A DNA stretch of 64,000 nucleotides from Takakia lepidozioides (lineage: Eukaryota > Plantae > Bryophyta). The stretch is from contig CM060732.1 of the NCBI GenBank assembly GCA_030704615.1, positions 67,828,001 to 67,892,000 on the forward strand. Direction: 5' to 3'. Within the stretch, counting starts at the first letter, position 1. Each line of letters opens with the position of its first letter. A program made the translations under genes and the position numbers. Shown here one piece after another: positions 1 to 64,000 of this stretch. The notes below the pieces were generated by a model. That model saw nothing but the letters and a program-made list of their open reading frames with translations. It did not search any database and was not told the DNA's origin.

Positions 1-778
1 CATCACATTTAGAACCATCACCATATTGTGCTCGACCCCAGATCATGGCAGGCACTTCTGCTTTTGCCGAAGGAAGGTTTGACCACCCCTCAATCTGATG
101 GTCCTCGATTGCTTGCTTACCTCTGAAATCCGGTGGTCTTGTACTTTTCTGTGAATACACCATACAACCACCAAATCTTCAAGAATCTTTCACAGAGGGA
201 AAACCCTACGGACCACATATGGTGCCCTTTCCCGGAAAAGGGCAAAATTTGTCTTCAATTTGAGCAAGTGGAGATACGATCTACTCCATTCAAATGCCCG
301 CTACAACTGCGTGCCCTGCATGACAAACCCTTTCACATTGTAAATGCTCACAGCCTCACCTTATAAAACCTGTTGTCCCACCAGTGTAGAGGATCGGAGA
401 GGAACTCCTGCCAGACCCATTCTTTGTTCATTGCACCTCCCTGCCCTCTAGGAAGCCTATCGACATTGAGTGGACTTGAAATGGGAGTACATAAATGTCT
501 CTGTGATTAAATGCCGGCCTTGCGACCTCATGTCTTGGTTTGTTTTGACCTGAAGCACTCTGCTTTGGGTAAGGTAGTACATTGGATTTAGTTGGAGAGT
601 CTGGGGCCTCTCCCTCTTTAGAACATGTCTACGTGGGCCATTCCCTGCAGCTCCTTTGGAGTGGTGATCTCTGAATGGTAACAAGCGGACCCCTACCGCT
701 TGGGGGCAGCCCCTCCGCCCAAAATGGGCAGTTGCATGCTCTGTCTAGCATGCTCGGCACTTGGGCTAGGGTTGGTCC

Positions 779-3700
779 TTGTGCTGTGTAGTTTTTGGGG
801 TGAATCCCAGGATGGACGATGTGTCCTTTAAAACTACCTGCTCCAGCTTAGGCTTGGATTATGTGGCTAATGGCACCATCTCAAGATTGGATAACAGAGG
901 TACTTTGAAGGTTTCATTGCCTAAATCTGCTACAAATAGAATCCCACATCAAATCAGCTTCAAAGAAATTCGCCACTTGACTGGTTGGAGGGCGGTCTTA
1001 GGCATTGGTGATTCAATGAGGCGCTCTAGGAAGACAGTCAAATGTGGGGACTCCAACTTGAAAGTTTCTAACCGGTTTGAAGCCCTGGAAGAGATTGATA
1101 CCAAGCAGCCAGACAGGTTAGTTGGCCCTATGTGCTGAGGCTGAGCGTCAGGAACCTGAAGGATTTGGCACTCTGAATGGATTGCCAATCCTTAAGGTTT
1201 ACTCTAGAAGAATTAAATCTTCACCTGAAGGATTTGGCACTCTGAATGGTTTGCCAATCCTTAAGGTTTACTCTAGAAGAATTAAATCTTCGCCACTGAT
1301 CCCCCTTTGGAGAGCGGTTGGTCGTTCAGGAGCAATCATAGGCTCCCTAGACGGCAAACAATCCATATGCAAAAGGCTAGCTTGCGGCTGGGCACTTTCA
1401 ACTTCTCGGGGTTGACTAACCAAAGGAAACAATTAGTCGAAAGTGCAGTGGACTCTTGGGAGAGTTTCGTCTCTTCTGTGGCTGAAAAGATCATTGGGAG
1501 GAAACTAATTGTCTGCGGTAGAGCTGTTAATTGGTGGACCAATGAGATCAAACTCAAGATTGCCGAGAGACGAGCCCTCTATAAAGAGTGCTGCAGAATG
1601 AAAGTCAATAATGACCTTTGGGTTAAGTACTACCAGCTCGCAAAGATATCAATCAGCTTGTAAGGTCTCAGAAGAAACTATATTGGGATAAGTTATACGG
1701 GCAAATAAACTCAAACCACCATGGTGGTAATGACAAGAAATTCTGGTTGGCCCTTCAACGTCTGTACAAGCCGAAAAATTGTCAGCAAGTACAAGCGCTG
1801 AGGACCCCTAAGGGTGCAGTGGTGACTTCAACGGCTGACATTGTCAACACCTTTGAAACCCACTACAGTACACTTGGCAGAAATTCTAGTTCTAGCAGCG
1901 AGGGGTTTTCTGAAGAATGGAATGACACAGTAGAAAGATCTGTGTGTATGATTCAAGACAGCCCTGATGAACTGGAGTATATTTCAAAGGGTTATAACGC
2001 TCCCATTAGTTCCTCTGAGATTGCGGAAGCAATTGAGCACCTAAACGGATACAAAGCTGGTGGCCCTGATGGCATTGTCAATGAGCTTATCAAGCATGGT
2101 GGTGACCCTATGATAGAGGCCCTTGTTCTTCTCTTTAACCTTATATGGAGGACTGAAATTACCCCCTTTCGCTGGCGGCAGGGGGTCATTGTCAATTTAT
2201 ATAAGAAAGGTCACAGAGAAGAGCCGGGTAACTATCGGGGCATCACGCTTCTTAATGCAGTTGGCAAGATATTCTGCAGAGTTATTAGTACTCGTCTCGA
2301 GGTTGATCTGGAGTCCAGAGGTTGTTTCAATGAAGGCCAAGCTGGCTTTCGGCAAAACAGGGGTTGCGTGGATCATATCTTCACACTCAGCCAGATTATC
2401 CAGGGAAGGAAAAAAGAAGGGAAACCTACTTTTGTCTTTTTCCTGGATGTCAAAAAGGCCTATGACACTGTGTGGAGAGACGGTCTATGGCTCCGACTCT
2501 GGTCTTCCGGGATCAAGGGAAAGATGTGGAGAGTGGTCCATAACTTGTATGCTCACACTAAAAGCTGTGTCACTGTAAATGGACAGAAGTCTAATTTCTT
2601 TGACATAGACCAAGGTGTAGCTCAAGGATGTACCCTCTCCCCTCTGCTCTTCAATGTTTTCATCAATCAACTACTGGAGGATGTGGAAAGTGAGGGATTT
2701 GGGTTAAGGGTGGGTGATGCCACCATACCAGCCCTTATGTTTGCGGATGACTTCGCAGGCATAGGGGAGACTCCTTCCAACCTCCAGGGGCTGATAGATT
2801 GCGCGAAGAGATACTTTGATCTTTGGGGGCTAGAGGCCAATGTCAGTAAATGCGCAGTGGTGGCATTCAACGACCGGGGGGAAGGAGGAGGCGATCTCTA
2901 GTGGCAGTGGGGAAGCCAAGAGATCCCTGTTCTCCCCTCCTACACCTATCTTGGCGTTGAGTTTTCCTCCAACTGTAATTGGGAAGCACATATTCAAAGA
3001 GTGGTTCAATCTGGCAAACGCAAAGCGCTGGGTCTCACTAAATTTTTCCACTGCAGAGGGATCAACTCTGAAGTAAAAAAAACCATGCTTTGCGCGTTAT
3101 CAGGCCGGCCTTGGAGTATGCATCTGCTGTATGGGTTGATAACTCCAACCAGGCTAAGTCTCTTGAATCCATCCAAGTCGGGGTGCTCAAGGAGTGCATG
3201 TCAGCATGCTCCAAAACAGCTAATGTGGCTGTTCGGGGCGGGTTTGGCATTCCTCCCTTAAGCTCCCGACGCGATGAATTCAAAATCAGATGGTGGGGTC
3301 AGCTGCAACATATGGCTAATACCCAGATATCCTAAGTTAATCGACTCTATATCTTGGAAGCAGGACCGCCCTGTCAAACAGGCTAAATCCTGGTGGAAAA
3401 GGTTAGAAGAGATTTTCAAGGATCTGAATCTTAGTCCACTAGCCATGACCCTGCTGGATAAATCTGGCTTAGAAGCTGAAGTTTCCGAAGCCATGTCTAT
3501 TGCCAAGAAATTGTCTGAAGAAAATGAAGTTAGGCAGAAAACTTCCCTGAACCTCTTTCCAGTCTGTGACATGGGTGAGGCCATCATGGATGACCTCAAG
3601 GGTCTACCCACCCTCGGCACTAGACTGAAATTCAAACTCAGGGCGGGTAGCCTACCTTTGAACAACAAACAGTCGCAGAGAGGAAAGGGGGATTGTAAGT

Positions 3701-4080
3701 GCCCGTTGTGTGGGCAACCTGAAGACAATATTCACTTCCTGATTCATTGTCCTGCGTACTCTTACCAACGGGACACCCTCTTCAATTCCATCAAGGACAT
3801 TGTGCCTGTACCTCTGTTTAACAACTTTGAAAATCTTGAGGCTGAGCCAAAAGCCCAGGCCTAGCTATTGGGCAAATCACACACATCAGATTGATGCTTG
3901 TGTGAAGGGATTTCTGGAGGATATCTGGAAATCTCGGATCAACTGTTTATTCCAAGGTAAATCATACTACCGGCGTCAGCCCCTGACAAAGGTAGTTTCT
4001 GTCCCTATATGTTCCGTTCAAACTGGGCGCGGGGTCAATGGCCACAAGGCTACGGCAAACAATGTGTTATGAGTACAATC
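779..4080 (+). mobile_element. Decayed non-LTR retrotransposon (APE-type LINE, RTE/RTEX-like by eye): RT, C-terminal Cys/His finger, internally deleted endonuclease
   Basis: RT motifs in 1747-2901: YRGITLLN, QAGFRQNRG, FLDVKKAYDTV, GVAQGCTLSPLLFN, LMFADD. Past the TAG at 2899-2901 the frame continues with YTYLGV, then after frameshifts RPALEYASAVW (3090-3335) and CPLCGQPEDNIHFLIHCPAY (3274-3864), ending GHKATANNVL* at 4072. APE start LRLGTFNFSGL at ~1382. The 5' boundary is uncertain. Confidence 0.92.
1154..1291 (+). repeat. 69-bp tandem duplication inside the LINE 5' region
   Basis: 1154-1222 and 1223-1291 differ at one base; they give PEGFGTLNGLPILKVYSRRIKSS twice. Confidence 0.95.
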
Positions 4081-4589
4081 TTTGTTCATTGCTTGACCTA
4101 CATGCAAGAACTGCAATAGCGTTACATTTCCCCCTGCAGTGTTTCTATTTTAGTAGTGCCAGTGTAGTTTTGTGTAACAGTTGTGCAAGTTACTCTGGGT
4201 TCTTTCTCTACTTCTGGCACCCACAGACCAAATTACAGATGTTGTAGAAGATACTGAAGTAGCGGAAGGATGTCAATGCTGACAAGGAGACTGGCTTTAA
4301 AGATGGCCTTACCCACCACACTCTTCAACCATGACCTGGGCAATCACCAGATTGTGATTGCACTTGAATCATGGTGGCTGGCTCTGCTTTCATCCAAGCC
4401 AACCCTAATCAAAAGGGGCCTTTATGCATTTATGTGTCATTTAAGTCTTGTGATCTGTGAAAACCACTTGTGGGCAGCTCAGGAACCATATTCAACCAGA
4501 GCCTTGCATAGAACAGGCTTAAAGCACAAAAACCCAAGCATCTTTCAAACACAAACAGGGGAAAGACCATACAGAAAACATCATCCTCC

Positions 4590-6200
4590 CAGCTGCAATC
4601 AGCCCTCCTCGACAAACTCTTTCACATCCTAATCGAAGGCAGCCTCACCTCATCAAACCTGTTCTCCCACCACTGTGCTTGGTCTAAGAAAAACTCCTGC
4701 CAGAGATGTTCCTTGCACATTGCTTGACCTCCGTGCAATACTGCAAGACCATGAGAATTTGCCAGCTGCTGATGGTGTGAGTCTTATTTGGAGATGCCAG
4801 CATTAGAACTCTCTCTCTCTCACACACACACCACAGACTGGCAGCAATCACATCTGTACATAGTGTTGGATTGAAGGCAAAAGCAGAGTGCTGGAATTTT
4901 CCAAGGTAGCCCATACAACAACTGGCTCTGGTTTGATCCCCCATGGGAACAATTGCGATCGAGGCAACTCCTAGCACTGTTCCCAGGAATTGTTTATGAG
5001 TACATCTCTCTTTGCCCCTACCCATTCCTCATTGAGACTGGCGTTTGTGGCTTTGCACTGCTTCAGAGAGACCACAGCAATGTGTGTGACATGTGCAGTA
5101 AGCAGCCCTCCACGTTAAGGAACGGACTCCAAATGCTTGTAGCTTGCAGGATTTCTGTGAGCAAAAAATGTCACGACATTCACCCTGAGAAAAACCACGT
5201 GGGTATTTCCTCAAAAGCATGACATTGTAGAAGGAAAATAATGCAACCAAGTATAGCAGTAGCCAAGATACTGATGAAGGAAGACAGGTTGTCGATTACT
5301 CACATTCCTCGAAAGTCCATGAATAAACAGAAAGTGAACTTCTTCGATCAAGATGCTTGTAGTTTCTACCGGGATTGATGAAGGACAACATACAGCCTGA
5401 ATCGCTGGAAGGCACACAATTCAGAGACGCCAAAAGATCCGCAAAAACTAGCGTGTCGTGACCCTCCTCCAATTCCCCTGGAGGCTGGGTAAGAGTCACA
5501 TGCAAGGGTCTCACGCCGGGCATTGCCAAGCCGGTTGTCCAGTTCAATTCCACAGCCTGGCCCGTCAATCTCTGGCGTGATGTGAGGCCCCCTGCTCGTT
5601 CAATGCCATAACGAGACAGGGACTTAGGCATGCCCAGTGATGGCACCCACTGTAGTGCGCCAGAGAACGCTGTCAAGCAACCCCCTGGAGTACCCGCAAA
5701 AGGAATAACGAGGTACATTGCATCATACACAAGTGCAGGCCGGCTTCTTATCCGTCTCTTTCAAAAGCGCCTTCAGAAAATTTCGCTTCTGCAGTGGAGC
5801 TAAAGTGATGCCTTGAGCCAGAAGGAAGAGTCTTCTCCTCCACTCGATGCCAGTGTAAATTCCACGAGGCCGGTGTGAACAGAGCATAAAGGGGGCGCAG
5901 TATCATCGCACAAACTTGCCCCATCGCACTGAAGTCCTCCTTCCAGATTCTCCCAAAAAGGCTCACCTTTACTTGGTACAACAGCGCCAACTGTACTCGC
6001 CCCACCTACTAAACCCTTAACCCGGAATCCACCTCGAGCTTCTGCGAGAGAAGACAGAGAAGGTGGGTGGACGGAATGTGGAGATCATGGATGAATCTAA
6101 CTACCCTGCATTTTGGCGTTTCAAGTCCCAGGTCACCAGATAATGCGATAGTTCCTTCTCTCAAGGGACTACAGTTTGTTGCAGCAGCCCTCACGCCCAA
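4590..6200 (-). pseudogene. Possible highly decayed UDP-glycosyltransferase (GT1) remnant
   Basis: Fragments across frames fall in the expected order: LKALLKETDKKPA/LVYDAM, YSWTFEECE, HTHCCGLSEAV, LGVASIAIVPMGDQ (PSPG-box-like), DVKEFVEE. Many stops and frameshifts; the similarity is weak. Confidence 0.3.
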
Positions 6201-6319
6201 GCGCCGTCGATAAAGTTAATCTAGTCTTCTCTTTTAGATCCCAAGATATTCAAGAAACTAGAAGTATGTTAGAGATGTGAGAAGTGGTCACTAAAGAAAG
6301 AAATTTGTCAGGTTAGTGA

Positions 6320-6470
6320 GAAGAAGGAAGCGATTTCATGATTTGGGTTCAAGATTGGAGAAGATGTTTGAGAAGAAGGAAGCGGTCTCAGCGGGTTGAA
6401 AATTAGCGAGGAAGATGTTTGGGAAGAAAGAAGCAATCTCAGGTTTTGGATTGAAGATTCGGAGAAGAAC
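6320..6470 (+). repeat. Degenerate ~50-bp purine-rich tandem repeat (GAAGATGTTTGRGAAGAARGAAGC core)
   Basis: About three imperfect units are visible. Confidence 0.6.
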
Positions 6471-6603
6471 GGCATGCAAATGATGAAGTAATAGCGTGGC
6501 TCTTGTCCAAAGTATGCTGGCCTTGCGAGAATCTCGGGGTGGCTCCCGAGTCTGGACTGCTTGCAAGCCTGGCTCTGTGCTGAGAGTTTGAAGAAGGCGT
6601 GAG

Positions 6604-7205
6604 ATGAACACTCTTTATCCCCCTCTGTTTCGCATTACATTGAGATTTGTTTCAAACAGTTTCAAGCCAATTGTGGGTCCGTGGCGACCGTTGGAGGAGG
6701 AGAGGGTATGTTTACGTGGTGATGTCCAGAGAGGGTACCTGAGGGTGGAGGACAATGGGTGGGCATGGGCGCCTGGACTCACTTTGAACAAGGAAATTCC
6801 AAACACGGTGCCTGGTCGGGCGGGTTTGTCTCTCCCTTGCAAAGTTTGTTTCCCTCTCTCTCTTTCTCTGTGTGTCTCTCCCTCATTGTTCTACTTCGTC
6901 CTTGGGCCAGTGGCACTTTGAAGTATGTCTTCTTTCTTCCTTTGAGTGCCAAAAATCATGACCACTAAACTTGGCCAGGATCTCACCTGTTGTTGTGGCA
7001 TGGGTAGCTGAAGGAGGTAGGGATGGAGTGTGGTTGCAGTTCAATGTGACAGGACCAGATTTCAAGCACAAGAGTAACGGTGAGCCACTGCGGATTGACA
7101 GCTACATGGAACCTGTGTGGGTGGACTGTCAATTGAAGAAACTACAATCCAATAGGCGGAAGTCTGCCACCAGCTCTGGCGGAGGGACGGTGGGGGTTGC
7201 TTCCA
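6604..7205 (+). CDS. Predicted 5' exons of the PPR-DYW gene: exon 6604-6843 (possible targeting peptide) and exon 7040-7205 encoding an OSB-type PDF half-motif
   Basis: AAA|GTTTGT at 6844 (phase 0) joins TGCAG|TTC at 7040 (phase 0). The exon reads FNVTGPDFKHKSNGEPLRIDSYMEPVWVDCQLKKL. Donor A|GTATGT at 7206 (phase 1) matches acceptor TGCAG|AG at 7586 (phase 1), in frame with the PPR ORF. Confidence 0.6.
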
Positions 7206-7585
7206 GTATGTCAGTTCCCTCCTCATTTACAATGCAGACCTCATGGACTTCTGAGCGACCCATTGCAAGGAGCATAGTTCTTATTCCAGCACAGTTCTTG
7301 TATCTTTGGAATAAGGGAATAGTTCCTTCTCTCCCTAGCAGAAAATAAGTTTGTTTGTTGAGGGAGAATCTGAGCTGCTGTCCAAGTTAAAATATCTTGC
7401 AAGCATATGCTATGATGTGGAGGGCTACCAGCACAACCACCCTAATGTGTAGCAAGGGACCCTTTCCCTCTTGAAAAAGTTTTTTTTTGCATGTGAAAGC
7501 TTTTAGATATATCATGTGAGCTCGAGTGTCAAGTATTGTACCTAAGGGCTTGAGTCGTGTGGGACGACCCGATTAAATCATGCAG

Positions 7586-9975
7586 AGCTGTCGGAATCAG
7601 GTATGACTACTGTTTTTGAAAGGGGGCTAAGAGAGGGAGTGGACAAGAAGTCTTCTGGCCGTTGTGAGGATGTCAGGACACTCTGTAAGGCAGGACAAGT
7701 GAAAAAGGCACTGCACATTTTGAACCAAGGAGACATTGCAGCAGACTCCTATACATATGGCTGTCTGTTGCAGGAGTGCATGAAGATGAAAGGCCTGGTA
7801 GAGGGAAAGCAGGTTCATGCCCACATTATCAAAAGTGGATTCAAGCCAAATGTCTTTCTGCTGAACACCCTTATCAATGTATATGCCAAGAGCGGGAGCG
7901 TGGTGGATGCCCGCCAAGTGTTTGACACAATGCCTGAACGAAATCTCTTTACGTGGACTATAATGATAGCAGGATATGCTCAACATGGCTTTGGTAGGGA
8001 GGCTTTCGAAATTTATTCACAGATGAGATGTGAAGGAGTTACACCTGACAAAGTCACATTCATTTGCATTCTCAAGGCGTGTGCAAGCCTGGCATCTCTA
8101 GAAAAGGGCATAGAGGTTCATGCCAACATTGTCAAAACTGGAATTGTGCCGGATATCATTTTGCAGAATACCCTCGTCGACATGTATGCCAAATGCGGCA
8201 GCATAAAAGATGCTTGTCAACTGTTTGATAACATGGCTAAGCGAGATGTTGTCTCATGGAGTGCGATGATCGCAGGATATGCTCAACATCAGAGTGGCAG
8301 GAAGGCTTTCGAGACTTATCAGCAAATGATACAGGAAGGGGTGACTCCTAACAAGGTCACTTTCATTTGTGTTCTCAATGCATGCGCAAGCCTGGCAACC
8401 CTGGAAAAGGGTAAAGAGGTTCATGCTGCCATCATCAAAGCTGGAGTTGTGCCAGATATGATACTGAAGACAGCCCTGGTTAACATGTATGCCAAATGTG
8501 GGAGCATGAAGGATGCGTGCCAAGTGTTCAATACTATGGATCCTCGAGATGTGGTGTCATGGAATGCCATGATTGCAGGATATGCCAAATGTGGGAGCAT
8601 GAAGGAGGCACATCGAGTGTTTGACACCATGGCTGAACGGAATGTGGTCTCATGGAATGCAATGATCACAGGATATGCCCAGCAGGGGTGTAGCAGGGAG
8701 GCCCTCCAACTTTTTGAACAAATGCAACAGGAAGGCGTGAAGCCGAATGTCGTCTCATGGAGCACAATGATTGCAGGATATGCTCAGCATGGGTGTGGTA
8801 GGGAGGCTTTCCAGATGTATAAGGAAATGGTCCGTGAAGGGGTCACCCCCAATAACGTCACATTCATCTGCGTTCTCAATGCATGTGCCAGCCTGGCAGC
8901 ACTGGAAAAGGGTAAAGAAGTCCATGCTGACATTATCAGATCGGGAATTGTGCCAGATATCCTTCTGGAGAATACCCTTGTTAACATGTATGCCAAATGT
9001 GGCAGTGTAGAGGATGCGCGTCGAGTGTTTGACAGTATGTCTGAACAAGATGTGGTCTCATGGAATGCCATGATGTCAGGATATGGCCAGCATGGCGGTG
9101 GTAGGGAGGCTGTCCAACTATTTGAAGAAATGCGACAGAAAGATTTTAAGCCGGACAGTATCACCCTTACATGTGTTTTGTCTGCATGTAGCCATGTGGG
9201 TCTGGTGGATGAAGGCCGTCACTACTTTGATTCCATGAGTCAAGATCATGGCGTCAGTCCTGCAACAGAACATTATGGCTGCATGGTGGACCTTCTTGGC
9301 CGTGCAGGTCGATCGGATGAGGCAGAGGAGTTCATCAACCAAATGCCAATCGAACCAGGTGCTGTGGTGTGGGGGGCCTTGCTTGGTGCCTGCAGAAATC
9401 ATGGCAATATGGAGGTAGCAGAACGTGCTGCAAAATATATGTTCATGTGTGATCCAGAGGACGCCACAATTTATGTGCTGCTATCAAACATTTATGCTGC
9501 GGCTGGAAGATGGGAAGATGTAGCAAAGGTGAGAAAAATGATGCAGGACAGAAATATCAGAAAGGAGCCAGGGCGCAGCTGCATTGAGGTGGACAACCAG
9601 GTGCATTCGTTCCTTGTGGAAGATAAATTGCATCCAGAAATTGAGGAAATCTATGCTGAGCTGAAGAGATTGTCTGAACAGATGATGGAGGCCGGGTATA
9701 CACCTGACACCCGCTTGGTATTGCATAATGTGGAGGAGAAGGAAAAGGAATTTTCTCTTTGCCACCACAGTGAAAAGTTGGCCATCACATATGGGCTGCT
9801 CAGCACGTGCGCCGGGGCGCCTATCCGGATCATCAAGAACCTCCGGGTGTGTGGCGATTGCCATACTGCGACCAAGTTCATCTCAAAGATTGTAGGGCGA
9901 GCGATAGTTGTACGGGACTGCAGCCGCTTTCATCACTTCCAGGATGGCGTTTGTTCTTGTGGGGATTACTGGTGA
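7586..9975 (+). CDS. PLS-class PPR protein with E1-E2-DYW (PG-type) deaminase domain; organellar C-to-U RNA-editing factor
   Basis: ORF 7603-9975 parses as L1-S1-P1-L1-S1-P1-L1-S1-SS-P-P1-L1-S1-P2-L2-S2-E1-E2, then PG box (EPGRSCIEV), HSEKLA, CGDCH and terminal DYW. All zinc and catalytic residues are intact. Confidence 0.98.
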
Positions 9976-10099
9976 AACAAGCAACATGCATGAAAGAATG
10001 TGTAAAGGAAAGCCACACTCGTCTTCTTGGGCTCACGCAAGGGCTTCTGGTATATTGTCAAATTACCGATCTCAGAGCTTGTACCAGCGAGGTTCTGAA

Positions 10100-11960
10100 G
10101 GGTGTGGAGGATTTGAGGTCTGGCAGAGTGTTCTCAAGTGGTGGGCAGGGGAGGGAGGCATTTGTTTGGCTTTTTAGGAGTTGTGCAAGTTACAATGCGT
10201 AGTTGAGGGAGAAACGCAAAGAGTGAGGTGGAGATTCCAGGAGCCGGTTGGATTTGGAGGGAACGCATCTCGTCAGGGGGTTATACATCTGGCTCATACA
10301 TCGAGAAAGGGGGTGGAATGACAGTAAAACCGTGAGACCCACAGTAGCAAGCACTGTGTTAGAAACTGCATGGGTGAATCCTGGGCTTGTGCAGCCCCAA
10401 AATCTGTGGGGTTTTTCTAGATTTTCAGCAGACACAGATTGGGGAGAGATGGACGATTATGATGAGGTTTCCGAGAGATGCCAGCAGGGCAAGACAGTGA
10501 GTAGCTGTCCCCTGAGTTCCTGTCGATGCGGTTCCCTGCCAGAAGTATCGGGACAGGCCTGGAAGTCAATGACGGATGGATCGCCGCAGAGGAGGCCACT
10601 CTGTTCTACAGCGAGACAGAGTCGACACAGAGTTGGCCCAGGCAACGTATGTGAGCACAGACAATCTGTGAACTAGTGGCACACTTTTCTTACAAAGTTT
10701 ATAACAAGGATGAGTTGCTTCTGAGTGGGACATTGGAACAGGTTGAGCACTCGGCAGACACAAAACGGTTATGATTCTGTGAGTTCTATTTCAAGGAGCA
10801 GTATGCTAACGTGGAAAATGGAGTGCAACTGTGCTGTCAGACAATCAGGGTGCGTTTTCCTCATAGACAGCATGAATATTTGACCGTCTGATTATCTCTC
10901 CCAGCACTCTTTGTTGGTCCATACTTCGGGCATCCATTAACCTTAGCTGAGACCATGCAGCCAGAGGTCAAAATGCGAAACCACTCTGGATGCAATTGAA
11001 GTCGACTGGTAAACGGAATGTTTACTTTCGATGTGCTGCATGTTAATTTGAGTTAATTTGAGTTAATTCAAGCCACATGCAAGACGGTTTTTCATTCACG
11101 CATCGAAATGGAGAGAAGATTGCTGTGGACTGGTGGTTGTATCATACTAGAGGTGGATGGTGGTTGTCTGAAGTTGAGTATCGTGTGGTTGGGATGATGG
11201 TTTTGGTACAAGTGCCTATGTCTCTTAGAGGTTCCAGGAAGTCCTGATGGGCAATGTGCTGTTTTGCAGGTGACAGAAGGCAGTACATTTATGGATCTTA
11301 CCGACAAGACAGCTCAGCTGGGCTATGCTTTGGAATGGAGTGGATACGGAGAAGGCGACGATGGGCAGATGTCATGGTTCAATGCAGGGGGTTAGGGTAG
11401 GCATGGGCATTGGCGGGCTTGTGACTAGGTGTGGGCATTGGCGTTTGTCAGGACATACCATGAAGACTCTCAGAAGAGTATTCTTTTAGCCATGTGTGCG
11501 ACGTATGCAGCTGTCACAGCAGGCTCCCTGCTGTGAAAGAAGCTTTGTTGTTAGAATGGCCATGTAATAATTAATGGCTGGAGGCAGCTGTGTCGCGTAG
11601 GGGGAAATGTTTGACGGAGGAGAAGAGCCTGTGTGCCACGCATTGAGCAAGTGGTTACAGATGACACAGAGCTGTCTGTCACTTCTAAAATTTGTGGCTG
11701 AGCAGAAGTTGAGAGGTGTGAAAATTCTGCAACTTCGATCATGTGATATTCTGGCAGTGCAGCTGGCACACCTAGAGAATTGATTCCTTGCTTCAGAAGA
11801 TAATGACCAATTGAGGTCTATTAGCAGCCACTGGCGAATGTAGGCCTGCAAGCACTCTTAAGCTGGGACAGTTCTTTTGTTGTCTTTAGGTAGCAATATT
11901 GGCCTCTGGCCTTGTTATGGATCTGCAAAGGTGGGAGCTCTCAGGCCAAGTACTCTCGTA
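10100..11960 (+). pseudogene. Decayed inverted duplicate of the At1g01500-like gene at 21.1-23.3 kb
   Basis: Collinear similarity to the reverse complement of ~23275-21110. It covers the 5' leader, MDDYDEVS, the internal intron (GACTG|GTAAAC...TTGCAG|GTGACAGAAGG), GYGEGDDGQMSWFNAG and the 3' UTR, with deletions and frameshifts. Confidence 0.92.
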
Positions 11961-12682
11961 GGAGGCATATGGTAAAAAAAAGGGAAATAGCACCTGGTGG
12001 CTCTGTAGTATGGTATCCCTGAGGAGGTTATCTTTTCATAGGTGTTTTCTGTGTCTTGTAGGAAGGCTATGGCAAATAACGACTTCCAAGTACATTCTGT
12101 CTTGTAGGAGTGAACTTCCAAAACGAGACTAGAAAGGATCTCAAGCTTCAACAGTCAGGAAGCACAAGGAACTTCCGTCAGCTGAGGTGGTGGATGGAGA
12201 CATGTTTTCCCATAAGCTATTAGAAGAGGCACTTCAATAGAGAATGCAACTACTGGGCTCCTGAACAATGTAGCAAATTTTGTCTAGAGTAAGGGCCGAG
12301 TGTGGGGCATGTTTCTTCTTCAAATGACTCATATATACAAGAGCCTCATCAGAAATGTGAGATTGTGTAATTTACCAACTCAGGTTGGTATTACTGCGCA
12401 CCTTCCAAACAGAAGACAGTGGGCCAACCTGAAATTGAACCTGAGCTCCAGCCATCCAGAGTAGGGTCATACCAGGAAAAAACCTTAGGGTTTCTGGCAA
12501 CCTATTCTCAAGTAGTATCGTTCTCTACCTAGTGTAGGTTGAAACTCCAGCAAACATTTCCTACAGAATCTGATGAGAATGCTATTAATGGCAGGCATCC
12601 AAAGCATTGGAGCACGACTGTTTGAATTCTTCACTACATGATTCGGGCAACCCTTGCTCAAGATCAGTTCTCTACATGGTCT

Positions 12683-14527
<1,845 letters not shown>

Positions 14528-14738
14528 CGACTCCTCTCTAGTCTTTCCCGCTTTGCTCTGATCTCCTTCTCTCCCCTGTGCAATATCTCGCTTTCAATAG
14601 CCTCTAGCCTTTTCCTCTCTGCACTTGTAAAGATTCTTCTGGAATCCTGCTTCCGTATAACTCAGACGACACAAGGAAATTGAAAACTCGTAGCGAAAGA
14701 CGAAGATTTGCTGGTGTTAGCCAACGGGCTCACGAGCA

Positions 14739-15110
14739 ATTTATAAAGCCATTCGCTGTCTCTGTCTGTGTGAGACCATCCCCGCAACAGCCCTGTTGCG
14801 TTCCGCCCACGTGCTGCAAGAGTGCCATGCATCGCGAAGCATCTGCCGAAGTCGGATCAGAGTGGCCCGAGTACTGAGCTCTGTGTGTGGCTTTTGGGTG
14901 CTCCAAAGGCCAGCGACAAGTTGAGCGCGGCCATGCAGCTGCCTGCATGCACACGAGGCAGGAAATAATCGATTCTCTTGGCGCTTTCTCGTCACTCTCT
15001 CTTCTCTTGGCCGCACCTCTATCTTGGACACTATCTTGCATTCTAGAACCTTCCCCACATAGTTGGCTATCCTGCAGTTCTACCTTTGGGCATAGTCCTG
15101 CATTCTAGAA
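14739..15110 (-). promoter_or_regulatory. Candidate phytoglobin promoter: TATA box, G-box, RY motifs, heat-shock element
   Basis: TATAAAT on the minus strand at ~14745-14739; CACGTG at ~14808; CATGCA at ~14827, ~14932 and ~14946; TTCtaGAAccTTC at 15041-15053 and a partial copy at 15103-15110. Confidence 0.4.
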
Positions 15111-15123
15111 CCTTTGTCATATA

Positions 15124-16374
15124 GGAGGTTGGGTAGCATGTGAGCAGGCTCAGGCCAGCTGGCATGAGCACAAAGGAATATTCTAAATATTCCAAAAGAT
15201 TCTGGAGAATATGCGAAGGCAAAACCAAAATGCACTCACGCAGTAAGAAAAGCGAAACTATCTGAAAATCGTACTCACGCGAAAAAAATCATGGAATTAA
15301 CATTGTGTGTAGAACATCCCCAAGAACCACCCAAAAAACGGGTTTCGATAGCAAAAAACAAACGGTTTTTGCCAGCGAACTTGTATTTTCGCCAACGAAA
15401 CTTAGGTTTTGCCAAAGAAACTTGGATTTTCACCAACGAAACTTGGTTTTGTCGACGAAAATGGGGTTTGATTTTGGTTTTTGTTTTTTTTCTAAGGTTT
15501 TTCAAAGGTTTTTTCCAAGGATTTTTTTCTAAGTTTTCTAAGGTTTCAAGCTTTTTCTATATGTTTAAGATTATATTTAGACACCATGGAGACATTATTA
15601 ACACAGAAAGATCCTATGTCCGTCTATTATATATATTTCCGTTGACATACATATCACCCCTATAATCGTGGATCTTGCTCATGCGGCGATTTTTTGTGCT
15701 CATGCGGTACCAACCCCCGTCGCAGAGTGGGCTATTGAACAGGGGTTGGTAGAACGTGAGCACAAACAGCGTGAGCACAAACCCATGGTCATGGAGGTTT
15801 TATGTTTTTAAACCGCAGTCATAGGAGTTATATGTTTTCAAAACGGAATAAAACCCCAAAACCCTAATGCGAAATAGATGTATATCTACAAGCTCCTAGT
15901 TCCACATATCTACAGCCTTGGGTATCCTACAAAAGAATAACACATTAGGGAAAAACAAAGTTACCAACACCATCCAAAAACACAAATACCAGACAATAGT
16001 TGAACAATTTAATATCATGAAGCAATTTACAACAGGTTTCGTTAACAAAATAAATCGAGGTATCGGGTGCGAAATAATCAATTTTCGCCGGCAGTATTTC
16101 CAAGTATCGCTGCATAGGTCATTATCCTATGGTTTTGTGAGCAAAACAAAATGTATTGTGTTTGGTTTTGCATATAAGAGACGACGTGAGATTGTTTTAT
16201 TTCGCTAACGAATTAGAATGATAGGGTGACTAATCCATCTTCGTGTTGCTTGTGCTTACGTGAGCACAAATTTCACATTTCAGTTTGCCATAGCATCTTT
16301 CTGAATATGCTTGGAATTTCCGGTATTTTCAGGCGCACAGAGGCGTTAGCAGGCTGACGCCCTACCCAACCTCT
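15124..16374. mobile_element. Non-autonomous DNA transposon (MITE-like) with GAGGTTGGGTAG terminal inverted repeats
   Basis: Perfect 12-bp TIR (15125-15136 vs 16362-16373), 20/26 when extended. Related back-to-back termini at ~15695-15765, many GTGAGCA/TGCTCA subterminal motifs, AT-rich non-coding interior. TSD not resolved. Confidence 0.7.
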
Positions 16375-16694
16375 ATTGCATGCAATTGCATAAGCTTAGA
16401 ATCATGTGGCCCCACATGCAATTGCCAGTTTCACGGGCCATCCAATAGCCACTCTTGTTCAAACAACTTGCTTGGCCCCTTTGGTTGTTTTTTTCCCTGA
16501 ACTATTGGGGTACTTATTTGATGCACCGTCCCTATTTTCAATTATTACGGACAAACACGTTGTAGTCTAGTGGTAATCGGAATTATTTCAGGTCTTAGAC
16601 CCTATTTCGATGTGATCTTAAGCCATGGAAACATTGTATCTTCACTGAAGCAGCGGTTTTGTTTTGGAAATTTGGGAAAATAGCACGAGTGGCT

Positions 16695-16866
16695 ACTGAG
16701 TTTTGCAGGTAATAGCCATATATCCTGTTCATCCACTGAAATATGAATAGAATCATCCTCTTCTATACTTTCATCCATTGACTGAGTTTTGCAGGAAATA
16801 GCCATATATCCTGTTCATCCACTGAAATATGAATAGAATCATCCTCTTCTATACTTCCATCCATTG
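16695..16866 (+). repeat. 86-bp tandem duplication
   Basis: 16695-16780 and 16781-16866 are nearly identical. Confidence 0.95.
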
Positions 16867-17170
16867 ATATAATCCATATTTGATAAATTCATCCATAATT
16901 TATTTTTTGTTTGTAGAAGTTTGGCGATTTCATCCATGAAAAAAACAGAGAGTTTGCGACAGAATATGCCATTTTTGAGGTCGAAATTAGGAATGGCTGC
17001 ACTGACTCATACTTGAAAATAAATTGCTATATAATCTTTACTCCTGGATGTCCAACATTTATATCAAGTGCTTGCATGTCTCTAGATAACGCCTTCAGCA
17101 ACGGTTGAACGGAGTCGAACGGAGTCGTGGTTCACTTGGAATCCAACTTGATTTTCAGATCCAGGGCATG

Positions 17171-17770
17171 ACATTAGATGATACCGAGAGTAATAGTGGA
17201 GAGTTTGAGAGCATTTCATAATACTTTCGTGCTGCAAAAGGTTATCTATAGGAGGCCAAAATGACTGTTTTGTCTTCATATCGATCATGCCGCCAATTAG
17301 TTTTTGTGTCAAAATGATTCCAGTACATCTTTGTAGAATTGTTGCGGAAGGTATTTTCAACGTCTTTAGGATTGCCCATAACTGTTGGGGCCGCTGTCAC
17401 TCGGACCCAGTTCTCGCCCAAAATTGAATTATTTTTGGAATTCCAGATTATGGCAAGCCTTCTGTTTGCCAGAATTGTTTGCCATGTTCTACTTGTATGA
17501 GGATACGTTGGCTCGAGACTCTCGAACAGTCGTCTACATTAGATGATATTGATAGTTATAATGGAGAACGAGTGCATTTCATAATAATTTCGTGACGGGA
17601 AGAGATTATCTATAGGAGGCCAAAATGACTGTTTTGTCCTCATTTCAATCGTGCCGACAATTAGTTTTTATGTCAAATTGATACCAGTTAGTCTTTGTAG
17701 AATTGTATTTCTCATTGCCATAGGTTTTTGCAACGTTTGTGGGGATGCCCATTACCGTTGGGGTCGTCTG
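17171..17770 (+). repeat. Diverged ~230-bp direct repeat (17171-17397 and 17536-17770) in the TE-rich block
   Basis: Shared core TTATCTATAGGAGGCCAAAATGACTGTTTTGTC plus alignable flanks. Confidence 0.85.
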
Positions 17771-18267
17771 GTATCATGTGAGCACGATGTGAGAAAAACA
17801 CACGCCTATAGGGTAACATGTTCACCAGGTATAGGGGCTACTTGTTCTTTATGTGTTGTAATTAGTGCTCGTGCTAACCGATGGAAATAGTTTCTAGATT
17901 CTTTTAGTTCCACCAATTTCGTTTCGTTGTGGAATATTCCATGGATACCTTGGAAATTCGAGGAATATGCCGTTATGCTCACGCTGGCGTGAGACCCAAC
18001 TCAATGAAACGGAGAGAACCGGCAACGCGGTTACATGCTAGCCGAGTGGTTTCGAGGAATTTACAGTGATAATTGAAACCTTAGGAAATAGACCGAGGAA
18101 ATTACCAATGCGATTGTATCCACACATGGCTTCAACAAAATGCCAACTTTCCACTGTGTAGACATAGGAAAAGTAAAAGTATGACGCCTCCCGAAGGAAG
18201 TGTAACTTATGGAGTCACTTCACCCTGAAGGGCTACTGCCTTCCACTAGGACATAGGCTTTACATAT

Positions 18268-18500
18268 GGAGGTTGGGTAGCACATGAGCATGCTCACGTG
18301 AGTACAATGGCATATTCCACATATTTTTGTGAAATTTCCTTGGTTATGGCATCTTTTTGCATTGCAATATCATACTCAATTATAGAATTACGGAGAGATC
18401 TATCACCAAAAAGGACTATCGTAGCATTTTCGTTTTTTTCCGTTTCATCTTTAAAGCTTCAAAACGTGTCATCTTTTGTGGAAAAACGAACCTTAATGTA
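18268..18500 (+). mobile_element. Second left terminus of the GAGGTTGGGTAG DNA-transposon family
   Basis: GGAGGTTGGGTAGCACATGAGCATGCTC closely matches 15124-15150; no right end was found. Confidence 0.6.
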
Positions 18501-19306
18501 TCGAAAATGGTAGTTTGGAAAAGTCTCTTGTTATAAACATCCGTGGGCTTGAACTCAATTAATTATTGGATCCCAAGTTTATCGAGGTTTCTTGTCACCC
18601 TAACTCGCGTTTGATGTATCTTTTTCCATTGGTTTTCAAGTCTTTGAATTTTCCCTTCAAAATAATATCTCAATGAAATACGTGTCGTGCGCATACACAA
18701 CTACATCCGTGTCCAATCCACACAACACATGCATACACACAAACCAGTCTATGAAATGATCTGAAAATGCTTCATATAAACTATCACACCAAACATGAGT
18801 CAAGCCTACCGCACCCTACGCCATAGGGACTCCGTGTTGCTACGGCGTACTCACACACATGACCTGCTGCAAGCTAGCTGCCCGTGAGGCTCATCTGCGA
18901 TTCGGAGAGTTGAGCCTCACACGATGAGTGGATAAGTACGTGCATGTGCCAAGTTAACCTTGACACCTCCTTTTGTGACTTGGCGAGTCCAAATGCTAAA
19001 TTTATTAACGAGATATTATTTAGCTAGTTTCACACTAATAGTTCATTTAACTTGTATATGATCTACCCAAAATAGTTAGAACATCGACATATGGGGAGGC
19101 CAATGGTGCCATACAAGACTCGGATGCGAGGCTCTCTCACTAGTTGAGGCTCTCCCGTAATTTCCTCATAACCAAAATTGCTATGTGTACTATATTTACA
19201 TCACACATACAAAGATTTACATCATCCTAAAAGATTCTGCCAAAGAAAAGACATGCTATTGATAGTAAATGTGAGCAAAGTGTTGTTTCTTTGTTGTTGC
19301 ATTGTA

Positions 19307-19390
19307 CATGTAATGTCTTAGTAAGATAAGATATATGTAATGTCTAGTAAGATAAGATATATGTGAGGTCTAGTAAGATAAGATATATGC
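19307..19390 (+). repeat. ~26-bp minisatellite, three copies
   Basis: ATGTAATGTCTAGTAAGATAAGATAT-like units in tandem. Confidence 0.85.
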
Positions 19391-19714
19391 GATTTTTCTA
19401 GTGTGATGACATGTTTAGGGCCATCTATTCTCCGCAGAATTTGCAGAAGAGTGAACTGTGGCCATGAACTAGCCACAACGGAAGGCGAGAAATAGATGAA
19501 GCCGTTTCGGGTCAGGAAACACCTTGGCTAGAGTTAGAAGGGATACACCAAGATATTGATATGTCCTTTTCATTGTCAAGCAAATATCATACTCGAATGA
19601 TTTTATGAAGTAAATGTAAGATTGCTTACTCGATTACCAACCAGCCTCAAATGTTCTTACAAAACTCCAGATAATCACGAATATTTGACCAATGTGCTTC
19701 TAAATAGTGCAAGC

Positions 19715-20040
19715 GCGGATATAGGAAATCAACAGCAGGATATCAACCCGGATATCAATGTATCCAGACCCAGAACCGCCTTTTTTTAGTATCCGGGTTA
19801 GAGGCATAAGCGGCAGATATGAAAATGTGAAAAAAAAATCCTACATCCGGTGCAGATATCCAGCCAATACCGGTCAATACTTGGCGAATCTCAGCCCTAA
19901 ACTTAATAACCGGATGTACACCCGGATCTGCTGCAAAAGCAACAGCCCAAATGCAGAGTTACTGATTTTAGTTGGTAATACCCAGAACCGACAGACATCT
20001 AAAACCAACAGTTTTCAATATCTGGAACCAGCGTATGAAA
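19715..20040. mobile_element. Probable DNA-transposon subterminal remnant (hAT-like CGGATA/ATCCG motifs)
   Basis: Dense CGGATAT/ATCCGG motifs in both orientations; no termini identified. Confidence 0.35.
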
Positions 20041-21654
20041 AAAAAGGTGTAATCTGCCCAACACAGTAAATTACGTGGGAAATTGACGAGTTGTACTTAT
20101 CAATAAGGGGAAGCAACAGACTCCCCAACCCACTCTGTTGGTTGGTTCTCAGATGATGGGCCACCAGCTGGTTCAACTCAAATTACTTCCGGGAGGCAGC
20201 TTCCTCTACTAGATATGGGGAAAAAATAGATGATGATTTGCCAGGTAATGGCCTAAATAAAGAATCTACATTTGGGCGTGATGTGAAGAAAACCATTATA
20301 TCATTTGCCTGCATGCGTGTTCAACTCGTACCTTCACTCACTAGAGTCCCTGGCCCCTCTTGGAGTCAACACTCAGAATCTGCACTCCCGCCTCCCTTCC
20401 CTCGGCGAGGTACCATATTGAGACCTGGCAACGTTCATCTTGTTGAGACTTTCTCACAGCTTTATCACTCATTCTGCTGAGTAGCACCATGCAGGTCTGG
20501 AACATGCATCATGCGAAGAGGTTCCTCTACCTACTCAGATATCACCAGAATCCCAAGTTGCCGCCAGTAATTGGATTAGTCACCTCATCAATCCTGCTAA
20601 AATCATTAGAAAATATGGCACTGAAAAATAGATAGAAGTAGGCATTTATCTGTCTTGCGAGAAGATAACTGCATCCCACAATTTAACCCCATTGAGACAG
20701 TCTTGAAGGAAAAACTAGGCCTCCATGCAGCCCCTTCAGTTCAACAGTCTTCTGGAGAATGCAGAGGCATGAGCCCCACAATCTAATACCCCTGCACCCA
20801 GGAACAACTGACCTACTTATGGGGAGAGACAGAAGACATTAGAGAAACAGTCTGAACACCAAGAGCCATGGTATAGCCCGAAGTACTGCCAAGTGACACA
20901 AAATCTAAGGTGTTATTACAAAATATACAGGGAAACATGGCTGTCGTTAAAGTGATTTCCCTTTCTTTACAATGTGCCAGTTAAAGTGATCGGATGACAA
21001 TCTAGACATTTCACATTTCAGACCCTAATCTTTGCTGTCCTGTCACACAACATTAAACTGAAATTAAACTGAACATGCTGATGTATACTCCATTGGATTC
21101 GACTGGATCCTTGGAGAGTACATAGCCTGAGAGGTGCCACCTTTGCAGCTCTATAACAAGGCCAGGGGACCAAGCCCAAGACATGGCTACCTAAAGACAA
21201 CAATAAGAATTGTCCCAGCTTGAGAGTGCTTGCAGGCCTACCTTCGCCACCCTGACCAGTGGCTGCTAATAGACTAACCCAAACTCAATTGGCCATTATG
21301 TTCAAAGGCCACCCCACAGAATTAGGAGGAATCAGGAGATCAATTCTCTGGGTGTGCCAACTGCACCACCGCCAGAACATCACATGATCGGGGTCACAGA
21401 ATTTTCACAACTCTTAACCTCTGCTCAGCCACAAATGCTCGAGATCATAGACAGCTCTGTGCCACACCTGCAACCTCCCTGCTAATTATTTCTTGCATGG
21501 CACACAGGCTCTTCTCCTCTGCCAAACACACTTACCCCTCCACAGCATAGCTGCCTCCACCATTACCATCTGCCGTTTCTAACTACAAAACTTCATTCAC
21601 AACATGGAGCCTCCCTCAACAGCTGGACACATCCCACACGTGACCTTAAAAAGG

Positions 21655-22926
21655 CTACAAGAATCCTCTTCTGAAAGTCTTCGTGGTAGCTTGGTACGTC
21701 CTGACAATTAGGCCTACGCCGATGCCCACACCTAGGCACATGCCCAGGCCAATGCCCACGCCTACCCTAACCCCTGCATTGAACCATGACATCTGCCCAT
21801 CGTCCCCTTCTCCGTATCCACTCCCTTCCAAAGCATAGCCCAGCCCAGCTGCTGCTGCTTTGTCGGTAAGATCCATGAATGTACTGCCTTCCGTCACCTG
21901 CAAAACAACACAATGCCCATCAGAACTTCCTGAAACCTCCAGGGGAAGAGGCACTTGTACCAAAACCATCACCCCAACCACACAACTTGAGACAATCTCT
22001 AGTATGATACAACTACCAGTCCACAAGTCCTCTCGGCATCCAGGGTACATGGATATTAGATGCATGGATACAGCACGTTTTTGCTTGTGGCTTGAATTGA
22101 CTCTTTACATAGATATCCCAAGCTTTAACACCCAAGCAAAAGCGAACATTCCCCTTACCAGTCCAGGCTGGTCGACCGTCATGAGGCTGTATTGTGATCT
22201 GCCGACTTCTTCGGCTTCAGGAATGGCATCCAGAGTAGTCTGGCGATTGGACCTCCGCCGGGCAGTCAGCTGCACGGTCTCAGTTAAGATCATTGGCGTC
22301 CCTGAGAATCGACCAACCACGCACACCTCGAGCGCTGGCAGGGACAATGAGACGGTCGAATACTCGTGCCGTTGTTTGAGAAAAACACACCCTGATTGTC
22401 CGACAGAAGAGCTGCACTCCATTTTCCATGCTAGCGTATTTCTCTTTGAAATAGTGCTCACAGAATCATAACCGTTGTAAGCTTTGGCGTCTGCCGAGTG
22501 TTCAGCCTGTTCCAATGTCCCACTCACAAGCGACTCATCCTTGTTATAAACGTCATATGAAATTGTCCCACTGGTGCGCAGATTGTCTGTGCCCACGTAC
22601 GTTGCCTCGGCCGACTCTGTGTCGACTCTGTCCCTCCGAAGAACGAGAGTGGCCTCCTCCGAAGGAGCGATCCTCGCGCCATTCACTTCCAGGGCTGTCC
22701 CGATACTTCTGGCAGGAAACCGCATCGACAAGAACTCAGGAGCATCCTCAAGAGGACAACCACTCACTCGAACATAAATAACCCTAACATCAAACCACGC
22801 TTTGGCTTGTGTCGCCGCAGCGGTGTTATACGCATACAAACCCGACGCTGCTGCTCTGCTATGGTTCTGCCCTGCTGGCATCTCCCTCACAAGAAGAGAA
22901 CCAGACACCTCGTCATAATCATCCAT
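21655..22926 (-). CDS. At1g01500-like conserved plant protein with C-terminal Gly-rich membrane segment, 336 aa
   Basis: Exons 22926-22159 and 21897-21655 (phase 0). Motifs WFDVRVIYVRVS, LRRDRVDTESAEATYVGTD, EVCVVGRFSGTPMILT and EGDDGQMSWFNAGVRVGVGIGLGMCLGVGIGVGL. The start Met at MDDYDE is inferred. Confidence 0.9.
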
Positions 22927-23949
22927 CTCTGCCCACTCTGTATCTGCTGAAAATCTAGAAAAATACCACAGACTCTGCGGCTGCACAAACCGAGGATTCG
23001 CCCATGCACTCTCTAACACACCCCTTGCTACTGTGGGTCGGAGGCTTTCTCTGTCACTCCAACCCCTTTCTCGACACATGAGCCAAACAAACAATCAACC
23101 CCCCGATGAGATGCTTCCCCTCCAAACACACAACCGGCTCCTGCAATCTCCCCCTCACTCTTTGCGTCTCTTCCCTCTTCTACTCATGGCAACTTGCCTA
23201 ACTCACAAATGCAAATTCCCTGCCCACCCCCTTGCCCCCACTCCGCTGCCAGAACCCCAATTCCTCCACACTCCGAGATCCTACGCCACAACAAACCCGA
23301 ATCCCCCCTATCACAAATTTGCAAATCACGCAACTGCTACCATAAATTCCATAACCTTAACTCTCTAAACTTACTACCCTCTCTACTCAACGAACACCCT
23401 TGCAGATTGTCCAGCCAACATGGCCAACGACCATCCTCCGCTACTTGGCCGCGAGGCCGATCTACACAACACTCTCCCTCGCGCAACGGACTCGCTAGCG
23501 CGTCGTCTGCCATTACTGCCCGTCCCTGCTCGCCTTCCTCCCCAAGAAGACGAGCCTCCCACAGCCCCCACGCCCATCCATGCCCATGCCCATGCCCATG
23601 CCCATGCCATCACCCTGCATGGACATGGCCATGCCCGTTGCCTCCCTTGACTAGGGTTCAAATCCCCGCCGGGCAGCGTTGTCGGAAACGGAACTAGGAT
23701 CAGGGGCGGCCGGCATCCCGCGGGGCCGTTTGACCCAGCGGACGGAACCTTCCACTACTCATCTGTTCGGTCGGTCTTTTCATTCATCAGTCATCGAAAC
23801 TGATTGCCGAGTCATGGAAATCAAACCAATTTAAATATATATAGAAGTGGGGAAACCAGGCGCGGCTAGTTAGTAACGTACTAACGTACTACTTAACGAC
23901 GGTGGGGGTAAGATAATAATAAAGTCCTTTCACTTACTCCCAGGCTAAG

Positions 23950-24043
23950 AAATGAAGCAGCGTGGGGTTGAACCCCAGACGGTCAGGGCGGCCGCCACAT
24001 CTCTGAAAATGGACTGAACGTGCCACGTCACTGAGCAACACTT
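23950..24043 (-). mobile_element. tRNA-like Pol III A/B-box segment (possible SINE head)
   Basis: Minus strand TTGCTCAGTGA (A-box-like) and GGTTCAACCCC (B-box-like) about 55 nt apart; no clean cloverleaf. Confidence 0.35.
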
Positions 24044-26723
24044 TGCTGTATTCTTGCTGGCGTCTAATCATAGCCTCAAAAGGGTTCATTCATCCATTCT
24101 ATTCTCTATATCAGCCCACACGTTGTATGAGGAAACAGTTTTTTTGGTCTACATACTAAAACAATTCCAATCAAGACGTCAAGAGTCAAGACCAACTTCA
24201 GTTAGGTACTTAGTTACGACACATAGAAACCAGATTACTTTTTTATTTTTATCAGTAAAATAGAATGATGAAAATGACAAAAAAAGAAACATATTTCCAT
24301 GAACCATTTGAAAGCAGAGAATAGAGTGGATGCATGGTAGAGCAGTGAGCAGTGGTAGGAGTGGGGCCGGGCAGTGATGTAAGGAAGGGATGGGTTTACG
24401 ATAAAAACTATGCTGGGGATATTTTGGGAGGCAGCACCAAGCGCTCGCCACGGGAGGTTTTATTTGTAGGTGGGTTGTGTTGTGTGTATAATGGATCCTA
24501 CTTTGCTGGCACCCAAATATAGCGACCAAGTTGCTGTGGTCAAAAAGAGAGTTACAAAACTTAGCTCGGTCCTTCTCAACGAGTAGACCAGACAAAAACG
24601 GAGGACAGAAGGGATCTTGAGTGGATGTCTAAATCAGGAGTGAAGACGAGGGAGCATTGAGATGAGGGTCCGATAGGAGCCGCTAGTGTGCCTTACTATA
24701 TTCTGGTTGTGGGCTCCACAACACAGCTCTACAATTACAAGTTGGAGCCGTTATCGCAGGAGAGCTCGACGAAAGCATTTGCAAATTGCAAACACCACTG
24801 CAGCATCGCGGGTCATTTAGGCAGGGCGCGGGGTGCCCGCACCCCGCGCCGCCATTGTGAGACTCGAGGAGGCAATGTGGAAGTTCCAACCCATAAGGCC
24901 CCACTCGCACGAGAAGGTGAAGGGCAAGTGGTGGGTGGAGAGGCAAGGCAGTAGCATCGGTGCATGCATGCAACGTGTGCGGTGCGAGACGGGCACACAA
25001 TGATTGGCAGCACTGGGCATGGCGTGGGGGCGTGGGCCTCCCACCCCAACGAAGCGCTCGCGCACCACGGCTGTTGCACGATGGTGCACCGCACAACGCC
25101 TGTGAAGCTCTTGTCGTTTCGGCCTTTTCTTCCAACTCCAATCAATTTTCTTTTGGGGATCGTCGTTGGAATTTGGAATTTGATGTGTCGGGATTCGCGA
25201 TTTGATGTAGCTCTGTCAACCGACGATGATTTGGGTTACCCCAAATCTGAACTGGACGGCATATTGTATATGCCATATTTGAGGAGAATTAATTACTTGG
25301 CAGAATTTCATGCCGCTGCCGATTCAATACGCAGAATCGGCCGCCCTCATATTCTAGATTGACAATAAGCTCGACTACGGAAACTTACCTGAAACTCTCC
25401 AAGCTGAGTCGGCATTGGGCGACGGAACGCGGAAACTGTGAGGATCCTCAGCTTTAACGCCAGCACCTTCGGGGATAAAAAGGCGGTGGCCTGCAGGCTG
25501 CCGCCCAACAAAGGACACTGCTGCACTTCTCTGTTATATTTTCGTCAATCCCCCTATTCTTGATGCCGCACTCGTGCATTTCGGAGAATGCATTCATTCG
25601 GGAAACAGAAACTCGTACGGTTTTCCTTTACATCGTCATCCATTAATCCGAGTGCCATCCATCCTTTGTGTCGCGCATACGGTATGCAACATTGCAACAG
25701 CCAAAGGGATGCACGATCCAATAGCAGAGAAGCGGCAGGCGAGATTCAGTGGAATCTGGCGGAGAGCGTCGCGTCGAGACGTCACGGCCCACATGCGAGG
25801 CTTCATTCACCAACGACACGAGTGAAGGCGGATGCCAGAGCCCTGTGCAGGGGTCCCACGCTTGTGTGGCCGTCCGTCCGCTGGTTGAAGGAAAATGTAC
25901 GCCGCTGCTCAAGCCGGGTCCCGCTGCCTGCGCGTGTGATTAGCCGACGCGTGGTGGGATAACACGTGGTTGGTAGGCTGGGATCTTATCCGGAAGTGAA
26001 AACTTTGCACGCCCTGCTGACTTGCCTTCCGCTGCGCCGGCCGCTCGCAAGCCTCCGAGTGGATAGAATAGAACCCAATCCAAACATATGTCATCCATCC
26101 ACAAGTTTGGCAGTGGTTCATCCACCAGCCCTTGTCCGCCGCGCCATGTGGCGAGGTTAGAAAGCACGAATTGTGGACTTTCCGCCAGGTGCCAGTTCAG
26201 GGGAGGACACAGAGTTCAAGGAATCGGAAGATTCCTTCCATCCATCAGAGAATTGTTGGGATGCGTTTCCCAAATCATCGTCACCGTCCTCCAGCTGGCA
26301 TTTGCTAGGGTTTTGTGATGGGAAGAATAGAGGGCCTCTGGTGACCGACCAGCTGCTGGGGCCCTGAAGGGTCGGCTTGTCTACCTCTTGACTGATGTGT
26401 TGGAAAACATCAGAAAAGGGAGACAAAACCTTGATAGGGGCCGGAATGTGATGAGTATGAATGAGACCTGGAAATAGAGATGGAACATCAGTTCACCCAA
26501 ATGTTAGGATTGTGTGAGTCCAAGTCTTTGATCATCTTGACTGATTGAAAACTACAGAAGAGTTCTGCTACACAAACACTAGATCAAAAGAACGCGTATG
26601 AACGCATCCAAGTGATGATGATCCTACCAAAACCAAGGTTGTACAGATGAGAGCGAGAGAGGCCAATGGAAGAGAAGACAACAAACCAGATGTGGGCCAG
26701 GTTCCCCGTCCACGTTCCTGCCA

Positions 26724-29700
26724 CTAAGTTGAGTGGTAGAAGTGGTGTAACGGCACAATTGTGACAAATTTCGGAGGTGCTGCATTCTGAAGAAAGTACA
26801 TACAACGGGTCTATATCTAGCTGTCTTGCCTAAGGTCAACATGTGCCCTCCCAAGTCTCTCGGAACTCCTTGATCTCAACCTCGTATGATGGTCCTGGAA
26901 CAAGACAATCCATATGTTAACATCAGCTCCGTGAGCAGTGCCGCATGGACTAGTCATAATAAACCTTCTTGCAACAATTTGAGCTAAATATTATAGCAAC
27001 TGCCCTATCCAAATTTAAGCAAATATGTATCTTGGTTGAGAGGCATTTATATTAGAACCAGCACAAACATGATCTCTGGACCACCAGACTATGTGAAGAT
27101 AGCTCAGAAGAACCTCAATGAGTTAGAAAGACAACTATCCAGGTGACACCTTTAGAAAACCTCATGACAAGAATGCTTTGCTTCATTGGGAGTAAGACAG
27201 CTCCACCAAGGTCTAACTCAACCAAACACTAAAAGCAACTCAAGTCAACGCGTCTCCAATTGGATAGTGCTGGGTACAACTCCTACGTTTGCTGCACGCA
27301 CTAAATAGGCACTCAACTCCATTTTGTTCCAAAACCTAGCTTTCCTGGAAGAGGATGCTTAAGTTCAAAGAGTCTCATACCATCTTCAACTGACGTCCTT
27401 TCTTTCTGCGGTCCAAAACCCGACAGGGCCCACCTTTTGCCATTGGCACCGTAACAAATTGATCTCCCTGCAAGAACTTGGAAGCCGTTTCCAATACCTC
27501 AGGACTGCGGGCTATCTGACCCCAGCTAGGAAGAGGAGTTGCCTTTGAACTCTCCACTGGGTATGTCCACGAAGACTCATTCGTTGCGGTTTCCATGCTC
27601 AGTTCAGATAAATGACTAACCTGTTGGGATAGAGACCTCTCAAAGAAGTCTGACTCATGACCAGAAAGTTCCCAGAGTGCCTCAGCCCCCCTTGCAGTAG
27701 CAGTTGGTTTCAAACCACTCCGAAGGATGCGATTTCTCACTGATTTGGGACTTCCTACTCCTGGGGTAGCTGGTAAACTGGCAGACTGCTTAGAGTGGTG
27801 GGACCTGGATGCTGACCAAAACTCAGACAGGTCCACCGAGTGGGGACGTTGCATTGGTGAGCTGGACCTGCGTCGTTTTTTCCAGAATAACCTCCTATGC
27901 TTCTCGTGCACTATGTACTTCTGTCTGAGTTTGTTCCCTCGCAATACGTAGTCGGAATCCACCCGGAGGTGGCAACCAGGCTGCCGGATGCCCCGAGAGC
28001 TTAGTGACTCCCTGCAGACATCATTGCTTCACAGTGTATCTGAGGATGCCTATGAAAGGACTTGTTTGGAATTCAAGGCACATCTGAACTTATTAGGAGA
28101 AGACAAGTGGACTACATTCAAGAAAAGTGTGCACTGTCACCGTAATTAAGCTTCAGTGATGTGACCAGTGCGCTGCCAGGGAGATGTACACACTAGTTGC
28201 TGTGGCACTGTGCCCAAAGACCCTGCACCAGCTTTGATGAGAGCAGGAAAGGGGGCAGAGGAATAGGAGGACAGCACAATGGGACCCCTGGCTGTGAGGA
28301 GGGCTCGCTCTAGGAGTAGTACCTACCTGCATAAATAAGGTTGATCTTGGACATTCTATAATTTCCAAAGCTGTTAAGCAAAATGGAGCATCACCTTCGA
28401 CGGGGGATTCCTCCAGAAGTTTGCCCTGCGATCTTGCACTTTTAACTGTACGAATGGCTGTGCTTGGACTTATACCACTATGATGAAAAAGGTATGAAGA
28501 GAGGGAAGGAAAAGGGAGAACAAGAGGTAATTTATGAAGTCCACAAGAGTTATACAACAACATCCAACCGTGGAGATTTTTTTCTCAAAAAAGAGAAAAA
28601 ATGTATGTCCACAGGAGGGCCCAAAGGCCCTACTAGAAGGGAAATGAAATGGGAGAAAAGAAGGAAGGAAGACATATGAGGGCCATGGAACAAATTGCAA
28701 CTACAAGAGAGGGTGACAGCTCACCGGGAAAATTTTCTGGACCGGTTTGTGATACCATACTCCTCCTGGTTGGGAGATGAATGATTGCTTTGCTTATCAG
28801 TGGAAGCACCATCTCCTTTGATGGATTGGGGGGTGTTGAAAAAGTCCGGAAGTCTTTCTGTATTCCAAGGTGAAAAGTCAACTGACCCGGACAGTAGCAT
28901 GTGTTCCTCTTCTTCATCAATTGTCATTCCTCGGGTCCACTCTTTCGGAGAGAGAGGTGACCGCCCCTGTCCCCATAAGGGGCTCTTTGGAAGATAGGAC
29001 TCATCTGCAGGTTTCGACATGTTCCTATTGTGTATTTAGTAAAAGGTCCTCCGATAGGTCCAAGTAAAGTGGCAACTGCGTTCTCCTCCATGGACTTACA
29101 CAAACCTGGAGAATCTCTCTTCCTTCTACAACAAGTCTGCATACTGTAGAGTCAACTATTGTGTGCACTACTGTGGGAGCCATCTGGAAGGTACTCCACT
29201 TTGTTGCAACTCAAGAAGCAGATTATTCTACCTGAGCACCATCTGTGGACCCCTAGGGTAACATGACACTTTTCAAGAGGAAGAAACCACACCGCACTCT
29301 GTAAGTCAAGAAAATTACAGCTAAGAGTTGCTGGAACTGCCAACTGTGCTTTTTAAAAGCGTCTGAGGCCTACATTCTGTGGCATTTGTGCAGCTGAGAA
29401 TCTACTGCCTTCAATTTCACAATGGTACACATAAACCATTCACCAGCTGCGAGCACAATGACACTCCAGCTACACAATAGATTTCTGCATTATGCACACA
29501 GAAAGACAAGACCAAACACTCTGCCAGAACTGACCCATAATCAAGTGAACAGTACATTGGAGTGCCAGTGAGAACTCACCAGATGAGTAGGCAGTGCCCT
29601 TCGTTAGGTAGACCACTAATATGCACAAACACTCAGCATCCAGTGTTGATGTATCATCTAACTGACCCATTTACCACAAACTTTAATATCAAGATTGGGA

Positions 29701-32700
29701 ACCTGCAGCAGAGAGCTGTCCACAATTCCATTTTGGACTAACATATGTGATTATAGTCATTCTCATTGAACAACAAACAGGTATCATAATTTGTTTTGAC
29801 TTACCATCATTGTCGCTTAAATTGAAGCCCTTGTGCAGCATGGCAGCACTTGGTTGGTACTGTGCAGAGTATACCCTTTTCCTGCAATTGGGTGAAAGAA
29901 AGCTTCTGTCTTCTGCCTGAATCCCTTTATTTGCCGAGTCCCTTGTGGCTTTCTGGCTAGCATGACCAACCTGATTCGAGAGACCTCCATTCTCACTTGG
30001 CTTCTGACTTGGTGCTCGTGAAGGCGACCAGGAGTGTGTACCAGACGAGTCCAGTGAAGCAGGACTGGAAGTGACGAACTGTGGCTCAAACCCCGATTTG
30101 CCACCAACCTTACCATGTCTAGTGTTCTTTGTTGCCTTACTGGGGATTCGCTTCTCACTGGACAGGGCCACAACAGTGGGCCTAGCCACACCCTGGCTAC
30201 TACCTGGCATGTGCAGGCTACCCTTGGTGGCAGGGCTAGCTGCAGTCCTCCTTGAAAGGCTGTCGTCGTCGTTGCTGATTTCACGCATCAGCGTCTTGAG
30301 GTCGTCAATGTACATACCCATACGAAGGGGTGTGCGCACATGAGAGAGGTCAGTAGGAAATTGCCGTGCCTCCCTGGTAATAGTTCTTGAGACATCTCTC
30401 CTCATATTTGGACTGCTGTAGGTGCTGCCTTCGTAGATTCTCTCGGGAGATGAGCCCACAGAAGATGACGGGCTTGATGCACAGTCCTATTCACCAACAT
30501 ACAGCCCGTTTTGACATGTTCTGCATCATCTATATGAGTTCCAACAAAGCAACAAAACCTAATTCTAGACGGCTATACATCTAGTTTGAGCTCACCTCAA
30601 ACATCCTAGCCTCAAAAACAAACAGTGTAGATTTTGAAATTTTTACCCCACACATACAGAGCCTCTCCCTCTTTAAGCAGTTCTTTGGTTAATGTGGTTC
30701 CACGGTTCTTACGAGTTACTTGTGTCCCTTGGCTCTTAGGCCCTCACATGGATGAAATGAATTCAAATCAAATTTCGTGCTTTACACAAGGCTCTCAAAA
30801 TGAAGGATCACGAGATTTTGATTGTACGTTATTTTATGGTTGTGATGGTTAGTTGTTGGGGGCCCCAACTTTCTGTCTTGCATCTCTTTCCCCTTTGTCC
30901 CATAAGCTCTTTCAGCCTTCCGAGGAACATTTCTTTTTTAGTTGTCCAGTCTATTACGAAATCCGAGGCCACTACTAGTGCCTGTTCAGGGACAGCCAAT
31001 CCCTCATTGAGGTCTGTAGCATATCTGCATGAGGATCTCCAACTTAGAAAATCTCTTGATGTCGAATCATAGTTTTCAGGCTGCTTGTTGAGGGCCCCAC
31101 TTTCTTATTTACTGTTTTCTTTTGTTAAACAAGCTCTTTGTGCTTGTCATGGACATTCTAAAGATTTTCTTTTTCTTTCACTATTTTGTTGTTGGGTAGG
31201 TGAGGAAGGATAAACTTTAGAAAACAAAAAGTTTGGGGAACCAAGTCCTGTAATTCTTGGGGGGAGGGAGAAAAGGGGAATGAGCATAGAAAACTCTGCA
31301 ACCAAAACCTTCAATCAACAACTTGGGAAGCCAAGAAATGCCAACCAAGACATCTCTACCAAGCTAACGATGAGGGTGCGCAAACCAACCACCTCTCCGG
31401 AAGAAAAAGCAAGCCAAGGAAGGAATTTATGAACACCAGCACCAGGTTTCTCCCATTTTTCCCTTACCTCTGCCCTCTATCTAATTGTGGTGATCCCCTT
31501 AGTACAGGCATTGAAGGCTTATCTGGTATCTAGTACCTTAATTAGGGACGTCTTTGAGATTGCCTCGTGCAAGTTGGCTACAGAGGATGGGCGTAGGTCC
31601 TGCCATGACCTCCTCATGCCTTCATTGATAGGGCTCCCTCGACCAATTACTGGAGACGAGCTTCGGGGGGGTGTTGATGATGCAACGCTGCGCAGCCTCT
31701 CATCAAGCTCTCGCACCTGAAAGCAATTTTCCAAGTTTCGCATGTACAATGAGAAACTGAGCAAAACTGAAAACATACGCTTGCAGTAGCCCCTTAAAGG
31801 TCCTTGATCCAAAACATAGTATGGCCACACCTTGTCACTCTATGGGAATATATGATCCATCGCAAGGTATCCGAAGGATGGGAACATCTTCACAATAAAT
31901 TTTCCATCTGAATGCCAACACCATTCTCACCTGGTCTGAAAGTGATCCAAGAACAAAGTTCAATGAATGTGCCTCCTGAGGACTCCTTGCTTGTAGCACA
32001 CTTGCACTCCCTCCCTTGCTCACTCTTTGACTTTCACCCAGCGTATGGAAATGCTGTGGAGTTTTCCCAGAACAGAGTGGAGTTTTGTTAGTTACTCTAC
32101 GGGAAAAAGGACTGCATCTCTGATCCTGTGAGCCTGACTGCTGGAATGTGTACTGTGTTCGTGTATTGTCAGGGCTTTCCACCAGTGGAATATCTGACCC
32201 CGATAACCAGGGCCTTTTGTAGGGCCGCTCTGGATAGTCTTTTTGCCTCTCTGGAGTGACTGCTTCACTTGTGAACTCCTGTGCTCTTAGCATTGCATTG
32301 AAGAAATCACCGCCAAATTTTCCAGTCCTCCAACCATCTATGAGCTTTCCAGCAACATCACGAGCAGTAATTTGCCCCATACTTTTTCGAGGTTTTGGAA
32401 GTTTTGAAGATGTTTGCCCATGATCCCGTTCTGCACGTCTTCGACATGATAGGCTTTCATAGGAGCGGGATGAAGCTCTGGCATTCCGTTCGGTGGGTCT
32501 CCTTGCTTCATTGACTTTTGCAGGGCTGCGCATGGATGGAAAATTGTGGCTAATGGGAGTAGCCTTATCTTGGCTTCTTCCAGAGGAACCAATCAATGGA
32601 AGTGGCTGGACAGCACCACAGAGCGTCAATGAGGACTGTGACCAGAAACATCAAGGCATGATGAGAACAGCATCAGCTATCTCCAAAAGATATCATGAAC

Positions 32701-35700
32701 AAACATTGCATAAATGGCGGGGGTGAGGGGTATACTCCAGCTATGGCAGGGTCAACTCAACTGGACTCCCTGGCTAAGTTATACCCTGGAAGACAGACTT
32801 CATGCAGCCTTGGAGGAAAATTTGATACTATTTCTTCAGGCTCCATGAAAGTGGTGATTGAAGGGTAGAAGTCCAACATTAGTGAATATACAAATGAGTG
32901 ACCAAAGTATTCAGGGATAGTCAATGGTTTGTGGAATAGGGACCATGCACATACAATCCATCATTGAAGTATATGAGCAGAGATAAAAACAAAGGTGTCA
33001 TACCGGTACTCTACGTGGGGATTTGAACCGAGGCGGGGTTGTTCCAATTCCTGCATTGTCAACCAGCTTGCCTGTGCCACTTGTTGGCATCCCAAAACTT
33101 CTTGTACCCTGACCTAGGATTTTCATGTCTTTTACCACTCGATCGTGTGGGGTTTCCGACCCGAGTGCAGGTAGACATCTCACACTGGACAGGATTGGGT
33201 GCCCCTTTGGATGATTGGTTTTTGGTAGCTGTGTCCCTGGGGCGTCTGCTCTTCCCTCATTGCCTTTCAGTTTTTCATGAATGAAAACGTGGCTTGTGTT
33301 GCTTGGTTCAGGATTCCTTGCTCTTGGAATGGGCGAAGAAGGTGTCGACTTGACAGACCCAGGTAGTCTAGGAGTACCGTTACCTCTGTCAAAATTGCCA
33401 TGGCTCAACCCCACCAAATGATCAGTTTTCCGGAGGACTCTTGGGTCCAGCTTCTTCCATGAAGCTCTCCTTGTCAACAGCCTCACACCCTCCCAGTTTT
33501 TGTCCTGCAGGTCCTTCAAGTCTCTCCTTTTCATGGAACCTTCCTTGGGAATTCTATTGTCAAACACCTGCAGAGATTGTCAGCAAGCAATCCATTTTTG
33601 TCTGTACATTGCAGAGTTTGTTAGCAAATAAGAGGATCACTGCAGAGGGATTACTGCAGACAGAAATAACATCTATCATTATGTTATATCATAATCTGTA
33701 GAACTCCTTGTACTGCAAAGAATCCAGTTCTAACTTTGCTCTATGATGAAATGGATCGCCCTTACGTTGTTGTCTCTCAGATTGCATAGACTAAAGTCCT
33801 GAATAAAAGACAAAAGAAAGACAGATCGAATAGATTGGGTCGAGAGTTTCTGCCGCCAAATATATCACATTGATGAATTCACAAATCGTCATAATTTCTG
33901 AAGTTTTCCACAATATTGAAACGAACTGGACTAAGATCCTCTATCTTGCGACAATTCTGCAAAACAGAATGTGTGTAATGGAAGGTTACACTTTTCAATT
34001 AGATTTGATGTTTTGTACCAAAACCTGGACAATGATAGCTAACACTTCTAGACTGCTTGTATCTTGGTCTGCATACATGCGAGTTCGTTTCTGTAAGCCC
34101 CAACCTTATTTGACTTCACAGAGACCTAAAACTGCAAATGACATAAAGAAGCAATATTGCAAAAACTTCACTGAATTCAAAATGGCAGTTCAATCAGGGA
34201 TGCTAATGTTCGAAGAGGAAATGGAAATGGAAATGGTGCTTTATAGTGTTCACAGGAAGCCAAAGAGAGTATGTGGGTGGATGGGCCAGAGGAAGGAGAC
34301 TGCTGAGTGTACCTCACTGGCTCGGCTGTTGGACAAATCATTAAACAATCGGTCATTTGCATTGGGGTTTGCATTAAGACGACCCCTTGCAGTGCCAAAA
34401 GCGGAGGCTGCACCCGTTTCTTCCCATCTCATTTCAGGTTGGTCACAAGCCCGCCGCTGTGCTCCGTACACAACCCGCACTGATTCCTGGCGACTTTGAT
34501 CAACGGAGGGATCAATAGCAGCATGAAGGAGATTACTGCACATAGCAACAGACTCAACAGGGTGTCTAGACCCTCCGTCCCGACCACTGACCACCTCTGC
34601 GGATGCTCTCCCTCTTGTAGGGGAAGGCAGATTTGAGTTGTGTGACCTATACACATCTTCTTTGATGTTCTCTTTCACACTTTCGATGATAGAGGCTCTC
34701 TCATCATTGGCAGCTTCCTTTTCCCACAAATCTACAATACATGATAGCCGTGCGCTCTCCGCTGACGTCCCTCTGGTCTGAGAGACCTTATTTCCTGGAT
34801 ATCCAGATGAGATGAAAGGGGGTTTCCCCGTCTGTTTTCTTGGTTCTGAATGGGGCCTACATCCCACAGTATGGGGTCTGTCCCCATGTGCAACATGAGC
34901 ATGGCTATGGATGGTTTTTCTTGCCCATGTTCTGCTTGGAATTCCCAGATCTCTGACCCCGCACCACCTCACTGGATCGCCATATCGAGACAGAGCTGGC
35001 CAACCTCTCTTTGAAGGGCTTTTGTGCTGAATGGCTCCTTCCCCTCTCTCCTTCTCAAGTTCCCTTTTCCTTCTGGCTGGTCCAGCTTTTGCACTCGTAG
35101 GCCTCTCGCTTGCAAGCTCTCTCGAACACCCAACCTCCTCTTTTTCTGTTTTTCTTTCACTCTCCTTTCCTGCTTGGCTGAGCCTCCCAACAACAAAAGG
35201 AGATCTCACTTTTGGAAGATCCAATCCTGTAGTTCGTGCGCTCAGAGGTCGAGAAACGACCAGTGGGCAACCAATGGAAGCCCTCCTGGGGGATTGCACT
35301 TCACTTTTGAGGGGCTGTGCTGGGCTCTGGGGTAAGGACTTTGAGACTCTAGGCTGAAGAGTTTCATTCACCTCACTGGCAATGCGAGCCGGACAACCAA
35401 CTGGGCTTCTCCTACCAGCGACCTTTCCAGTATTCATGGTCACAGCTTCACTGTCATCCCCACCTTCTTGAACATCCAGCTGCTGATTGCCACCTTTTTT
35501 GGGCTCATCAATTGTGCAGGCTCTCCCATGGAATGATCCTCCAACTACACCCTCTTCCTTCTCATTTTTCTCCAAAGATACCTGTATGGTAACATTCAAA
35601 TTTGATGGCATACTTTCAAGCTCAATCTCATTGCTTGTGGCCATATTGTGCTTCGTGGGTGATATGTCCCTTAGCATTACGCCGCCTCCTTTAGTTTGTA

Positions 35701-38700
35701 AACCTGCACAAGGGTTGACAATATTCCAGAAGAGTCTGAATCTGGTTTTACACAATGACAACTTATCTCTGAATGGCTCATTCTCAATTCAAAGCAAATG
35801 TATCCATAACCTGATCCGAGAACAAAATATAGCTCACAGCAGAACAGCTCATGAAGTTCTGGAGCAATTTCCCTCATTAAATGGTACTACAATAAACCAG
35901 GCAAACGGCACAACCATTAGATTGGAAAGCTTCAGTATCTGTACTCCCAAACTTAACCACCAAACTGTCCTCATATCTGCAGATCATTTAACAACAAGAG
36001 GGGACAGCCTCCTCAACAGAGATCACGGTTGACTGAAGAATTGATGTGGCACATGTGCATCTGAATAAAGGAGAATGCATGATGTACAAGAAGCTTGAGT
36101 TACAGAGTAGGTGAAAGAGGGTCAAATTGTGAGATTTCCTCCTGCTTTCACCTCCTACGGTGTGCCTATGACATACCAGGAAACAGTATAGCCTTCCCCA
36201 CAATGAGATATTTCATTAGGATCTGGGGTTCGATTTGGGGTTTCCCTCCGCATGGGCCTGGGCCTGGGCTTGGGCTTGGGTCTTTCTACTAGATTACACC
36301 TCGAGCATGTGAGGCTGCTGTGTGGCAGTCCTGCACAGGGCACCCCACAAACAACCCCACAGTTTTTATTATAATGCAGTACTCCTGATTGGAGTTCTAG
36401 TATGTAATTGAGTCGCAAATGAGGGCTCAAATCTCATCCAAGGACATCTGATTTCCAAATCAGCTTTGGAAAACCTGTGTACCTTTGTTGAATCTGGTTT
36501 AGTCCCTCAATGCCCTGTAGCTACATGTGTTCTCCTGAATGCCTGACTTATGGATGAGAGAACATCCATCACCCTTGTGTGTGGCATATGTATGCTTCTC
36601 TCTATGTATCCATTATTCATATGTATCCATCACCCTTGTCTTCATGGAGGACAAGCAAACAATGTCTGGTCTATCACCAAAGAACACAAGCAAACCGCAG
36701 GGGGCCTCTTTGGGTCAGAAACCGTTCAGAAATGAATCGAACAGATTTCTAGAATGCGGGTGGAGGATAAACTTCGAACTGTAGTTGCACTCTAAGATAG
36801 TTAGCTGTGTCAAAATATCACTAGTGGGCAACTGGGGTCGAAAACTCTGAATGCTGTCAAATTGGACACATGCGACTTTCAAAATATCGGACTCTAGTGA
36901 CATCAACTTCAGTACATTGAAGCTTTTCCCCATAAAATTTGAGAGAAGGGCTAAATACACCAGAGCAACCCCAACAAATGAGACTTCCACTCCTAGTGAT
37001 CCACCATGGTTTTGAAATATAAGGGTGTACTCAGGAGTAAGAAGAAAAGATGAAAATAATATTGGTGTCTAGAGCTTGTCAATCAGAAGGTCTTAGTGAG
37101 TACTCTATGCCAGTCTCTCTCAGCTCTCCACCATCCAAATCTGTGCAGCAGGTACTAAAATTTCTTTCTCTGTCAACTAATGTGTATCCCTCCAGGGTTG
37201 TGTGCTTCACACCTGGATGAAATCAGGTGTACTGCAATGATTTCCACATGTCTCTTTATCCTCCTTAAGCATTGCTTTTAGAGGTCATCGTTTACAGGCC
37301 ACAATCCTGATTCAACAAGTTCTTGATGCTTTATGCAACAGAGTGGATGTGATCCATAATTTGAGTTTTGCACTCATGGACAACCCATTTCCGTCATTCC
37401 ACAAACCATAGGGTCAAGCACAAAGCAAAGCAAGAGTTGCAAAGCAATGAAGCTTGTACCAGGGCCTAAACCTCCATGATGACTCAAGAGAGCTCAGAAG
37501 AGGGCAAAGGGAAAGCATGATTTCAAGACTTGCCTTCTTCTATTTCAGGGGGCTTGGAAAAGCATGCAATATGTCAGACAGAGCACCGTCTGCATTTCAT
37601 AAAGCCATGGTAAGAACCTACCTGGGGCACTCGATCCATTAAATACCACAACAATATCCATACATTTGAAAACCATTTGGTCAATGCTGATGGAATGAGA
37701 GAAACCTGGGTTTGATAGTGAATCAGATGGATTGTGCTTGACATGGTCAGTGTGGTCACAAGAAACCCTAGGGCCATCTTGAGGCATGGGGCTATGCAAT
37801 CCCTGCTGTTGCTCCCCTTCTTTTAGAGCTTCCTCTGGCTCGGGCTTCAGCCATGCCACTTTCTGCAAACCCATTGCTGTGATTATCTGGAGGAGAAAAC
37901 ATCATTACGGAGATTAGTTTGGTGGCCACCTTCAGGTTGGCTATGAAATGTGGGAGCGACACTGTCCACTCACTGCCAAAGAAAAGGGCACATACTGTCT
38001 CACTTTCTCCCTCTTTCCCCTCCATTTCCCCTCCACTATGAGGACCAGAAATGCTTGGCAGCTTACCAAGAGGCCTTCACCCTTAGACAATCCCTTGAGC
38101 AGTAGTTTTTTTTTGGCTTTGGTTTTGTTTCCTCTCTCATGTTTTTTCCCATTTTTTGTCCCATAAGCTCTTTGAGCTTTCCGCGGACGTTATAAAGTAC
38201 CATTTCATTTCATTTCTACAACGAAAAAAATCAAACATGCTACCAGAATTTCTGCAACTCAGCAATGACTATTACCTGCTCATTCTGCACTCTTGTGGTC
38301 GCAGTGTACCCTCTCTTCACCTTGCGTTTGTTATAAATGTGGTCAAGCTCAGCTTGGCGTGCTCTCAGTGACTTTATGCTATCTCGTTGTGACTCTGCGG
38401 CCAGCCAGGCATCCGATTCTGACTGTACGGGCTGGTTGACCACTGCAGATGAAGGCCGATTGGTACGGTCCCGCAGCACACAAAAACGGGAGTGCAGGTA
38501 TGTATCCTTGAAGTCAATGGGTTGGCCTGAGAGTCGTGTGTAGACAAAATTTTGATTCAAGTCTTGGCTTGTTGGGGGATACACCGTTTGGCAGCAGCCT
38601 GACCCGAGGAGTATCTAAGGGTCATCATCCAGACTTGGCATTCACAAATGCTAACAATTTATTTTGTTGAGTCCTTTTATGTATCCTGCGCACAGATATC

Positions 38701-41700
38701 TTTTTCGACACATGTCATAGCATTATGAGTTGTGGTGACTTCTCTTTCTACCTTAAATGCTGAGTTACCTGTCTAGAGTCTACACCCCCTCTGCACTGAC
38801 AAGCACCCACAAGTGTCACATCTGTGCTATGCTACACTCTGGCCTATTGATCCACAGTCAACTGGCAGTGTTTCTACAGCTACATTTGTGACCTTACATT
38901 TCAAGGTGGCCAGAGTGGTACTGGGGACATCTATAATGCCAGCTCTTGAACCAATACTCCAACCCAGTTAGTGAATTGCCATCTGCTGTGTGTGAGCACT
39001 TGGGCTTTGTTAACTACCCTAGTGGTCTAAACCCCATGGCCTGTTCCATGAGGGTCACAGTATTCCTGGGGGAGATTCTCACAGGGTATATAGTAGCTAG
39101 CATTACAGGGAACTCTTAATGAGCACCTTTCTATTCTTGAAGACACAATTCGATGTATGTATGAGTCGTCAAAAGTCTACATCAGATCTGAAATTAGTTG
39201 TCATTGCATGATAGTCTTCTGTAAGCGGTACCAGGTCTATCTTGCAGCTTTGGCTTGGTGCTCTTGGAGTAGAGGCGGGCAAGGCTCCTCTCAATGTAAG
39301 AAGCATTTTCCAATACCTTCCTCCGATCCACAGCAGCTCTTTCATGTTTCTCCCTTTCCTCTCTAAGTGCACGTTCCTGCGATAACAGGTGTCAAGGTAC
39401 TAAAGTAGCAAGAGGTATTTAACAACCTACAGGCACTGTTTATACTATCTGAGAGAAGAAACATCAAGAGAGACAATGCATGAACTAAGGACTGTGCTAA
39501 CAGAACAAGAGAATGAAATCACTTATGCAAATCCATGCTTATGTGAGTTTGTTCCAAGTTCTTTCAGAAAAGAGTTCAAGAAGAGGGGACAGTAATCGAC
39601 CTTCTGCATGGCCTCCTCAAATCGAAGGGTGTCCCAGCAACGGCTCTCTTCCGCCTGCTTTGTCAGCAGTGCTTCCTTGGCTGCCTGAAACCCACCAAAA
39701 CTTGATGTCACTCTACACTATTTCGTAATAAACCACTACCCCAGGTTGAGTTCATGGAAGAGTGCGGCTTCCAAGCAAATCTACCATCCACAATCTCACT
39801 AAACTCACATGGCATGGACCATAGAAGAATGGTTGAGCAGCATTATTGTACCAGACATAGTCCATTTACACCCATGCACTACACTTGAAGGCCAATGGAA
39901 CAAGATGCACACAAATTACTGTACTGGTAAGCCCTCCTCCAGTCTGTCATAGATACTGTGAGCTAAGAAACATCGGTGTAGGTCAAAATTGACTACATTG
40001 ACCCAAGCCACCTGTATGTCAGTCAAGAGACTTGCTTCTATCTCTAAGGTGCCCACAACCTGAGGAACATGCAGTTAGCTTAAATTGAGTTTAGGATGGA
40101 ATATCTGCACCAAAAGATAGGAGAGAAGTGGCTACTGGAATAAAGATGTGTATTTTACACTTCCTTCTCCTCTCTCTGTCCAGTTCAACATATTACAACT
40201 TTGCATGTCAGTCATCCACAATACACACACAAATTTCTTGTCTACAGGGACAAAATGGAGGAAGACCTTGTTACGTTCTACCAGCAAGGCAGCATCATGA
40301 CTGAGGCCAATGCTCTGACATGCACTCACAAACTCTTCCTCCAGACTTGCAATACGCTTTCGCTGATCCTCTCTCCACACCTCCTGCATTCTCCAAAAGT
40401 CTGTATCAGCCCCACTACTGTGCTTGGCAAAAAGCTAAAAGCTCTGAGTTCTTCAGCCATGGTACAAAAAAATTCGCAGAGTACGCTAGATCTTGAGAAT
40501 TTTGCAGAAAAAGACAGGGAACAAATGAAACACGATTAATTACAAGTCACAAAAACTATCAGAGTTATAACCTGAAGCCATACAACGTCTACCAGTGCCT
40601 GGGCATGAGGTACTATGTAACCTTCAGATGGTTGAGTAGCCTCTGCTTGTCTTTGGTTCTGCGGCTGTGAAACTCTTCCACACGCTGCGATGCGAATAGC
40701 ATTTCCTGAGCCCGCACCTGTCCCCAACCCCACCCGCCAGGTATGTGCCCTTTGATTTCGAGACACTCAACAACTTGGACATGTTAAGGCATTAATCTAC
40801 ACAATCTACGCCACACAGAATGTTCAATTGATGCTTTGCACATGCTCGCCTTTGTCTGGTACTTGATGAACAAGTGTCCAGAAATGGGGCGGCGCTTTCG
40901 GAGATTATACATCAAACAACAACACTATACAGATCTCGAAGTTAAATGTTATCAAGTCCATCCTACTCTTCCACAAATCTACGAATCCTGTATCTGTGAA
41001 CATAGGATCCAGCAGTGTCTTGGACCCAAACTTGTATTTTGTCAACATGTCATACTAAAACTGTAAGCTTTATACTGAAAATGTCAAGCAACATGCCTAT
41101 GAAACACAATGTCATGACATATTTTCTTTGTCTTCATGTTGTGAAATTTCAGGCTGGTCACTGCGTAGTGTCCATATGGAACATTCATTTTAAGTTCCTG
41201 ATAAACACTTTCCTGCAAGTTACCTTGGGTGTGACAGGGTTCAATTTGGCCCTAGCCGTGTAGTCATATCTCTGGATGTAGTGATTGCGGATCCAGTCTT
41301 AGTTTCTAGGTCAGCTAGAGCGACTGCAGAAAAGGTTAACAATCATTTACAGGCCAAATAAAAGAACCTGCAAGATGCGGTTGGTACGCAGCTTCTCCTG
41401 GTACTCGCGGATGGAATTGGCCGCCTCCTCTGTGCTCAGATGATAGGTCCCATGTCCACTTTTCTGAGTCAACCATCAAATGCCTATCAAATTTTATCTG
41501 AAAAGCTTTGCTGAAGAAAAGGTATGTGTGAAGATGAAAGCTCAATTCTTACATGTGACTGATTCATTCAGAATCAGCAAGCAGAGACTGATGAGGACAT
41601 ATTCATGGTGACGTGGCTTATGACTTCTCCATTTTCTTTCAAGATAGTTTCGCTACCTTCATGTATGGTGGACAGTCAGGATGCGACATGGTTAGAGTTT

Positions 41701-41851
41701 CATGAACTTTTTGTTGCAGCGTTTGCTGGCGTTTTTCGCGCAGCTCTTCTGCCGTCTTCGGCACTGGCGCTGTGCGGTTCGTGTCGAGGTTCAACTTCGG
41801 ACTACATTGGTGCCTTCTAAAAGAATTGCGCGACACAGCTTTGGTGTCCAT
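26724..41851 (-). CDS. Large CEP295/Ana1-like protein (~1,886 aa): conserved N-terminal coiled-coil domain plus long Ser/Arg/Pro-rich disordered region
   Basis: 16 phase-consistent GT-AG exons: 41851-41657, 41463-41368, 40717-40622, 40383-40267, 39684-39601, 39376-39232, 38526-38276, 37886-37706, 35703-34313, 33567-33004, 32635-31931, 31716-31537, 30486-29805, 29004-28725, 28011-27381, 26786-26724. The spliced N-terminus reads LSTEEAANSIREYQEKLRTNRILQVRAQE...LLNHLKEVWREDQRKRIASLEEEFVSACQSIGLSHDAA...DAWLAAE...KRGYTA. Confidence 0.72.
38044..38215. repeat. Interspersed ~170-bp intronic repeat family (possibly an L1-type 3' end on the minus strand)
   Basis: CAGAAATGCTTGGCAGCTTA...CCCATAAGCTCTTTGAGCTTTCCGCGGACGTTATAAAGTACCATTTCATTT. 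Also at ~53215-53330, ~53338-53515 and ~56090-56262, with weaker copies at ~30880 and ~31125. Confidence 0.8.
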
Positions 41852-43433
41852 TCTCACCGCAACTTTCCAACTTTTCAAACGTTTAGGAAAACATTTCTCT
41901 GTTTCTCTTTCTCCGAGACTATGTCCTCATGTCTCTCAAAAACCTTGTACACATCATATCTCATGCAGTGTATCTTTCTTCTCATTCTCAACCTCCACGT
42001 CCTTTTCTCCCTCCATCCTTCTCAACTAACAATTTACTAAAATTTCTCCTCTCCAGCATCCCTCCCATACTCAGCTTACACAAATCCTTTCCTGTCTCTC
42101 AATCTCTCTCCCTCTCCCCCATTCTTTCACTCGCGCACAATTTGGTTCTGTCACTGAGAAGAGCAACGTAATTGCGAGCAGACCGAAACCAATCCACAGC
42201 ACAGGCCGCGAGCGTCTCCAAGTTTCCCGCGCGCTTTCTTTGCCTGCGTAGCTATAGCGCAGGTAGCGCAGGGCCGCAGTTAGTTGGGAACTTGGAGACG
42301 CTCGTTTTTTACTATTCTCATACTTTTTTTGTTTTTGTTTTTGTTTTCGTTTAAGCAAAATCGTTGGACACTTTTATTTCTTAAAAGGGGCCACTCAGGC
42401 CTGGTAATCAAATTAAAAAGCAAGGAAAAAATGTATTTGTGTACAAAATAGATCGAGTGAGCAGTCGCTCCCAGGTTTCCTCTATTTAAATGCTTAAAAA
42501 ATTTAAATTTTATTAAATAAATTTTCAGGGCCATTGTCCCCTGTCATCCAAAAACAAATAAAAAAATAAAAAATTACTAGGTGTAACAGGCAAATAATAT
42601 TTTTCAGGATAAATATATAGTCTACATATAATGGGGTTCAAAAATAGTCGAGTCTTATTTGTAATAACAAGGAAAAAACAAAGAGCAGAATCAGTTTTTC
42701 TAAAGTTTTCTAAATTCTTTAATCGTCTGTGATATAACTGTCATTAACTGTCGTACCCCTTTGTGTGTAACGAGATTGCCCCTCCAAACAAGAGATTGAT
42801 CGAAATCTTGGCGATGATGAAGTATATAGCTTGCAGTCACTGATCCACAGCCATTCTTTTGTTTTCAGTTCCATCACAGAGCCTGGCGATGCTCAGTTGC
42901 AGCTGATTGTTGAGAGAGCAAGGGATTCGCTCAGTGGAAGAATGTCCTCATTGCATTATGCCCGCAAAGCAGAGAGTGTCTGACAGATGAGAGGCAATGC
43001 AAGAAAAATGTACTCAGTAGACTGCTTGCATCTAGCTTTGTGGCCACTTGCTTCCAGAGCAAGAACAGGAAAGGGGTGTAGAGCCAGGGTGGGGCTCATA
43101 CAGCTCAATCTGGGGAAAAACTCGCAAGTGGTAATAACCAATAGGTGTGTTCTGTTGGATAGTTCTCTTGCAGTTTTCTTCCACTTGACTCACCAGAGTA
43201 GGGATGGTCTACCAAGGACCACCAAAGCACAGCAGCAAATAAAGTGATCGAGGAATGCCATCCATAGCAGTGACAGGACCTGCTATAACCTGACCAGCTC
43301 TTCAAAACTAGCTACAGAATTTTGACTGAAGAACAATGTAGAACCTGCACTAGTGTTACGGAGACTTTCTCCAGAAAATGGTACAGAGGAAACTCTAGGA
43401 ATGGTTTTACGACAAGGCGCTACCTGGCTACTA

Positions 43434-46400
43434 CTACATCCATAATTCAGGTGAGTCACGAATCCACTTTGTTGCAACCCACTTCTCCCCTTTGATTACC
43501 GGACAGCTCCCATGTAATGCAGTCTGTTGAAAGCGAAACGTGAATTGAACATTAAGACAACACCTACCCATACAGAGCACATCTACCACTTGGTTCACAA
43601 CATACGAGACTTTCAAAGCAGTAAAACATGCTCATTGAAGCATGCTTCTAATACTATTCCAACATGAGAGGGAGGCAGAGGCAAACAATCAAATAACAAA
43701 TGTATAGGATGCAACCGCCATTCGATATTGCATCCAAGAAGGTAGCCAGAAGACAAGTGGGGATGTTGGCATTAATGCAACAAAGCCATAGCCAAAATTA
43801 GTGTTTACCTTGTCAAACGTGCGATTGGGTAGCATGGAGTAGAAAAGTAGAGCATCCCCTTGCCGAGGCTTCACTTTCAAACCAATGCAGTCCTTGTAAT
43901 TGTAGCCTATGTCCATGTTCTGATAGTTCTGTCAAGTACACACTTTGGAATCAGACAAATTATGAAAAGCTATGGATTACCATTCAACTCACAAATACTA
44001 AATTATGAAAAGCTATGGATTACCCTTCAACTCACAAATACTAAATTAGGAAAGAGCTAATCTCAAAGTGTCAAATGTTGTGGCGGATTAGACAAGTAAT
44101 TATCTGGAACAGAGAAGGGAAAAACTTGAAGAGCTATGGTATCTTCTTACCTCATAAGGAAACATAGTCTCTCCACCTTCCTCCACATCAGAGAGGTACA
44201 GGAGAAATGATGCCATCTGAATCACAATTTATAAACATGGACGACCAAAAAGTTGCAATGAGAGTAATGTAGCTTTACATGGTGCTTGCCTGTACTCAGT
44301 CTAGGGACAAGCTGCACATCGTGTCTGTGAGCAGACAATACACAAGATGGAGAAATGCAGAGAGAATGGACCAGCTGTCCTTAGGAGAAGCTGGAAAGGC
44401 AGAGCTTGGGATCGCCACTGCCTATTCCACCTACCCAGAGAGAAATGTTACTCTCTGCCAGTCCTATATAAACTTGGCCATGACGGACCTTTGGGGCATG
44501 GTGAAGTTGACAGTTGTCCTCAGGGAATGCATGAGAGGGTTTCTATCCACTTGGACATGAAACTGAGCTTGAGATTGAAATAGCACTAGCATGCCAACTT
44601 TAATGCATTATAAGGGATTAAGTGTGGATTTGAATGCAGGTAAAACAATCACAAAAAGAAATGTAATGGTGATTTTAGCACTGCTATTAAAGCCCTATAC
44701 CCTAGAAAGATGTGGCTGCAGCAGAGTAAACCTAAGAGATAGACTGAGAAAGTGACAGATACCCGCTGACTCCTCTGAGGTCCATACTCAGCTGGATTGA
44801 ACACATCATAATGACAATTGTACTTCTGGCCCAGTTCGTATCGCAAGACATTGAATGCCTGCCACAATCCACTTGTGCATATTAGCCAAGCAGAAAAGCT
44901 GAGAGAACAAATACACAGAGAAGAAACTGCCAAACCTTGCCCCATCACAGCAACAATCCATTTGCTTTTTCTCTCTTTCACCCCAAACCAGAAGGTGGAA
45001 ACAAAGTTTCGCCTAAACATACCTCACAGCTCAACGCATGACCGGAGAGGACTCGCTGACTAACAAATCACCATCTAATCCGACATACTGAAAAGTGATT
45101 TTGAAGCTCCAGCATTGAAGTCATTCAAACTGAGTCAAAGTTCAAAGTTCATCAGTTGCCGCTAATAACAGAAAGATCTCAAGCCAAAAACACTCGAATG
45201 AAGGGCTTGCAAACCTCTCCATGTGCTCGGGGTACCATGGTCATCCTGGCCATCTTCTCTTCCACCCACTCCAGTGTCTTCGATGGGTCGTGCTTTGAGT
45301 TTAAGAATGTACCCGAACTGTCTTGCAAAACAAGCACCAAGCCACTTATGACCCACCTTCAGTTTTCTCTCTTTTGTTGAGGGAAAAGGGAAAAACAGTA
45401 CGGTGCCTGAAACAAGCCCACACAATTGGCAAGCCAAGAAAGCTCAAGACACCAACCTGGACTCCTTAAAATCCCTCTTTCTCCCTCTCTCTCTCTCTCT
45501 CTCACACAGCTCCAGCTCGGATGTGGATTTGAAAAGAGGACCAAGTGCCCCAACCACTGGGCTATCTGTTGGAAGGTTTAAGACATCACACTGGAGCCTT
45601 TATATTCTACATGCCCTTCAGGCTCCCAGGGGGCAAGAGAATTTCTTTCATTCTTTTCACTTCTCTCTCTCTATGTGACCCATAACCCTGGTGGGTGTGA
45701 ACCCAACAAAAGCTCCTGGAGAGTTAGTTTCCCGCAAGGTCAATGGCTGTAAGGCCATGGCAAGCCAACGTTCGCAGGGAACAGCATGAGTACATTCTAT
45801 GTGGCCCATCTCAGATAAACACCCATCTTCCTTCCCTCTCCACAGATTTATGCTCTATCCAAAAAGGTGTCCTGACTTTTGCAGCAAGACCAAGCACAAT
45901 GTAGGTCCTCCTTTCAACCCTCTTCTCCCCCCACTCTGACTGACAGTAGTGGATATCTGTACCTACACAACTGCCTGCAAGCTGTTCATGAGAGCACAAT
46001 CAGACATGTTTACCATCAGACCTGGTTCGAATCTCTTGGGTAGAGCCGACACTTTCTCCTTTCCGTAGAGCCACAGCAGAGGGGGTGAGATGTGACCGGG
46101 CGAGTGATATTATCTTTTCACACTGGTGCTTGCTTGCAAAATTTGGAAACAGCAATGCACGGGGCTTCCAACTCAGAACCTGTCCAATGTCAAAGTAAGA
46201 GGGTAGCATGGGACAGAAACACTTGGAAGATTTCTCCTGCAGTGTCTGCATAGCTTCAAATAATGACTAGTAAACCAGGTGTTAGCTGAATTTGAGATGG
46301 GACCTGCTTCTCAGGTGAGTGCTTGCACAAAGTGGGCTTATGCAATGTTCCATGCAAGGATGACAATGCAAACAGATTGATGCACATCGCTATCAGGTCC

Positions 46401-47039
46401 TGACAGACATATCATTACATGAGCATCGAGGTGGCTTCCCCTGAGCACACTGACGATGAGAGGGACTAACACGGACTTCTCAATGTGAAAACAAGAGAAC
46501 ATAGAGTGAAGCCCTGCCTGGACCTTACACACAAAAGAGCTAGAGACTTAAAGACTCCACAAAAGTACCACAAGACTACCTGGAAGGGGATGGATGAAAT
46601 AGTGCTGTCCCCAGTCTCACCATGCGGAAAGATCACTGGTTCTTCACCATCCTTCGTCTCAATCAGTTTTTTCCGTTGCACTCGATCATACACGCTTTCT
46701 TCTTCATCCTGTTTCAAAATATTCTTTCTCCAGATTACCACCGGAATACCAGGCTACCTTGAGGTCTGAGCTTCACTTTTTCTAAGAAGCTGGCCAAAGG
46801 CTTGCAAGGGACGATGGCGCTTTGCCACTCGAAGCTGCTTCTCTGCAAATGACGCTCATACTTCACCTCAGCAGTGAACTCACTAACCAAAATCTCTTCA
46901 AACAGTTTTTACCAACCTGAAAGAAAGATGTTGAGCTGTAGAAACCCGCAAGGAAGAAGAAGGTGCACAAAACCATCACGAGAGGCAGGGACAGCTTGCA
47001 AGTGAAGGCTACTGAACCCCTTCCCCTCCTTGCTTTCAT
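43434..47039 (-). CDS. P4H: Prolyl 4-hydroxylase (type II membrane, P4H9/13-like), 294 aa
   Basis: Exons 47039-46917, 46708-46580, 46179-46022, 45317-45215, 44858-44763, 44216-44151, 43928-43809, 43523-43434. N-terminal TM (LPLVMVLCTFFFLAGFY), VLSWKPRA, HYD, YLSDVEEGGETMFP, LHGSCPVIKGEKWVATKWIR. Probable 5'UTR intron at ~48371-47059. Confidence 0.96.
45725..45800 (+). mobile_element. Short diverged LINE 3'-end fragment in a P4H intron
   Basis: GGTCAATGGCTGTAAGGCCATGGCAA...ATGAGTACATTCT resembles 4033-4080. Confidence 0.7.
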
Positions 47040-47921
47040 TGTTGGCTGACTCTCACTCCTGCCGAGAGGGAAAAAGTCAATCCAGTTTCCTTTGAAGTAT
47101 GATTCTTAAATTCGCATCCTGAAAATCAGCATTTCTCTCTTGAATCGTGTGCAGTGGTTGCAGCATTCTTCTGATGAGTCAAATCAATTGTCATTCAAGT
47201 CATAAACATGAACCCTTGACATAATACACATGTGCACTTCTCTCTTGGTACAGTCTGCCCATGTGCATACATATGCAGCTCAAGATTCCTACTCCAGATT
47301 CACTATACAGTCCTCTCAGACAGCTCCAAAATCCTGACCAATCAAGCTAGGCCCCCAAACCTCTGATCGTCTATGCTCATCTGCTCAAAACCAGGAGGCA
47401 ATAGGATGTGATTGAAAGCGAAGTGTGTGTGCCTCTTTCTCTAGGGCAGCTTGGCCTTCTCACATTGTTGTGCAGTTTGCGTCTGTAAATCCTTTGAACT
47501 GACTCCCTGCCTTTCTTGCTGATTCTACACTCATCCAATAACTCTGTTCAAGGCCTGTATGAACCCATATTATGTCACAATCCAAGCAATGTACAGCTAT
47601 AGCATTTCCACTACACCTGTGCATTGAACGTTCCCATTTACCTCAAAATGCACCACTGCACCCCTTTTTCCAGGCGAAGGACTTTCAGACAGCCGTGGAC
47701 TTGCTTGATGCATCCACGTCTGTCAAAAGAAGTGTGGCATCCTCTTCTCCTTCCAAATCTCTATGCAATTCCTGTCGATGTGATTCATCTACCCGGTGGT
47801 CTGGAATATTCTCCAAAGACACCGTTACTCGGATCTGTCTTACCGGAACACAGCAGGGAGTGAGAGGCAGTCTGGATGAATCAGATAATCCACGGGCAGT
47901 GTGTACTCTGCTTAAGTGTGC

Positions 47922-47952
<31 letters not shown>

Positions 47953-49483
47953 CTGCCTACATCTTTAATCGCTTTCCCTGACTAACGTATCTGTAAATAG
48001 TGTCGATCCTACGAATGCCTCTCCGAAAGACTGCGACTCTTATCACTCCTCTATCCGCCAAACTGTACACCTTCCGTCCTACTCATGAATGTGAAAATTG
48101 CAAACATGTTACGAGAGCATAATTTATGGAAGAATGTCATTCTCAAGACCGATTCCACGTTGTCAACACGATACACTCTTGGTGAATAGCAGACCTACTA
48201 ACATGTTTATAAAAAAGTGTGGAAACAGCCTGTAGTGTGAATCAACACTACATCCACCAACAAACATGCTATCGTGTGTGGAATCCAGCACAAACCTGGG
48301 TGTGATCGGTGTGAATCTGTGCTTAGAGAGTAATCCAATGATATATCACGGATCAGTGCGAAGCAACTTACCTCCTGACGTGTGTATTAAAGTGCGGAAG
48401 CAGTGTGCCTTTCTCTTCCGCCACTCGGACCGTCTCGAGGCTTCTCTCGCCAACACACCAGAGCATCCTCAGAAAATTGAAGAAACTGTAAACCGTGGAT
48501 TGATCAGATATGGACGGCACGCATAGAATAATATATTGTCTCGCAATCTACGACCCAAAACTTATGCCGTGTAAGCTCGCAAGGGTGAGATGGAATTTCC
48601 GAAGAGACATGAGATGTTCTGTATCCACGTGAGGTGCTGGAATGAACAGCTCACAAACATTCCAAGATACTCAAATTGAACTGCGACAGTTGCCAACGTG
48701 CGGGAAAATTCCACATCTCCCGACTTCAACGCTAATCATACCTTATGACATGTTCTCCGCTGTGCAATTTGTACTAAAGTAATCACGGCACCTCGGCATA
48801 CCAGTTATACCTACTCGATATACAAATAAGGCAAGTTCTTTGTTCTGACTTGCAGCGGTTTCCATCTCTATTTTGGATCTATCGGTGAATCTGTTGTGGA
48901 TTGGGTTGGTCAGTTGTATTACCCATCATTCAGGGAGCTTTGTTATACGTTGATCTTCGACTGTTTCAGCACTGGAGCCTTCTTCGCCTGTCTATGCAGG
49001 GTAGCCAGCCCTTGGTGGTTATTGACAGTGAGAGCAGAGTGAGGGTGAAAGCAGGCGAACTTGGAAATGTATGGAAAAGGCTGGAGATATTGGGATTTGG
49101 CAGAGTTCGATAAGGATTTGAACAGGATCACTGTCACCATTTGCAGGCTGTCAAGTATTTTGGTGCAAGGTGGAGGTTCGCTGTGAGACCTTCCTGGCAG
49201 ATCTTGTGGAAGGTGATGCAATTCCAGTGCAGATGCATGTGAAGTCGAAGTGGATACCAAGTGTTGTAGGTATGAATGATGATGTTTTGTTGGCAGCCGA
49301 CAAGGACAACAAATTGTCCAGGATCAAGATTCTCTTCAAAGTCGGGTTGGTGGGTACATTCGCGCTTAGCGCTGTGGGAGACCTAATTTCGTTCAGCAAG
49401 TTACAATCCTGACACCTTGACGTCTTCTACTACACTCCACTGTTTTTTGCGTTGTATGTCGAAAACAAGCTAGAGATGTAGAT

Positions 49484-52400
49484 ATGACCCGGCGCGAGAA
49501 AAGGATAATGCTTCCCTGGCTTGATGGGCCCGGGGGATCAGCATCCACATCTGCCTCGCATCCTGCATCATTGCACCCATATGCGCGCAAAAAACACTTG
49601 TACGTCCACTTTCTCAACTCGTTTCAGAATTTCCGATGCTAGATACTTGATGGGCTGTCAACTAATGAATCTCCTGACCTTTTCGCAAGTGAGTTCCCAG
49701 TTTTGGGTCATTTGTCATTGTAGGTTTGATGCAAGGCTCTGTCACATTTCTATTGGTATTGTTCGAGGCATGGTCGGATGGACTTGCGTTCCTTGTTACC
49801 AAGCGTAGAACCCACAATCTGCTGACGGTGGCTGGTAGATTAGAATCACACTTCACCTTACTAGAAAACAGCAACACTACTGATGGAAATTTTACATTCA
49901 CTTCAGCAATGTGTCCTTTCCATTCCATGTCTATGCAGAAGCTGGCTAAAATCTGACTCTTTGAGTAGCAGGTGGGACAGGCTGTCTTCTAGTGACAGGT
50001 TAGGGTTTTTGGTCCTCTCAGCATTTTTGGAATTTCAAACCCAGGAGCCTACTGAGAATGCAATTAAAGCATTTGCGTTTGGATGCAGAGGAGAGAACGT
50101 AGTACGGTTGCTGGCATGGAGGGAGGTAGCACCTAGTGTGAAGACAGCCCATCGTCAGTTATGGGGAGGTACAGCTGCTTGGAGTGTTGCATGGACTGGT
50201 CTACAGCGAGAAACAACCAACGCTAAACAGGCCCTCATCTCATGGTGTGTCTCTCCCTTCCCTCTTTTTTGCTGTCAAGGGGTTACTTAGCAGTGAAGAA
50301 GATCATTGCTCCACGATAACAGACTTGCCTTACTGTGGTGGTTCTGGGGGTCACTCCAAACATAGTCATGACTTAGAAGCCGTCGAAGCCCTCTCCCGAA
50401 CAACTAGTGTTGCTGTCAGAGGGAAGTCCAGTTGTCTTGCTCGAGGAGACGGGAGTGTAGCTTAGAGTCGGTGAGCCAAATTGGCACGCATGGATGAGAT
50501 CACGTACCCAAAATTTAGTTTACTCTCTCATAAGGATGCAAGAAAGACCTGTCAAACTGGCCAAGTCATGGGGGAAAAGGGCAGAACTATTTTTAGGGCC
50601 CTAAATATTCTCAAAAACTGAGTGGAGGAGATAGAGGCCAAGTTAGTCAGATAAAGTCTGCTGAGCTTCATGGCCCACGCTTTTTGGGCAGTGCTTCTTC
50701 TTAGCCTTACTACCCTTCTCAGTTTATTGAAGAATGAGTGGAACTGAAGGGGGCTGCCCACTGAGCTGAGGTTCAAACTTAGTGGTGTGATTACTCTACC
50801 CATAGAACTACTTGTTGGGGAGTCATTATGTCGGTGGACATGGGAGGGCATAACAGACATATTCTGTTGCATTGCACGGTCTTTTGCAAAGAGGGGGGGA
50901 GGGAGAGAGTTTTCTACCGGAAACCTTGTGATCCTCGATCATGTGTCTGGGTTGGCTAGAGCAAAAGGGGGATGGGGGCCAGAAGGGGGGAGGGGAGAGC
51001 AGCATGAAAGCCACTACCACTGTTGGTATCTTGCTTTAGTAGTGGTACAATAGACTGGTTGTGGCCCTCCAGATTGCTCCAGAAGGGCCTTTAGCTTTGC
51101 ATCACAGTGATGCAAAAGGTCACCCGATTCCAACCCAAGGAGGGTCACAGCTTTTTGCACCCTCTTGAGATTATCAAATTTATCAAAGAGAGTGCATATA
51201 CTCTTGATTGATGCAAGGAGGGCTTCCCATCTTTCTCCTGTCTATATCATTTTATTTTCCCATTCTTAGGACTCCTTAGGGTCGCCCTAAGGAGTCCTAA
51301 GGGCAATTATAAGTAATAATTTACATCTTTCAATTTTCCCCTTCTTAGGACTCCCAAAGGAGTCCTAAAAGCAATTATAGATAATAATTTATATGTTTCT
51401 ATTTTCCTTCTTTTTATAACCCCTTAGGTTGTCGAAACGGGTCTTAAGGGCAATTATTTATGTCTTTCCATTTTTCTCCTCTTAGGACTGTTCTAAGAAG
51501 TCATAAGGGTAATTATAAATAATAATTTATATGTTTTTATTTTTCCCCCTCTTAGGACTCTTTAGGGCGGCCTAAAGTAGTCCTAAGGGCAATTATAAAT
51601 AATAATTTATATATTTTTAGTCCTAAGGGCAATTATAAATATATATCTTTCCATTTTCCCTCCTCTTAGGAGGCTAATATAAATAACAATTCTCCACTAA
51701 AGCCTAAAGCCCTGGCCCTCTTGGGGCTTTCTAGAGGATATCTGGAAAACCCAAACTAATTGTCTTTATCAAGGTAAGTCACCTTACCGGAGTGAGCCCC
51801 TCACAAAGGTAGTTTCTTCTCCCTTTTGTTCCACTGGGAGCAGGGTCTATGGCCGCAAGGCTACGGCAAACAACGTCTTATGAGTACATTCTCTCTCCCT
51901 CCACTGCTGCAGTGAGCCCTTCACAAAGTTAGTGTATGTTCCCGTTTCGCCCAAACTGGGTGTGGGGTCTATGACCACAAGGCTACGGCAAACAATGTCT
52001 CATGAGTACATCCTCTCCCTCTCTTTCTCCCCTTGGCCCATCAAGGCATTTGGTCTCCTGTTGTATGGGCAGCAAGTATGGTTCATCTGTGGCGTATGTC
52101 TTGTTATTAGTTTTCTTTTTGGTCACTCATGACTGCTTTGACAGGTGCAGTCAACCATTTTCACAGATTTTTCGTATCAAATTCTTCATTTGTGCAGGTT
52201 TGAGGCTGAATCACTTCAACATTGTAGCGCCAAATACTGCCCTCTTCACCCAGCTCCTCGGTCGACTATCGCAGCTGCTTTTAGCCCCGACGGCAACACA
52301 CTTGCCTCCACCCAGTAAGTACCTTCCCTTCTCTTCCTCTCTCTCTCCGTAGCCCACGCTTCAAAGGACAATATTTTTGAGTGGAGGGAGCTATTGATTA

Positions 52401-55400
52401 TGGTTAGATGATGCTCTTTATTAGTGTGCTGTGTGACAGTCTCAAAGTGAAAGGTATTGTGCAATCTTTGATAGAATAATCATCAGAACTTTGTTGCTTG
52501 GTCAAGAAACCCTAAAATCTTGCTAGACCCTAACAGCAGCTTTCAGCTGTTATTAGGACCTTTTCCCTCTCAATTTTCCAGGCTCCCTTGGACTGTCTGC
52601 TACAGATTCTCTCTACACATCAGTGCAAAATTCCAAGTTGTGGTTGCTTGGGATGCCAAGGGTGTTTGTGTGCGGCTGGCTGTCTGTCTGTCCATCTTTC
52701 TTGAAAGCTTTACAAGCTAGATTCATTTTTTAAATCTTCCCGCTCAAACTGGGCGCGGGGTCAATGGTCACAAGGCTATGGCAAACAACGTCTTATGAGT
52801 ACATTCATTTTTTAAAGTATAATTGGTATATATCTGAAGAGTTAACTTTTGTTTTTGAATGCTTATCAAGCTAGATTCATATTTGAAAGTGTAATTGGTA
52901 GATTTCTGAAGAGTTAACATTTGTCAAGTGGGTGGATGTGAAGTGGGGATCACACAGTGAAGATAATTTGCTGCCGAACAGGCTATTGTCTGAAAGTCCT
53001 CGTTGGGCACCGTCGAACTCCATGGGTGGTGCGAGTCCCTCCCCACAATCTTTGATTTGGGTTGAAGATCTAGGGTTGTGTCCCTGTCTGGATATGCCAG
53101 ATATGTATCTAGCTGTTAAGATTTGACAAGTGAGCTTGAATTTTCCGTGGGGGTCCTTACCTCTGAGGTGTTTGTCTGTGTCCTGCAAGCTTCCTGTGAA
53201 CGTTACGAGTTCCTTTCTTTCTTTCTTCTGGGCTGCTTTTGGTTTTGTCTCTTCCTGTTTTCCCTTTTGTCCCATAAGCTCTTTCAGCTTTCTGCGGACG
53301 TTAATAAAGTACCATTTCATTTTATTTCTTCCTGAGGATCAGAAATGCTTGGCAGCTTATCTGCACTAAGCTTCGATCCCTTGAGCAGTAGTTTCTTTTG
53401 GGCTGCTTCTGGCTTCACTCTGTCTTTTATTCTTTCTTGTTTCTTGCTTTCCTTTTGTCCAATAAGCTCTTCGAGCTTTCTGCGTCCATTATAAAGTTCC
53501 ATTTCATTTCTTTTCTTTGCTTTCTTTTGCTTTCTTCCTCCTCCCTTGCTCTCTCCCCTTGTCCTCTCACTATTGCTTCCTCTTTAATCACAAAATTTAC
53601 TATGCCAGTCATCAAGGACCCAAACATGCTCTGTGTCTTGAGTGCTAGCCAACGCCATGGCCGAGTTCTGCTGTTGTGTCTGTAGCTGTTATTGTGGCTC
53701 CATCTGTGAGTAGTTGTGTAGACCCATGCCTCTGTTTATGAGAAAGCCATTTATAAAATAAACCATATCCACTGCCCGGAGCTAGTCCTAGGGAAATGAA
53801 AATAAAAGGATGGTCTGTTATACTAGAGAGAATCCTTGGCCCTAGGACTTGATGGCCCTTTAGTAGAGAGCGGCGTATGTGACCAGGGATGGCCCTTTGT
53901 CACTTTCCTCAACTTATTATTCAAGGAGTCTCAATGGCTGGCTTGCATTGTGTGCAGGTGAGGTTTCATCCTAGCAGGTCAAAGGTGCTTGCCAGTGGGA
54001 GCCTTGATAATGAAGTCCGGTTATGGGATGCCAATACGGCAGAATGCACTGGCTCTCGCGACTTCTGTAATATTCACGACCCTCAGTGTTTCAGTTGTTA
54101 TGAAATGATGTCTTTCAAGTCTTCTTTCTCAGGCCACTGACCACATGTCTTACCAACTCTTGGGCACATGGTTGTTCATTCACATACTGTCAAACACTTC
54201 ATATGCATCCTTGATTCTCCCACATTTGGCATACATGTCCACAAGGACTGTGTCCAGAATGACTATTTGGTACAAATTCCGGCCTTCATGATGTCAGCAT
54301 GGAACCCTTTTCTCTTTTTCAGGGCTGTTGTGCTAGCACACACCTTGCAAATGGGACACACATGACCTTTTGGGCTTTACCCCTTCCTGCATCATTTGCC
54401 CACAGGTTTCCAAAGCCTCCATCCACACCCATGCCATGCATATCCTGTGATTATTGTATTCCATGATGTTGTTAAGCCATATTGTTGAACAATCCCTTGG
54501 CATCACTGATACTCCCACATTTGGCATGCATGTCGGTGAGGGTAGTGCCAAAGATGATATTTGGCACAATCTGAACTTTAGGATGTCATCATAGATGTCT
54601 TTGCTCCTGAAAGTCTGGCACATGGGAGAGCAGTGATCAACATGACCTGGTTGGGTGGCAACCCTTCCCAGATCATTTGCTCATAGGACCTCCAGAGCTG
54701 CCATCCCAGCTCTCATATCCTGCAATCATCACACTCCCTTGGAACTTTCACACCCAAGCCAGCGTGTTGGGTCCTCTCCATGTCTGCAGGTATTGCAATT
54801 AAGTATTATTGCTTTCCCCTTCAAGGCTGAGTGGACTGTTTTGTTCAGTTATAGTAAAACACTTCTTCCACTGCTTCTCCTTGCCTCTTTTCAATCTTTG
54901 GACGTTTGTCCTTAGCTGCATTGAGCTTCTCCAATGCATCATAAACCATTGCAGGTTTCTTGTAGCTATCAAATCCTTAGGCCCTTGTAGGTACTCTTTT
55001 GCTTGACAGTTGGTGCTGGATCTTTTTGCCTTGATTTCCCCCCATTAACTTCACAAGAAAATATTCCTTCCAAACTTTCTCCTTGTCTGTATTTTGACTT
55101 TTTGGATATTTGGGTATGTGGCCTCCTTGCCCATCATCCTGTCCATGTTGTTCCTCCTCTATGGTCTCACAATCTGCTTGATGCTGTTTGCAGCAAATCT
55201 CAATGCAATGTGGTTTTGGCAATGCATAAGGGTCCCAAACAGAGTGTACAGCCGGACACATTTTTTAAGAGCGAGAACAGGGCCAATCTTGAAAGTAGTG
55301 TAGGATTGGGAATGCTACCGAGGGAACCCCGAGGTGTTACAGGAACATGTGGAGGAAGCCGTACTTTGTATGCCATGGCTAATCCTCAAACTTCGCAACC

Positions 55401-58400
55401 TATGCTGCAGCCCTCCAGTATATAGGGTTCCAGTGTGGAGGTTTCCAAGCTCTTGTCCTCCACCATGTTAGGTCGGATCTTCTTACAATACAAAGATGCT
55501 TGCTTTCTCTCTCCCTTTGTGTTCCGCTCAAACTGGGCACGGGGTCAATGGCCACAAGGCTACGGCAAACAACGTCTTATGAGTACATTCTCTCTCAAAC
55601 AATGTCTTATGAGTACATTCTAAAGTACCATTTCACGTCAATGTCCCATGAGCATACTCTCTCTCTCTCTCTCTCCCTTTCCGCTCAAACTGGGCGCGGG
55701 GTCAATGGCCACAAGGCTATGGCAAACAACGTCTTATGAGTACATTTCTCTCTCTCTCTCTACCAGCCAAGAGGTTGAACCGAACGCCCTGGCCATGTTG
55801 GGGTGCTGGGTAACTCACACACAGCAGATTGATGCTTGTGTGAAGGGCTTTCTAGAGGAAATGGAAAGCCCGAACTGATTGTTTATATCAAGGTGAGTCC
55901 CACTACTGGAGTGAGCCCCTCACAAAGGTAGTGTCTGTCACCTCTCTATTTCGACCCAAATGGGCGGGGGGCTATGGCCACAAGGCTATGGCAAACATCT
56001 TATGAGTGCATTCTCTTCTGGCAAACAATGTCTTCTGAGTACATTCTCTCTCTCTTTATTCTGAAGGATGTTATAAAGTTTTTCTTTCTTCCAAAAATGC
56101 TTGGCAGTTTACCTGCACGAAGCGTTGACTCTTAGACGATCCCTTCACCTATGGTTGCTTTTGGGCTGCTTTTGGCCCCTCTCTTTCATGTTTCTTTCTT
56201 CCTCTTGTCCCATAAGTTCTCTGAGCTTCCCAAGGACGTTAGAAAGTACCATTTCATTTCTGTGGTTGCCATGGGAAACAATTTGCAGAAAGACACTCCC
56301 ATTGACTAGTAGCTGTGAACAAACCTCATCGCTGCAGGGAAAAGGTTGTGTATTGCTATGTATGTTGTAACCATGATATGAACACAATGGAACCTGATCA
56401 ACTCTTCAGAAAGGGATTTGTTACAAGCATGATAACAAATATATACAGAGGATTTGGGCTCTTCTTATCCCCTTTATTCCTTTTTAACACCGCCTAATGA
56501 GGCAGGGCCATACTTTCTCTTCACAGTGGCATTCACAAGCTCACTTTGGGACAGGTCTGTATCATAGGTCTAAGAACCAACACTCAAATTTTTTGTCAAG
56601 TTGGAGGCTGCACTATCTGGAGGAAGTATTCCCAGGCACTCGTCCCATGGATGGTATAAATCAGCTTTCTTTCTTTCTTTCTTTCTGGACCGTCATGACC
56701 GCCTTCGTAGTGTATTGACCATTTTCTCTGACACTCACCTTGGGCTGTCGATATTATTGAGGCCCTTCTTGTGGTTGGTTTTGCAGATCGGCCAATAGCG
56801 TCACTCGCCTTCCATGCTCAAGGAGATTTGCTTGCCGTTGCCTCTGGGCATAAGGTGCAAGGTCTTTCTCCTCAAACAGACATGAAGCTCAATACTTGCA
56901 ACAACTTTCCTTTGAAACCTGGGGGGCATACACCTTGCCTACCCAGAGTGCTTGACCGAAGAGCGATCAAGATAGTTTTATTCTTTCTTACTTTTGAACT
57001 AGTTTCAGACTGCTGCAGGTGACCCACTTGGTTATGTTAAACATGATCATGCAGACAGTTTTTAATAGTGGTCAATGCAGTGGGTAATTGATTAGGTGAA
57101 AGGGTGTCAAGGTTTTCTTTGGTGGTGGGGTTGGGGTGCTTGTGCACGCAGCTGTATATATGGCAGTACACCAAAGAAGGAGAATCTGCCTCCCCTAGTA
57201 TCGTACTCCGCACTCGCCGCTCTCTACGTGCTGTTCATTTCCACCCGCATGCTGCTCCTTTTTTGCTAACTGCCGAGGTAAGAAACACCTGAAGTTTTCC
57301 GCATCTCTTCTTTCATGTTCTCATGCGTCTTGTCTTCTTTAGTTCTGACTTGGAGCCTGCCTGTAGGTGAATGATCTGGACTCGCCCGATTGCCCTATGA
57401 CTATTGCCACTTCACAAGGCTATCGACACGGCCCAACTCCAACCATCCATTCTGCTCTGTCGGGATCAGCTGCTCCACAGTCAAATCCAACTCTTGTAAC
57501 ACCACAATTCTTCGTGCCCTTTCCTAATTGGTTTTGGCCAGCCGTATCTAATGCTGGTGATGACTTGGGGGTGTCTCACCCAGACCCAACAGCCCCTATG
57601 GATACAGACGTTGCAGAGGATAGAGGTAGCACAATACAGGTAAGTAGGTCTCAACAGTTGCAACAGGAACTTGAGTGCCCTGAGTCTTTGTCTCCAGCAC
57701 CCATGGATATTTCACCAGCTCCCTCCTATGTGGATGCCACTTTGTCGATGACCACAAGTGGGGTTACAACAAGTGGCAGGGGGCCAATTGTAGGTGATAC
57801 TGGGTGGGTTAGCGACACAAGAAATGTGGAGGATTCTGAGAGCACGGTGATATTGCAAGAGGGGCATGCTTTTGGTGGGGACCAAGGTAGTAGTCCAACA
57901 GTTGTAGGTGCACCCTGGGGTGCTGTTGACCCTGTCCCGCAGCAACTGTCTGCTCCAAACACTACACGCAGCCACAGCTTAAGTTCTTCTGACAGCATCC
58001 CATCAAGGGTTCCAGTCATTCCTGTTGCTCGGCGACAAGGGGAATCTGGGGTTGCTGGACCAGGGCCTGGAGTTTGGCCCATACATGCCTTCCCAAATCT
58101 CCATTCTGAAGCGCTCACAGAGGGTGGGATAGCAGACCTCCAGCAGTTTCTACCCGGAGGAGATTATACAGGTTTGGACCTGCCTTTTTTGCATGGTTGG
58201 GTTCAGGGCCAACAAGCTCAAGGTGGCATTGGTCCATCTGCCTTATTGGCAACTGAGCAACCCCCTGCTGCATTGGATCCTCTTTCCAATGATGTGAGAG
58301 AGTCTCAACAACCTTTGCAGCAGCAACAAAATGCAGCTGTTGCTGTGGCATCTGTGGCTGTGGCAGCAGCAATGGCCGCAGCAAGGGTGGCTGCCAGAGG

Positions 58401-61400
58401 AGCTGGTGGGGTGGGCGCCACGAGTGCGGGGTTGGCACCAGTTATTGGTGTAGGTGAGTGATATCTGCTGCGATGTTGACTGTTAGTATCCCTCACAAAT
58501 ATATCTGGAACTAGAGTAATTGTCCAATTGTTTCCTGGTGGTGCTATCTCTCAAGACTCCATTCACTTCGCATTGCTGCCTGTCTCCTTGCCATTGACCC
58601 TTAACCATCATACCCTGATTGCTTGTAGCCTGTTATATAAATGATGTTGTAGGTCAATTATCATCTGACAACTCAATTTCCTTCAAACTTAGTGCCGTTC
58701 ATTTGGGAGAGGAGGCTCAACACTCCAGCAGTTTAAGCATGAATTAAGACGTTGAAAGAGATTGCACTGTAAGCACCCAAGCCAGCATCTTGCTAGGTTG
58801 GTTAGAGTCGTTGGGAACACAAGAGTGATGTGCTTCTCTTCTTTATGTAGGGCATGTTTGTGTGATGTCTGCTGGTGACAATCCCCAATGCAACATCTCT
58901 TTTATGATGCCAATGCTCTTCTTTCTCATGACAGTCTTATTCTCGGCAATTGATATAAAAACACTATGCCGTAACAACAATCTTGTCAGCAGTGGAGACA
59001 GACAGACCTTTCTTTACTATAGATGATGCAGAGATGTGTGTTGCTTGTGTCCAATTTCAATGTTAGGACCTGGGATGCGACTGAATGCAACTGAGGGCAT
59101 CCCCATTCCAGGAAGGGGGGGACTGACAGCCCTAAACATAGGCACCGCTGAGGCTGCGGCTGCCGCGGCGGCAGCAGAACTTCCCTGTACAGTTAAGCTG
59201 AGGATATGGCCTCATGACATCAAGCGTCCCAGTGCTCTGCTTGACCAACAGACGTGTCGCCTTACCATTCCTCATGCAGTCTTGTGCAGGTGAGCTCCAA
59301 GGAATGGAGGTCCCCAGTCTTCTTTTTTGTTTCGAGATGGTTTGATTTGAACCTGTCATATTGGTTCTAACCCACAGTTTTATATTTGTCAGGGGTTTAT
59401 TCTCTGGTGCTGGATGTGGGCACTTTGAATGTGCTAGCTACAAATAAGAAAACTGGTCAGTTAATCAACATGAAGTGATCAAGTGATAATGTTCACATTA
59501 TCAGTCTGGGCATGTCCAGGTGCCGATTTAATTCTACAAAAGCTGGCATTCTTGCTGGCTACAGTGTCAGTTGACAATGTTCATAGAAAGGGGTGTCTAG
59601 TAGGAGATCAACAGGAGCTGACTTTCTGTCCTCTGTCAGCCAAGTCAAGACCAGCTGTGCAGCACACTCTTGACTTGATTGTAATGAGCTGAAATGTAGG
59701 TCATGTTATAGCAGGTTCTATCCTTTCTTTGAGAGAAAAAATATGCTTTTGGATGATTGCTGGCTGATATTAACAAGACCTGTTTTTTGGATGGACATTG
59801 ACAGTGAAATGGGTGCTCATTTCTCACCGTGCGGGCGTTTCCTGGCTGCCTGTGTTGCCTGTGTGGTACCACCTCTTGACCCAGAGACATCCGGGAATGG
59901 ATCCCGTGCCAGTGTGAATGGATCACCAAATGCTGGAACATCAGTTCAATCCCCCACCCAACACCCTATCTCAGCTCAACAAGTCATCTATGAGCTTCGC
60001 GTCTACTCTTTGGAAGAGGCCACGTAAGAAACTGATATTCTATTATATCCTTGTTCTGCATGTCTGGCATTCCTGTTTCTTGTTTGCATCAATGTTGTTT
60101 CATCTCAAATTGTAAAAGCTGAAAAGCTTCTGTGAGAGTTCTGCATCCAATTTGCACTGAATACTTAGAGATTTTCTTCTTGTAGCATGTGAGCAGTTTC
60201 TGATGGAGCATTCTTCTGGATAAACTCTAACGACTTTCAATCCCACGTCCTTGGAATAAAATAACATAGAATAATACACATTAGTAATAGTATTCTGTTG
60301 CAACTACACTTAAGATGATGCAGATGAGGGTCAATGTCTATGTCAAGATATATGTAATTGATACATGTGCTACTGATTGGTAGTATGAAATTTCTTTGTC
60401 GTTGGATGTTTCAGATTTGGGCAAGTTCTTGCTTCAAGAGCTGTGCGCGCCGCACACTGCCTTACTTCTATACAGGTTTGTTCTGACTCTGTGGTAACCT
60501 CCACTGCAGCCAACAACCTTGTTATGAGGAGGGAAACAAGACAAGAGTTGTCAGAGGGATACCTCTAAGTTGTGAAGAAGTCGATTATGGCTAGTGTTGG
60601 GTCTGCCTAAGAGTCAACGTCCGCTCTGCAGGTGCGACAAGTCAAATTTTAGGATCCATCAATGTGTGGATCAATTATAATCTCATGTGTCTACCCGACC
60701 TGGGTTAGGTGCCTGATGCAGCAGTAACCTTGCACCCAGAGTCACACGTGTTCCTTGCCATCCCAGAACTCTGGTACACTGTCTCTTAGTGGAAATCTGT
60801 AGCAACCTGATCCAAGCATTGAAAACTCCAACTAGACACAACCTGTGTGTCCTATATGGTGTAGGTGACACTAAGATCTATGTAGGAAGAGTCTGTTGTT
60901 GAAGCCCAACATATGAGAGAGGGAGAGAGAATGTACTCATAAGATGTTGTTTGCCATAGCCTTGTGGCCATTGACCGGGCACCCAGATTGAGCCGAACAC
61001 GAGGGGACCGAAACTGCTTTTGTCAGGGGCTGACGCCAGTAGTATGACTTACCTTGGAACAGGCATTTGATCCAAGTTTTCCAGATATTCTCTAGAAATC
61101 CCTTCTGCTGTCTGTGATGTACCCAATAACTAGACCCCAAAAGGGCCTGGGCTTTTCACTCAGCCTCGAGATTTTCAAACTTGGTAAACAGAGGTACAGG
61201 AACAAATCCCTTGATGGATTTGAAGAGGGTGTCTCTCTGGTGAGAGTACCTAGGACAATGAATCAGAAAGTGGATATTCTCTTCAGGGGTTCCCACCCAA
61301 TGGGCATTTGCAATCCCCCTTTCCTCTCTGCATCTGTTTGCTTTTCAAAGGTGGGCGGGAATGGCCTCCCCCATGTCAGACTTGAAACAAGTTCAGGGAA

Positions 61401-61496
61401 GTTTTCTGCCTAACTTTGTTTCATCAGACAATTTCCTGGGAACGACATGGCTTTGGACACTGCAGCCTCTAAGTCAGATTTATCCAGCAGGAGAGA

Positions 61497-61553
<57 letters not shown>

Positions 61554-63094
61554 GTCTGGATTAGTCAGCTCTCTGGAGTCTGAATTGACTTGTTTTTGCT
61601 GGACAGTTTTCACCCACTTCAGGCCATGTACTGCTAGCGTATGGACGAAGACATAACTCTCTGTTAAGGAGCCTTGTTGTCGACGGCACCACCACCATTC
61701 CCATTTATACCATTCTTGAGGTTTACCCTCGTTTCCTGATTGAAATTTCTAAATGTGGATTGCACCATTTCCTTTTTCCTGTCACTATTGTACCCTTACT
61801 CGGGGTTTGTTCATGTAAGTTGCTAAGGTTTGCACTATTTCTGACATGCTTGGGCAGGTATACAGAGTGTCGGATATGGAGTTGGTTAAAGTATTGCCCA
61901 GTGCTGAAGATGAGGTCAATGTGGCCTGCTTTCATCCATGTGTCGGAGGCGGTCTCGTGTATGGCACCAAGGTAACACACTATAGGCAGATTCTATTCCT
62001 TGAAGATCCATTAGTAATATATTAATTTTGGAGCTTTCCTCAGAAGAGCTGTATCCTGCTGGAGGTATTCATCAGGAATTTTTTAGCTAGATGAATGAAG
62101 GATGTACTCTACAAAAAGTTCTTATCATACTCGTTGGGGCACAAGGTCACTTTACAAGCGGTCATGTGTTCAAAGCCACAGGTGTGTATGTTGGGTGTCA
62201 CCCATACTAGCCAACCCAGTAATAAAAACAGGGGTCGTTGGGTCAACCCGTCTTTGGAGTCCTTGGGGGAGATTTGGGCAACCGTGTTGCCCTTGCCCCA
62301 GTTACGGCTGGTATAAGGTGTCCACCTTCTCAACAGAAGGCTGTAGTCCCTTTCAGGGTGAAGTGACACCATAATACTTTGGTGGGAGTCAAACTTTTCA
62401 CTTTTTTTTGGTCAGACTGAAAAGACAGGCCTTACCATGTGAGTGTAGTACCTACCTTCGAGTAGAATCTGTATGTGAGGGTCTGTCACGTTTAATCATC
62501 AGTAAAAAGGAAGAGACACTAGTAATCCTTATCAACATCTTTCTCTTGTATTAACTAATTTGACGTGGAGTTGTTGACTGGTGGGTGGATTGGGTATCCT
62601 AATACAGGAAGGGAAGCTGAGGATTCTAAGGCACGATCGAACACCTCGACATCTGCACGCCCATCAAGGCCTTGAAGATGATCTTCTTCAGGTACATTGT
62701 CGATTCTTTTCATGCTTGACTTTACAGTCTAATATGTCATGATGGCTACAGAAGGAGTAGGTGAACCATTTCAGCCTGTTTAAATGTCAGAGGCCCTTTT
62801 CCAATACTTCTTACTTGCTGGGTTCACACGAGGGTGCAGAGTAAGGGTGTGTCCACCCCGGCCCAGCCTCAGAAACATCAATCAGGAAGATTGCAGCTTA
62901 ATGGGGGCATGCTCTAGAGCCTATGCTACTCTGTTGCTGGACATTTCTCATTAGCTGATCCAGAGTTTCTTTGAATCAAACGAACAAGTTGAAAGGTTCA
63001 CATCTAATGCTGGTTTTTTCGCATTATCTAGCAGGCGGAGACATCGGACCCCCTAAGCTTTGGCATGGTTCCAGACATTGATGAGCCCTTTTGA
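49484..63094 (+). CDS. AMBRA1: AMBRA1/DCAF3-like WD40 protein (At1g04140/At5g43930 family), ~912 aa
   Basis: 15 phase-consistent exons: 49484-49599, 50089-50244, 52198-52314, 52944-53028, 53958-54066, 56787-56854, 57152-57277, 57367-58453, 59067-59289, 59805-60023, 60415-60475, 61607-61720, 61858-61971, 62608-62691, 63035-63094. Motifs RSTIAAAFSPDG, STHGDHTVK, GHRRTPWVVRFHP, ELPCTVKLRIW, SEMGAHFSPCGR, AAHCLTSIQFSP, YGTKEGKLR. Confidence 0.95.
51245..51690. repeat. Degenerate ~65-85-bp tandem repeat with palindromic core
   Basis: About six units of TTTTCCC.TCTTAGGACTC...GAGTCCTAAGGGCAATTATAAATAATAATTTATAT. The first unit has a perfect 17-bp stem with a 3-nt loop (51265-51301). Confidence 0.9.
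51700..52030 (+). mobile_element. Two head-to-tail 5'-truncated LINE 3' ends
   Basis: Both match the end of the 779-4080 element and finish ATGAGTACAT followed by TC-rich sequence. Confidence 0.9.
52733..52806 (+). mobile_element. 5'-truncated LINE 3' end
   Basis: CGCTCAAACTGGGCGCGGGGTCAATGGTCACAAGGCTATGGCAAACAACGTCTTATGAGTACATTC matches ~4015-4080. Confidence 0.92.
54165..54740 (-). pseudogene. Decayed PLS-PPR gene fragment inside AMBRA1-like intron 5
   Basis: The minus strand gives frameshifted P-L-S pieces: TDMHAKCGSI, SWNTIITGYAWHGCGWEALE...QMMQEGVKP, LVDMYAKCGRIKDAYEVFDSM. These closely resemble the 7.6-10 kb gene. Confidence 0.88.
55505..56055 (+). mobile_element. Tandem array of about six LINE 3'-end fragments separated by (TC)n
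   Basis: Repeated ATGAGTACATTCTCTC-like termini at ~55580, 55610, 55650, 55740, 56005 and 56040. Confidence 0.9.
60931..61490 (-). mobile_element. 5'-truncated LINE copy (~560 bp) inside a TC microsatellite
   Basis: The reverse complement matches ~3451-4078 with internal deletions, and GA repeats lie on both sides (60915-60930 and 61491-61550). Confidence 0.93.
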
Positions 63095-64000
63095 CAGTGC
63101 CTTCGACTGCCATGTGCATAAACCATCATTGAGCATTCGAGTGAGTAGACTGGCACTCAAGTCATTGTGTCAGGCTTGTTTCCACTATGGGTAATTTCTG
63201 TACTGCATCTCTCCAGAGGGGATTGTATGGATCCAATTTACGCCCAGTTTACTACATGTGACGCGACAAGAGGTAAACAACAAAACATGAGAACGTATTA
63301 GATGAGGCAGTTTGAACTTCACAGTTTTGACCTACACCAGAGTTTTTCAAAATGCATTGAGCAATGTATTCACAGAGTGGGTTTCGGTAAACCAAAACTC
63401 AAATCCAATGTTGCCTACATGAGGGCTTTCAACATCCCCCCAAGGTAACTGAAGGAAATGTAGAGTCTCAAGAGTTTCTTCGCACCATTTTCCACTAAAA
63501 TGAATGAGTTCAGTGCATCGAAAGGGAAGAGTGGGGAGAGGAGGTGAACTCTTTGTATGAATGTCCATCAGTCCACGCACTTCAGGCTGAAGTTATCTAG
63601 GGGCCATCAAGGAGAACAATCTAATGTATCCATTGGGCCAATCTTCATGCCTTTGTACCCATGAGCATAACCATTCTGGTGTTTCGCTGGGATTGCAGAT
63701 TAGGCATAGATTTGGCAAAACAGATAATACTTTCCTGAACTGTATGATGTTCTCCCAAACCTAAATGGCCACATGTAGGCATATTCCCTGAGAGAGAACT
63801 CCTGGCCTTTGTGGTGTGCACTAAATGTAGTACATGACATGCAAGTTCACTTGTACTCTGTCTAATCCACATATAGGGCAACCAAAGCTCCAACCATGAT
63901 GACTTCTTTTCCTTATCCAACACCATGTCCATTCACTCACTTGGTTGGGAGTTTCTGCCTTGCCTGGGCATACCAGGGTGATCCCGGGTTCAACCATTCA

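What the first reader, a model, noticed from the sequence alone, without database searches (positions are those of the whole stretch)
26724..41851. Hidden 16-exon CEP295/Ana1-like centriole gene in a land plant
Seen: small exons, several missing from the ORF track, splice into one open frame of ~1,886 aa: HLSTEEAANSIREYQEKLRTNRILQ|VRAQEMLFASQRVEEFHSRRTKDKQRLLNHLK|EVWREDQRKRIASLEEEFVSACQSIGLSHDAA...LRFEEAMQK...DAWLAAESQ...KRGYTA, then ~1,500 aa of S/R/P-rich disorder. Known (recalled, not searched): the N-terminal domain of animal CEP295 has collinear motifs LSPNEE...RRKLRLLQVREQE...LAEELRAEWEESQ...LRSMGEGHRQA...LRHKEAL...DARLAAEEE...RGFQA followed by a long disordered body. CEP295/Ana1 drives centriole elongation and centriole-to-centrosome conversion and is usually discussed as an animal protein. 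Inference: an overlooked component of the de novo basal-body machinery of flagellated plant sperm. I could not recognise a C-terminal ALMS motif.
Basis: partly seen in the sequence, partly recalled or inferred. Interest (0 to 1): 0.8.

Follow-up and report, generated by a model that had tools for sequence, protein, structure and literature searches.

The report
CEP295-like centriole gene in a plant
This is a real, spliced gene of about 1,890 residues in a spore-bearing land plant, and its first 350 residues belong to the same family as the N-terminal domain of the animal centriole protein CEP295/Ana1, which a published survey scored as absent from plants.

Summary
On the minus strand, 27375-41851, small exons join into one open frame of 16 exons and 1,890 aa in my model. 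RNA-derived contigs of a public run remove six of the introns exactly, including the RILQ|VRAQE and NHLK|EVW junctions. Three other plant genomes keep the same N-terminal exons and splice sites (dN/dS 0.07).

The full-length relatives found are unnamed liverwort proteins from Calypogeia, Marchantia polymorpha (Mp5g11210) and Riccia. The window's N-terminus matches their profile at E 4.5e-84.

The link to CEP295 is indirect but consistent:
- Pfam 38.1 family PF28375 (CEP295NL) is on record at E<=1e-5 for four products of the Calypogeia and M. polymorpha orthologs, and it is their only Pfam hit.
- Language-model features and a shape search both rank chordate CEP295 fragments first.
- A profile search of PDB sequences gave no hits at all, so no generic coiled-coil matches.

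There is no ALMS motif. The PICA motif and a reciprocal search could not be tested, because a spliced protein has no reference to hand to the tools. A role in the basal bodies of sperm is inferred, not shown. No paper in the library reports a plant CEP295. I file it as a new member of a known kind, of moderate to high interest.

The parts
41657..41851 (-). Exon 1, with the start codon at 41849-41851. The 5' UTR reaches at least 41901.
   Evidence: The first in-frame ATG was found. RNA contig 6 covers 41657-41901 and is spliced at 41657. A weak match to exon 1 is present in L005, L006 and the liverworts.
41368..41463 (-). Exon 2 (HGTYHLSTEE...RILQ), the start of the CEP295NL-like core.
   Evidence: Both borders come from RNA joints. 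It is 56-58% identical in L005/L006, with the same splice sites.
40622..40717 (-). Exon 3 (VRAQEML...NHLK).
   Evidence: Both borders come from RNA joints. It is 79% identical in L001 and 66% in L005.
40267..40383 (-). Exon 4 (EVWREDQ...SIGLSHDAA...).
   Evidence: Both borders come from RNA joints. It is 80-87% identical in L005/L006.
39601..39684 (-). Exon 5 (...AEESRCWDTLRFEEAMQK).
   Evidence: Both borders come from RNA joints. It is 79% identical in L005/L006.
39232..39376 (-). Exon 6 (ERALREEREK...), ending in phase 1.
   Evidence: The acceptor comes from an RNA joint. The donor CCTG|GTA is conserved in L001, L005 and L006. Intron 6 is retained in one RNA contig.
38276..38598 (-). Exon 7. 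It holds the invariant motif KDTY(L/F)HSR and the DAW.AA helix start.
   Evidence: The donor comes from an RNA joint. The acceptor at 38598 is inferred from liverwort homology and from the same acceptor in L005/L006. This exon was the query that found the orthologs.
37706..37886 (-). Exon 8, the start of the disordered body.
   Evidence: The acceptor comes from an RNA joint, and the RNA contig is laid down to 37702. The donor comes from my chaining script.
36300..36330 (-). Exon 9, a probable 31-nt microexon (LPHSSLTCSR) with about 45 nt of conserved upstream intron.
   Evidence: The nucleotide block is conserved in four species. The frame is kept. No 154-nt version shows as an RNA joint.
34313..35669 (-). 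Exon 10, the large S/R/P-rich exon.
   Evidence: It lies within the ORF. It is 43% identical over a third of its length to P0001 of L001. Borders come from the script.
33004..33567 (-). Exon 11.
   Evidence: ORF; borders from the script. Not checked by RNA.
31931..32635 (-). Exon 12, with the conserved islands ARDVAGKLIDGWRTGKFGG and LGSLSDQ.
   Evidence: It matches Calypogeia, Marchantia, Riccia, L001 and L005.
31537..31716 (-). Exon 13 (VRELDERLR...).
   Evidence: The junction LSDQ|VRELDERL reproduces the liverwort LSAQVKELDERL.
29805..30486 (-). Exon 14.
   Evidence: ORF, with a weak match in L005. Borders come from the script.
28725..29004 (-). Exon 15, with the conserved island LLSGSVDFSPWNTERLPDFF.
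   Evidence: It is 47-52% identical to the liverwort proteins and 55% identical to L005.
27375..28011 (-). Exon 16 (LRGNKL..., SPEVLETASKFL...), ending at TGA 27375-27377.
   Evidence: It matches L001 and Calypogeia. The phase-compatible junction 28725|28011 is. A further short 3' exon cannot be excluded.
26724..26894 (-).
   Evidence: Only splice-site logic and the Marchantia gene structure support these. There is no conservation and no RNA here.

Best explanation
The locus is an expressed, selectively constrained gene for the land-plant homolog, probably the ortholog, of the centriole-wall protein CEP295/Ana1.

Shown: residues about 66-200 (exons 2-5) are the counterpart of the CR1/DDC8-like domain, Pfam CEP295NL. 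In the liverwort ortholog this part lies in one very long helix. A short invariant unstructured motif, KDTY(L/F)HSR, and a second long helix follow. The next ~1,540 residues are S/R/P-rich and lie in a basic protein, with a few conserved islands and no ALMS motif.

Inferred by analogy with Ana1/CEP295: the N-terminal third docks the protein on the proximal wall of the centriole, possibly through BLD10/CEP135, which plants have. The basic body binds triplet microtubules. Together they would support elongation and stability of the basal bodies that plants build de novo in sperm-forming cells. Plants lack CEP152 and CEP192, so the animal 'centriole-to-centrosome conversion' step is unlikely to be the conserved job.
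For: - Gene reality: six introns are removed in RNA contigs. The N-terminal exons and their splice sites are the same in L001, L005 and L006. dN/dS is 0.073.
- Orthology to liverwort proteins: the hmmsearch score is 267 bits, E 4.5e-84, against a maximum of 5.1 bits for 200 shuffles. Identity to the Calypogeia protein is 43% over 313 aa, with collinear C-terminal islands.
- Link to CEP295: PF28375 (CEP295NL) is on record, unmarked (E<=1e-5), as the only Pfam family on P0008 and P0012 of Calypogeia and P0035 and P0037 of M. polymorpha.
- Atlas feature search: the first two hits are CE295-fragment and CEP295NL clusters. Scores are 0.88 and 0.88 for Calypogeia, and 0.91 and 0.90 for Marchantia with 170 and 168 shared features.
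- Shape search: row 1 is the CE295 fragment cluster, on query residues 16-121.
- Specificity: there were no PDB sequence hits at E<=10 and no other Pfam hit.
- Literature: CR1 (Ana1 aa 19-134) is the region conserved in all CEP295/Ana1 homologs, and Ana1 binds Cep135 and microtubules to elongate sperm centrioles (PMC13422256). The DDC8-like domain is needed for centriolar localisation (PMC5007451). Mosses and liverworts use BLD10 in basal-body assembly (10.1101/2021.07.25.453666; 10.1101/2020.12.21.423647).
Against: - The window's own spliced protein could not be scored against PF28375 or any animal sequence, so the link runs through orthologs.
- No PF28375 hit is on record for Riccia or for the M. 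paleacea fragment.
- Feature scores sit at the edge of the tool's useful range, and only 5 of the 10 best named hits share the family.
- Exon 7 of the window alone gave only noise in the Atlas.
- The model is mostly long helix (pTM 0.24), so the shape match carries little weight.
- There is no ALMS motif, and PICA was not tested.
- The tissue of the RNA run is unknown, so sperm-specific expression is not shown. One RNA contig retains intron 6.
- The survey across plants rests on a single-exon profile.
Confidence: 0.72

Rival explanations
1. The N-terminus is a true CEP295NL-domain homolog, but the protein has been put to another use in plants. It could, for example, be a general microtubule- or spline-associated protein, or a nuclear protein of spermatids, rather than a component of the centriole wall.
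For: The plant proteins lack the ALMS motif. Their long bodies share nothing detectable with animals. Plants lack the CEP152 and CEP192 partners (table in PMC5371999). The tissue of the RNA run is unknown. In Ana1 the CR1 domain is dispensable for Cep135 and microtubule binding (PMC13422256).
Against: The domain that is conserved is the one required for centriolar localisation of CEP295 (PMC5007451). The named species that carry the gene all make flagellate sperm. No angiosperm protein turned up in the exhaustive exon-7 profile search.
Confidence: 0.15
2. This is a plant-lineage coiled-coil and disordered protein, and its likeness to CEP295 comes from helical, charged composition rather than common descent.
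For: The region is predicted as long single helices. Rows 2-10 of the shape search are generic coiled-coil families. The Atlas scores are near the level that shuffled sequences sometimes reach. The motif list that prompted the finding was recalled from memory.
Against: PF28375 is the only Pfam family on record for four products of two liverwort genera, at E<=1e-5. A promiscuous coiled coil would also collect myosin-tail or SMC-type hits. The profile finds nothing in 177,635 PDB sequences at E<=10. The same CEP295 clusters come first for two proteins that are only 57% identical.
Confidence: 0.08
3. The locus is a decaying or non-functional gene copy.
For: One RNA contig retains intron 6, which carries an in-frame stop. 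No protein containing this exon from this species is among the 1.84 billion representatives.
Against: The 1,890-codon frame is open across 16 exons. Splicing is canonical. dN/dS is 0.07-0.13. Exon structure is conserved in four species.
Confidence: 0.02

Closest known systems
Human CEP295 (KIAA1731) and Drosophila Ana1
   Same: Both have an N-terminal CR1/DDC8-like (Pfam CEP295NL) domain at the very start of a protein of about 1,700-2,600 aa, followed by a long, poorly conserved body. In this plant protein that body is disordered and the whole protein is basic. The domain order is collinear. An invariant short motif lies between two helices.
   Different: The plant protein has no ALMS motif. 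PICA was not tested. The plant protein has about 65 extra residues before the domain (exon 1). The animal partners CEP152/Asl and CEP192/SPD-2 are scored as absent from plants. Centrioles arise de novo, and only in the sperm lineage.
CEP295NL / DDC8, the testis-expressed vertebrate paralog
   Same: It shares the same Pfam family, PF28375, which is named after it.
   Different: By my recollection (not checked here) CEP295NL is a short protein of about 480 aa that consists of little more than the domain. The plant protein has the full-length architecture.
Liverwort proteins Mp5g11210 / Mapoly0093s0043 (M. polymorpha), R1flu_016372 (Riccia fluitans), CAM6102870.1 and CAM6100888.1 (Calypogeia fissa), Mapa_000871 (M. 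paleacea fragment)
   Same: These are orthologs. The N-terminal 290 aa are 35-44% identical, and the C-terminal islands are shared (ARDVA.KLI..W..G, LGSLS.QV.ELDERLR, LLS.SVDFSPWNT, LRGNKL). Marchantia also has the same ILQ|VRAQE junction.
   Different: All are annotated only as hypothetical or unnamed proteins. Their bodies are too diverged to align, and their C-terminal tails differ.
C. elegans SAS-7
   Same: Reviews describe it as the functional counterpart of CEP295 (PMC6678760).
   Different: Its relation to this plant protein was not tested here. It is mentioned only as a functional analog.

Membership tests
CEP295/Ana1 family | N-terminal CR1 / DDC8-like domain (Pfam PF28375 CEP295NL; holds the PINA motif) | tested here: met
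   Met indirectly. PF28375 is on record at E<=1e-5 for four products of the Calypogeia and M. polymorpha orthologs. The window's residues 62-350 match the liverwort N-terminal profile at 267 bits. Atlas feature and shape searches agree. The local Pfam copy evidently lacks this family, since it finds nothing on P0008 (exon ORFs of the window also gave nothing). The window's spliced protein could not be submitted.
CEP295/Ana1 family | PICA motif, about 43 aa near the C-terminus (PMC5007451) | not testable with these tools
   No animal sequence could be obtained, and the published alignment is held only as an image. Plants do have a conserved C-terminal island, LLSGSVDFSPWNTE.LPD.F. Its relation to PICA is unknown.
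CEP295/Ana1 family | C-terminal ALMS motif (Pfam ALMS_motif). This is a feature of vertebrate CEP295 and is dispensable for centrosome formation (PMC5007451). | tested here: not met
   Pfam scans gave no hit at E<=1 on the window's exon ORFs or on the full-length Calypogeia protein.
CEP295/Ana1 family | Cep135-binding helix after CR1 (Ana1 aa 282-301, with invariant R282, F283, I286, V290, E294; PMC13422256) | tested here: inconclusive
   Plants have an invariant HSR(F/L)..(L/V) about 100 residues after the core. It lies in a stretch modelled as disordered and could not be aligned to Ana1.
CEP295/Ana1 family | Very long, basic, low-complexity body with overall size of about 1,700-2,600 aa | tested here: met
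   The protein is 1,890 aa with pI 9.85. The body is S 13%, R 9.5% and P 8%. The liverwort orthologs are 1,666-1,957 aa.
CEP295/Ana1 family | Localisation to the proximal centriole wall, and a requirement for centriole elongation or stability | not testable with these tools
   This needs tagging and knock-out experiments.
CEP295/Ana1 family | Occurs only in organisms that build centrioles (expected: lost in angiosperms and conifers) | tested here: inconclusive
   An exhaustive HMMER search with the exon-7 profile found 8 true clusters among 1.84 billion representatives. The named ones are all liverworts, and the rest are unnamed plant contigs. The profile covers one exon from two species, so absence elsewhere is weak evidence.

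The most novel reading that the evidence does not exclude
CEP295/Ana1 is not an animal invention. It would be an ancestral centriole-wall protein that predates the split between plants and animals, kept in land plants that assemble basal bodies de novo for sperm and lost with flagella in seed plants that lack motile sperm. Its conserved core function would then be CEP135/BLD10-linked elongation and stabilisation of triplet microtubules. Centrosome conversion would be a later animal addition.
Probability: 0.55. Interest if true: 0.7.

Novelty: new member of a known kind. Interest (0 to 1): 0.62.

Why it matters
Surveys of centriole proteins treat Ana1/CEP295 as confined to animals. The table in PMC5371999 marks it present only in human and fly, and the moss bicentriole study does not mention it. 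A plant ortholog moves the origin of this protein back by more than a billion years.

It also offers a way to separate the protein's ancestral job from its centrosomal job. Plants make centrioles de novo, only once, and without CEP152, CEP192 or PLK4. The Marchantia ortholog Mp5g11210 makes this directly testable by tagging and knock-out.

In addition, the gene appears to be missing from the protein sets searched for this species and its nearest relatives. That illustrates how genes with many small exons escape annotation.

Tried and rejected
- Pfam (local copy) on ten exon ORFs and on two orthologs found nothing. The copy evidently predates PF28375.
- The search for homologous proteins with the 512-aa exon returned only one exon ORF of a relative. 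With the Calypogeia N-terminus it returned only liverworts. Its word filter and length window cannot reach animal CEP295, so I ran no further search on that.
- I used the last search on the neighbouring PPR-DYW protein to place the organism. The best identities were only 50-53% (Diphasiastrum) and 47-51% (Ginkgo), so the organism stays unresolved. An exact look-up of that protein also failed.
- The Atlas search on the window's exon 7 alone gave noise.
- A PDB sequence profile search gave no hits.
- The shape search is of little weight because the model is long helix.
- My chaining script first added two small exons (28395-28477 and 28222-28309) and a terminal exon. I dropped the two small ones because they have no conservation and a direct, phase-compatible junction exists.
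- A 154-nt version of exon 9 was replaced by the 31-nt microexon.
- Searches for Mp5g11210 / Mapoly0093s0043 in paper texts and in the supplements of three Marchantia papers found nothing.
- Rfam and tRNA scans of the window were empty.
They come from memory and were chosen after the plant sequence had been seen.
Full report
**1. What is there**

A public run, coded X1 and labelled only 'RNA?', holds contigs that lie on this stretch and skip six pieces. After the tool's stated 1-2 nt slack, each skipped piece begins with GT and ends with AG on the minus strand: 41464-41656, 40718-41367, 40384-40621, 39685-40266, 39377-39600 and 37887-38275. Removal of six canonical introns at the predicted exon borders shows that the run is cDNA-derived. 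Depth is low (about 5-10). One contig runs unbroken from inside intron 6 (39185) through exon 7, so that intron is at least sometimes retained. The ATG at 41851 is the first in-frame start.

**2. Gene model**

Exons 1-5, the acceptor of exon 6, the donor of exon 7 and the acceptor of exon 8 are fixed by RNA. The donor of exon 6 (39232) and the acceptor of exon 7 (38598) are fixed by comparison. The same CCTG|GTA donor and CAG|G acceptor occur in three orthologous loci of other plants, and the liverwort proteins align through the added 24 residues.

Downstream exons come from a chaining script that used open frames, GT..AG ends and codon bias. I trimmed its output where relatives show no conservation. 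Exon 9 is most likely a 31-nt microexon. A block of about 70 nt spanning its acceptor is conserved at the nucleotide level in four species whose synonymous sites are otherwise saturated. A GT follows after 31 nt in all four species, the frame is kept, and no joint to a longer exon appears in the RNA.

After residue 352 the protein is S 13%, R 9.5% and P 8%, and the whole protein has pI 9.85.

The 3' end is not settled. The frame stops at TGA 27375-27377, but that TGA overlaps a possible donor (ATG|GTATGA). The relative L001 has GT at the same codon and no stop. Marchantia has a short last exon at the equivalent place.

**3. A working gene**

The large exon found one relative, an exon ORF on a 12.7-kb Logan contig, L001. 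tblastx shows conservation concentrated in the small N-terminal exons: 79%, 63%, 67% and 54% identity, against about 40% in the body. Two further loci hold all of exons 1-7 with the same exon lengths and splice sites: L005 from an ENA assembly and L006 from a JGI metagenome. Over exons 2-7, dN/dS is 0.073 between L005 and L006 (dS 0.42), and 0.09-0.13 between the window and each of them.

**4. Orthologs**

A spliced protein has no reference, so I could not hand it to the search tools. I used exon 7 instead, aligned with its L001 counterpart (A1), for the one exhaustive HMMER search of 1.84 billion representatives. It gave ten hits. Two are repeat proteins that I set aside. The other eight are:
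- a 1,666-aa protein of the leafy liverwort Calypogeia fissa (P0008);
- a 366-aa fragment from Marchantia paleacea;
- six exon-sized ORFs from unnamed plant contigs.

A word-based search from P0008 added M. polymorpha Mp5g11210 (= Mapoly0093s0043; several isoforms of 1,484-1,957 aa) and Riccia fluitans R1flu_016372. All are annotated as hypothetical or unnamed.

A profile of the liverwort N-termini (A2) scores the window's residues 62-350 at 267 bits, E 4.5e-84, against at most 5.1 bits for 200 shuffles. BLASTP gives 43% identity over 313 aa to Calypogeia, plus collinear C-terminal islands. Fifty-six columns of the six-species alignment are invariant, among them HGTY, QEM, the SH..AA patch, KDTY.HSR and DAW.AA.

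No hit carried the identical exon. The protein collection therefore holds no model of this gene from the window's species.

**5. The link to CEP295**

The local Pfam copy finds nothing on the exons or on the orthologs. The precomputed Pfam 38.1 annotation does list one family, and only one: PF28375, named CEP295NL in the Atlas output. It is attached to both Calypogeia products and to two M. polymorpha products, without the 'weak' or 'faint' mark, which the tool defines as E<=1e-5. The two genera are 57% identical in this region, so these are two partly independent observations.

Nothing is on record for Riccia or for the M. paleacea fragment, which lacks exon 4. The M. polymorpha isoform P0031, which lacks QVRA at the exon 2/3 junction, shows no Pfam domain in the precomputed annotation either.

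The Atlas feature search puts two chordate clusters first. These are 'CE295 protein (Fragment)' and 'CEP295 N-terminal-like', both 98% PF28375. Scores are 0.88 and 0.88 for Calypogeia 90-430, and 0.91 and 0.90 with 170 and 168 shared features for Marchantia 38-180. The tool rates such values as a lead at the edge of reliability.

AlphaFold2 models Calypogeia 85-440 as one helix of about 165 residues, a disordered stretch of about 65 residues that holds KDTYFHSRF, and a helix of about 100 residues (pLDDT 70, pTM 0.24). A shape search lists the same CE295 fragment cluster first, with 105 residues at rmsd 2.3 on query residues 16-121. The remaining rows are generic coiled coils. For a long helix this means little on its own.

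The liverwort profile finds nothing among 177,635 PDB sequences at E<=10, so it does not behave like a promiscuous coiled coil. The window's exon 7 alone gave noise in the Atlas.

**6. Membership**

The literature defines the family by three features (PMC5007451; PMC13422256):
- The N-terminal CR1/DDC8-like domain, which is needed for centriolar localisation and is conserved in all homologs. This is met through the orthologs.
- A 43-aa PICA motif. This could not be tested, because no animal sequence could be obtained and the published alignments are images.
- An ALMS motif in vertebrates, which is dispensable for centrosome formation. This is absent here.

The size and the basic, low-complexity body fit the family. 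The Cep135-binding helix of Ana1 (aa 282-301) has a possible plant counterpart in HSR(F/L)..(L/V), but I could not align the two.

**7. Organism and distribution**

The window is from a land plant. It holds an intronless PPR-DYW gene at 7603-9975, whose best matches are PPR proteins of lycophytes, Ginkgo, conifers, mosses and liverworts at 44-53% identity. Other first-stage notes on this genome call an organellar insert on the same piece 'moss-type', and another note mentions IFT-dynein exons. I did not check either note. The named carriers of the gene all have flagellate sperm. No angiosperm or conifer protein appeared in the exhaustive search, but that search used one exon.

**8. Mechanism, inferred**

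By analogy with Ana1/CEP295, the N-terminal third would place the protein on the proximal wall of the centriole, perhaps through BLD10/CEP135. BLD10 is required for basal bodies in Marchantia and Physcomitrium. The basic body would bind triplet microtubules and promote elongation and stability. Plants lack CEP152, CEP192 and PLK4, so centrosome conversion is unlikely to be the shared function.

**9. Novelty**

In the paper library only two papers mention both CEP295 and Marchantia. One is a review whose table marks Ana1/CEP295 as present only in human and fly. The other does not link the two. No paper text names Mp5g11210 or Mapoly0093s0043, and the supplements of three Marchantia papers do not either. 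Pfam's automatic hit shows that current models can already detect the relation. I therefore class this as a new member of a known kind, not a new kind.

**10. Limits and house rules**

Steps left out because a spliced protein has no reference: direct Pfam, HMM, Atlas and structure runs on the window's own protein, and any comparison with animal sequences.

Read laying was given 5,901 letters. Nothing here concerns a toxin, an effector or a virus.

Noticed in passing
window 36300-36375 (minus strand); L001 3420-3500, L005 11700-11760, L006 10820-10880: A block of about 70 nt spanning the 3' splice site of intron 8 and the 31-nt microexon is conserved at the nucleotide level in four species whose synonymous sites are otherwise saturated. 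This suggests a splicing-control element or a regulated microexon.
   Followed up: partly
window 38045-38217 (inside intron 7), also 53238-53516, 56091-56260 and 30894-30926: This is a dispersed repeat. It reaches a summed contig depth of 2,000-5,800 in both RNA-type runs, with many variant copies. Its other copies lie in the region that another first-stage note calls a (TC)n-targeting LINE family.
   Followed up: partly
window 38599-39231 (intron 6): One RNA contig runs unbroken through at least 38599-39185 of this intron while the next intron is spliced out. Retention would end the frame at 39196 after about 256 residues, leaving only the N-terminal part with the CEP295NL-like core.
   Followed up: no
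M. polymorpha products P0031 and P0035; M. paleacea P0006: Annotated isoforms differ inside the conserved core. P0031 lacks the four residues QVRA at the exon 2/3 junction, and the M. paleacea model skips exon 4. These may be alternative splicing or annotation errors.
   Followed up: partly
window 10248-10676 (+) and 22105-23094 (-): Two ORFs in opposite orientation share a conserved N-terminal stretch (RERGW.D...RPTVA..VLE.AW.NP..VQPQ.LW.FSRFSADT.W.EMDDYDEVS). This is a duplicated gene of unknown family.
   Followed up: no
window 7603-9975 (+) and 1747-2901 (+): The first is an intronless 790-aa PPR-DYW editing-factor gene ending in CSCGDYW. The second is a non-LTR (LINE) reverse-transcriptase ORF.
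   Followed up: partly
L002 and L003 (Calypogeia fissa scaffolds CBCUJL010000018.1 and CBCUJL010000016.1): Calypogeia has two copies of the gene, 98% identical in the N-terminus, on different scaffolds. Each lies next to a DUF924 gene. They are homeologs or haplotypes.
   Followed up: no
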